Source: Adineta vaga (lineage: Eukaryota; Animalia; Rotifera). From it: a stretch of DNA of 64,000 nt. Location of the stretch: positions 14,322,001 through 14,386,000 of the forward strand of contig CP075496.1 in the NCBI GenBank assembly GCA_021613535.1, in the 5' to 3' direction. The translations under genes were made by a program, and so were the position numbers. The notes below the pieces were generated by a model. That model did not search any database. It saw only the letters and a program-made list of their open reading frames with translations, and was not told the DNA's origin. Shown here piece after piece: positions 1-64,000 of this stretch; position 1 is the stretch's first letter, and each line of letters opens with the position of its first letter.

Positions 1-3000
1 AACGTAAAGGAGAAAAAGTATTGAGTATAATTGGAGATAATGATGAAGCACCAAAAGTAAAACAATCAAAATTAGAAGAAAATACCAATTCAACATCTGA
101 ACAAGATGAAATTCGTTTGAAAAAAGTTTGTTATTGTCTTTTCTAAACAAACATTTCACTCTTTCTTCATAGGAACAAAGTGAATTACTTTGGAAATATA
201 AAGATGCATTAAGAAAAGAAGTACCAAATGATGTTTTAAAAGAATTACTTGAACATAATCAACAAAAAATTGCAACTGGTGAATCTCATGTAAGAAACAT
301 TGCTTATTCTATCTTTCATTTCATTATATTTATATTTCTAGTTAATCGATACTGTTGCTGATTGTATGGCATTCGGTACATTAGAACATTGTCCGGAATG
401 TGGAGGATTTCTTGTATTTGGGTAAATCAGATCATTTTTCTCGAAAAAATATTCATTGTTCTCAATGTGTTATGTTTAGTTACACATGTTATCGTTGTAC
501 AGGTGATGTAACTGAATGGACAAAATGTTCTTATACAACAACAACACCAACACGAAAAGCATTTGATATTCCAAGTGACATTAAAACAGAATATGATGCT
601 TTTAAATCATATAAATATAAAAAACGTGATCGAATCTTGGCGAAAGTCGTGGAAAACCAAGTCACAATCGAAAAAACACCAGAAGTTCCACGAGTTATTA
701 AAGAGTAAAAATTTTTCGATTTTGTTATAGAGTAATTGTTCGTTTCATTTTAGACCAACATATGATTCAAATTTACCATTATCTGGTTATATTGTCGCAT
801 CAGCTGGTCGATTATCAAGTTCAGTTGCAACAATACAAAAGGAAGTTGAACGTTTAGGTGGAACATTTTCATCTAAAATTGATGAAACTGTTGGAATTGT
901 TATTAGTTCACAAGGTATTTCATTTTCTAACAATTTAATCTTTGTTTCATTTTCTGTCTTTGTTCTTTTAGATGAAATTCAAAAGAAGAGTAAAAAACTT
1001 CAAGAAGCTGAATCATTAAATATTCATATTGTATCGGAAGAATTTCTAAAAGAAATTCGAAATGATCGTCCATCAATAATTATGGAAAAATGTAAAATCT
1101 CAACATGGGGAATTTTACCTCATATTCGACAACAAACATCAGCAGATCTGGAAGCAAAAAAGAAATCTGGACGACAAACATTTTCAACAGCATCTGCGAA
1201 ATCTGATGGTAAATTTTTTCGATCATCATCATCGAGATCAATCAATATTTTCCTATTTTCATTTAGCACGATTAAATAAATCAGTACCTGATAAAGTCAA
1301 ATTAAAATTGAAAGATGGAGCTGCAGTTGATCCCGATTCAGGTTTAGAAGATACATGTCATGTTTTAAAAGATACACAAACCAATGGAATCTTTGCTGCT
1401 GTTCTTGGTCTTGTTGATATCACCCGTGGAACAAATTCTTATTATAAATTACAATTATTAGAATCAGATAATGGTCGACAATGGTTTGTCTTTCGAGCAT
1501 GATAAGTTTTATCAATTGATTTCATTCAAAATGTTTTAATTTCTTTTCTTTTTCTACGGGTCGAACAGGTACAATCTATGGTGGAACTAAAGTTGATGAA
1601 TATAGTCGAAAGACAGATGCAATTGATGCATTTCATACGGTCTTTCTTGATAAAACAGGAAATCAATGGACTGAAAGAGACAATTTTCAAAAATTACCAA
1701 ATAAACATTATCCTTTGGAAATCGATTATGGTCAACATGGTGATAATGATCAAATGCAAAAATTACTTGATAGTGCTAATTTAAATATTCAATCAAAATT
1801 ACCTAGTCCTGTTCAAGATCTTGTTAAAATGATTTTTAATGTTGAAACAATGAAACAAGCTTTATTATCATTTGAAATTGATTTAACAAAAATGCCACTC
1901 GGTAAATTATCAAAAAATCAATTAGATAAAGCTTATAAAGTTTTAACTGAATTACAAACATTAATTACAAGTGGTATAACAACATCCAAAACAGCTATTA
2001 TTGATGCAAGCAATCGATTTTATACTTGTAAGTTATTTATTTTATTGAAAGAAATGTAAATGAATATGTTGATTTTTAGTAATTCCACATGATTTTGGTT
2101 TAGCTCGACCTCCTATACTTGATAATGTTGAATTAATTAAAACAAAAACTGAAATGATTGATAATTTATTAGAAATTGAAATAGCTTATTCAATGCTAGA
2201 TGAATCGAATAATGTTGTTGAAAGTAGTGAACATCCAATTGATGTTCATTATAAGAAATTAAAATGTGGTCTTGAACCAGTTGATTATAATTCTGATGAA
2301 TTTAAATTAATTGAAAAATATATGATTAAAACTCATGCGAAAACTCATGATCAATATACATTGAAATTACGAGAATTATTTAAAACAACACGTGATGGAG
2401 AATATGATCGATTTAAAAACTTTCAAACACTTGATAATCATCAATTATTATGGCATGGTTCCCGAACTACAAATTTTGCTGGTATTCTTAGTCAAGGTTT
2501 ACGTATTGCACCACCAGAAGCTCCTGTTGTAAGTCAATTTTTCATCTTTTGATTAATCAATCATGAAATTTGAATTCTTCTAGACTGGTTATATGTTTGG
2601 TAAAGGTGTTTATTTTGCTGATATGGTTTCGAAAAGTGGTAAGTTTCTTTTTTTTTGTCATTTCATTGAATATATATATTCTTTTTCTTAAGCAAATTAT
2701 TGTTTTACAACCAAACAATCACCGGAAGGTTTAATGCTTTTATGTGAAGTTGCACTTGGAAAAATACATGAATGTTATAAAGCAACAAATTTATCTGCAT
2801 CAACATTACCACATGGAACACATTCAACCAAAGGTTGTGGTACAACAATGCCTGATCCAAAAGAACATCATTATACCAATGATGGTGTACTTATTCCAAT
2901 AGGACATGGTGTTCCATCCAATGCTCGACAAACTTCGTTATTATACAATGAATATATTGTTTATAATACAGATCAAGTTAATATGAAATATCTTTTGCGT

Positions 3001-3024
3001 GTGGATTTTCAATACAAATATTAA
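1..3024 (+). CDS. PARP1: Poly(ADP-ribose) polymerase 1, 5'-partial, multi-exon (Zn3/PADR1, BRCT, WGR, regulatory and catalytic domains)
   Basis: Spliced exons give CPECGG...[11 protein letters not shown] (Zn3), a BRCT-like segment, [10 protein letters not shown]...FRAWGRTGT (WGR), [57 protein letters not shown] and LLYNEYIVY (H-Y-E triad). Stop TAA ends at 3024. One intron (1502-1557) is AT-AC. Confidence 0.96.
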
Positions 3025-4531
3025 TAATAACTTCTTTTATTTACTTCTCGAAATTAATTAAATTCCTTTATTTTTTTCTTATCGTTTGTGCGTTTACTAA
3101 AACAAACTTATACAAAGAGAGACATGATTATTAAAAGAAAATTCATCTATTTTCTTTTTTTTTCTTATCTTATCTAAATGATTATTAATTATTGATCTTT
3201 AAAATAAATGACGAAAATAGATTGTGTGTTATTCAAAATTTCATTCGAAGAAATTTAATCGGTATTGTTTTCATTAAAATAAATCGTATTCAAGATTGTA
3301 TCCTTTCATAAATATAGGTTATGAGTAAAACGACTGTCAATTGTATGATTAACTAATCTACGGATTGGATTTGTTTCACTCTACCAAGTAAAAGAACTTC
3401 ATCCATGTTTAATAACATATTGAAATTTAGAGATTTTAATCTTGAAAAAAGTTCGCATTTAAGGATCATTTATGAATAAAAAAGAGGGTGCGGGTGTGAC
3501 TATGGGTGTGATAGTGGATATTAGATAGATGTAGCACATCCACCCACACCCCGATATTCTTTCATTATCACGAATACACAAATCATTATTTTAACGAATA
3601 TTCGGTCGCTAATATATATTACGAAGTAAATATCATGAACTAAATTTACTCAATGGACAACCACATATTGATTGAGTATATTTACATATTCAATACAGAG
3701 ACAAGCAAATGAACAATAACATTATTACGAATAGGACAATATCATCTAGACCGTTCTGAATTACGATGACAATAATATTTAATTGTATTTGTATGTTTTG
3801 TACAAATACGATTTGCACTACAAGAGAATTTTTGACGACATCGATTAGGATTCATTGAAATAAAATTCTGATGGTACTGTTGAGTGAACATATATTTTAT
3901 CAATGCAGTGTGAATTCACAACACTTTTCTTTCTCGATAAATAATTATATAAAAATTTCTGATTTTCCGTCGCAAAGATCTCACAATCTGTAGATTAGGA
4001 AAAGAAATAATTCAAACACAAAATTAAAAACTATGCTATGATGTAGCTAGATGATGACTCATCTATATAAAGGCTGACAAATCACCTCGTCCGTCGAAGT
4101 GCTGCACGACAAAGTGCTTCTTGATCCTGGCGAATTTATTACAATTAGTAAAGATAGAACTTTTCATTGTACGATTAATATCACTTAAATAATCACGCAA
4201 CGAATATTTGAAAGAGTTTTTCAAGAAATTTTATGTACTAAGCGGCAATGTTTTTTTTCGTTCTACGATATTTCGTTTAAAAGTGAATAGATTGTTGACA
4301 ATATTCTACGATAGTTTATGGCAAAGAAAGAGGAAAGATAATAAATTGACACGATTTTCTTGTGAATATATGTGCGTACATTCTGTACTTATCTATTATA
4401 TTACGTACCAACTTCGATTCACGTGTATACAATGATCTTAGTCTATTCCACCATTAGTCACTATTGAATATAGGTCTCGTTTTTATTTCAGATAATTTTA
4501 TAGTGTTTCAAATGACTAGCAACATCAACAG

Positions 4532-4667
4532 TACCCAGGTCGAAAAATCCGAGCCAGATCCCGCCGGAATCAGAACATTCCGGCAATTTCATGGAAGCAG
4601 GATTCCGAACCAGATATTTTCGGATTTTTCCGTGCGGATCCGTAGCCGGGAAACATCGTCCTGGGTA
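4532..4667. mobile_element. Small MITE-like element
   Basis: GC-rich 136-bp island in AT-rich DNA, bounded by inverted termini TACCCAGG...CCTGGGTA, with internal inverted motifs (GAAAAATCCGA / TCGGATTTTTC). Confidence 0.6.
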
Positions 4668-6593
4668 TAGATAACCGTTTACGTTTGTAGGTACAATATT
4701 AATTTCGTGTTCTATTTATTATTACACTTCTCATTTTCACTTTTTTCTAGTCAACAATGAGTAAGTTTTGTTTAAAAAAACATTCAAACTACACAATAGA
4801 CGTCGAATGCAACTGGTCATGTTCTCATTCATTCTTTTTCTTTCTTACGTCCATGAAGATAAAGTCATATGACCTAAAAAAATTCATTAGCCAATTAAGA
4901 CACAATACATAAAACATGTAAAATGAAGCTGCATCAACATAAGTTATTTCCTTTATTATAAGCAGAAATTTGTCCTTCTGTTATGGCTATCGATCCCGTA
5001 AGTTTGTTTTTAGCACTCATTTCAGTGCTTCTCGATTCGTATTAATACGCTCAATCACAACACAAACGAACCATGTGCGAAACAAGACAGTTTGTTCTTA
5101 GTGATTAATGATTAAGCAATGAAAAAATGTGCCATCGATTTTATTTAGATATTAAAATATTGAACGATCTGATGAATAGTAAAGATAATGAATTGAAATG
5201 ATTAGTTCCTATACATTTTTGTTAAATAATGATTAATCAGAGAACACTGTCGTATGTTTGATAGTTTCCGTTAATAGAAAATAGAACTTCTATATAATTA
5301 CTAGAGAATTTTCACCAATGATCTGCATGACCACATGAATGTTTACTTGCCAATGAAATAGTTTTTTTCCATCTAACTATGAAATAACTATTTTCTCGTT
5401 TATTTAGCTCGAACAACTGGTACAGCAAATTTACGAAATCGACACATTCGTAAACAATCTGTTGTTGAAAGCAGCTAATGGTCAAGTTATCACGGTCGCT
5501 GAATTGCAAAGGTTATTAAAAGATGCTGCAGCACGACCATTACTTTATGAAGAAAAGGAACGTATACGACAAGGTATGTCACTGCTGCCGAGCTTTCGAA
5601 AAATTCATTGGAAACATGGTTGAATTTTTAGAGCGTAATCGATTGGGTGCTATCGTCGATCAATAGTTTGATTGTGAACGTTTGGCAGTTGATAAATTTA
5701 TTCATTAGGTTTCTCATTTCTTTGTTCGTTAGTTTTCTTATGTCTTCCTTCAACTATTATTTCATGCTCAACATACTACATATTAAAAAATAAAAGCAAA
5801 AGTTGTCATTTTGGTCTGTAATCAAACAGTGCTTTATCTATGTTTTTTCTTTTGATAAATAAATCACAGTTCTAGTAAAGAAAAACTACTATATACACAA
5901 ATCAATGCGACTACGAAAATTTATTTGAGTTTTTTTCCAAAGAGAATCATTCATACTATTTATGTGTCTATATTCAGAAGTCGATAACTCGTCACAATTG
6001 TGACTTTTTTCATTACTCGATACTCTAGTAGGATCCGTTAATAATCGTTTTTTTCCTATGAATTCTTTGAGAAAGTGTCGAACAGTTCATATGTCTGAGA
6101 AGTCAAACTTTGTTTTGACGGCGATCATGGATAGATGCTAATAAGAACGAGAGATGCCAGTATGTGGGAGACTATTTCAGTTAAACGAATTGAACTATGA
6201 AATTTAGATTCACAGTATATTTATATATATATATGTGATAATGAAGAAGAATTCTGATCTTTTCCTGCATTAATATGCCGTGTCTATCATGATAACTACA
6301 AAAACCATCCATGAATCTATCTGAATATTGGACTTCTTTTTCACGTATAAATAATCCAATTTCTTCTTTTAAATATAGGGTTATTTATGAATTATGAAAA
6401 CCTGTAATTATTTTAATAACTTTAATCATTGAAAAAAGCATGTGAATTAAAAATAAGTTCATACAAGATAACTTGCCTTGTTAAAATACATCCTTCATCC
6501 TTTCGAATCTCGATTGATCTAATGAATGAATCTTTTCTTTTTTACCATTACATTTCATCTAGATTTCAACGGTTGACTTATTTGAATGAATAT

Positions 6594-6960
6594 TACATCA
6601 AAAATCGTTGAAACTGTTGGAGTTGTTATTAGTTCACAAGGTATTTCATATTGTATCAGAAGAATTTCTAAAAGAAATTCGAAATGATCGTCCATCAATT
6701 ATAATGGAAAACTGTAAAATCTCAACATGGGGAATTTTACCTCATATTTGACAACAAACACCTGCTGATCTTCAAGAAAAAAAGAAATCAGAAAGACAAT
6801 CATTTCCAACAGTATCAGCCAATTCTGATAGTAAATTTATCGATTAATCATTGAAATTAATTTCTTTTTTTTTATCTTATCTAAATGATGAAACTAGATT
6901 GTATGTTATTCAAGATTCTTGAAGATGAATTCAATATTTCATTGAGAGAAATTGAATCAT
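6594..6960 (+). pseudogene. Decayed, internally deleted duplicate of PARP1 (BRCT-region exons plus 3' UTR piece)
   Basis: Matches 870-925 and 1023-1215 of PARP1 with a CGA>TGA nonsense change at 6749-6751, then continues into sequence resembling the PARP1 3' flank (3150-3240). Confidence 0.85.
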
Positions 6961-7953
6961 TCATTTTTTATTAGAATAAATCAAATAAAAAAAAAGAATA
7001 TCAAATTTTATGATTAATTAATTTACCGGTTGAATTTATTTATTTTTATTCTATAAACTAAGATTTTTATCATTGTTTAAGTACATATTGTTATTTAGAA
7101 ATTTGAGAATCATTTATGGATAAATACTCTTCTATATCAGATATACCGAATGGAACACAAATATAACATAAATCTTCATCTCAGAAAATGAGAACATTTG
7201 TATTCTTTTTTCAAAAGATGCGCAGTGAAAAATTTCTTGTAGTTAGTTTGGATGATGTTTTTTTTCATTAAACAGGATTAAAGTACATGGTCACGTTTTA
7301 TTTCAACGTGATAAAAATGTATGAAAGACTTAGTTTTACTATGGTGAAATCTATTTATACAATGTCATCATTTCGTCAACTACAAATACTTCAAAAAAAA
7401 AAAAGAACAAATTTATGATACTGACTAAGAGAAACTTTTCTGTATTTTTCTTTGTGCAGCTTTTCATCTCCTGAGATAGAGATATATAGAAAACTTTATT
7501 CTCATCCGATATGTTTATTTTATTGTTTTACGTCTCTGTGATAGTGAAGAAAAGAAAACAATTCGTTTTCTAAGGAAGATTTTTGAATAAACTTTATTCT
7601 TAAGAAATTCGATGTCATATTAATTAAGGTACTTTTCTTTTTTAAATCTACGATATATTCACCTACTTAACATAATGATGTAGAAATTAGCTCTCGGGGA
7701 CATTTTCATAAAAGAAAACATGATTTATATAATTCTATTATATATTCGAATTGTATAGAGAAGGAGAAAGAACACTCATAAAAGTTAGAAGTAACTCGAA
7801 CAGAATAAAAAACTAATATTTAATAACCTGCAGAATTTCCTCAGATTATTCTTATACTACATTATTTAAATTACGTGCTTTACTTATACTTATTTCTATT
7901 CCTACACAATTATCTCTTTTATCAATAAGAATAAAAGTTATTTCATAACCTAA

Positions 7954-9298
7954 ATGACATCAACAAGCGAAGTATCAAATCTCGCAAATATTTTCAGCAA
8001 TATTCGTACACATCTTGCTATTTATGTTTATTGTCCATTATTTGTTATTGGAAATATTGGTAATATTCTTAATATGATTATCTTTACTCGAGAATCATTA
8101 CGTACAAATGCATGTCCAATTTATTTTCTTCTTGTATCTATTTTTAATCTTATTACAATCAATATTGGTTATTTTACAAGAATATTACCGTTGTTAAATG
8201 TACCAGATCCATCTCGTAATATCGCTTGGTATTGTAAAGGTCGTGCTTATATAACAGGATTATCATTAACACTTACACGTCATTTTTTATGCGTAATTGC
8301 AATTGATCGATTTTTAATAACATCAACTCGTGTTTCACTACGACAATTAAGTTCTTTCAAAACAGCTAAATGGATTATTTTAATAAGTTGTACAAGTTGG
8401 GCTATTTTTTATATTCATACTATATTTGGTTATGAAAATACACGTGGTGGAACAAGTTGTGGTCGACAAGCAGGTTTTTATAGTACATTTACAACAATAT
8501 GTACGATAAGTATTGATGCAATTCTTCCGATTGTTATTATGACAACATTTACTTTACTTATGTTAAAACATGTTCATGCAATGCAATTACGTCAAGCAAA
8601 AGCTGTTCTTTTTCGGAAAAGAAATCTTATTATTCCTATAACAAATATCAATAGTATTCAAAATAGTAGAAATCAAGAAGAAAATAATCATCGTAGAATT
8701 GAACAACAAAAAGAAAATCAATTAAATAGATTTTCACTTATACAAATCTTTATTTATATTATATTTAATTTACCAAATGCGGTTTATGTTGTTTATATGT
8801 TAGTTGCCACGAATGACAAGAAAACAGCTGATCAAATCGCAATAGAAAGTTTTGTTAGTTCATTTGTGTCTATTATGACATTTATTTATTGTACGGTAAG
8901 AACAATTTTTAGTTAATAGGTCAATTTATTAGTCTCAGGCATTTACGTGTTATACTAAATAACATCAGGAGAAAAGATTTACAGCTTCAATTTGACATTA
9001 ACAATATTGAATGCTTCAGCTATGTTCTTTTAAAATTAAATCTTAGAAAGGTTATAAAATAATTAACAATAACGAGATGTTCGTAATTCCCCTCGGATGT
9101 ATTTACTAAGATAGAGAATATTAAAGAATATAGATCTTGAATTTACTTGAATTCGTTTATATTTCTGTTGTTTCTTTTTTTTAGTTGAATTTTTACATTT
9201 ATACATTATCATCAAGAACATATCGTAGGAAAACAAAACAAATTCTTCGACAATGTTTCAATTTACGACAAACACGAATCTTTCCTTTTCAAAATTAA
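7954..9298 (+). CDS. Class A (rhodopsin-like) 7TM GPCR, 2 exons (7954-8895, 9185-9298)
   Basis: GNIGNILN in TM1, IAIDRF (DRY-like), seven hydrophobic segments. Donor gtaaga at 8896; exon 2 supplies LNFYIYTLSSRTYR (NPxxY/helix 8 equivalent). Confidence 0.88.
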
Positions 9299-9768
9299 TA
9301 TAAAAACTCTCTTTAAACTGGATTCTTAATCGAAAAAACGAATAATATTTTATGTTGTGCAAATAAATGATCAGAGGAAAAAATTAGATTCGAAAAACTC
9401 TCAAAATGAGCACCCAGTTAATCCAAAACTTCTATAAAATCAACCAAATTTCCATTGATCATGAGAGTATTCTTATATGCTTATAAAAGTATAAGATATT
9501 TTACTAAATATTAACAGATTGTCATACTCTAATCTACGAAATTTATCATGATTCACTAGGATCTCTATATATTGTTTCTCAAGCGTCGATGATATAATTG
9601 GAAGTCAATATCAACCAATAAAAACACAGAAATAATCATAGAGGTTTGTTTTCTTCTTCTATTTGATCAAACGAACACGAACATCACATTACTATTTGTT
9701 TTTTTTCGTAATTCTAAATTTGTAATGAGTCTATTTGATTTATTTTGTAGAAGAAAAAGAAGATCAAG

Positions 9769-10521
9769 ATGCCTAAATCTAAACGAGCACAACGTATAAC
9801 AATATCGAAATCATCGAAAAAATTAAAAGCAAATCGTGGTCTGGAATTGAAACAAGATTTAGTGAAGAAAATTCGTACACGTCTTGACGAATGTTCACAT
9901 TTATTTGTTGTTCGTCTTTATAATGAACGTACAGATAAATTACAAACAGTTCGGGCACATTTTCCACGATCAGAATCTTCATATTTTTTCTTTGGAAAAA
10001 ATCGTGTTATGCAACTTGCTCTTGGTCGAACACCAGCAACTGAATATTTACCATCATTAGCAAAAGTATCCCCATATCTCATCGGAAAAATGGGTTTAAT
10101 GTTAACAAATCGATCACCACAAGAAGTTTTAGAATATTTTAATAAATTAGAAATGGAAGATTATGCAAGAGCTGGAAATCGTGTTAAAGAAACGGTGATT
10201 ATTGAAGAAGGAGCATTAGATGGTTTTCAACATACAATGGAACCTTTATTAAGATCATTAGGTTTAGCAACAACATTACAAAAAGGTATTATTCATTTAC
10301 TTAAACCATTTACAATTTGTTCAAAAGGCGATACATTAACACCAGAACAAGCGAAATTATTAAAATTATTTCAACGTCCTTTGGCACAATTTAAAATCAA
10401 AGTTAAAGCTCATTGGAATAAAAAAACTGAAAATGTTCAAGTTTTTGATATACAAGAAAGTGAAGAAGAAGAAGAAGATAACGATGAAGAACAACAAATG
10501 GATGATAATGAAGATAATTAA
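9769..10521 (+). CDS. MRTO4: Ribosome assembly factor MRT4 (RPLP0-like)
   Basis: MPKSKR start, FFFGKNRVMQLALG, DYARAG, LTPEQAKLLKLF and an acidic tail; intronless 250 aa. Confidence 0.95.
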   Translation: MPKSKRAQRITISKSSKKLKANRGLELKQDLVKKIRTRLDECSHLFVVRLYNERTDKLQTVRAHFPRSESSYFFFGKNRVMQLALGRTPATEYLPSLAKVSPYLIGKMGLMLTNRSPQEVLEYFNKLEMEDYARAGNRVKETVIIEEGALDGFQHTMEPLLRSLGLATTLQKGIIHLLKPFTICSKGDTLTPEQAKLLKLFQRPLAQFKIKVKAHWNKKTENVQVFDIQESEEEEEDNDEEQQMDDNEDN

Positions 10522-11294
10522 TTTCACCGTTTCTTTTTTCTTTTGTTTTGTTATTTCATATGAATATATTAAAATATTCTAATAGAAAGAAAACCATTCA
10601 GATGATGGTTATCGACTGTTTCGAAATCAATTCTTTTTTTAATCGTTCAGAGACGTATTACTAAAACAAAGAAATGTTTTTGTATGTTATTATTTATGAT
10701 CTAATGATTTAATTGAAAAAGAATTCATTTGAGATAATCCGTTTCCGTTCTTTTAATTTACTGATCAGAAAACTGCTCTGATTTCATCTCACTCGATGAT
10801 TCGTAGTAATTTTAGAGAATACTTCTGTAGATGGCACCAAAGACATATTTTGTTTCGTGATTCTTTCGGTTAAAATATAAGATGAATTAAAAACGGTGTT
10901 CAAAATACTCATAAACATATTCGAAAGAGTCTACAATTTTGTCCATTTCTATCAATTAATAGGATAAATTCATGTCTAAATGAATCATTCGTAACCAATG
11001 GATTCCGATAGTTTTCGGTCGGAATTACGTGAAACCGATACACTTTGATGTATCCATTTTGACCCAGATGAAAGATCTTTAACAACAGGTAGTACGAATA
11101 GTATCGATGTACATTTTTTCCTTCAGATTGAACATTATATAATATGAACTGAAAACCAATACATTAATATATCTTAATTGATTTAATTATACCAGCTATT
11201 TATCTGTATCTATATTTCAAACAATCAATAAATAAAACGAAATTATTGTCTAACGGAAGATCTAAACAAACACTAAAAGAATATCACATTATTT

Positions 11295-11450
11295 AGGATC
11301 CTACAGGTGTGGAAGAGTGTGCATAAAATTTGTAGCAATTGACATTTACCCAACACAATCAGATGCAATTCCGTCATCGGAAATTCTATTGAATAATCAC
11401 AACTCACAAGAACTTGTAGGATCCAGTGTCGGATTTGTAAATCTGAGTTC
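11295..11450. mobile_element. Degenerate MITE-like remnant
   Basis: GGATCCTACA...TGTAGGATCC inverted motifs; terminal TCGGATTTGTAAATCTGAGT resembles the end of the 4532-4667 element. Confidence 0.3.
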
Positions 11451-11726
11451 AAATTCTCGTTCTAATAACGTCTTAAAAATGATGAAAACTTTTCGAAGAC
11501 TAAATAACAATTGAATCATGTTAATGTTATTTGTACTGAGATGTCTTTTCTTCTGATAAAAATCAATCGAATTAGGTTAATTTCCAAAGCATCATTCTTT
11601 TTCTGTTGTTGTCTTTCGTGATATATTTTTAGAAAGAAACAATATCTATATAAATGAGATATCGTGATTGGTGCTAATTGACTATGACAAAAAGATCATG
11701 AAACATAATGAAAAAGAAAACAAAGT

Positions 11727-13361
11727 TTAATCGATATCTTTAAATCTAAAAGCCAAACTTGGTTTTTGCATTTCATAATTAAATCCAATAGGTGGAGTTA
11801 ATTTTGTAATTTCATTAAGAACACATTCGATAAATTGTGTTGTTGTTGCTGTACCACCAATATCTGGTGTTTTGATTTTATGTTCTTGAATTGTATTTAA
11901 AACAGCATTTTTTATCGCTGAACAATGATGTTCCAATCTAATTGAAGAAAGTTTAGAAAAAGCCCAGGAAAATAATTGTATTTTACAAAAAAAATCTTGA
12001 AGAATTTTTACCCTAAATATTTCAACATATTTGCTGCAGCAAAAAGAATTCCTGATGGATTCGCAATATTCTTTCCAGCAATACCTAATCCAGTATTTCT
12101 TGTTCCTTGTTCAAAAATGGCATAATGATCACCATAATTTGATCCAGCAACAAATCCTGATCCACCAACAAGACCAGCACATACATTTGAAATAATATTC
12201 CCATATAAATTTGGCATAACCATAACATCAAATTGTGTTGGTCGATTAACCAATTGCATACATGTATTATCAACAATCATTGTATCAAATTTAATATCAG
12301 GATATTCAGTAGAGATTTCTCGGCAACAATCAATAAATAAACCATCACTTAATTTCCTATGAAAAGAAAAATGCGAAATACAAGATATTAAAAATAAAAT
12401 TTTGTCTTACATGATATTAGCTTTATGAACGGCAGTGACCTTCTTTCGATCAGCATGTTTAGCTATTTCAAAAGCAAAACGAGCAATTTTTAGTGATTTT
12501 GCTCGTGTTATAACTAAAATCAAAGGAATTCAATTGATTGGTTTTCTTTTTAAACAGAAAGTAAATGTTACCTTTAAGACTTTCTACAACTCCTGGAACT
12601 GACTAAAGCAAAAAACAAAAGCACGAAATACAAACGATGAAATTAACTAATAAATTACTTCATGTTCAAGTGAACTGTATTCTCCTTCAGTATTCTGACG
12701 TATAACAAGAATATCAATATCTGAATGACGTGTAGGGACAACAGGACTTGATTTACAACGAATAACATTTGCAAATAAATCCAAGCGAGTTCTAGAAAAA
12801 TGAAAAACGAATTGAAAAGAAAAATTATGTTTGTTAAATGATTTACCGTAAGAGAACATTAAGAGAATTGGTTGTATTTTGTGATGCAATATTTCCTAAG
12901 TGATTTATTTTTTGTTCAGTAAATAAAATCAAGAATAAAAGACAACAAACCTTTAATAGCTATTCCATTACGTTTAACAGCTGTTATAGCACTTTCAAAT
13001 AAGTCATCACTAGCTTCATTACTTGATAAAGGAATATCTTCAAAATCAATTGGTGCTCGAACACATCTAATTGAAAAGATGATTTTTCAATTTATTAAAT
13101 TCAAGTCTTTACCGAATTGCAGCTTTGACATGTTCCATTAATTCAGGTCCAACACCATCTCCATGAATTAATGTAACAGTATATTTTCCTCCATAAGCTG
13201 TTCTCCATGATGTATTAAACTATTAATTATTTAAAAAAGAAACAAAGAATTTCTCCAATTAATAAGTAACAGAAAAGACAAACTTCAGTTGTCGACGATC
13301 GACGTATTGATATAAACGTTGATAATACACGACGAGTATTTAGTTTTAGAATAGATTGCAT
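11727..13361 (-). CDS. IDH3G: NAD-dependent isocitrate dehydrogenase, gamma-type regulatory subunit, multi-exon
   Basis: Basic presequence-like N-terminus, [93 protein letters not shown]. Confidence 0.9.
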
Positions 13362-13919
13362 TGTTTAATTAATCTATTATATGAACATTATACTCGAAAT
13401 CAAAGACGATCTTTAAAAAATAATAAACAAATAACTCAGAAGGAGTAGAGAAACTATCTATCGTAAAGAAAATCAATATGAAATATGAATCAGTTTTTTT
13501 CTTTTCATTGGATAAGATTTTATCTAAGAATAACATAGATGGCGTTCATGTCACTAGTATTAAACTTGAAACTTGAGTTTTCATATCAAGAGAGCAAGAG
13601 TTCTTTTCAATATCTTCTTTAAAAGGGAACTCAATTGTCGTATCATCGATTCTCTTTTCATTTCACTATATGAAATCAATCACATAATAAACAAATCTTT
13701 TTTTAATTAAAAATTAAATAAAACGATAAATATGATTAAAGAAAATACATATAACTAGATCTTTCGACTCATCCAGAAATCATCAGCAATAGAACAAAAT
13801 ATACACAACAAATTGATTTTATATGATGGAAATGATCGATCTTGAATTATTTTCATTGTTTTATTCCATTTTTGATCAAGTTATCTATTCAGATGATTTT
13901 ACAAGATTCTTCTCTAGGA

Positions 13920-14445
13920 GAAAGAGAATAATGAAATATTTCTTCATTTTGTTTATTTATGTGTATACATAATGATAAAACCAATCTCATCAAGAAAAAC
14001 ATTGCACGATATTGTTTTTTTTTAAAAGAGAAAAATAAATAAATGAAATCTTTTTATAAAGTGTTGATTTCTCCCATAATATTAATACGTCGATTTTGAC
14101 ATTTTTTCACGGAAATTTCTTTTGCAACCTAATAGAAAAACAGAAAAGTTTAATTAGATAATCTTTCTTAATAAAATTCACCTGTTCTTTAAGTTGTTTT
14201 GTATAAGAAATTAAAAGATTTAATTTTTCTTTAAGATCTTGTTCTTCTTTCGATGAATTCGATGCTTTTTCTTGTAATTCTTTTTGTTGTAAACGATTTC
14301 TTTCAATAGAAATTTTCTTTTGTTGAAACGAATTGATGAGACGATCAACAAATTTATATGAATCACGCATAGAAAATAAACGTAAATATTGAATCAATAT
14401 TTTTCAAAAATGTTTTTAAATCTAAAAACAAAATGAAATTCATTT
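13920..14445 (-). pseudogene. Duplicate of the CDK5RAP3 3' end (last exons and 3' UTR)
   Basis: Near-identical to ~16730-17270, with a 26-bp deletion between two AAATAAACG repeats; no 5' part. Confidence 0.92.
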
Positions 14446-14451
14446 TACTAG

Positions 14452-14771
14452 GGTGCTCGAACACATCTTTACAAAAAAGAAGATGATTTTCGAAAAAGAT
14501 TCTTCAATAAAATTCTTACCGAATAGCAGCTTTAACATGTTCCATTAATTCAGGTCCAACACCATCTCCATGAATTAATGTAATTGTATATTTCCCTCCG
14601 TAAGCTGTTCTCCATGATGTATTGAACTAATTTTTAAAAAAAGAAAGAATTCTTTTAAACAAAAAATAAGAAAACAAAAAAAACTACAAACATTTGTTGA
14701 CATCAAACGACACGATGGGATAATTGATGAAAATATCCGACGAGTATTTATAGTTTTAGAATAGATTGCAT
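14452..14771 (-). pseudogene. Duplicate of the IDH3G 5' end (first two exons and start of the third)
   Basis: Matches 13053-13361 (MQSILK..., [28 protein letters not shown]); has an indel in exon 1 and is truncated at the junction with the CDK5RAP3 copy. Confidence 0.9.
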
Positions 14772-15767
14772 TGTTTAGTAAATCTAAATAATCTACTCTA
14801 TTAAAGAAGATATTACAAGAATAGTAAAAAAATAAATCAGTATAACTTTTGAAATATGAATGATTTATCCTTTTATTTTCCTATTGAATGCTGAAGATAC
14901 TATATTATATGAGAAAATCACATAGATGGCGCAAATTTATAAATAATCAAATGTATGAAAACGAATATATTTACATTACATATAAGATTGGATACGAGAC
15001 TCAATATAAATTTATCTTTCTCTATTTATATTGGTAAACAAAAATGATTTTTTCAATAGAACGAATATTTAACTCGAAAAAATATGGCTTAAGATAGTCT
15101 TGATGTTGGGATCGAAGATGTGTTAATTCATCAATAATGTGATTTTGACATATGAGACACGAAGAAATTTACTTATTTATGTTAACTTTAATTTAATTTG
15201 TTTTCTATTGAATCAACTTCATGATATAATGATTATGTTAGAAGTTTTCCAAAAGCGAATGTTTATCTTTTCAATGGTTTGATGTTGAACAATCATATTC
15301 TATATCAGCGACTGCTTGAAAAATACCATATCCAAGAGCATATGCTTCTTCGGGACACACTTAAGTGTTGGTTATAAGAAAGTTTGAACGTAGAAAACGA
15401 ATAACCCGTCGCTTTACTCGAACTTTATCCGCCCTATACTATTGCAAAGGACCAAAAACATCAACATCATTATATTAATCTATATCTACGAGATGTCATT
15501 AGTGATCGATGATATTATATATTTCAGTCGTTTTTGAGAAAATCTAATACAGTTGTGAAAAACATATTTTTGATATTTTTCAAATATTTAACACTATTAT
15601 TTCAATTTTAAAAATTAAAATAAATTCAATCAAAAGTATTTCGTTGTATTGATCCTCCCGTTCAAAGAAAAAAGGATTTCATTGTTTCTTTGTGTTCAGT
15701 GAATAAAAGCTTCGAAAGTAAATTCTATTTCACGTCATTTCGTTGGATTAATTTGTTTAAGAAGAAA

Positions 15768-16199
15768 ATGTGTTTCACTAAGGTAAATCGTTCCTTTTTG
15801 TTTTTTTAGAATCATTTTGTTCAATTTTTCGTTCAATAAAAAGATGGATAATACCTTACCACTTCAAAATCAAGAAGTAAACTACATAACCCATATTGTT
15901 GAAAGATTTAAATCTTATGCTAAACATTTTTACTCTTTTAGAACGTTAATCCAGCAACAGGTTTAACCAAAAACGAAGAACAAAATATACTATATATAAT
16001 AACTCAAATGCAACAATCAATGAATTCAATACGTAATGATGTATCTGAATTAAAACAAGGTCTTAGTGACCTAACGAATAAAATCAAAAAACAAGATAAT
16101 TCTATCCAAAAACTAACTGAAGAATTAGCAAAGGTCAAACCCATGTGTCGAGATAATTCTAGTGGATCGACTTCACCAGAAGCTTCAACAGATCTTTAA
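15768..16199 (+). CDS. Small (~100 aa) coiled-coil protein, 3 exons (15768-15782, 15844-15876, 15942-16199)
   Basis: In-frame GT-AG joins lead into ORF 16008-16199; heptad-like MQQSMNSIRNDVSELKQGLSDLTNKIKKQDNSIQKLTEEL. Confidence 0.6.
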
Positions 16200-16850
16200 A
16201 AAAAGAACTTTGTATTTGTTTATTTGTGTTTGTTTTAAATAGGTTATAATCGAGAAAAAAAGAAAAAAAGATTTTATTTTCTTAATTAACAAATATTGAT
16301 TCGAGTGTTTTCTTTTCGTTTTGTGTGTTTCTTGTGTGATTATACATATTAATTGACGTTGAAGTTCTTGTTAGCATTCGAACAGTAGACGTTCATTTAT
16401 ATTATATGTGTGTTATTAATTGTACATTGAAATCGTTAAGTTACATTTCAACAATAAATAATGAAATTGACTTTGTAAAGACCTTCGATGATAAATCTGA
16501 TAAAAGAAAACGTGAGCGCGAAATTTCGAGTTTACGTTTTATAACCAATAAAACTCAATGTTTTTATTATTAAAAAAATCTTTCTCTTTGAACAAGTAAT
16601 ATGAAAAAAAAGGAAAGTTTATGCCGTTTTATTTTAGAAAAATATTCTTCTATTCTTATTGAAATAGTTAAAAACGGTAGATCTTTCGATATTTGCATTG
16701 TCGAGTTATTCAAAACATAGTGTAAATGATGAAATATTTCTTCATTTTGTTTATTTATGTGTATACATAATGATAAAACCAATCTCATCAAGAAAAACAT
16801 TGCACGATATTGTTTTTTTTAAAAGAGAAAAATAAATAAATGAAATCTTT

Positions 16851-19004
16851 TTATAAAGTGTTGATTTCTCCCATAATATTAATACGTCGATTTTGACATT
16901 TTTTCACGGAAATTTCTTTTGCAACCTAATAGAAAAACAGAAAAGTTTGATTAGATAATCTTTCTTAATAAAATTCACCTGTTCTTTAAGTTGTTTTGTA
17001 TAAGAAATAAGAAGATTTAATTTTTCTTTAAGATCTTGTTCTTCTTTCGATGAATTCGATGCTTTTTCTTGTAATTCTTTTTGTTGTAAACGATTTCTTT
17101 CAATAGAAATTTTCTTTTGTTGAAACGAATTGATGAGACGATCAACAAATTTATATGAATCACGCATAGAAAATAAACGATCTAATTGTCGTTGAGAAAT
17201 AAACGTAAATATTGAATCAATATTTTTCAAAAATGTTTTTAAATCTAAAATCACAATAAAATTCATTTTTATCTTCATATCTTCTTTTTTTATACCATTT
17301 TCATTGATTTTTTGAATGAAACTCGGAGCATTTTGCATGATAAATGTCATGAGAATTGTTTCATTGACATGATATTCATTAAGACGTTGTTTTAAAAATG
17401 ATTGAATCTAAAAAGAAAAAAGGATTAACAGATAGAATAAATAATCCAAACTGACTCGATGAAGTTCATGAATGAATGATATATAAGTTTGACGATTCTC
17501 TAATAATGTTAACGCATCATTTCCACGAGCAATTCCATCATCAACTATTGAAGGAAAGAAAACAAAAAAAGAAATTTTGGAAGAATGAAAAATAGAATTT
17601 ACTTGAATGATTTGCACCATTCGTAGCAGCTTCTCGTAAAGCATCAGGAATTGAATTTGGATTATTTCCATTTGATGATAAAGCAGGATCAAGTAATTCA
17701 GGAACTGTATCAATAGCAGACCAATCAATTTCAGGTTCCTAAAACAAAACAATAAAAGAAGGGTTTTCTTTCTAAATGAAAAATGAATTGATTTTTTCAT
17801 ACAATATCAAAATCAATAACATCCGATTGTTCAACAGTTTGTTTAACTTCAATTCCTTGAATACTTGTTGTTAAATCTTCATCATCTAATCCAAGAATAA
17901 GATTTGATTCAACATCATTACTTTCTGTTGTTTCTGCAAATTTATAGTTCAATGCTGGTCGTTCAATACTAACAGGAATATGTCCTCCTGTTTTCCATTG
18001 ATAAACAGTTGTATTTCCATATTGAATTAAATAGTTAAGAATGGGTAAATATTCTTCATTCGAAGATTTTGTTGTTGAATGAAAATGTTTCATAAATTCT
18101 AAATAAAATTCTACTGTTGATTTTAATAATTGAATTAAACTTGTTTCATCATTTGCTAATTCATTACAAATATTTGGTAATAATTCAATACGTTGAATTA
18201 ATTCTTTTTGAACATGATCACCCTTAAATAAAAGATTCTTCTTATTTAAAATCGTAAAAACAACTTTTTCAACAAACTTTAATTGACATTTCTTGACATA
18301 ATTGTAAATATTGTTTATCAATTTCATGAATAGTTTTATCTAATTCAGCATGACGTGAATGACATTCATCACGGATTTGTTGACATTTATTGATTTGTTT
18401 TTTTAAAGCTGGAATTTCAAAAGCCACATTTCGTTGAAGAATTTGTGAAGATTCAACTAAAAATTTCTTGATTTTGTTTTATTTAAAAAGAAATTGAAAT
18501 ATTCAAACCGAGATAAACGGAATTTTTTTCATAATTTGAAATAATTGTTTTCCAATCCTAAACGAATTTTTTTCATAGAAGAAATTCATTTTGAAAAAGA
18601 AAAAGAAATTACTTTCATTCGTTGAGATGAATACATTCCAAACATATTTTTACTTTCTTTTTCCGTTTCTTTTAATATTTCAATAATTTTTAAACAACAA
18701 AAATAATCCAAATCTAATTAAGAAAGAAAGAAAGATAAAGAAAAAGAAACTATTTCTTATTTTTCCTACATGAAGATCCAAGTAATCTTTTGATTTCATC
18801 ATGTTCCGGCATATCTAAAATAGCTTGTTGAATTTTTGCTCGAATAGCAACAGATCGTTGATTCCAATCTTTTGAGCAATGACGACGATCAACTAACCAA
18901 TCTATTAGAAAAATTGATTTCATTAGAAATCAAAAATATAAATAATTAAACGAACCAACAAGTTTTGTTAAATGAATATCAATTGTACTATCATCGATAG
19001 TCAT
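16851..19004 (-). CDS. CDK5RAP3: CDK5 regulatory subunit-associated protein 3 (C53/LZAP), multi-exon
   Basis: N-terminus IDIHLTKLVDWLVDRRHC, KNMFGMYSSQRMKDW, GNTTVYQWKTG, GIARGNDALTLLEN; C-terminus NRRINIMGEINTL*. Confidence 0.94.
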
Positions 19005-19400
19005 TTTCTTAGAGGTAATAAGAATTTAAATAGATCTACAAATAACATAAAATAATAACGAGACAATGGAATCTTTCACAAAAACAGTAGATAGAGGTTT
19101 GTGTTGTATGGTAAACTAGTAAAGCAAAGAAAAGACTTGCAAGATTGATTCAATGGCGGATGTCATAATATCGTTACGCTGGGTATCGTGACGTTTCGCT
19201 TTCAATATGCGGGGTATAGATATTAAGACATCTATGGGAGAAAGATATCGCTTGTTAATATCAGTTTTATGTTCTGAACGATGATTAAATCTAGAATGAT
19301 AAATGTTTTAATTTAATTCGAATGAATACATTTAATGTATTTATCAAATAACTTCGCTTTTTTTCGAAGGTGTGTTATTGAAAGGAAAAAGAAAAAAAAA

Positions 19401-22400
19401 CTAAAAAAGAACGTATGAAGAAGGATATTTCGCGATGATTAATCTTTCTTGATATTTTATTAAATATTTCATATTCATTGTTTGATAAAGCTAAAATAAA
19501 AGTTTTAATAAATAAAAAATGTGAAATATTAGAAACGAAAGAAGTTTTTACTTGAAGTAATTTATTATCATATTCTTGTTGTTGAGAAATTGATTTGTCT
19601 TCAAGTTGTTTTAAAACTAATTTCCAAAGTTTTCCATAAGATTTTTTCATTAAATAAAATTTCATATAAAAATTCGTTAATTTTGTATCATTAACATCCA
19701 AATGTTTTTGTAAAATTTTCCAAATATTTCCTAATTGATTTGAAATTTCTTCATTAATATTTGATAAATCACATAAAGACATTCCGTAAGATAAATAAAT
19801 ATCAATTAACCAATTTCGACGTTTTTCCATATCACTAAAATGTAACGAAAAGAATTTCTTATTTCATTTTCATATTTTCAATTCAATTACATTTTTGTAT
19901 CTTTTTCATTTGTTAACGAATTTTTTTGTCCAAAAAATTTCAAAATAAGATCTTCATCAAATAAAGGTAAAAGTTTGTCTTGAATAAATTGAATAATTTC
20001 ATTTAATTTTTCATCTTTTTTCTCATTGGTCAATTGTGATTGTTGTTGTTTGAATTGATTTTCAAGTTGTTGAAGACGAGCAATATGTAATGGAATATGA
20101 TCTTTTTGTTCATTTAATAATTCTTCATAAAGTTTACCTTGATCATCATTTAATCTAGAAGAAAATCAATGAATGAGAATTTCAAGATTAATTTCGATGA
20201 TTTACTTTGGTATCCATGAAATTTTCAAATCTCGTAAAGCTTCTTGATATTGTTGATCTTTTGAATTTGTTGTTCCATCATCAGTTGTTGATGGAGAATT
20301 ATTTTGTTTTTTTGTATTTGTATTTGATGAAGATTTTTTTGAAGAAGCTGATGATGATGTCGAAATTGGTTCAGTAAAATAATGATAAATAGAATTCATT
20401 TCCTTAAAAAAAAGAAATTTTATAAAAAGATTTCAAGAAATGAAAATTTAAATAAACGAACCAATTTTTTCATTTTCTCGTTTTTAGGAAATGTCATTGT
20501 TCCTTTTAAAAATGTTCCACTTATTGTATTAATAACTTTTGGAAGTCTAAATATGAAATGAAAATTTGAAATTTTCTAAAACTGAAATCAAACCAACTTG
20601 TCTTCTGGAACTGTTGTCATATAAATAGGCATTTGATGTCCCCATTGTAATTTAATTGATGATGCTTGAATTTTTTTCTTTTGTGTATGTAAAGCATCTA
20701 AGGAATGATAGAAATCTCCGGATGGAATTCCAGTCACTTTATGTTCAATATGTAAAGCTAAACCATTTCCTGATGTATCTTTTAATAAACGTTCTAATAA
20801 ATCAGATTTATCATGACGAATTTGCATTCGAATAAGAAAATCTCCTTTGTCTAATTTTAATGAATACTATTCACAATGAAAAAGACACATTAGTTATACA
20901 TATTTTCAATCAAATTTATTCTTCTTACATCTTTCATAACATCTCCTGAACCTAAATATTGTTTATTTGTATCGAAACACATCCAAAAAGCACCTTCATA
21001 TTCATTGTCATAAAGAAATTCATGTAAATATGGACATTTTACTTGAATTTCAGAAGCTTTTAACTAAATAAAGAAAACAAAATTAGTAAAGAATTTCGAC
21101 GAGGATGGGAGGCTAAGACTTCTGGCACTGCCATTACACACACAGTAATGTAAATTACATACACAAACAATTTGAATTTGGTGCATGTCTATCTATGAGA
21201 AAGAGACGAAAAGACATTGAAAATCTTACCAACGTGAAATTAAACACAAGAATTAATTGATAAATTTGTCTTTGTTCAGTTAAACAATCTCTTTTGGATA
21301 GAATTTGTATTTTACTTTCATCTTTATTTGGTCTTAGTGTTTGAACTAAATATTTCCAATTAATAATTGGTAAACCATAGATATCTTCATATGTATTAGT
21401 TAAACGATTTTCTAAAAGAAATCTTTCATAAGATTGACTACTACGTAAATGCATTGAAATCGAAGGTGAAATGAGAATTGAATGAAATCGTATAGAATAA
21501 TCTGTATCTATTATTGATAAACTTGACCACCAACGTGCTAAACATATTTCTAATGTTCGTTTATCTTGTACATTGAAATAACATTGAAATGTTGAATTGG
21601 GTGATAAACGTATTAATTTTTCAAATTCAGTTAAACGAAATGAACGACCAGGTTCAAGTTGAACAAAATGCAAATTCATTTGAGCAGATATATCAGACGA
21701 TTTGTTCATTATTTTGAAAGCTATGAATGAAAAAGATTCGAGTTAAGAAGAAAAAAGAAAGGATTTCAAAACAAACAAGCAATATTTGCACCAATTGGAA
21801 CTTGAAGAAAATGACGACGAATTTGACCAGCTTTAAATGTTTGAGAATTCAATTCTAATGTATAATTAGGTGTATTAACACTAAATAGAAATAAATATCA
21901 ACTAAAAGTTCAAATAAACATTCAAATATTACCTTAATGGTTTAATAATTGTTATTGGAAATCGAGTTAATGGTCCTGCATTAATTTGATTAATATCAAA
22001 TGCTTGTAATTCAGTAAAATGAACTTGATCTTCTTTTAAATGTGATGGATCAATGCGAATATCGAATGTTCGATCAATATAAGCTAAATCAAGAAATTTT
22101 CCATGTTGAACATAACTAACTGGTGGATCACAAATAAATGATAGACGACAACCAAATTTAATTTTGACTTCTTGATCTAAATATAAACATTGAATTTTTT
22201 CTTTAAAAAAAGAAAACCGAAAAGAAATTTGAAGAATTTACCATCATAAGTCACTGATTGATTATTTGATTTTGTTAAATATTTTGATTTAATTGTTAAA
22301 CGAATATCACCTGAACTTGTTTGAACATGATCAAAATCTCTTAAATAAATACCTCGTCCTTGTCCACCTGTAATATCTAATTGAATTTTTGATAAAATGG

Positions 22401-24510
22401 ATGGTTTAACTAATGAACGAATGTAATCCAATGCTTTATGTATTTGTATAAGACCAGCACCAACAGAAAATTCATCATCTAATTTTTGAGCAGTATTCAT
22501 TAATGCACGACGAATCAAGGACGGATTATATTCAATTTCTTCTTGTTTCAATGCACTTAATAAAAGAGCTAAAGAAAGAAATGAATAATTCGAAAAAAGG
22601 AAAAACAAATATTTCATTTTACCAACACAACCAGCAGCATTTGGTGATGCCATTGATGTTCCATTCATTAATTGTCTTTGACATAAATTATATTGAGGAA
22701 CACTTGTAATAGCAGCACCAGGTGCACTAATACAAACTCCTAACCATCCATCACTACATGGACCACGTGATGACCAAGTAAATGGTGTTGTACAGCCAGT
22801 ACATTCTCTCAATGCATATTCAGCTAATTGCATTTCTGGTGTTACGTAAGCACCAACACCTTGAGAAAGAAAAAAAAAGGAATTTTCATATGAAATACTT
22901 CTCCTAACTTACCTACCGATAAGATTTGTGCACGTTGCACCTGGTGCACCAGTTGTACTTAAAGCAGGACCATTATTTCCAGCTGATGAAACAAATATAA
23001 TTCCATGTTTTTCTACAGCTTCATTAAAAAGATCTTGAACACGTCTAAAATAATTTTCTTCTTCAATTTCTTTTTTTAAAAGAAAATCTTTTACCCAGAA
23101 TTTGGAATATGACAATCTTCACCATAACTCATATTGATTATATCAACTTTATAATCAATACAATATTTAATCTAATTAAAATGAAATAAATATTTTTTGT
23201 TTGAATCAAAAAAGACAAACATACAGCACGAATTAATGATGGAATTGTTTCCATTGTTGATAAACGATGATCACCAATATTGATTGATAACAATTGTGCA
23301 CCAGGTGCAACACCATTTTCTTCTGATGAATCACCAAAATAAGCAGCAGATATAGCTCCCACATGAGTTCCATGAGATCCTAAAGAATGAAATATTTTCA
23401 ATGTTTTTAAATTCTCAACAAAATTCACCGCCAACAACAACAATTTCTAAAACATTAATTTCATGATGAATTTGTACTGAATATGTCACCATATCTAAAT
23501 CAAATAAATTTCTTTAAATAAACAAAATTTTCTTCAAACACACAAACCAATAACACTAAATGTTGCAAATTCATGTGAATCATAATAATTCGTTAAACAT
23601 TTCGATTGTTCAAGATCTCCTTGTTCGGATGTATCAATACATGCTCTAAACATTTATAAAAATCTGCTTCTTTTCTTTTTCCTTTAATCTTTCTTCACAA
23701 TCTTACATCCATTTTTGTCCATCATTCCAAACAATACAATCAAGAAATGGTCCTGGATCATTATATTTCTTTTCTACTTCTTTTAATGCATCAACAAATG
23801 CTTGAAATTCTTCTCGAATTAATTTTTGTTCCTTTTTGAAAAAAGAAGAATTATTCAAATAAATTTCTTCCAAAACCATCAAATGGAATTTTTACTTCAT
23901 TTGGAGATGGAAATTTATTGATATGTTCATCAAGACGACGTTGGGCATCAACTAAAGCTTGTCGGTGTTCAAGATCAAAGAATTTTTCTCGACGTTCTTT
24001 CTAAAAAACTAAAATAATTGAAGAAAATGAAAAATTGTTCTTCTCTACACTTAATCGTTCAAAAGCACTGCTGGGAATCAATTGTTTTAATGCTTTAATT
24101 CCAATATGATAATTTCCAGATGGATTTTGCCATGTTGATGGAACTTTTAATTTTCTTCCCGATAAACCTTGAAGAAAATCACCATCTTGATCTGTAGATT
24201 TTGTTATTTTAACAATTGTTGAAATATCTACATCACCACTTCCAGTACTATCACGTAAATCAATTAATTTCACTTCTCCTGTACTTGTTTTCTAAAAGAA
24301 AAACTATTTTCTAAAACAAAATCGAATGAAAGCAAATACTTGAAGACCATTTGCTAAAGGATCAATTCCTGTATCAATAATTGCAATTGTTACTTGTCGA
24401 CCATCATATTGAGGATGTTTAGTTAATAATTGTAAAGCACCAGTCGGTTGTTTAGGTAAAATACCAGCAACTGGAAAATGTGTATCGATTTCAACAGATG
24501 ATAAATTCAT
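19401..24510 (-). CDS. TPP2: Tripeptidyl-peptidase II (subtilisin S8 family), multi-exon
   Basis: FPVAGILPK, catalytic motifs IAIIDTGIDP, SHGTHVG and LMNGTSMASP, SSAGNNGPALST, TWSSRGP; C-terminus KYPSSYVLF*. Confidence 0.96.
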
Positions 24511-25095
24511 ATCTACAATTTAAAGAATTTTTTAACAAAAAAGTCTTTATCAGTTACTCTTCATAAATATGAATCATCAAATATATGTCATGAGAATGAG
24601 TTTGATATTAGTAATCGAAGAGTTAATATCAAAAGCTGATTCTAAAAAATTCCATAGTCATGTTAATATATGTATCATATTTCATTGAATAATTCTTGTT
24701 AATAAGTAAAAAGATTTGAACAAAAAAAAATATATTCTGTAATCTATTAGAAAAAAAAATAGAATGAATAAATATTCGAATTGAAAGAAAAACAAAGAAC
24801 GGGAGTCATATGTTTTATTTTCCGAATGATTATCATGTCGATGTTATAAAGAAGAAATATAAAACAGAAAGAAAGAAAGAGAGCGTATGTATACAAAGTA
24901 AAGAGCAAAAAAGCGAAATGATCAGTTTAGAAAAATTCTATAATTCAACTTTCGTCGAATAACGAATCAAAATTCTTTGTTTTTTTTAAATAATTCTGAA
25001 TAAATATAAATGTAAAATAAAAAAAAGAAAGAAAGAAGGGGGAATGCACTGACACGAACCGGTCTTTAGTCTTTTTTTCTGAATTTTTATCAATT

Positions 25096-25876
25096 TTATG
25101 AAGCCCATTCAGCTAATTCAGCTAATGGATCTTTCTTCGCTTTATTAGCTGAAGGCGCAACCGGTTGGGCATAAGTTCCTGTATGAATAGGTACTTGTGG
25201 TAAATCAATTTGAGCCATTTCTTTTGATAAGGCTTCTTGTTCTAATTGTGCTAATTCATTTTCCAATTCAAATTCATCAATTTCAGCACCAAATCCTAAA
25301 TAAAACAAAGAATCTTTTCATTCCTATTCAAATTTAATTTCAAACAAACCAATTGGACTTGAAATAGCATTTGCAATTTCATTTGACAATTCATGTTGTT
25401 CAGCTAATTCATCCATAATATCTTGAACACTATCAACATCTAATTCTTTATGAACATTTTTCAAAGCACTTGTTGCACTTTTCAATGCATTAAATGCTTG
25501 ACCATTCATTGATGCATTCTAAATAATTAAAATTGTATCATTAAATCTCTTCGAATTCTTTTACTTGTAAAGCTTCACGTTGATATTCAAGTGTTGTTAA
25601 TGTTCCATCGATTTGTTGTAAGGTTTTTTCTAAACGTTTCTTTCTTTTTAATGCATTTAATGCATTACGTTTATTTGTTCGAGCATCACGACGTGCAATT
25701 GCTGTTTCTTCATTAATTTTTGCTTCTAAATGTTCGACTTTTTTGTTTAAAACATCCTCAACATCACGTAACTGTTGAATTGCTTCTTGTGGTGTTTGAG
25801 CTGTTTTAACTTTAGCACCACCTTTTCCAGAACCACCAAATACTCGTGATAAAACACCACCTTTATTTCCACTCAT
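25096..25876 (-). CDS. CHMP4: ESCRT-III subunit CHMP4/SNF7/Vps32, 3 exons
   Basis: TPQEAIQQLRDVEDVLNKK, ALKRKKRLEKTLQQIDGTLTTLEYQREAL, ISSPIGFG, C-terminal LAELAEWAS (ALIX-binding-type helix). Confidence 0.96.
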
Positions 25877-26695
25877 GATCAAGAATATTTTTCGATGAAA
25901 TAAATAACTAAAAATAAAGAGACATGTTTATCAATGATAAGAATATTTATGAAGCTGATTAGAAAAGAATTCTGACGTCGTTCGAGTTCTTTCTATGATG
26001 ACTTATATATCAAGTAAATCATATGAATGACTAAATGAATTATTCGACAAAACAACAATAAACAATCAACTTCATATCGAGAAAAATAATAATATATCGT
26101 CATCAGGAGGATTGCTATGACTAACTAAACGAGATTTTTATTGGGTAAACTAACGTTTTTGAATAGATGTCACTTTAATACATAATAATATTCAGAATAT
26201 ACTCGAATATTATATTTATCATTCAATGACATTTTATTCGTAGATTTCCTTGTATGTTTATCAGATAATATAAATAAAAATATCTTTCTTTCATATACAA
26301 TAATCTGAATCTTATTTAAAATAATTGAACTAAATATTTTATCCTCTTGAAATATCTTTTTCTTTTAAATTACTATGTCTACGATTGAAAAGGGTAATAT
26401 TTCGAACAATGAATTCGATAATGACGACATTCTTGCTAACTTTGATTACTCCAGAAAGCATCTAAAAAGATTAATTTTGGAATTTCCACAACAATATTGT
26501 TCAATATAGAGATAAAATATAATATCTAGTAATGAATAACAACACATAGACAATATATAACATTGAATACGTAGATGAAATGAGAAAAGCAAATAGAAAT
26601 GTTATACAAAAAGAGAAAAAGTTTCACAAACATAAATATGTATCACAAGATCGATCAAATGAAAAAACAAAATCATTTAAAAATCAACTGCAATG

Positions 26696-26950
26696 GCTTA
26701 TTTCAGTTTCAATAATGATCGTATCAAGAGTATATTGTCAACTTGTTCTGGATTTATATTTGATCGACGTTGATTCATTATCAGTTCCGCACTCGAACGC
26801 TAACATTCGACTTCAGTCGATGTGGCTAATTTTGAAAGTAAAGAAAATGTTTCTGAATGGCATTTTCAAAATTCAAAGGGTTGTCAGTCAACGATGATTT
26901 ATTGATTTGTATTTTGCCAGATATTTATCCAATTCATCTAATTTTTTAGT
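26696..26950 (-). mobile_element. hAT transposase relic (C-terminal dimerisation domain)
   Basis: Minus-strand translation with frameshifts and a stop: DELDKYL...DNPLNF(W)KCHSETFSLLSKLA...ATSTEVEC*..SAELIMNQRRSNINPEQVDNILLIRS, fitting the hAT dimerisation-domain consensus. Confidence 0.75.
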
Positions 26951-27154
26951 ATGGAATGGATATTCATCACTTTCATAACTACTATATAGTGTAGAGTAAA
27001 TTAATCATAACGAATAGAAAATTTGTTCACGAAAAATAGCAGTGATAATTAAATAAAAGCATCGATGATTTCTAGTGATACCTATAATACTTTCACATAA
27101 CACCAAAACTTTTCTTGGAGAGCGTTTTGAATTTAATTCCAATATAGAAACTAT

Positions 27155-27246
27155 CAGGGCAAAGAGTTATGCCCTGAGAATGTCGCCCTGCAGGGTGTTC
27201 AGAGCAGCCGAAGACAGGGCAGGGCATCAGGACGTACTGCCCTGTG
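27155..27246. repeat. GC-rich CAGGGC/GCCCTG inverted motif cluster, probable DNA-transposon end
   Basis: Several CAGGGC and GCCCTG motifs in opposite orientations, next to the hAT relic. Confidence 0.45.
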
Positions 27247-27332
27247 ACGGTCTCTCTGATATGATCTTAAAACAAGCGAACTAGTTGCATACAGTGAGAC
27301 TAAAATTACGTATTGTAGTTTGCATGAAATAC

Positions 27333-27704
27333 CATCGGTGTGAGGCTAGCACGACGAAACAAAGATTTAGTTAAAACTTTTTTATAAAGTAAGTCCCATC
27401 CATAAAGACGAGTCCATTCGATTCAGAATTTAATCCTGCATCGAATGGTGCTACTCTTATTCACGGGAAAAGCTTTGGAAAAATTTTATGTAGGTTTTTT
27501 TTCTCTTACATAGGAGGAAAATAAAGATGTAGGCAAAACTTTTCCCAAAGCTTGTCCCGTGAATAAAAGTAGCACCATTCGATGCAGAATTAAATTCTGA
27601 GTCGAATGGACTCGTCTTTATGGATGGGACTTACTTTATAAAAAAGTTTTAGCTAAGTCTTTGTTTCGTCGTGCTAGCTCCGTCGTGCTAGCTTCACACC
27701 GATG
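27333..27704. mobile_element. Foldback/MITE with ~155-bp near-perfect inverted arms
   Basis: CATCGGTGTGAGGCTAGCACGACGAAACAAAG...GGAAAAATTTT is mirrored by AAAACTTTTCCC...CTTTGTTTCGTCGTGCTAGC...CACACCGATG around a ~45-bp spacer. Confidence 0.88.
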
Positions 27705-28786
27705 AAAAATTCAGTGACGCGATGACGATCAAGGTTGAAAGTATAGTTTCGAAGCGTGTTTGAGACAATACAATCTCTTGTCCCTCATTTTTGCTGAGGA
27801 AGAAAAAGGAAAACAGTCTCGCGAGAGGATGGTGGTCATCCGACCGCCAACAATTGGATCTGTCGCTACTGCCAAATGATTTAATCCATTATTACAGATA
27901 AAAATCTTCGAACGTGAAAAATGAAAAAAAAACTCGTGTGTAATTCATAGCCTTTTAACCGCTTCCAAGGACTCATAGTTATTGGTTATGGTAAATTCAC
28001 ACAGAGAACACAATTTTTACTAACTACATTCTAATATCTGTTCATTTTCTTCAATTTATTCAGTCATAATATAAAGCGCACAAAAGTATTTTTTAATGTA
28101 AAGATGGGCGTGGTTTAAAATAAACCGCCGTCATATATTTATTAAAAAAATGATATCATAATGTCGTTTATCCGAGTATTGAGTGCAGTTCTTCCCTGAC
28201 TCACTCATGCGTGTCATATATATATATATAGATACTTATCGTTTTCTAGCTCGGATTCATTTAATAATTATGCTCAATCAGTATGTCATTTTGTTTAATA
28301 ATAAAGCAAAAAAGAAGGGTGTGGGTAAAGAATAAGAGAGACACCCACCCATACTATCATTATCTAATAAATAAGATGATTTTCACTTCAATATTTTTCA
28401 AAAAATCTTTGAATTATTAAAAAGAATTAATTTCATAACAGTCAATAACTATTATATGAATTGGTTTTTTTTTATTAGAATATTTTAATATAATCGCAAG
28501 AAATAACAAAATAAAAAACAATGAATGATATTAATAATCATCATCTTGTTCAATCATTTTATTTCTCTTCTTCGTCACTTTCTTGTAAATCAAAAACTTG
28601 AACATGTACAGCTTTTTATTTCAAAGAGTCTCAGTAGAAGGACATCTATAAAAAAGATTCTAACATGATGGCGCGTAGAATGAACAAAGACATATATATA
28701 TACATCACAATGCATTCAATTCGTTTAAAGAAAGTTCTGAATTAGAGGCACTGAACTATGGTTTTCTCTTGATTTTTTAATTTCAT

Positions 28787-29068
28787 ATGGATTTGTATTC
28801 TAATACATCGTGTAATCGCGTGGAAAAAATCAAAGATGTGATTATTCAAGTAACCATTCATTATTCAATTGGTCTCACAATCATTGTTTTATCTTTTATG
28901 ATCTTTATGATGATACTTGTATTGAGTATGATGTATGGTGGACCTTTATCCAATTTAATATTCCGATTCTTACCAACATTACCACCAACACAAGAACCAA
29001 CGTCTCGATCAAGAGCAAGATCAGGAATATTTCAACCAGCTATGGATGGATCTGGTGATCATAATTAA
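28787..29068 (+). CDS. Small single-pass membrane protein (93 aa), unknown family
   Basis: Intronless ORF with one hydrophobic helix (IGLTIIVLSFMIFMMILVLSMMY) and a Pro/Arg-rich tail; AATAAA downstream. Confidence 0.6.
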   Translation: MDLYSNTSCNRVEKIKDVIIQVTIHYSIGLTIIVLSFMIFMMILVLSMMYGGPLSNLIFRFLPTLPPTQEPTSRSRARSGIFQPAMDGSGDHN

Positions 29069-29787
29069 ATCATATAGAACACACAGATTTTTTTGTTCCT
29101 CGAACATGTTTATAGATAAGGTAGAAATAAATCAATAGAATAAATATTGACAATAGATGTATCTTATATTAATATATTCATATTTCAAGTAAACTATAAG
29201 TATTTATTTATATTTGTGTTCGAGTACGGGTGCACTTTGAAAAGAGGAAAAAATTCATAAAAAAATCTTTTATTTATTGTTTGGATCTTGATTAATACTA
29301 ATGAATCCGATTTTTTGTTCTTCTACCCAGTGCGTTATTTATCTGTTTAACCTGTTTTTCAGGATATTCATCATCTTGAGGATCGGTGTGGGTAAAGAAG
29401 AAAGACATCCACCCACACCCATCCTCAAGATGGATTTCTATGACTAACTGAACAAGATTTCTATTGATCAAATCATTTTTTTTTATCAAACAGCTTTCAC
29501 TTCGATACAATTTATGTCATAAATAACTAACGAACGAACTAAATATACTCGAATGAACGATTATATCATGAAAATAAATCATCCATACAATTGCAGATAT
29601 ATATGAATGTGATGATAAAAACTGATTGTCTAGATTTATATATTTAAATCTCATTACATTACTTAGGTTATACAAATAATATATGCAATTCATTATAGAT
29701 TTCAATTAATTTCTGAAGTAAATGAACAAACAATTACAGTATTATATTTTTCATTCGTTCGAATTTATTTCACAAAAAAAAAGAATA

Positions 29788-30286
29788 TTATTTTTCAGAT
29801 TTCCATGGAAAATCTTTTCCTTCGGGATCTATAGATTGAACTTGTTGTCTGCCATCTTCACAAACAATATCACCTGAATCAACATCCAAGAAAATTAATT
29901 TAGGAATTCCAGTAACATGAAATTTATTTCCTAATTCTTCTTTTGTCTTTCGATCGTTATAGTCTAAAGCTAACCAAGGCATTTCATTATAATATTCATT
30001 AAATGATTTTTCATCTTGATCTGAACTTATAAAAATAATTTCAAAATTTTTTTCTTCATGATAATTTTTATAAAATTCAGTTAATATTGGAGTAAAACCA
30101 CGACATGGTGGACACCTAGAATTAAATAATCATTCATATTAAAACAAATACAACAACTTCGACATACCAATGAGCAGTGAAATAAAGACCAATAAGTTTT
30201 CCTTGATATTTTTCATCATTTAAATCAACTTTTTCATTTGATTTATCAATAATATTTCCATTTATAAGTTTAGTAATACCAGCCAT
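29788..30286 (-). CDS. Single-domain nucleoredoxin/tryparedoxin-like thioredoxin, 2 exons
   Basis: GLYFTAHW|CPPCRGFTP active site split by an intron; FEIIFISSD, MPWLAL, VTGIPKL, FPW. Confidence 0.92.
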
Positions 30287-30933
30287 TGAAGTTGTTTTTT
30301 ACGCGAGTTTAATTCCGACAATGAAAAGTAGAACAACATTTTTAGAGTATCCTCACATCTTTGATCCTTCAATATTGCCATGTCAACAAAAGAGAAAAAA
30401 AGCGTTTTATTTCTTAGTTGTAATGGGAAGAAAATTTTCTTTGTAATATGAGAATTCTTTTTGCATTGAAATCATTTGTTTTCAAGATTGGATTTTTTGT
30501 CATGGAAACGAACACCATCACAATTAACGATTGTTAAAAGAAATCTTATTAAAATAGAAAGACTGAAAGTAAACCGTGAATTCATCGAGAAATAAATATA
30601 TTACAAATTAGTATAAGGTCAATCTAAGTTTTCAATAGAAATGATGATTACAAAAACCCTGTATTTTGGGATAAGTCGATCCTATAAGAATTTTTATTCG
30701 TACTATTCTACAAATGAAGACTTTATTTTCTTTCATATATTCACGTAATAAAAATGGGCGTATTAGGAAATGATTCGACGTCATATTTCTATAAAAATCT
30801 ACGCAGAAAAGAAGGATGACATCAATGTCTTTTCTCTTTACGTTTAATGTCGTAGTTTTTTTTCTATTTTTCTCGTCATTTCTCGTAAATATACTAAGCA
30901 ACATAGACGTTTGTCTTTTCGATTACAAAGTAA

Positions 30934-31151
30934 TGAATCAATCAAAATCTGACGTTGAGCATCACGAAAATGTATCAAAAGATAATTCATTATCAAAATC
31001 ATTGCATAATTTTGCACAAACAGTATGTTATTTTATTTAAGAATTAACTTAAAGAAATTATTTTGAATTATTTATTCAGTTTCACAACAAAATTTAGGGT
31101 CACACGGATGATGAAGATAATAAAAGTGAATCGAAATCAAATATTAAATGA
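30934..31151 (+). CDS. Putative tiny hydrophilic peptide gene, 2 exons
   Basis: MNQSKSDVEHHENVSKDNSLSKSLHNFAQT, donor gtatgt at 31023; an acceptor ending 31097 gives GHTDDEDNKSESKSNIK*. Confidence 0.35.
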
Positions 31152-32169
31152 TTCATTAAAATACGAACTGTTTCTATGGAGGAAAAAACAGCTTTATAAT
31201 TATTCTATTTCTTTTTGATTGTGCATATTCGTGAATAAATCATTTTTTTTTCTTTGAAGAAGAAGAAGACAATTCAAGTAGGTGTCATTTTACATAAATC
31301 AAAGTTGGAACTCAAACGATTGGCAATACTTAGAGAAACATTGTCTGTAGAAAATAAATAAATCGATTCATATTAGAACCGAATAGTTAGAGTAATGAAT
31401 AGCCGAAAGATACGCAGTTTCAGAGGATTTCATATTGCAAACGATATTCCATTAAATCATAGTTAAATACTTATGTAACTATTCTATATGAGCACATGTT
31501 ATTGAATATACATGAGTTGCAAATAGTTTTTTCATAATTCTATCTCATTGATAAAGGTATAGTATAAAATAAACTAAATGTTTAGAAGATATTCTCTACA
31601 TTATGAAGGAAATTCTCCTGATGGAAAGAAGAAAAGTTTCTAATATGAGAATATTGGATGAAATCTTCCGATGTTTTTTATGTGATCAAAACCAAAGAAC
31701 TTTTGTTCACTAGCTGGAATATGATTGTCATTTAATATTTCACAAACTAACAAACAAATGAATATCAATCAATGAATTTCTTCACATGAGATAACCTTCG
31801 TCCGATGCATTGAAAAAAATTAGTATGAAAGCGTGAAAAATCGACAAAATCATTGTATTATCATTTGAACTTAATTGGAATACTGCTAACATGAATTTTA
31901 ATGTGCAATTCCAGATTGTACTAGAACGATTTATGGCATTTCCTGTACGATCACTCTATATTCTTACACTGTTTCTTTGGATATTATCTGTGTTGTAATT
32001 TCAAATCGATAAGAAATGTGTAAACAAAAAATTAATGAAATAACGGGTGTGGGTGAGGATCTAAAGTAAAAATTAAAGGCCCACATCACTACTCTCACTC
32101 AAAATGTATTGAACATTCACTACCTTTTTAGACTTGGTTTTGTTTTCTTGTTCACGTAGTATTTATTTT

Positions 32170-32655
32170 CAAAAAAGAGCAATCAGCTGAAGTGGAACGA
32201 ATAAAACTCATAGAAAAATTTGGTAATAGTGTCAAAGTTGAATTATCATGGACTGAAGTAAATGATGAAATTGTGGTAAGAAAATGTTTGATGCTAATTT
32301 CAGACATGTATTAACATTCTTCTTGTTTTCAAGAGATTTAAAGCTCATGATCGATCTCATCCTCGATCAAAGGAAATCTATGATGAACTTGGCCGAATAT
32401 CGGTGGAGCTAGAAGAACATGACCATGAATATGATTCACGTTGGATTACTCGTCCGATTAGAAAAAGCAAGAAATAGTTGAATCAATCTTATGTGGTCAT
32501 AGTGATAGAAACTTGCCATTGCATTTAACTTTATTCAACAATCTCGACCATCATTTATCCAAATTACAAAAAATCTTCGTGTTTGTGGAGATTGTCGTAA
32601 GTGATAAAGTCAGTTGATGAGATTATGCGTCATTTCTTTTCTCTTAGATCGTTGT
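32170..32655 (+). pseudogene. PPR-DYW (E+/DYW cytidine-deaminase-like domain) pseudogene fragment
   Basis: SWTEVNDEIV|RFKAHDRSHPRSKEIYDEL...ESILCGHS(E)KLAIAFNFI...IQITKNLRVCGDC|H, with introns 32276-32333 and 32597-32647 and two frameshifts. Confidence 0.88.
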
Positions 32656-33120
32656 TGATTTGGTAATTATTTAATAAAAACAAAAAATATTTCTTCATTT
32701 TCTATAATTCCTTTCGATCACACTTGTTTCATCAATTCTGATAAATAAGACAGAGATGTCATTTATAGCCTGCCGATAAGATGCTATGGAAGAAGAGAAC
32801 ATAACTTCTCAATAACACAACTTTCACTAAGCAATATTATCTGATATTAAAAATGTCGTGATCAGGATTTTCAATCAATTCTAAGTATATTGATAAAAAT
32901 ATCTTGGCAAACAATGACAATTCCATACGTATAATTCAATTGGTTAGATATTGTCGAGAAAAGGTGAATGGAATATTTTCGAATCGATCATGACTGACTA
33001 TTTCATATTCATAAGAGTCGAAAAAAATCAATCTATGTCTAATTGTTTGATCATCTGACACATACATATACATATATATATATATGTGATGAAATGTAAT
33101 GATCTATTGTATAAGAAAAT

Positions 33121-33732
33121 ATGGAAAGAGAAGATAATCAATATCATTTCGCGAGTAAACGTGAACGTTTATTAGCATTTTTTATTATATTCTTAACCGT
33201 AATATCATTTTTTCTTCATCTCACTGTATTTACTGATATTCTCTATAAAAATTTTGATTCAATACAAAATCAAACAGATACTAAAAGTAAGAATTTCTTT
33301 CTTTTATTTAAATATAATAAAAAATCTTCTCTTTCAGAAACAAACATAACAAATAATTCTGACATATTTGATTTAAATATTCTTCCATTTTTTTGTGTTC
33401 TTGCTCATTTAATTTGGACAATCGTTTTAATAGTTGTTCTTGATCAATGTTGTGTATTAACAAATCAATCATTTTATCAAATTCTACTCAAATTAATCAT
33501 ATGTACATGTCCATTATTACTTTGTAGTGAATTAAGTCTCATTTTTGTTTGTTATATTAATCATATCTCCAATGATATTCTTATTATTACAATCAAATGG
33601 TTGATTTTCCTTGCAACTATTCTTATTTGTTTTTGGACAGGAACACTTAGTGATTCAAATCAATGGAGAGGAATTCATGGAGGACAAATTGCACCGGAAG
33701 TTAATTCTCCTTTGTATTTATTTCAAAATTAG
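33121..33732 (+). CDS. Four-TM membrane protein (203 aa), unknown family
   Basis: Intronless ORF with four hydrophobic segments and N-glycosylation sequons (NQT, NIT, NNS) in the first loop. Confidence 0.7.
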   Translation: MEREDNQYHFASKRERLLAFFIIFLTVISFFLHLTVFTDILYKNFDSIQNQTDTKSKNFFLLFKYNKKSSLSETNITNNSDIFDLNILPFFCVLAHLIWTIVLIVVLDQCCVLTNQSFYQILLKLIICTCPLLLCSELSLIFVCYINHISNDILIITIKWLIFLATILICFWTGTLSDSNQWRGIHGGQIAPEVNSPLYLFQN

Positions 33733-34029
33733 ATTGATTTCAATTGTTTATTTTCATTGAATAAAAAAATATTTTAATATCATCTATCGTAACTCAATAT
33801 ATTACAAGGAAAACTTAGACTACATATATCGATCGTCGATGCATTTTATCGTAGATTAAAAAAGAGAACTTTTATATAGAAAATCATTTCAATAATCTAT
33901 TTGTTAACATGGAAATGGATTTGATGAATATCAATGAAATTCGTCAATAAGTTTTGTTAGTTAGAAAAAAAACGAAAGTAAATTGAATAGATGTAACAAT
34001 TGTGCATGTAACTTCAATTATATAGGTGA

Positions 34030-34633
34030 TTATAGCGAAAAATAATCTGAGAAAATATAATAAAACAATTCATGGAATGGAACTCATTTACCAGGAACTG
34101 GCGTAGTGGTAGTTGTGGTTGTAGTAGTCGTCGTTGTAGTAGTAGTAGTAGTCGTGGTAGTTGTAGTAGTTGTGGTAGATGTTGTTGTGCTTGTAGTTGT
34201 GGTGGTTGTTGTTGTTGTTGTTGTTGTTGTCGTCGTCGTTGTAGCTATTCAAAGGAAAGAAATGAAGATTAGTTAAATTTACTTATTCGATTTTGTATTC
34301 CTACATACTTGTTAAAACTGTTACCAACACTGGAACAAGAATAGCTGTTAAAATAAGAAGACCAATAGTAAGAGCCACCAATCCTCGTAATAACGATGGC
34401 GAACATCTAATAAAGAAATGAAATAAAATAAAATAAAATCTTTTGATTTTTCAAACCTACCTTGTTCTTGATGGAACTCTTCTAACATCTTCAATATTCA
34501 AAATAATCGTAGGTGATGATGAATATTGACTACCATAGGATGATGTGTCTAAGCGTCGTGTGACAATAGGTGATGGTTGTGGTTGTCTTATGTAAGGAGT
34601 TATTTCACGTCGAGCATAAGAAGCTAGAGACAT
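34030..34633 (-). CDS. Single-pass poly-threonine (micro-mucin) protein, paralog 1, 4 exons
   Basis: MSLASYARREITPYIRQ... | CSPSLLRGLVALTIGLLILTAILVPVLVTVL (TM) | ~47 Thr from an ACN repeat, PVP | DYFSL*; all introns GT-AG. Confidence 0.75.
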
Positions 34634-35568
34634 ATTTTTATTTAGTAAATATATCTTGTTTTTGAAGCAGTCAAACTCGAAGAACGAACAATTGCTATTG
34701 TTATTTTGATTTCAAAGTTGAATGTGTGATAAAATGAAATTCGAACGTATAAATACAAATTTTTTGTTTCCATGATCATTTTCGTTAGAAAGACAAAAAT
34801 GTAATTTCACTTCGTGGGTGTATTATGACTCGATGGGCGTTTTCTCTTCTGTAAAGTGTCATTTCTGATGATAGATTTTTCATGTTTCAGTTTTCTTTTT
34901 TTCTTCATACGATACTTTTTCTATATTTTCTTTCTTTTTCGTTATGATGAAAATTCATGACCTGAAAACGTCACGGGAATTTTCAGTTCGTGTCGCCACA
35001 GAAGAATGAAAAAATAGAAAAATTTTTTCAGTTTATTATGATTACATATATCGTTGTGAAAAGACGATCATTCATATGACCTTCTCTCGTAAGAAGAGAA
35101 GTCAACTATAGAAAATATTCTAGATTTTGAATCTGATGATTTCATTGAAAAGTAGATAACTAGAATATTTTCATGCAATATTATTGAATTATCTCAGGAA
35201 TAATTCAATAGTTTGACGTTCCAGAAGTATAAATAGAATAAGAATATCGATTGTTTAGATCACATTTAAGGAATAACAAGGTTAACTATCATTCTGAATA
35301 TTCTTCAAATCAATTGAAGAAATAAGAGAACGATGATGAATGTCAATAAGAACAAGAAACTGATTTCGATCGTACAGATAAGACAATATTGCGTTGTCTT
35401 TTAAATATCAATAGAAATGGATTTATTTTCTTTGATAAAATTGAATAACTCAGTGAACATGCAGGTAGATTTTACCATGAATTAAATCTATCGATAGTTT
35501 TTTTTGTAAGTTAGAAACCAAACGAGAACTGAATAGATGTAACTTCGAGTATATAGGTGATTAGTAAA

Positions 35569-36230
35569 CTAGTCTTCGGAAATGTAATGAAACAGTTTAT
35601 AAGATAGAATTTCTTTAACCAACAATAGTAGTAGTGGTCGTTGCTGTGGTTGTAGTGGTCGTTGCCGTGGTTGTAGTGGTCGTCGCTGTGGTAGTAGTGG
35701 TCGTCGATGTAGTAGTCGTTGTGGTAGTAGTAGTAGTCGTGGTGGTGGTAGTAGTAGTCGTGGTGGTGGTAGTAGTCGTTGTAGTTGTTGTAGATGTTGG
35801 TGTGCTTGTAGTTGTTGTCTTTGTCGTCGCCGTTGTAGCTATTCAAAGGAAATAAATGAAGATTAGTTAAATTTACTTATTCAATTTTGTATTCCTACAT
35901 ACTTGTTAAAACTGTTACCAACACTGGAACAAGAATAGCTGTTAAAATAAGAAGACCAATAGTAAGAGCCACCAATCCTCGTAATAACGATGGCGAACAT
36001 CTAATAAAGAAATGAAATGAAATAAAATAAAATCTTTTGATTTTTCAAATCTACCTTGTTCTTGATGGAACTCTTCTAACATCTTCAATATTCAAAATAA
36101 TCGTAGGTGATGATGAATGTTGACTACCACTATAAGGTGATGGTTGTGGTTGTCTTATGTAAGGAGTTATTTCTCGTTTAACATAGGGAGTAATTTGATG
36201 TCTGACATAAGGATTAAAAGACATCTGCAT
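35569..36230 (-). CDS. Single-pass poly-threonine (micro-mucin) protein, paralog 2
   Basis: MQMSFNPYVRHQITPYVKREITPYIRQ..., same TM exon as paralog 1, ~70-residue Thr(Ala) tract; stop at 35615 if unspliced or 35569 if spliced. Confidence 0.72.
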
Positions 36231-37067
36231 TTAATAAATATATCTTATTATTGTTTCTATTTAAAAATTGAATCTGTGATGAAATAAGAAATGTAAAATG
36301 AAATTGAATAATCTAAATACAGATTCTTTTTCTTTAAATGATCAATTTTTTTAAAGAAGGAAAAAAACGTTTTTGTATGTGTATTATGACACTATGGGCG
36401 TTTTCTCGCCTATAAAAAGTTTTTACTCAATGATAGATTTTTCATGTTTCAGTTTTCTTTATCGTCGTTATGAAATTCAAACATCTGACAACGTTAGAGA
36501 AATTCTTAGATTTCTTTTTTCATAATACAAAGACAAAGAATTGAGTGAATATATATTGGTTAAATCTTATCCAAAATCTTAAACGAGAAAAAGAAACATA
36601 CGAGAGAGTAAAAAGAAGCGAAGTTTTTTTTTTCTTTTTGAACTTCAGTTTTATTTATTCAATTCTTTATAGACGCACTTTCTAGTGAAAATAAAGGAGG
36701 AGACGATAATTCACATATTTTTTGTTCTAATGTTTGCGTCAAATATATATTTTCTTGAAAGACGAATGGTCAAATCATGTTATTTATCCGAACGTTATTT
36801 TTTTCCTCACACAAATATAAAATCAAATTTTGTGACATAAATATGTATTGTTTAGGTCATTCCGCTTTTCACCTTTATATACATTTAGTCACGAAGGTAA
36901 TGACATTTAACTTCTATATTAATTCGATACAGTTTATATTAACATTTAGTAGAAAAGGTCAATTATTTTATTTTGAATTATTTTATAAAAAATAATTTTC
37001 TTTATTTCGAAATCATGGAAGATGAACAAACACGTATAGATGTATTGATTTTTTCAATTGTTCATTA

Positions 37068-37581
37068 TTAAGCTAAAAGAAAAAATAAAGAAAAATTCAT
37101 AAACGATTTTTACTAAAATTGACTTACGAGTTGTTGTCGTCGTAGTCGTAGTGGTGGTGGTAGTCGTTGTAGTGGTTGTCGTCGTAGTCGTAGTCGTGGT
37201 GGTGGAAGTCGTTGTAGTGGTTGTCGTTGTCGTCGTCGTAGTCGTGGTGGTAGTTGTTGTAGTTGTTGTCGTTGCTAATAGAGAGAAAAAGAACTTTCAT
37301 AATTTTCATTTTTGAAAAAACGAAACAACAAACATTGAAGAACTAGAACGATAATTGGGATAATCACACATGCTAAAATGAGAGCACCGATAAGAGTAGC
37401 AAGTATACATAATTTTAAATAAGATATCCAATCGCTAAATAAAAGTACAAATAAAAACTTAATTAATTAAATCGAATAAAGAATACTTGTTTTTTGATGA
37501 AGATCTTTGATTTCTTCGACTTTCAATATTAAGAATAATAACAGGAGGTTTGTTTTGTGTTGAATAAGGATTAATTTCCAT
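37068..37581 (-). CDS. Single-pass poly-threonine (micro-mucin) protein, paralog 3 (diverged)
   Basis: MEINPYSTQNKPPVIILNIES... | DWISYLKLCILATLIGALILACVIIPIIVLVLQ | ~47 Thr | final exon has only 2 coding nt before TAA. Confidence 0.72.
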
Positions 37582-38077
37582 GGTATGTTGATAGAAATAT
37601 AATCAAATGTTTTGTAAAAAGAAAAATGAAAACATTTTGAAAAAGAAAACGAAAAAATATTGGAGGCGTATCATGATTGAAGAATTGATTTACATTTTCT
37701 TTTTTCTTCACTTAACACTGACAGTTTTGTTATATTTTACTTTTCATTTTCTTTTTTTCTATTCCGATGAAAATCTGAATTTCATCTTTTGTTTATTCAT
37801 TATTATTATCCGTTTACATTTTGAAATCAATATTTCTTTCTTTGTTTCTTTCTCTTATTTAAGAATAAATCAATGATCGATTATTTGAACAAATATTAAA
37901 TGAAATTCTACTTTATTAAATTCTATGAATAACTAGAGCACCGATAAATGCGTTCGATTGATGAATTAGTATTTAAAAAAAAGTGAAGAAAATAGAATTA
38001 TACAGAACACAAGCAATAGAATAAGATAGATGTTTTTTTGTTTAAACAAAAACAAAATAAAACTTTTGGCTTTATTT

Positions 38078-41000
38078 TTAAGTCCATAATAAGATTGGAG
38101 CCATTCCTAAATAGAAATTATTTTGATTTTATCAAATAAAATTGATGAAATTACCTTCAGATGTATTCCATTTTGGCATTAAAACATCATCAGCTAGAAA
38201 ATCTAATGGAAATTGAACAACAAAACCTTTGATTTGTTTACATTTCTCATGAGCCTAAATACATAATTTGATCTTAATCGTGAAAACTAACGACGGAAGA
38301 TCTTCTTTCGTAAGACTAGAAACTTACAGCTAATGGATCTGTTTCTTTAAATTTTGGTTTTTGAGTATATCCTTCAACTTCTGTGAAAAGTCGAATATTA
38401 TTTGTTGGTAATGTATTAAAAACTTCTTCGTAGATTATTGCATTTTTTTTTGCAGTTTCTCGAAAATATTGATAAAATTCATCTGAACATGGATCATCAA
38501 CATTCATATCATTTTCATTTTGAATTCCTAAAATTTGTCTAAAGAGAAAAGAATTTTCTTCATTCAATAAGAAAACGAACGAACCGAAATAATTTTTTCC
38601 TCCATGTTGAACAAAATTTGCCAACTTTTTGTGTTTGACCATTTAATTGTGAATCAATCATTTCCGTATCATTAACAACTAAACAAAATTCTGAATCACG
38701 AGAACCTTGTAATGATCGATCATTGATATTTGCCGATCCACAAATACACATTCGATCATCAACAATCATTAATTTTGAATGAACATAAATGATTTCTGTT
38801 ATCTTTTTTAAAGGAAAAAATTTCATTTTAATAATAGAAAAAACGAAAATACTTACTAATGTACCCATTAAAATATCCCAATTTCTCATTCCATAGAATG
38901 TAATATATTCTTCAGGATCATTGATACCTATTTTTTTGTTCAAAAGATATTTTTATTGAATTAAAAGAGAAAGAGAGAAACTCACCAGCTTGTTTTAATC
39001 GTTGAAAAAGTGATGTTTCACCTTTATTAATTGATCTCATTATAAAATAAAGAACAGCTTGAACTGCATTAACATTTGAAAATCCTGGTAATAATGGTAT
39101 AACAACATAAACTCGAAATTTTTCTTTATTAATACAAGCTCGTACAATTCGACGATAAAGTGCATCACCAATACCATTTTTTAAAGTCGAATCTTCAGCA
39201 ACTGAAATAAAGAATTGATTCTAAAATGAAACAAATTCTTTTGATTATTTTTCAATTGATTCTAAATATATTTTACTTCAATATAAATAAAATGTTGTGC
39301 ACTATCAATCATATGAATATATGCATTTTGAATTGAATGTTCAACAGTTCGTGTTCCACACGACCAAAATGAAACTGAACGTACACATTGAGCATCAACA
39401 GAAATAGCTTTTCTTTCTTCACCAAGAATTGAATCAAGCATTGAATGATCTAATAAATCATTATCCGAATAACTTTTTGGAAGAATATATGGATATGATT
39501 CAACAAAACGAAATTTATCAGCCTAATCAAAAACGAATAATCTTGTCGTGAAGAAAAAAAATAATAAACGAATTCACTTTATGAATATTCCATCGTTGAA
39601 TAAAATGTCTTGCACAATCTCTTGCAGCTGGACCAGAAACGACTAATGCTTCATCATGCCATGGCATTCGTGGAGACACTTTTCGATCGATGTAATCTTG
39701 AAAACAAAAAACGTTTTCTTTGTTTTTTTAATAAAATTAAAAGAAAAACCTTCATCAAATTTTTCAATAAATTCAAAATCTTTTTCATAAGAATTTGAAT
39801 AATCTTTTCCAAGAAAATATCGACATTTCTCATCAGCAACTGGTGTAATTCCCACAATTGTTTTTGGTTTTTCATCAGCTGGTTCACTTGCTGGAATTTC
39901 ATCTTCTTGCTCTTCATCAAATGAATCATCATCATTATAATTTTTTCGATGTTTCTATTCGAAGAATAAAAATCTTTTGCTTTTGATTTTTTTCGATAAG
40001 AATATTTTTTACTTTGAATATTTTTTTCCATTTTTTTTCAACAGGAACATCACCTTGTTCTTCAGCTTGTTCTTCAGCTAAGATTTTTCGTTCATCTTTA
40101 CTTAATTCACTTTTAAAATCAGTCACTTCTAAAAAATAAAAATTGTTTTTCCAAAGATTTTCGTCTTCAAGAGTTTTTTACTTGAAGTTTTCGATGGATT
40201 TTGTTGATCTATGAGAAAAAAAAGGGTTTTATCAATTGAAAAAACAATCATTTTATCTTACGTGTTTTTAATAATGATTCATTTTCTTTTTCATTGGATT
40301 TTTTTGATTCAATCACTGGTTTTGTTTTATCCTTTTATAAAATAATCACTTTAGATACAACTGTTCTCCATTAATTTTCCTTCACACTCGAAAGCGGATG
40401 AATGAATAACTTACAAATTTTTCATTCAAAACATTTTCAGCCATTCTTTCTGTTGTATCAATAGCAGCTTCTTCTTTCTGCTCTTCGACTTCTGGATGTT
40501 CAGCTATTTGTTCAGGAAGTTTTAATTCTGTAACATTTTCATCACTTAAATCGATTAATCTAACGAAGAAAATAAAAACAATAATACATTTAAAAAAAAA
40601 CGGAGAAATATGAACCTATGTGAATCAGTATCCCATCTTCCCCAACAGAGATCAATTCCTCCAATAAAAGCAATTTTTTGATCGATAACAACAGTTTTTT
40701 CATGATGTGAATAAAGAAAAGATGATTCTGTTCCTGGTAAAACTCGATGATCAGGATGTCGAATAACTTTAATATTTTTTTTATTTGGACTTTTTGATAC
40801 TAATTTAGCTTTTGTATGCCAACTATTTAAACCAACAACTTGAACAATATCTTTAAAAACCATCACATAAACACGAATTCCTTCTTCCTAAAAATATTTC
40901 AAATCTTTCTGTTTTTTTTTCTCTCGATTTATTTAAAGAAAGAAATTTACCGCTCGTTTTCCAAGAAGATTATCAAGTCTCATTGAATCATCACCATATG

Positions 41001-42715
41001 GACGAACAAGTAAGATTTCTGGTGAAAGCCACCAATCAGTTATAAAAATTTCTTCTTTTGCTGCTAAAATTCCTTTTGCAACAGCTTCCATATACGATTG
41101 ACCATTAACAAACCATTGAGCATATTGTTGTTGTCGTTTTGGTGCAAATGAATTGAATGGATGTTGTTCAGCAAGAAGACATTGATTTTTAACATTCATT
41201 AAAGAATTAAACCAAAAATCTCGTTCATCTTCTTTTTCAAATTTAATAATCATTGAACGTTGTAAATTCTTTATTCTTATACCATTATTTGTACCAGTCT
41301 TTCTAAAACCTTGTTCAAGTGAAAATGCAATATCAATTAACATTGGAAAACCAATTAATGCTGAATCAGGATTCATATAAACAAGATAAGAATCTTTTAA
41401 TATAAACCATTTTTGACCATGATGAAATTTACATTTATCACACATAAATGGCATACGAATAAATATTGAACGACCACGAAAATCATCATTGGATCGTTTT
41501 GATATTGCACCTTCTTTAATACTCATTCCCAAACCATGAACAAATGACAATGGACTTACTTCAAGAAATTCTCTCTAAAAAATCACAAAAAAAAAATAGA
41601 ATTATCTCTTTCATTAGAAAAATATGTAACACTGTGGGATTCTAATCGGCATATCCTCCGTTCTGTGTACTATGTTGATATAATATGATAGACGACAGAT
41701 ATTCTTGTCATATACTCTGATAATCAATGGTAGTTTTAAGCCGAAGAACTTTGCCCCCCCCCCTACTTTCCTTTACAAATAATAATACGAATAACTTACG
41801 ACAGCTAGATGTTCACGAAGTTTTGGATGTTTTAATACTTTATTTAAATAATTTTGTAAAGATTTCTAAAAGAAAATTTTCGTATGAAAAACTTTTCAAG
41901 AATAAAATAATTCAATATCTTACACAACGTTCTTCAATATTAAATTGATCAATAAAAGCAATACGATCATTTCGAGTTGGAAATGCTGGATAATATTCTT
42001 GTTTTTTAATTAATGAACGATTTTCCTCATTTGATTTTGTTGTTTCAGATAAATGACTTCTATAATTAATAAGAAATCAATTTTTTTCGTTAAAAACAAA
42101 AATCAATAAATGAATTTACTTATTCAAACTACTCATTGATCGTCCTGTTTCAGTTTCAACAAAACGAACAAGACTTTTATGAAGATCATGAAAATGTTTA
42201 TAACGTTTTTGAATAGTCCATTGAAAAAGTGGTCCATGACGAATTGTTATTGAATATCTAAGAAATAATTGATAATTTCTTTTTCATTTCAAATCAATTT
42301 TCTTACAAATAAGGATAAAGAAATTCTGAAACTGGATTATAAATTCGTTCTGCAGTCATTTTTATGACTTCAACTGGTAATCCACGTACAAATGTTTTAT
42401 TACGTTTGAAATAAATTTGATCTAATGAACATTCATTTTCTATTCAAAGAATATTTCAAATATTTTCTTTGAAAAAAGAAAAAAAATACTACCTTGACAT
42501 GATTCATCAATATCTTCGAAAAAATTTTCATCGGGATATGATAAATATTCTATATGTCGATTATGAGAACTACCTGTAATAAACACAAAAAACACATTGA
42601 CCTAAATGAATGTATCAATATATATGTACATACTTGATGTTAATGTTATATCAACCATATCAGCAGTATGTTTAACAAGACTATCAATTCCTGCCGTTGC
42701 ATCTAATTGAGTCAT
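38078..42715 (-). CDS. PLD1: Phospholipase D1/2-type (PX-PH-HKD-HKD), multi-exon
   Basis: PX-like [12 protein letters not shown] segment [77 protein letters not shown]; C-terminus LWT*. Confidence 0.95.
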
Positions 42716-44227
42716 TTTTTGTAGTTTGAATTTTCTGAAAATATTTCGAAGAAACTGTAGACCACAAAACTAGGAGAAAAGACCAAATAATGAGAGCAAA
42801 TTTATCGTATAAACGTTGTCGATCTTTTACTGTTCTCTTTTTTTTCCTGTTCTTCGTCCTTGCAATATTTTCGTCTCAGTGAGACGTGATACATCGACAC
42901 TATAACTACCCACACTCGTCTATGTTGCTTGCAAGAATAGAAAAGAAGAAAGAAAGAAAGAACGAGAAAAAAAATGATTATTTTCTTCCATTCTCGATTG
43001 GGAATGTAAAAGCACGTTGGAAAGAATTTTTAGTTTTTAAATAAGAATAACAAAAGAAATTATTCATCAGTTTTCATAAGCAATAAGATTATTAAATATA
43101 CACATCGAACTTTTTCTATCCGACTCGAATTTTAATGTTTCTCTTTTGGGATTTATTTTTTTCTTCAATTTGAGAGAAAAAATAGGGCTGATTTGTTTTT
43201 CTCCTTGTCTGTCATATATTTATTATACGAAGACATTGATTAAATAGACAGATAGCTGACGACTTATGTTCTATTAAGTAGAAATTAACTTCGAAATTAT
43301 ACAGAATTTATCTGAAAATAAACAAAAATCTGTTTTTTTTTGTTTTCTATATAATCATGCTAATCAATTGATCAATTATGAAAACATCTTCGAGCAAAAG
43401 AAATGTCAAGTTAATGAAAACAATCTCAAGGAAATTACCCACATAAACTATCTTTTCTTTTTAATACAATTAGAAGAAGCAATTCTTCCGTTTTATATTT
43501 AATCTTTTATGTTGATTGATAACATTTTGATGGAATTACTTGTTAAAGTATTTGAAATCAAATCTAATCAAAATAGAAACTAGATTGTTATCTTCACTCT
43601 TTGCGTTACAATCAACCTTTGTCATTGTCATTCTAGTTTCAATAATAATTAAAGTGATCGTTTTATCAATGTCGAACGAAATGATTCATTGAAAAATTCA
43701 TATTTTCCCATCCTGTTAGAGAAGGCTATTCTGTACAAATTTTCTATTTTTCTTGGAAACATTTTTTTTTCTCTGAAATGATAGAAGACGTAATAAAAGT
43801 TCTGAAAAGTTTGCGTAAATCTGATCAATCTTTGTCATGTTTAGACTCATAAAAACGATATGATCAACAATGAAAATCACGACCAATGAAATCATCTATT
43901 GAAGTAACATGATTCAAATATTTTAGATATAATAACACATCATATTTTCTCGATGTCATGTCACACTCCTACGTTTGATAAAAGATAAATCAACTAAAAA
44001 AAGAGAAAGAGAGAATAGAGAGAAAAAAACTGATTTTATCAAATATACAACCAGATTTAATGTCATTTCCGTAGATTTTAGTTAAAAGAAAAAGTGAGAA
44101 ATACGATATACTTTTGCAGAAAATTTATAAGAAATCAGATTAGTTTTCAACTAACTAAAGCGTTGAAATACTTAGATTTCACTGAAGAAGGTTTTAAAAA
44201 AGTCTTCTTTTCTCTTTTAAAAAACAA

Positions 44228-44827
44228 ATGGCAACAAGTTTAACATTTAATTCTTATGATAATGATGATCACACACATTTATTAGAAAATTATCGTTATT
44301 TATCTGATCGTCGATGTCTCAAACAACGTTTAAATCATACTCCACTTGCATTACGTCGAAGTTTTTCACTTGAAGATAGTTCAACTGATGTTGATACAAA
44401 ATTGACACAAAAAACAAATGAACAATGTTCAACTAATTTATTACCATCACACAATCCACAACTAAGTTCTTCACTAAATTCACTCTGTCTAAGACTTCGT
44501 CGTTATCAATTATTACCTGAATATGATGAAGATATTGAAAAATCATCCGATGAAAATGATTTCAGTTGGTGGAATACAGCTGCTCATTTAAGAACAATGT
44601 TTGAAAAACTTTTAATGGCACATCAAAGAAGACATTTTTATAATCCTGGTGTGTATGAAAAAGATGAAGATATTCATTTTAAAAATTCAAAAAGACAAGG
44701 ACGTCGTAATGCTGTCTGTGTTGGAGTTGATCGACTGTGTTATAATGATCAACTTGTTTTATTTGCAACTATTGCAAATGAAGTTCAGTTAGAATTTAAT
44801 CTTATGTCTTCGGGATTTAAAATATAA
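44228..44827 (+). CDS. 199-aa protein with a PKI-like PKA pseudosubstrate motif, copy A
   Basis: Intronless ORF kept open in two diverged copies; motif HFKNSKRQGRRNAV. Confidence 0.8.
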   Translation: MATSLTFNSYDNDDHTHLLENYRYLSDRRCLKQRLNHTPLALRRSFSLEDSSTDVDTKLTQKTNEQCSTNLLPSHNPQLSSSLNSLCLRLRRYQLLPEYDEDIEKSSDENDFSWWNTAAHLRTMFEKLLMAHQRRHFYNPGVYEKDEDIHFKNSKRQGRRNAVCVGVDRLCYNDQLVLFATIANEVQLEFNLMSSGFKI

Positions 44828-45197
44828 ATTATGATTATTTCAATGAATTATTTTTATTTTTTTTGAACTTAATTTATTTTCATTTTCATCTTACTTGTCA
44901 TTTTGCTTTATTGCCTTGTTCCTTATTTATCTTTTATTTCGTCGATAAAAAAAATACCAAAGATTAAAACTATATTTATTTTGGTTAAAAGGGAAGTTCA
45001 TACTATTTATATGAATTAAACATATACTTATGATACAAATTAGAAACTATTTCAGAAATAAATTTATTTTCTTATATAATATTATTTATCAATAAAACAA
45101 CATCTGGTTTGTCTTTATTTTCTGAATGTTATTTGTACATGACACTAATAGATTTATATTTAATTCAATAAAGTGTAAGAAGACTATTTTTAGAGAA

Positions 45198-45820
45198 TTT
45201 ATTACCTCGACTGAAAGGAAAGTCTTATGAAAAGAAAAAGTTTGTGTCTGTCTGTCTATCAGTCTGCGTCAGAAGTTAAAAAAACGTTTTCTTTAAAACG
45301 ATCTTAACGATTGAAAATCGAGAGTAAGATGAGTGTGAGAGCTTAAAGGTGAGAAGGCATACAACATAAAACTGTTGTTTCATCTATCTCATCAATATTT
45401 CTCGACTAATCAAAATTCAGGACCATAACATTGACTAAAAATACCGCGTTACCCTTCAGTGCGAGCTAGTTACGTGCGTAGAGAGGAATATTTTAGTGCG
45501 ATTGAATGGTGTTGTAAACTGATGCGGACACAATCTTTCTCAATGCGTTTTTTTTGGATACGATAAGCTGTTACTTACATGTTACATGTCTTTAAATAAT
45601 TGACGTGTACTTAAAAAGAAGGGCGTGTACAACTGTATGCGGTCATACATATGATTCCCTCATGTGAGCAGTCGGGAGTGGCGAACCGTAGGAACAACGA
45701 CGACTGATTGCAAAACGAACAACATTATATCGACTTTGAAACATTTTGATAGATCTAATATGATATGATATTAACATTAGTGGAGGGTTATAAGCAAGTC
45801 TCCTTCGGCGAGCGTTATTT
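45198..45820 (+). mobile_element. Possible non-autonomous Helentron/DINE-1-like element
   Basis: 5' TTTATTACCTC, a GTCT microsatellite ~45 bp inside, and 3' GGAGGGTTATAA (imperfect inverted partner of the 5' end) followed by a short hairpin and T-rich sequence. Confidence 0.35.
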
Positions 45821-47173
45821 ATATTGTTACTGTGTTTTTTTAGATTCTTTATAAAGTTTTATGAAAATGAAAACTAAAAGTAATGAAATTGATTAAAGCT
45901 GTTTATAGCATTCAACAAATAAAAGATATAACAAACTTTTCCAGAATATGTGACAGAAATCTCTTCTATGTCAATATACTTCTGTTCAATTCAATTAACA
46001 AATTAAAGTAGGACTAGCGGGGATACTCGGTGACAATTAACAAATATGTTTACTGAAAGGCTTTGTGTATTGAAAAACTATAAAATATAGAGATAGCAAT
46101 ATGCTTGAAATTTCTCCGTTTGTATTTCTTATATCTCTGTACGAAAAAGAACTACCAGAGGTTATTTCTTCTCCAAAATTTATCAAGTTCGCTACTTCTG
46201 CTGGACTTTATTCTCAACTTCATATTCTAATCATGCACCCTGCTTTCACTCTCACCAGTATCCTCATGCCCAGTACCATCATCAACCACTCTCGATCTGC
46301 TTCCTCTGGACCTAGACAACTATTGTGAAAAGTTTCATGACGCTAGGTATTACACGGACTAAACATATAGTGAACAAACCGACAAACAATCATTCTTCTT
46401 TATATATATATATATATCAGATTATACTCACACCCGTTTTCTTCAGAGAAAATAAAAACACGTGTCTTATTCATGCTCTTTGAATATGATAGAATCTGAA
46501 AAAACAGTCCTTCTGCAATTAAAATAAAAGAGGAGAAATGTGTGATTAAATTAATATGTAGATAACTATATACCTAACATATTTTTCTCTTTATATAATA
46601 GTAATAGGCAACGAAGTACCGTCGTTTGTTTTCGTTTCGTTTCATAAAATTTTACCCCTCTTGTGTATACCAATTAACGACGTGATGTGAAGGCTCTCTT
46701 GCGTGACCGACTTTACATATTTTTCAATGTTATGAAAGAAACCTGTAAATGAATAACTACAGCGTACATCCAATACGCAATAGAAATTCACCTGTTTTTC
46801 GTTTTGTTTTCCTGATCATTCGTTTTTGCCATTATTCATTATTGTCATCGATCAATCTTTGATATCAGCTGCTGGTAAATACGATATATAATAATATTTC
46901 TATAGAATTTCAGTTAGTTCTAGATAACACGAGAATTAATATTAGATAAAAGATAATTAACCATCTTGAGAGTGCAGGTGTAGTTGTAGATGAAAATATA
47001 ATTACTTTCTTATTCAAACTCATACCCTGAAGAGTGTGTATTAATATATAAATTACTCGTTGTTGTTGTTGTCATCACAAAAACTAACTAATATTTTGTT
47101 TCAAAGCACGGATAATCATCAATACAAGAAACAAGTGCTGAATCATACTATTTCTACGTACAATAAACTAGCA

Positions 47174-50100
47174 ATGATCTCGGATAATCATGAAATGATC
47201 AATTATCAACGACTCGTATCGAGCAAAAATGTGCGCGTACAGACCATACTCACAGCAAGTGTGCTCAACGATGAAGCGACGAGTTTTCAGCAACACTTCC
47301 AAAAGAAAAATGTTCGAGTACAAACGGATGTGACTGCAATTACACTAGATGATGAATGGACGAATGGTGTTCGACACATATCGAGAGACAAGGACAATAT
47401 CACCAGTGATACATCACACAAGTCAGATAATCCCAGTTCAAAATCCAATCAAGAAGAAAAGTTTGATAGAACAGAAATATTCATATTAGATGCAAATTCC
47501 AGGAAGGTCAGGAAGAATAACGAATATGATCGACATGAGGTTACTAATACTATGGAAGATGACAGAAATACCTGGAAAAATACTGATGACGTCAGTGGGG
47601 ATACTACTAACATCGGAGATAACAATATAAATGACAAGGAAGATTCAAATAGTACCAGAAAAATGTCTCATCATGCCGTTGAAGAAGAAAACATGACAAA
47701 AACTAATATTAATTACGAAATTCAAGGAGCCATCAGTCCTATTTTAGGATACGCTGATGAGCCTCTTTTATCACTTGTCGATGCATGTGCTCCTCTGGAG
47801 AATCTCCTTTACAACTGTTCATTCTATGTTAAATTATCATTGAGTGAAACACCCAAAGAACCACCCGATCAACTGACAGTTGATGAGAGCGCCGCCATTC
47901 GTCTGTACACCATCGAATGGGACAGACCACATCGAAGTCTTTATTCGATGCTCAATTATCATCTAAAAAATAACGATCGTGGGAAGCTTATGCCCTATTT
48001 AAAATATATCAAATTGCTGTTAACTGCTCTCGTCAAACTACCATGCGTTCCTCCATTGACTGTTTGGCGAGGAGTTACTAAAAATTTGAGTGCAGAATTT
48101 CCGCCGGGTACAAAAGTGACATGGTGGGCATTTTCATCATGTACGACTGAAATGACAGTACTTGAGAACAATATGTATTTGGGCAATGAAGGTGATCGCA
48201 CACTCTTCTCGGTCGAAGTAATGAATGGTCGAACAATTAAAGCTCATTCACATTTCATCACTGAAGATGAAATTCTTCTTTTTTCTGGCACTCATATGAT
48301 TGTCCAATCACAACTTAATCCAGCACCTGAACTTTATATTATTCATTTGAAACAAGTCATACCAGAAGAAATGACATTGGAACCACCTTTCGAAGGTAAA
48401 ATGCATACTTTCAACTATTCATTTAAAATAAAACTAATTTCATATTCAGGTGCTCATATTTATCCAAAAATCAAGTAAGCTTTATTTAGTTTTCGTCCAT
48501 GTATGTTTCTAACAATTTCTTTATCGTTTTTTGAAGACGTCAGTGGTATAGCAGGAAAAGCATCGTTATTCCAATGTGTATTTTCGCGGTTTTGCTTGTT
48601 GTGTCAGCTGTTGTTGGTTGTATTTTCGGATTACAACGTACAAACATCGCGCCAGGTAAATAGATTTTGAGGATGTGTTTTGTGATGAATTATAATCGTG
48701 ACTGCCTATGTCTTTCGACATAATGAACTATTGTATGATCTGCACACTCATAATCGTGTCTTTTCTTTATTGAACACAACTTATATAGAAGTGATCATAC
48801 ATGATAGAAAAAACACACAGAGAGGGCAAGATCAGTGTCCGTTGTGCAGATCGCACATGTGAGGTATAGCTATATGTATTCACTGTTACATGTCTACGTA
48901 GCTGCATTGTTTTATATTCTCACCTATACACAACCATACATTCCTTCCATCCGTCATCGTACAAAATTTGATTGCAGTACCATAAATAACTGTTGTGTGT
49001 GTAATATTGAATCGAAGATATTTACATATTCAGCTGTAACTTAAACTCCTTTATTTCAACGTCAGCCGAGTTCAAGATCATTTTAAAAACATGAGCTACT
49101 TTCGTAAGAGCTAAGACAAACAATTCTAATTTTGAATATTTCTGTTTTAGCATATATGTGTATCGATCCTTATTCAGTATTTTCGAGTGCTGGAGTTGGT
49201 ACTTATCCATTAAATCTATTGGCTCTCAATTATAAGAATAATACAAAATCCAATTTTATAGTGTTAGCTCCGACGGATTCAAAAATTTATGTGCTACTTA
49301 ACCAGCCAAATAAGATCTATTCGGCTGAACTCACATTTGACACCGGCAAGTATCCTTATGGTGTGATTGCAGCTGATTTTAATAAGGATAATTATACAGA
49401 TCTGGCAGTATCCAATGAAGGTGATAATGCGATCAGTGTACTACTTTCCAATGGAGATGGAACTTTTGCGGTTCAAACACTCTACACTGTGGGTAACGGT
49501 GTGGGTGCAGTAATCGCGATCGACGTCAATAACGATAGCGTTCTAGATTTGGTAGTAGCTAACATCGGTGATAGCACTATTAGCATACTGTTTGGTGATC
49601 CAGACGGAGCGTTTGTAGTGCAATATACATACAACGTTGGTAACCATCCACGTTCGCTGATAGCGGGTGATTTCGACAAAAATATGAAGGTAGATATAGC
49701 AGTGGTTAATCAGCAAGACAACACTGTCGGAGTGATGTTTGGTAATGGCGATGGAACCTTTCAAAATCAAACTACATATCAAGTCGGCGAGCATCCAGAT
49801 AATATAATAACGTATGACTTCAATAATGATACGCATCTAGATCTGGCAGTACCTAATGTAAATAGTAATACACTCAGCGTCCTCCTTGGTAATGAAAATG
49901 GTACGTTTCAGAGTCACAAAACGTACAATACTATTGGTGCTCCAAACTCTATAATAGCCCACGATTTCGATAATGATATGAAATTGGATTTGGCAGTGGC
50001 TAATTTAGTAGATGATTACGTTAGTGTACTGCTTGGAAATGGCGATGGAACCTTTCAGGAACAACAGGCGTATCAAGCTGGATCCGGAACAAGTGGTTTA

Positions 50101-51228
50101 GTGTCTGCTGATTTCAATAATGATAACAACGCTGATTTAATAGTGACTAACTATAATGAGCCGACTATCAGTGTACTGTTTGGTAATGGTAACGGTACAT
50201 TTCAGACTCAAATTAAGTATATGGCTGATAACGGACCAAGAGCTGTGATAGCAAACTTTTTTGATAATGATAAACTGTTGGACTTGATAGTAGTCTGCCA
50301 GAAGGTTGACAAGATTAAAATTTTATTAGGTAATGGTGATGGAACTTTTCATGGCAGAATTCCATATGCAACAACTGACAATTCTTCGAACTTCATGGCA
50401 TCCGGGGATTTCAATAATGACACTATTGTGGATGTCGTAGTTACTAACTCTAATAAAATGTTGAGTATAATATTTGGTAACATCGATGAGAGCTTTCAGA
50501 CTCCGATGGACTATGTTGTTGGAATTGACATACAATTTGCAGTACCAGCTGATTTTAACAGTGATACGAAACTCGATTTGGTGTTAATCAGTGAGCCAAA
50601 TAATGTTATTATCGTGTTGCTTGGTGATGGAAAAGGAAGTTTTAATAATCAAAAGACATTCTCGGCTGGAGAATCGCCGATTTGTATAGCATCAAAAGAT
50701 TTCAACAATGATAAAAAACTGGATTTAGTGGTGGCTAATTTCTATGGTAAAAGTGTCAGCGTGTTGTTTGGTAATGGTGATGGAACATTTCAGAATCAAA
50801 CTATGTATAAAACTGGTGCTAATCCAGGATTTGTAGTAGCAGTTGATTTAAATAATGATAATATCATGGACTTAATCGTATCGAATGAAGGTGAAAACAG
50901 CATCGGTATTTTGTTTGGTAATAGTGGTGGAACATTTCAGATAATGGTGAAATATAAAGTTGGTAAACAACCGAATGTCATAGTATCAAATGATTTCAAT
51001 CAAGATAAAAAGACGGATATTGCAGTAATCAATAAGGGTTCTAACAACATCTATATGTTGTTCGGAAATGGAAATGGCGATTTTTCACTCATGAAAACAT
51101 ATGCCACAGGTAGTTCTCCAATCGATATGATAGCTGATGATTTCAACAAAGATGGAAAAATAGATATAACAGTAGCTAACAGTGATTCTGCGGACTTGAC
51201 TATTTATCTAAATGCCTGTCTTTATTGA
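47174..51228 (+). CDS. Receptor-like ADP-ribosyltransferase: R-S-ExE ART domain, TM helix, ~14 FG-GAP/VCBS repeats; exons 47174-48395, 48450-48474, 48537-48655, 49151-51228 (~1147 aa)
   Basis: ART motifs ESAAIRLYT, TVWRGV, WWAFSSCT, TEDEILL; TM IVIPMCIFAVLLVVSAVVGCIFGL; repeats DFNxDxxxDLxV...LLGNGDGTF. The three GT-AG introns join in frame (3444 nt). The true start could lie in an upstream exon. Confidence 0.88.
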
Positions 51229-54200
51229 CGAATAAAATATCAATTTATTATCAATAAATATAAAACTGAATACGAGAGTGTGGGTGGTGTGTGACCAGAA
51301 TACTAATCTTTATTCACAACTTTTCTTTATGAAATCTGCCAAGTCTCAACATAGCGATTGATCTAACCAAAAACAATGATCTTGTCGAACATTTGTAATG
51401 ATACAATTGGTGTGATTGTATCGTACGTTGTGTTGTTCTAACTATTCCACAATAATGGACGAACCGATTCTTCGTTAAAATCAATGGGTATTTCTGTGCG
51501 AAGGAATACCCAATGAAAAATATTGATATTGAGAAGAAAAACTTGTCAAGATTCTTTCAAGTAAATTTATATCAAAAATTTGTGATGAATTTCGATCAGA
51601 ACTGTAATACGATGGTAGATACATATGGCAGGTCAATTATCGGTCAGCAGTTTTAGAGTACTATTTTTGCTGGCTAATGAATACAGATATGGTGCATTAT
51701 ACAATAAAATAATGAAATCTTCCAAGAATATTACACTACCGCTGCCATTAGTCATGTAGTTCTTACTCTGATGTAACATCACGTTTATTCTGTATATTAA
51801 TTGACACAAAAAGATTTGCATTAATCTTAGTTAAAGTTGTATATCAACCTTAGAAATTTGACTCGAACATAGTCGGAGGCAAATTTATTTTTCAGATTTG
51901 GAATTGGAGTTGGGCTGAATGGCAATACAGTAAAACCTTTCATTGTCGACACGTCCGTATATAGTCAACAATTTTGAAAGTCACAACTGTTTATTTTTTC
52001 AGGAAATGAGCCTCTCTATAGTGAATATTTGTATATCATTCTATATGATGAAGATTTTTGAAAAGTCTAGTGATAGCCATGTCCTATAAGTATAGTTGGC
52101 ACCATATTTGAGTAATTCTTGTCTGGATTCGTTTGAGTACTTTTGTTAACACTTTCGATGGTTGTGTTTGATGCAGAATTTGATCCTAATTATTTCAGTA
52201 AGATTTTTCAATCTCTTCTAAAGAAAACAACATTTGCACAGAAAAATCCTGATGAGAGACTATTCTCCCCTAGTTTTCAGTACATACATAGGTATGTATA
52301 TATAATGTTTTGATGATAAAGGTCTACGAGGATTACTCTGTTCCAAAAATCGTTTTACACAGAAAGATAGCCAGTGAAAACTGCATCATTGGGCATATGA
52401 ATAAATAAGATGATATGTTTCGTGGGATTTGAAGTTTTCATTAGATAGAATCATTATATAAAGGCAGACTGCTACCAAAGTTCTGTGCAAAGAGAAGAAC
52501 GATCAAGCGAGACTTTGCAAAGGTGAAGGAAAAAACACGTATTTCTGTTTACGTCTCTATGGCGGAGTGATACAACAATATTAAAAAATATTCCAAACGA
52601 AGTCCACTGTAAAGTCGTTGTCCACACCTCACCCGCTCAAAAATGTCCAGTTTCGACATAAAACGAAGTTTCAAATAGATGCAAAACTGAAAAGCATCAA
52701 TCCAAGAAAAAAGCCATGAGATAGGCTAGTATCAGAAAGAAGCTTCCAAGCGAAACCATATGATGTACATGTATAGGGAGTGGTCAGATAGATTTCTTGA
52801 GGATTAGATGATCTACTTGTTGGTCATTGCTTGATTTATAACTCCATCATATATCAAGACATCGAGCTGAAAATTTTACCGTAACCTCCTCACATCAGCC
52901 ACAGTATATGCTTCGAGTTTCTGTCCATTTGAACATTATGTTAGGATGTTCTATAAGCTTCACAATAGTTAATTACGTATAGGCTTATCCTATATACTGA
53001 TTGTAATCATTCTCGATGAACTGAGATATGTAAGCATTCCTAGGTTACGATAAATATTCAGTGTCGTATGTATATTTCTTTATTTCTCTCCAATTCCTCT
53101 CTCTTGTGTCACTTTAGAACTTATTTTGTATGTGCAATTTTGCAAACACTATATGTCAATTAGTATTTTTCTGCATTTCTTTCAACAATCAATCGTGAAA
53201 ATCGCTCGAATCAATAGTGTGATGGTCTTAAACCATTCACTTTCAAACCAGCATTTTCATAGAACTAATTTTCTCGATTCTTTCATGGAAATAGATTTCA
53301 GGTCTTGTACTAATACCGGTTTCCTGTGTTTATGGTTGCGCCTTTTTTATGATACATCTCAGACGCTGTAGAAAAAACATTCGACGACATTACATTGCCA
53401 TCGAAAAAATTGTGACACACCTTAATGAACGGTCTTGAAATCATGAATAGAGGAAGACAAAGAAGAGTGTCTGCTCAAGTAAATTTACTGTATGTCAATA
53501 AAAGCATTCTTTCAAATTAACACAGCCTTCCATTGACTATAGAACATCCTGTTCGATTACTTCATATGTTCTCGTGAGAGTTGTGTATAATATCGTTAAT
53601 ACAAAAACCAATTTTGTTGAAAGAACCGTCTTCATACGGTTTTGTAGAGAATTATACAGGCTATGTTTTGGAAAAAGAATCAAGCTTATATGTCGAAATT
53701 TGCGATAGATATTTACAAAATACTGAGAGGCTCATTTTACCCGGCGCATCCGTCATCACGAAATTCAAAAAAGCATGAGCTGTAAGTTCCTTCTAGTTTT
53801 AGTAGAAAGCTACACAAAGTTTTAAATTTTGCGTACAACTGAACATTGTCGATCTCAATGGAAAAACATCATTATTACGTTCATTTTCACTTGATTTTCC
53901 TACTTGATGAAATAGTCATTTAAAATAATAAAGAAAACGCAATAACAGTTGTTCAAAACTGAGTAAATTTGATCCGTCTTTGTCATGTCTACACACATAG
54001 TAAAACACATGATCAACTATAAAATCATGTCTAATGAAATCGTCTATTGAAGAAACATGATTCAAATATGTTAGATAAAATAACGCATCATATTTTCTTG
54101 CAGTCATGACAGACTCCTACGTTGAATAATAGAGACAAATCAAATAGAAACAAAAAAGACAGAGACAAAAGAAAAAAACTGATTTTATCAAATATACAAC

Positions 54201-54373
54201 GAGATTTAATGTCATTTCCGTAGATTTAGTTAAGAGAAAAATGAGAGGAGAAGAAGAAGAAGAGGAAAAAGGGAGATAAATAACAAATACTTGAAAAAAT
54301 TAGATTAATCTTGAACTCACTAAAGATTTGACATATTAAATGAAAATCTTTTATCTTTATTTTTAAAAAACAA

Positions 54374-54973
54374 ATGGCAACAAGTTTAACATTTAATTCA
54401 TATGATAATGATGATCATACACATTTATTAGAAAATTATCGTTATTTATCTGATCGTCGATGTCTCAAACAACGTTCAACTCATGCTCCCCTTGCATTAC
54501 GTCGAAGTTTTTCACTTGAAGATAGTTCAACTGATGTTGATACAAAATTGACACAAAAAACAAATGAACAATGTTCAACTAATTTATTACCATCACACAA
54601 TCCACAACTAAGTTCTTCACTAAATTCACTTTGTCTAAAACTTCGTCGTTATCAATTATTGCATGAATGTAATGAAGGTTTTGAAAAAATATGCGATGAG
54701 AATGATTTTGCTTGGTGGAAAACAGTTGCTCATTTAAGAACAATGTTTGAAAAACTTTTAATGGCACATCAAAGAAGACATTTTTATAATCCTGGTGTGT
54801 ATGAAAAAGATGAAGATATTCATTTTAAAAATTCAAAAAGACAAGGACGTCGTAATGCTGTCTGTGTTGGAATTGATCGACTGTGTTATAATGATCAACT
54901 TGTTTTATTTGCAACTATTGCAAATGAAGTTCAGTTAGAATTTAATCTTTTGTCTTCGGGATTTAAAGTGTAA
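54374..54973 (+). CDS. 199-aa protein with a PKI-like PKA pseudosubstrate motif, copy B
   Basis: Same length and largely identical to 44228-44827; upstream region 54010-54235 also matches 43830-44090. Confidence 0.8.
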   Translation: MATSLTFNSYDNDDHTHLLENYRYLSDRRCLKQRSTHAPLALRRSFSLEDSSTDVDTKLTQKTNEQCSTNLLPSHNPQLSSSLNSLCLKLRRYQLLHECNEGFEKICDENDFAWWKTVAHLRTMFEKLLMAHQRRHFYNPGVYEKDEDIHFKNSKRQGRRNAVCVGIDRLCYNDQLVLFATIANEVQLEFNLLSSGFKV

Positions 54974-55559
54974 ATTTAATATTTTAATTAACTACTTTTC
55001 TTTTCATTTCATTTCTGCTGTCATTTTGCTTTATGCTTTGTTTTATTTCGCAAAACAATATAACAACAATCAGTTCGATTTTTATAACAATTTGTTTCTT
55101 TGTCTGTTTATCATATCAATTAAGAAGAAGTTTATTAAAAATCTTTATTCTCGTCTTTTCTTCACAAACTATCATTAATTTCATATCACAATTTCTAAAT
55201 ATAAAAGTAAAAACGTGATATTTAGCTAAGTCAGGATCATGTTTATCATTGAGACTAGATTGATTTTAGAAAAATAACTTTATTTTCTTACGTGATTACG
55301 TTTGTCAATAAATCAACATATGTTATCCTTCACTATATGATTAATATAAGACATGACAAAAAAAACTAATAAATAGCTATTTAACTGAATAAAATATAGA
55401 ATCATGATTATCTTTATAAGTAGCTATAAAATCAAATTTTTGCTTCTATATCTGGAAAGGTTCAATTTTTATTAAAATAAACTTATAAAATGCGCTCGCC
55501 ATATGTCCATCAAATCCATATAGTATTGTCATATAGAGTCAAACCAAACGAATACCTTA

Positions 55560-56126
55560 CTGAACCCATTCATCAAAGGCAACATCATGTTCATTGTTTC
55601 ATCATAAAATATACCTATATATAATGTCTTTATCATAAGTATATCTTAAATATGTCAAATAGTAACACATTTTTCTTTCTTATCAACAAATCAGCGATCA
55701 TAACTTTCAATAGAATCAAACGCAAAATAAAGTTCAATGATGATGCTGATGAAGGTGTATTTTCGTACGATTCACAAATTATGCCGATTGTTGTAAAATA
55801 CTTGTTGATAAATGTGATGTGATCAAAAAATTTCTCTCCAGATTCAAGATTCTCGTATCTATGGAAAAGAACCATGCTACATATGATTGACATCGAATAA
55901 GACGTTTTTTTACTTCGCCACGAAATCGAGTCGACCATTGTAAGTTGATGATTCTTTTAACACGACGTTAATCACTGGACCACAGACTTTTGCAATTGCG
56001 ACCAGTTCATTAGTAGTTTCTAAAATGATTCAAAGATAATAGAGAAATAAAGATGCTAAATAACAAACTTTGCCATTCACATTGGGCATAGAACCTTTTG
56101 CATTACTATTGGATTGACGACTAGCC
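55560..56126 (-). pseudogene. Possible multi-exon gene relic, RRM-like
   Basis: Spliced piece TTNELVAIAKVCGPVINVVLKESSTYNGRLDFVAK|YENLESGEKFFDHI has an RRM-like pattern; the neighbouring exon does not join without a stop. Confidence 0.25.
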
Positions 56127-56568
56127 TAGAAAAAATACAGAACAGTGACAATAAAAGGATCATTTGAAAACATGATGGTCTGATCATAACGATCTGTTTT
56201 TATAAACGGTTAATCGATTGATGAAAATTGTCAATCGAGAAAGACATACTTGTTCAATAATACACATAGTTCAGAATGAGAGACAAAGTAAGGAAGAAAA
56301 TTGTAAGAAATGGTTAAACGGCCTTTCTTTATATGCTGACAAAGACAAAGACCAATATTGATGTTGCTGTGTGGAAGTACTAACACATTGGTTGATCTTT
56401 ATTCTCAAGTGAAGTATCAGATAAATTCTGTATTCTGCAATGGAAAAAAGTAAACAGTGGCATATCGAAGATAATCTAACTAATCAAGTGGAAAGGAGAT
56501 AGTTTATAAATTAAACAAAGAAAAACTTACCGAGTTTTTCCACCATGGGTTACTATTCAAACGATAGA

Positions 56569-56974
56569 AGTATTCAACTGTTGAGTTATTCTATTATCCC
56601 GCTGGCACCCTCAATATGTTGATACGCCTTCATACCCTCTCAGCACTCGCAATAAGCTGTTAACTCGCCATCACTCTCCCCCTCATTAAGAGAACTAAGA
56701 GAACTACGGATGAGTTATCATATCCAGAAAACCAAAGCGATATCATGTATGCATGTAAGGATTTTTTTATTGAAATCTTCTAAAATTCAAGCTATCTCGG
56801 AATTTGCTTAATTCTCTTCGTTTATCATATTAAGAGACTATAGACAAAACATTTTATATGATGAATTACAAAAATGTATGTTCTCTTAAATCCGCTAGTC
56901 CTCCCATTTCAGTTTTAATTAAGATCCATTTTTTCATTAAAATTCAGATTGAAATTCAAAAGACCATTATATGA
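56569..56974 (+). mobile_element. Dispersed ~400-bp repeat, copy A
   Basis: 56823-56974 is the reverse complement of 60762-60917 (CTTAAATCCGCTAGTCCTCCCATTTCAGTTTTAA); 56569-56705 matches the reverse complement of 61061-61198. Confidence 0.8.
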
Positions 56975-57823
56975 AAAAATGTGGTTAAAACTATGAAAAA
57001 GAAAGTAGAAAAAATAATGATAATTTGATGTTAAGAATGCGAAAAGGAGGTCAATCCAAGTTAGATTCGAATCATTTTTACAACAATATGGAAAATGAAA
57101 AGGACACGTGCATCTATATTTTAGATATAAAAGAAGTGATCGTGTAAATCGATGAAAGGAAGAAAAAATTAAAAAGTCTCCAAATCAAGGTCAAACTAAA
57201 AGTTTGGTGATTCATATGTATTTAGAACAGACATCTTCAAAAAAAAAACTTCCTGTAGAATCTATCTGAATTTCAATTGACTGCATGATACTTGCAACTT
57301 TCGAAAACTCGTAACAATCTAAAAAAACTACATGAACATACACATACGGTTTGATTGTTTGCATAAGTGATTTGATCAGTTCGTCTTTTACTATTTTATT
57401 ATTTCAAAAATATGAAAGTTAGTTATCTTTTTGAGATGTTCTTTTTGATAGTATAATACCATAATAATAATAAAGATTATTTTTGTTCAATGGTTATCAA
57501 GAAAGAAAGAAAGCAAAAATTAGTTTATAAACAAATTCATTTTTTGAAAACAAATAAACATTTGTTTAAACTTGAATAATCTATCGAAATATTTTACTCC
57601 TTTAAATATATTCTAATGTTAAAGAACAACATTCTTTCGATCTTTTTCTTTCATTTCTTTTCAAAGTTAGTTACCATTTGTTGGTATTGTTACCGTTTGT
57701 TGTTGCTTTCTCTACACATTAATTCTCCTGAGAATAATTCATTGCAAATACATTATATATTTTTGATTCATTCTTTCAAATAAATCAAAAGAAAGTTATT
57801 TTGTTTTTTTTATTCAAAAAATC

Positions 57824-59396
57824 ATGGTCAATGAAAATACAATTAAACGTTTAATATCATTTGTGCATAATCTTGAAGAAAAATTAATTTCAGTGAAATC
57901 AATCCATGATAATTTACAAGAATTAATGATAATTGTTTCAAAAACACATGAAAATATTAATGATGATTTACAAAATATGAAAAAACTTTTAAACCAAATT
58001 ACAAATGATCAGTTAAGTTTTTTATTCGTTTGGCTTTTTTGTGGACGTTTTCTTTTTCCTTGTAGAAATAATCCAAAAGAGGATAATCAAGAACAAGACA
58101 ATAATATGAATGGTAATCGACCTAGACGTTCATCATTAATTCATTCAAATGAAAACAACAAAAAATCTGATCAATTATCTCGAATGAAACTATCAAAATC
58201 TGTTAGTTTTAGTTTAGAGAAACGATTTTCAAAAGAAACAAGTTATTAACGAATCAAATGATTTCTTTCAAAAAAAAACTGTCGTATTTTATTTAGAAAA
58301 TGAACCGTCTGATGAAACAATAGTACCAATATCATCAAATCCACCAATAAATGGAAAGTATTGAAGAAATATTTCTTTCTTTTCTTTTCTTTTCTTTTCT
58401 TACAATTAATATTTTTGTAGAATTTTAACAAATATTCGTATTTATGAAATTGAACCAAAAAATGGTGATTATCTTCGATTATTAAATGTATCAAATTCAG
58501 ATGATTATGATTTAAGTGGACATTTTATTCAACAAAATGTGCCTTCAAAACCTTTATGTCGGTTTCGTTTTCCATTCAATACAATTATTCAACCTGGACA
58601 AACAGTTACAGTAAATAAATATTTAGAAAAGTTTCAATTTAGTTTTTTTTCTCTACTATTTAAAGATTTGGTGTGGACATACAAACGATATAAATCCACA
58701 GCCACCATACGTTTTTGTTTGGAAAGAACAAAGAAAATGGGAAACAGGAACGGAATGTCTTACTATTTTAGCTAAACCAAATGGACAGGTAAAAATTTCT
58801 TTTTGTTTAATCATCAAATATTATTTTAATTTTTTAGTCAATTGCATGGTATAGAAATCCATTTACTAATAATATAGATCAATCATCAAGTAAAATAACA
58901 TTATATTTTAGTTCTCTACTAATAGAGATTGTTTTAGGTGATATTTTATTAGTTCATTCAAAATCTAATCTGATTTCAACGGATTCACCAAGTATTTTAA
59001 GGTAATGAATAAATTTGATTTCTTTTTTTGATTAAAATATTTTTTTTGTTATTTTAGAATTTCATCTCGTTTAAGTGCAAGACCAGCTCGTCTTTCTGCA
59101 TTTAATTCATTTGGAAATTCGAAATTTCCATTTACTCATTCACCAAATAATATTATTCATCCAGATCATAATGAGACATCATCAAATGATCTTCGTTCAC
59201 AATTAAATCAAAGAGTTTAGATTAAAAAATGAATTTGTTTTTTTTTCGAAACAAAATTTTTCATTTTATTTAGGTTGGTCTTTCATATTTATATCCACGT
59301 GCTAAATCTTCATCATTTACTGGACGAACAAATGGTAAACAAGATTTTCTTTTCTCACAAACTGAACAACAAAAACAACCAACAATAAAAACTTAA
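57824..59396 (+). CDS. Lamin-tail-domain-containing protein (LMNTD-like), multi-exon
   Basis: Short N-terminal coiled coil; LTD IRIYEIEPKNGDYLRLLNVS..DYDLSGHFIQQNV...FRFPFNTIIQPGQTVT|IWCG...QPPYVFVWK...WETG..CLTILAKPNGQ|SIAW. Confidence 0.82.
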
Positions 59397-59592
59397 ATTT
59401 AATCGTTTTTTTTCTAAATAAAAAGAACATTAAAATATTAATTTATAATGAAATTATTTTCTACGTTCGTTCGTTTATTTCTTCTTCGTCTTCTTTTTTT
59501 ATGAAAAATTTTCTTCATTAAAAAAGAATGAAAGAATAGTTTGAATAAGATTTAAAAGAAAAAAAGAAGATATTTAAAAGTTATTTCTTTTA

Positions 59593-59800
59593 TCTAAGAA
59601 TTCGATTATTATTTGCTGCTGTTATTGTTGATTGAGAAACAGTTCCACAACATTTTTCACGTATTTCTATTTGAATGAAAAAAATATTTTGAAAAATTAA
59701 TCAATTTTATCCTATTAAAAAGAAAACTCACGCCCAGAACTTGGAAATTGTACTGTTGTTGTGCTCGAAACTGTATAAATGGTATTTGATATAATATTTA
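59593..59800 (-). pseudogene. Orphan 3' fragment paralogous to the gene at 63090-63947
   Basis: Terminal exon CCGTVSQSTITAANNNRILR* resembles YCGSADQSTITTAINNQTVG*, with an intron at a similar position; no 5' part. Confidence 0.6.
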
Positions 59801-59803
59801 GTT

Positions 59804-60193
59804 TTATGATACCCATTCAGCTAATTCAGCTGATGGTGCAACTGGTTGTGCATATGTTCGAATTTGAGCAGATACTGTTGGTAAATCAATATGTGCCATT
59901 TCATTTGATAACTCATGTTGTTCAACTTGTTGTAAAGTTTTTTCTAAACGTTTCTTTCGTTTTAATGCATTTAAAGCATTATGTTTATTTGTTCGAGCAT
60001 TACGACGTGCAATTGCTGTTTCTTCATTAATTTTCGCTTCTAAATAATGTTCGACTTTTTTGTTTAAAACATCCTCAGCATCACGTAACTATTGAATTGC
60101 TTCTTGTGGTGTTTGAGCTGTTTTAACTTTAGTGCCACTTTTTCCAGTACCACCAAATATTTTTGATAAAGCACTACCCTTATTTCCACTCAT
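59804..60193 (-). pseudogene. CHMP4 pseudogene copy 1 (internally deleted, frameshifted)
   Basis: MSGNKGSALSKIFGG...TPQEAIQ*LRD; skips from exon 1 into part of exon 2 and then exon 3; ends AELAEWVS*. Confidence 0.9.
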
Positions 60194-60761
60194 GATCAAT
60201 GATATATTTCCTTTTTCTTTTCAAAGGATAAACAAATATCTAAATAAAACTAAAGATAAGAATATTTGTCAAGTCTGCCGTCGTTTTCTTGATTATTTTG
60301 ATATGGGAACAAACAATCAACTTCCTATTGAGAGAAAAAATATTTATATTGTTCAACAGAACGATTTTCGTAATTAAACAATGTTCTTTATTGAATAAAG
60401 GTTATTCTAATACATATATTCCTATAGTTATTAATGTTTTCTGTTTGATCGATGAACATCAACTTGGATCTTATGTAGATACATATGCTTCGCATACAAT
60501 TCCGAGTCTATGGTCTTTTATATTTCAAATTTAATTTAAAAAAAAACATAGGTGTTACTTTTGGATCCATCATGAAGGTAATACTGAAAAACTCTACACC
60601 TGTTGGAAAATTAGATTACGAGATTCAGTAAGTGTTTCACTTAAATCTTTATCGATAAAATTGATCTTTTCATTTTTATAGATTCGACAATGCAGATTCG
60701 ACAAAAAAGCTTTATAATCATATGGCAATGATCAATGAATTTTCACAAGATCCTGGAATTG

Positions 60762-61198
60762 TCATATAATGGTCTTTTAAATTTCAATCAGAATTTTAAC
60801 GAAAAAAATGAATCTTAGTTAAAACTGAAATGGGAGGACTAGCGGATTTAAGAAAACACACATTTTTGTAATTCATTATATAAAATGTTTTGCCTATAGT
60901 CTCTATTAACATGATAAGTTACGATAGTTAAGAAGACTAAGAGGACTAGAAGAAGTTATCATATTCAGAACATCAAAGCTATATCACGTATACATGTATG
61001 AATTCTTTTGATTGAAACCTTCAAAGATGCGAACTATCGCGCAATTTTCTTGGTCCTGTTAGTTCTCTTAGTCCTCAATATTGAGGTTGCAGGGGGTGTG
61101 GTGGGGTATTAGTATATTGAGGGTGCGGGGAGGGTGTTGGCGGTGTAATGGAATAACTGAACAGTTGCATAAATAGGTAACTAAATAGTTGAATACTT
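60762..61198 (-). mobile_element. Dispersed ~430-bp repeat, copy B (inverted relative to copy A)
   Basis: See copy A; internal segment bounded by GACTAAGAGGACTA...TAGTTCTCTTAGTC. Confidence 0.8.
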
Positions 61199-61476
61199 GA
61201 GTTCTAGTTTTGAGCACTATACTACGGGTATGGTTTCCACTCTAATATTGATTCCGTATGAAATCAGTAGTGTAGAAATCGTTAACTCGATTCGACTATT
61301 AAACTTACATATCTAGAAGTCGAACCTTCGAGTTTTAAAATAGTGAACCTGCAGACTTTCCTAGCTCTCCAACAGCCTCACCCACACTCACACCCACACC
61401 CTAAAAACTTAATTTCCATTTCTTTTTTCAATAAATTTAATAACTAAATCTTATTGTTTTTTTTTCGAATACATAT

Positions 61477-61962
61477 TCAAACTTTGGATTTCAATCTGGA
61501 TGATGTGTAAATAAATAAACAATGATATTTCAATAAGTCCTTCGAACTCGATCGAAATATAATCGGATTGTCTTTCCAAAAGTTATCGGGAACACAGAGA
61601 CAGACTGATAGTATAGCATATACGAAAAGCAAAGTGCTAATAATATATTTCCTTGTGTCCTTCATATATTTCATATCTACTTTTAATGAATTAATATTTC
61701 TTTTCACATTAACATTATCGAAAAGGCCTTCCAAATTGCTTGTACGATAAACAAAGGTGTCATTAAGGAAATAGGATATTATACTTTCTCCCAAGGTGAA
61801 AATTCCCTGAAGTCTGTCATTTCTTCCTTCTAAATATTTGACTTTTTTATTTAAAACATCCTGTAACTGTTGAATTGCTTTTCCAGGTGTTTTAGCTTTA
61901 GCATCATCTTTTCCAGAACCACCAAATATACGAAACAAAGCGCTACCTTTATTTCCATTCAT
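61477..61962 (-). pseudogene. CHMP4 5' fragment (copy 2) fused in frame to unrelated sequence, 161-codon chimeric ORF
   Basis: MNGNKGSALFRIFGGSGKDDAKAKTPGKAIQQLQDVLNKKVKYLEG is CHMP4-derived; homology is lost after ~61825 but the frame stays open. Confidence 0.75.
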
Positions 61963-63089
61963 GATCAGTAATAATATTCCGTTTTTTCTCAAAGAAATAA
62001 ATATCTAAGTAAAAGTAACGATGAGAATATTTGTCAAATCTGACGTTATTTTTTGATGATTTTAATATCAGATTAAAACGTAAGAATGACTACATGACTT
62101 ATTCAACAAACAACCAACTTTATATTGAATAGATATTATTTTAATATATAAAATGATATACAGTATATAGTTATTTTTCTTGTGATTCACAAATGAATAT
62201 ATCAACTTCAATGTTTATTAAGTAGGCTCAAAAGTTACACACACGATTCCCGGTACTGGTGTATATTTGTTAATGGTTTTCATATGCGTAGGAAACTTTT
62301 CGACAGAATCGAAATCTTCATATCCATAAAAAAACGAGCAATTCTATATATATTGATTTAAATGAGTAGCTTACTCTACAAGTCTATGGTGAATTATATA
62401 TCAAATTGACTTTTGAAGAAAGAACGATGTTATGTTCGAGGTGTGAATAGAGAAGACGTGAGTGGATTTAGTCAGTTAGAACATAACTCTTTTTCTTTTG
62501 ACTTTCCAATAACTTATATACAATAACAATAACAAAGAGAGAGAAAATTATAACAGATTTCACAATCGTTTAACTATAACAAACGATTTTCGTATATAAA
62601 AGTAGTGGAGACTGAGGAACTAACGAATTAAAAACTCTTTAACAATGAATATAGAAAGAGATATGGACTTTCGTACGACTTCAATACTAAAGTTGAATTC
62701 AATGCAATCACCTCGAATTATCTATTGCCCTTTCTCTTAGTTGAGACTGAAATATAACAGACCATTGTATGCAATCCTCACGGTCGAACAAATGAAAAAC
62801 AAGATTTTATTATTTCTCAACCAACAACGAAAACTTAATTCATTTTTTTCCAAATCTTTTTTCTTGTCCTTCAGAAAGTGAAAATCCTCGCGCCATCATT
62901 AGTTGTAATCAATAGCTTTAGTTTTTTAGGTGGATAATGTCTACTTCGTAAATAAAATATAAATTCTAAAAAATTTATTCTTAATACGCCCTTAATTTTT
63001 CCTTTCTTTAAAAAAAAACTTATTCTTAATAATAATAATAAAAAGAATATCTAATTATGTAGAAAAAAGATGTGAGAAAGTAATATCTT

Positions 63090-63947
63090 TCATCCAACTG
63101 TTTGATTATTAATAGCTGTTGTAATTGTTGATTGATCAGCACTTCCACAATACATTGCACCCGTTTCTATTCAATTTATTTAGAAAAAAAAAACAATTTA
63201 TTTCATTTTTAATAAAATAAAATAAAAACAAAACTTACGTCCATAATTTGCAAATGTTAATGTTGTTATATTATAAACAGTAACACTTGTACTCCCAATG
63301 ATTACTGTTGGTACATTTGTATATTGAGTTGTTGATGTTGATCCCAAAGCATTATTAATTTGTTTCATTCGTGAGATTCGACATGCACTATTTCCTGTTG
63401 ATGATAAACTATTATTTATACCTGAAGTTATTCCTTGATCAATACATCGAGTAGAATAGTAAATAATCGCTGGACATAACAAAAATATTGATGTGGGTGT
63501 ATTTGTTGCTGTTGTTGTTGTATTTGTTATACAATTGGATAATGAACATAAAGATATTAATGTATCACTTTTATAGTTTTGTAATATTCGGTAACACTAA
63601 GTTTAGAAAAAAGAAGAATTTATTTCGATTTTCAATCATTTTCTTCATTTACCGCTTGATTTAATGGATAACCTGTTGATATTGATGCACCAGCTGTAAT
63701 TGCAATAGATGAATTAATAGTAGCAAGCATTTGTAATTGATTAATACAATATTCTTTAAAAAAATGAATAAAAAAATTAAATTATATTAAATAGAACAAA
63801 AGAGACAAACTTTCTCCCAATGGAGTTAAATCTTGTTTTGATAAATATGTTGGAATAAGAGATACAACAACTGCTACAGCTATTCCAATAAATAATGTAA
63901 AGATTAAACATGCACCTGCTGAGAGAATTAAATTTGAATAAGATGAG
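63090..63947 (-). CDS. Lineage-specific type II membrane protein with a Ser/Thr/Cys-rich ectodomain, 5'-partial, multi-exon
   Basis: TM LIFTLFIGIAVAVVVSLIPTYL; GT-AG introns; a donor gtaagt at 64000 shows the gene continues beyond the window; stop TGA at 63090. Confidence 0.72.
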
Positions 63948-64000
63948 CTAGAAATAGAATTGAAAAGATTCAATTGAATATATTACAATATTTTACTTAC

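Follow-up and report, generated by a model that had tools for sequence, protein, structure and literature searches.

The ecto-ADP-ribosyltransferases (ARTs) of vertebrates, ARTC1-5 (Pfam PF01129), are GPI-anchored or secreted with the ART luminal or extracellular, and the mammalian ARTC enzymes face outward (PMC10789625, in excerpt). The bacterial ExE ARTs HopU1, Tre1, XopAI, and ExoS/T carry the same R-S-ExE triad and act in the cytosol. PARP16 is a member of the ARTD (H-Y-E) branch and is not known to have a large variable ectodomain. Its ART likewise sits on a transmembrane (TM) helix, with the catalytic side cytoplasmic (PMC10789625, in excerpt). Here we describe a gene from a stretch of 64,000 nucleotides of the rotifer Adineta vaga (contig CP075496.1, positions 14,322,001 to 14,386,000; hereafter the window, from whose first letter all positions are counted). 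Its product is probably an enzyme-linked receptor of type II, with its ART in the cytosol and its propellers outside. The features are as follows:

46806..46874, + strand, probable upstream non-coding exon, start approximate (contig cover, splice signals)
47174..48395, + strand, exon 1 coding part, aa 1-407: N-terminal ~180 aa polar and poorly conserved, then the ART (translation, spliced-contig cover)
47699..48394, + strand, predicted ARTC-fold ADP-ribosyltransferase with N-terminal helical subdomain (Pfam, model, fold match, conservation)
48068-48070, + strand, R299 of VWRG (motif)
48137-48139, + strand, S322 of the pair S321/S322 in FSSCT (motif)
48263-48265, + strand, E364 of EDE (motif)
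48269-48271, + strand, E366 of EDE (motif)
48450..48474, + strand, 25-nt micro-exon, GAHIYPKI linker (frame join, X1 gap length, same length in 15 related loci)
48537..48655, + strand, 119-nt exon: basic WYxRK stretch, then a single predicted TM helix with S-xxx-G-xxx-G (frame join, spliced contigs)
49151..51228, + strand, exon 4: 14 FG-GAP/VCBS repeats, two predicted 7-bladed beta-propellers with C459 and C1145 as bounds (Pfam, repeat count, model)
51231..51276, + strand, 3' UTR with AATAAA at 51231 and 51253 and the X1 contig end at 51276 (sequence, X1 contig)

The sequence-only reading of this locus had joined two apparently separate open reading frames, through the micro-exon and the TM exon, into one protein of ~1147 aa, and public contigs bear this out. 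The four exons (47174-48395, 48450-48474, 48537-48655, and 49151-51228) encode 1147 aa with one stop, and all three introns of this ART-FG-GAP gene are GT-AG. The transcript evidence consists of overlapping contigs, each covering part of the transcript; four of 24 sequencing runs were examined, none of the 24 being recorded as RNA (X1 is presumed to be so, X6 and X12 are unlabelled), and it is the spliced joins that serve as evidence. Record 2 of X1 runs through 47898-48393, 27 unplaced letters, 48537-48653, and 49149-49544 with no other letters and no mismatch, which places the ART and FG-GAP parts on one transcript, as had been claimed; the 27 unplaced letters equal two exon-1 bases plus the 25-nt exon, a match by length alone. 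Record 26 of X6 joins the TM exon to 49149-51218, while record 17 of X3, a DNA-type run, reads through introns 1 and 2 unspliced. The micro-exon, at 25 nt, is present in 15 of 23 related loci, and one locus (L018) holds a natural intronless ART-TM-PAN copy. Skipping of one small exon was considered and rejected, either skip alone leading to a stop at aa 467 or 443. The gene has spliceosomal introns and eukaryotic neighbours. At least 23 coding variants are listed for it (11 synonymous, 12 not); they may include paralogues, and no conclusion here draws on them.

An upstream exon that reverses the topology by adding a signal peptide was looked for. Record 1 of X1 has 68 letters before 47106 and covers 46829 (bin depth 3.44, expected depth 3.49), and a GT donor after 46874 and an AG acceptor before 47107 would bound the exon. 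Because it has no ATG and holds an in-frame stop, this probable exon contributes no signal peptide.

The ART of the window protein matches Pfam above the cut-off (E 4.6e-8), and its structure model (pLDDT 91) retrieved 21 chains at Z ≥ 8, all of ART fold by their entry titles. Rat ART2.2 (PDB 1gxy) matches it in fold, down to the helical part at the N-terminus (Z 17.9, rmsd 3.4, 211 aligned residues), and in the triad, at 15% identity; HopU1 (3u0j), Tre1 (6drh), XopAI, and ExoS/T follow with Z of 17.0, 16.7, 15.7, and 14.7 at 12-20% identity. An ARTC fold is thus supported by the structure prediction, and the triad (R in VWRG, S in FSSCT, and the ExE as EDE) is intact and near-invariant among 223 matches: R is kept in 219 of 221 aligned sequences, S in all 221, and the two Glu in 215 of 220 and 218 of 219. 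By sequence, phmmer with the ART found no match in the PDB, and a profile search reached ART2 at E 0.006 only. In ARTC enzymes the first Glu of ExE points to transfer onto arginine rather than to plain hydrolysis, and the motif predicts arginine as the substrate residue. The label "toxin-type" given to this domain proved too narrow: rat ART2.2 matches the fold as well as HopU1 does, and the bacterial relatives by sequence are fusions with a uracil-DNA-glycosylase-like domain. The bacterial ExE ARTs would share cytosolic action with the window ART, whereas the window gene is an intron-containing animal gene whose product is membrane-anchored in its own cell and shows no sign of being secreted or injected; Pfam detected no delivery domain in it.

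Outside the rotifers, the closest named sequences are actinomycete (Macro)-UDG-like-ART proteins, such as WP_251091506.1 of Streptomyces sp. Caat 7-52, which align over 81-92% of the ART at 35-38% identity (E to 7e-30). They share the triad and helical subdomain, but in them the ART is joined to a uracil-DNA-glycosylase-like domain, and in one also to a Macro domain, by automatic annotation only; in our tree a long branch sets them apart from the rotifer sequences. Pattern scans found no relative among prokaryotic (12 candidates) or viral (38 candidates) sequences, and a search of phages found no match, weak blanks since tblastn of plasmid records found four actinomycete relatives. For the propeller part, the closest named sequences outside the rotifers are bacterial VCBS proteins, at 34-39% identity. 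The suggestion of bacterial-like modules is partly supported, by these nearest relatives rather than by a rooted phylogeny that shows a donor.

The protein has one hydrophobic segment (~aa 424-448, Kyte-Doolittle 2.86), directly after the basic stretch KIKRQWYSRK. The first 60 residues show a maximum hydropathy of 0.62 and no hydrophobic segment, in agreement with the earlier statement that a signal peptide is absent; as the sole hydrophobic segment is internal and followed by 700 aa more, there is no C-terminal GPI signal or free secretion. This differs from the vertebrate ecto-ARTs in the missing signal peptide, the internal TM, and the large second domain across the membrane. None of 44 TM relatives has a hydrophobic N-terminus, the K/R count is higher before the TM than after it in 42 of 44 (one tie, one reversed), and the TM members share the helix type, basic residues followed by GxxxG (present in 39 of 42 helices, where shuffling would give 6.9; the kin are not independent). 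Judging from hydropathy, charge, and domain type, rather than from a dedicated predictor, we infer an N-in, type II orientation with a cytosolic ART, as first proposed. One argument for it was dropped: the "many" NxS/T sequons of the ectodomain number 10, against 10.1 +/- 2.7 in shuffled sequences (ART side: 5 against 5.1).

The C-terminal part (Pfam FG-GAP_3, E 7e-74) contains 13 clear and one degenerate FG-GAP repeat at a period of 48-51 aa, the number counted before. The repeats carry DxNxDxxxD loops and come in multiples of seven, as in FG-GAP/VCBS propellers; the five complete FG-GAP ectodomains examined have ~14, 14, 14, 14, and 28 repeats with paired Cys at the bounds (L010 and L012 were counted once). 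The model shows four-strand repeats and retrieves multi-propeller folds, consistent with the predicted two 7-bladed beta-propellers. CRTAC1 is the sole solved sequence relative of this part (E 0.0045), and no solved lectin was matched, so that lectin activity is not supported so far.

The named close relatives are all bdelloid rotifers, and an Atlas search ranked clusters of rotifers ahead of a single haptophyte cluster (0.94). A TM-like segment follows the ART within 120 aa in 44 of the 103 longer homologues, and 36 of these 44 continue for at least 80 aa beyond it. The ectodomains of these 36 are LamG3 (14), FG-GAP (10), PAN (4), peroxidase (2), LCCL (1), NHL (1), and no Pfam domain (4, one of them a Cys-rich repeat), that is, at least seven types; eight of the 44 have very short ectodomains in the gene models. 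The soluble relatives are fused to LRR in 30 of 57, and also to AIG1, Roc, kinase, and PBZ. Our phylogenetic analysis placed 31 of 31 TM rows in one 35-row clade (99/94) with ectodomain types interleaved, nested among soluble ARTs (support 86, midpoint root); the remaining four rows have no TM (two ART-FG-GAP, two with a C-terminal ART). Between paralogues the ART is 62-68% identical and the ectodomain 35-41%. The family thus combines one kind of ART and helix with varied outer domains, which strengthens the receptor-like design suggested earlier. The literature searched holds no account of ART-TM-ectodomain proteins in rotifers; the 2015 review of ART evolution by Aravind may mention such architectures.

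A dimer model of a relative (P0003) scored 0.37, against 0.00 for the best of three controls, and so just passed the mark of 0.32. In calibration on solved structures, that mark was reached by 21 of 30 microbial homodimers and none of 23 microbial monomers, by 17 of 29 homodimers (7 of 16 in animals) and 0 of 30 monomers of eukaryotes, and by only one of seven eukaryotic dimers without an older solved relative, a thin calibration. The runs, modelled without an alignment, agree in at least 48% of contacts at pLDDT of at least 81, and the confident contacts leave out the TM. The predicted interface falls at about aa 295-298, 325-331, 342-348, and 378-391, and 23 of its 25 residues are identical in the window protein. 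Conservation of this surface is 0.81 in 31 TM members against 0.63 +/- 0.04 at positions chosen to match it in soluble-family conservation; compared inside the TM set, it is only slightly higher than that of the rest (0.81 against 0.73, P 0.08). An ART-ART dimer is predicted, on a surface conserved selectively in the TM clade, although the conserved face could instead bind another protein.

A single TM between an enzyme and a second domain, the architecture of enzyme-linked receptors, is present, its sidedness judged from charge and domain type. In the mechanism that we propose, the propellers would bind a ligand outside the cell, which may bring the chains together, in pairs or clusters, by way of the GxxxG helix and the conserved face of the ART sheet. 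Pairing would then switch the enzyme, either turning it on or releasing it from a resting dimer (both fit the data), and the cytosolic ART would modify arginines of its target. The most likely, putative role is the sensing of microbial or environmental surfaces.

Regulation of the ART by the ectodomain is a proposal only, and the protein may instead be targeted rather than triggered: a constitutive cytosolic ART anchored in the manner of PARP16, with an outer domain that merely sorts it or tethers it to membrane, cuticle, or adhesion site and passes no signal. FG-GAP, LamG, PAN, and LCCL are adhesion-type domains too, and some members have short ectodomains; we nevertheless consider a mere anchor unlikely, as the repeated ectodomain exchange, the conserved GxxxG, and the clade-specific ART surface exceed its needs. 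Still less do we expect a suicide device, in which binding or proteolytic release causes NAD depletion or toxic modification and the infected cell is killed or arrested, like TIR-NADase receptors. The fusions of soluble relatives to LRR, AIG1/GIMAP, MACPF/stonustoxin-like, and kinase domains, the HopU1, Tre1, and ExoS fold neighbours, and the very large family (431 genes in one Adineta species, 366 in another) would suit it, but the first Glu of ExE is kept, which favours arginine transfer, and no cleavage site was identified. Moreover, arginine-ART genes are enriched among genes down-regulated after fungal challenge (6 and 19 of 431 in A. vaga, 8 of 366 in A. ricciae), and none of the "up" sheets contains the term (PMC11258130, supplement 14, which covers all ARTC-annotated genes, wider than the TM clade). 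At this family level, the supposed pathogen-induced innate-immune sensor is likewise not supported so far.

A reversed topology, with the ART luminal or extracellular as in vertebrate ARTCs and the propellers cytosolic, is highly improbable in our view. The best fold match is an ecto-enzyme and the sequons do not discriminate, but a signal peptide is lacking even with the upstream exon included, basic residues cluster on the same side of the TM as the ART, the opposite side holds PAN, LCCL, and Cys-rich domains as well as paired Cys, and soluble relatives carry cytosol-type partners. We give as little credence to a soluble ART-propeller protein as the main product, with the TM form minor. Skipping both small exons (144 nt) does keep the frame (1099 aa), and three Rotaria gene models (P0011, P0014, and P0015) show the exon 1-exon 4 join; yet micro-exons are often missed by gene predictors, the X1 and X6 contigs displayed contain the TM exon, and both small exons are conserved across loci.

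Returning to the receptor reading, we tentatively put forward bdelloid "receptor ADP-ribosyltransferases" as a possible new class of enzyme-linked receptors, in which a cytosolic ARTC-TM cassette of single origin from a soluble ART would have been shuffled onto at least seven ectodomain types, working by ligand-driven dimerisation and arginine ADP-ribosylation; it may be the surface arm of ART sensing, with ART-LRR/NHL/TPR as the intracellular arm. If true, an inward-turned ARTC with exchangeable outer domains would make ADP-ribosylation one of the few direct outputs of receptors, and would help to explain the several hundred arginine-ART genes of bdelloid genomes, which have no assigned role, at least in part. 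The intact gene, whose splicing is seen in public contigs, is of assayable size, and if the regulation holds, the ART-TM cassette would be usable as a modular ligand-to-ADP-ribose reporter. A conserved cytosolic output, one TM, exchangeable ectodomains, and family expansion mark receptor kinases, receptor guanylyl cyclases, IRE1, and TIR-domain receptors, which are mostly type I. The window protein would share this design and may share dimer control with these single-pass receptors, while its output would be an ARTC domain and its orientation type II (N-in).

The window consists of AT-rich eukaryotic DNA, and the neighbouring genes are of PARP, GPCR, Snf7, TPP2, and isocitrate-dehydrogenase type. 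The long reading frames 47045-48478 and 49108-51228 match Pfam ART (ADP-ribosyltransferase; E 4.6e-8) and FG-GAP_3 (E 7e-74), respectively, and are joined by exons with GT-AG ends into a protein of 1147 aa with one hydrophobic segment (about aa 424-448), the predicted membrane helix (TM):

47174-48395, exon 1
48450-48474, exon 2, the 25-nt micro-exon
48537-48655, exon 3, the 119-nt TM exon
49151-51228, exon 4

Contigs from four of the 24 listed sequencing runs were compared with this gene. Record 2 of run X1 matches it with zero mismatches at 47898-48393, continues with 27 unplaced letters, and resumes at 48537-48653 and 49149-49544; this is the predicted join of ART, micro-exon, TM, and propeller, by which the sequence-only reading had united the two frames in one protein. 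Record 26 of run X6 includes the TM exon joined to exon 4, up to 51218, introns 1 and 2 are unspliced in the DNA-type run X3, and none of the four runs holds the whole transcript in one contig. An upstream exon near 46806-46874, which we infer from run contigs, has no ATG and contains an in-frame stop, and would thus add no signal peptide.

Among 23 metagenome loci scanned, the ART end was located by script in 20, and in 15 of these (about nine distinct genes) a 25-nt micro-exon follows a phase-1 intron; the others are two incomplete loci, one longer micro-exon variant, and two loci (one region) with an intronless copy. Because that region, L018, contains an intronless 486-aa ART-TM-PAN gene, whose junction suggests intron loss or a retrocopy, and a stop-free 1708-aa frame with ART, TM, and about 28 FG-GAP repeats, the fusion is independent of the chosen splice sites. 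Two ART-TM genes with unlike ectodomains (L018:454-1914 and 5890-11016) lie there within 11 kb.

GC content around the window gene is 0.35-0.38 vs about 0.27. On either side of it (43783-44860 and 53932-55004) stands a 199-aa gene without a Pfam match, in two copies that are 85% identical, and the window gene may have been inserted into a tandem duplication or form part of one. The window also contains:

731-3021, PARP gene, with a partial second copy at 6593-6861
25147-25927, 59828-60304, and 61480-62068, three Snf7/CHMP4-like copies on mixed strands
27345-27678, inverted repeat of 335 bp

The ART model (pLDDT 91) matches rat ART2.2 (Z 17.9, rmsd 3.4, 211 aligned), tied with HopU1 (Z 17.0) and followed by Tre1, XopAI, and ExoS. 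The catalytic residues already recognized from sequence (R299, S322, E364, and E366) are near-invariant across 223 homologues. ExE is the mark of arginine-specific transferases, and the window ART is predicted from it to be one. Close relatives with an organism name come from Adineta, Rotaria, and Didymodactylos (up to 87% identity); one 72% match bears the label Sphagnum and probably reflects rotifer contamination. The ART is matched by 3098 clusters (50% identity) at E <= 0.001, and seven of ten distant clusters looked up were bdelloid; outside rotifers, the searches turned up one haptophyte cluster and four proteins from actinomycetes (35-38% identity). Two of the four were scanned, and both carry a uracil-DNA-glycosylase-like domain, one with Macro in addition. 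In a quick tree the actinomycete ARTs lie apart from the rotifer ARTs, at the end of a long branch. This placement agrees with an old transfer and points to no donor; the proposed bacterial-like modules are partly supported. Actinomycete fusions of a uracil-DNA-glycosylase-like domain and an R-S-ExE ART (L024:3249-5654, L025:2828-4627, L026:2939-4648, and L027; Macro in one) are possibly ARTs triggered by DNA damage or phage DNA. At 5.7 and 11.9 Mb, two of the actinomycete "plasmid" records may be chromosomes.

ART is followed by TM in 44 of 103 longer homologues, and 36 of these extend at least 80 aa past TM with varied ectodomains: LamG3 (14), FG-GAP (10), PAN (4), peroxidase (2), LCCL (1), NHL (1), and no Pfam match (4, one of them a Cys-rich repeat). 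GxxxG occurs in 39 of 42 TM helices (three rows without the anchor motif left out). On the ART tree (44 rows), all 31 TM rows fall within one 35-row clade (99/94), together with two TM-less ART-FG-GAP models and two C-terminal-ART proteins; the quick tree that places the actinomycete ARTs nests the TM rows among soluble ARTs (support 86). Ectodomain types are interleaved on the ART tree, the starred branches implying at least three changes for FG-GAP and at least two for LamG, and paralogue identity is 62-68% in the ART vs 35-41% in the ectodomain.

Partner domains in 57 longer representatives, mostly soluble, were LRR (30), NHL (5), AIG1 (2), kinase (2), and Roc, MACPF, TPR, and PBZ (one each), with ART alone in 10; judged by domain content, those of the soluble relatives point to sensing or defence. 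P0030, P0067, and P0353 are ART relatives with a cytochrome-c-peroxidase-like domain, C-terminal of TM in P0030 and P0067. This domain in P0030 keeps the proximal GAH motif, has RLGWL at what we take to be the distal His site, and is possibly a heme or peroxide sensor without catalytic activity. P0447 is a 1109-aa ART-TPR-helical region-kinase-ART fusion whose helical and kinase part presumably resembles MLKL, while in P0430, P0480, and P0452 ART is fused with a stonustoxin-like MACPF domain or AIG1/GIMAP GTPases.

The 13 clear and one degenerate FG-GAP repeats noted earlier were reproduced at a 49-aa period, and the ectodomain model has four-strand blades (pLDDT 87, pTM 0.62) with multi-propeller proteins as fold matches. 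Five complete FG-GAP ectodomains (the remaining gene models examined being mostly partial) have about 14, 14, 14, 14, and 28 repeats, each with C-x-x-P-Y/F at the start and a Cys near the C-terminus; these counts and terminal Cys residues suggest seven-bladed units with a closing disulphide. Among 120 ectodomain homologues listed, 13 carry an organism name (nine bdelloid, four bacterial). No solved lectin structure matched the ectodomain, which leaves the lectin idea unsupported so far, and NxT/S sequons, numbering 10 vs 10.1 expected, were dropped as evidence.

Two copies of the relative P0003 (aa 160-432, ART and TM) gave a dimer score of 0.37 vs 0.00 for the best control, with contact agreement of at least 48% and pLDDT of at least 81. 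The mark of 0.32 is reached by 21 of 30 microbial homodimers (0/23 monomers), by 17 of 29 eukaryotic homodimers (animals 7/16; 0/30 monomers), and by just one of seven eukaryotic dimers without an older solved relative. This modelled score supports a predicted ART-ART binding. The confident contacts lie on an ART sheet face, none on the TM helix, and 23 of 25 interface residues are identical in the window protein. Conservation of this face is 0.49 vs an average of 0.62 in 41 soluble relatives and 0.81 vs 0.73 in 31 TM members (P 0.08), or 0.81 vs 0.63 +/- 0.04 at positions matched on soluble conservation, kin and neighbouring positions being non-independent.

The most likely mode of action for the window protein is that of an enzyme-linked receptor. 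Binding by the ectodomain would pair or cluster receptor chains, ART pairing would change, and a cytosolic target would be ADP-ribosylated on arginine. We lean toward this course of events: the receptor-like design first read from the sequence gains from the ART-TM family with its varied ectodomains, and the ligand step stays predicted. That the protein represents a new receptor class is put forward tentatively, at somewhat under even chances.

A membrane-anchored ART that is constitutively active is unlikely; an NAD-draining tripwire, set beside the arginine-type ExE, is less likely again. For reverse topology we see hardly any room: the N-terminus is hydrophobic in none of the 44 ART-TM homologues, and K/R are in excess on the ART side of the helix in 42, in keeping with the type II orientation proposed. 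Skipping of both small exons (48395/49151) keeps the frame and yields a TM-less form of 1099 aa, and the same join occurs in three Rotaria gene models; this speaks for a mainly soluble product, which we regard as very improbable, and the X1 and X6 contigs both contain the TM exon.

An immune role had been coupled with induction by pathogens. The arginine-ART GO class (431 genes in A. vaga, 366 in A. ricciae) is instead enriched among genes down-regulated after fungal challenge (FDR 4e-5, 1e-12, and 0.024; PMC11258130); it is absent from the "up" sheets of supplement file 14 (12 of 16 supplements searched), and ADP goes unmentioned in the main text. Genes lowered in spaceflight are enriched for ADP-ribosylation, interpreted as PARP by the authors (PMC12220480), as are genes raised around desiccation (PMC10809525). 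All three results are at the family level.

A literature search that covered few subscription papers found no published account of ART-TM-ectodomain proteins; the architecture was not seen in the available parts of PMC3482391 and PMC9503650, and NCBI gene models with it carry automatic names only. Expansions of FG-GAP, NHL, LRR, and TPR have been noted in A. vaga, with ART not among them in the part available (PMC3846280). Human ARTCs are described as GPI-anchored or secreted, and PARP16 as the sole TM-anchored cytoplasmic PARP (PMC10789625), whereas the window protein has an internal TM and its kin lack a hydrophobic N-terminus. It shares the ARTC clade and the ART2.2 fold with vertebrate ecto-ARTs but is no ecto-ART, and the earlier toxin-type label gives way, with ART2.2 and HopU1 tied as folds, to that of an ARTC-clade member that is not a delivered toxin.
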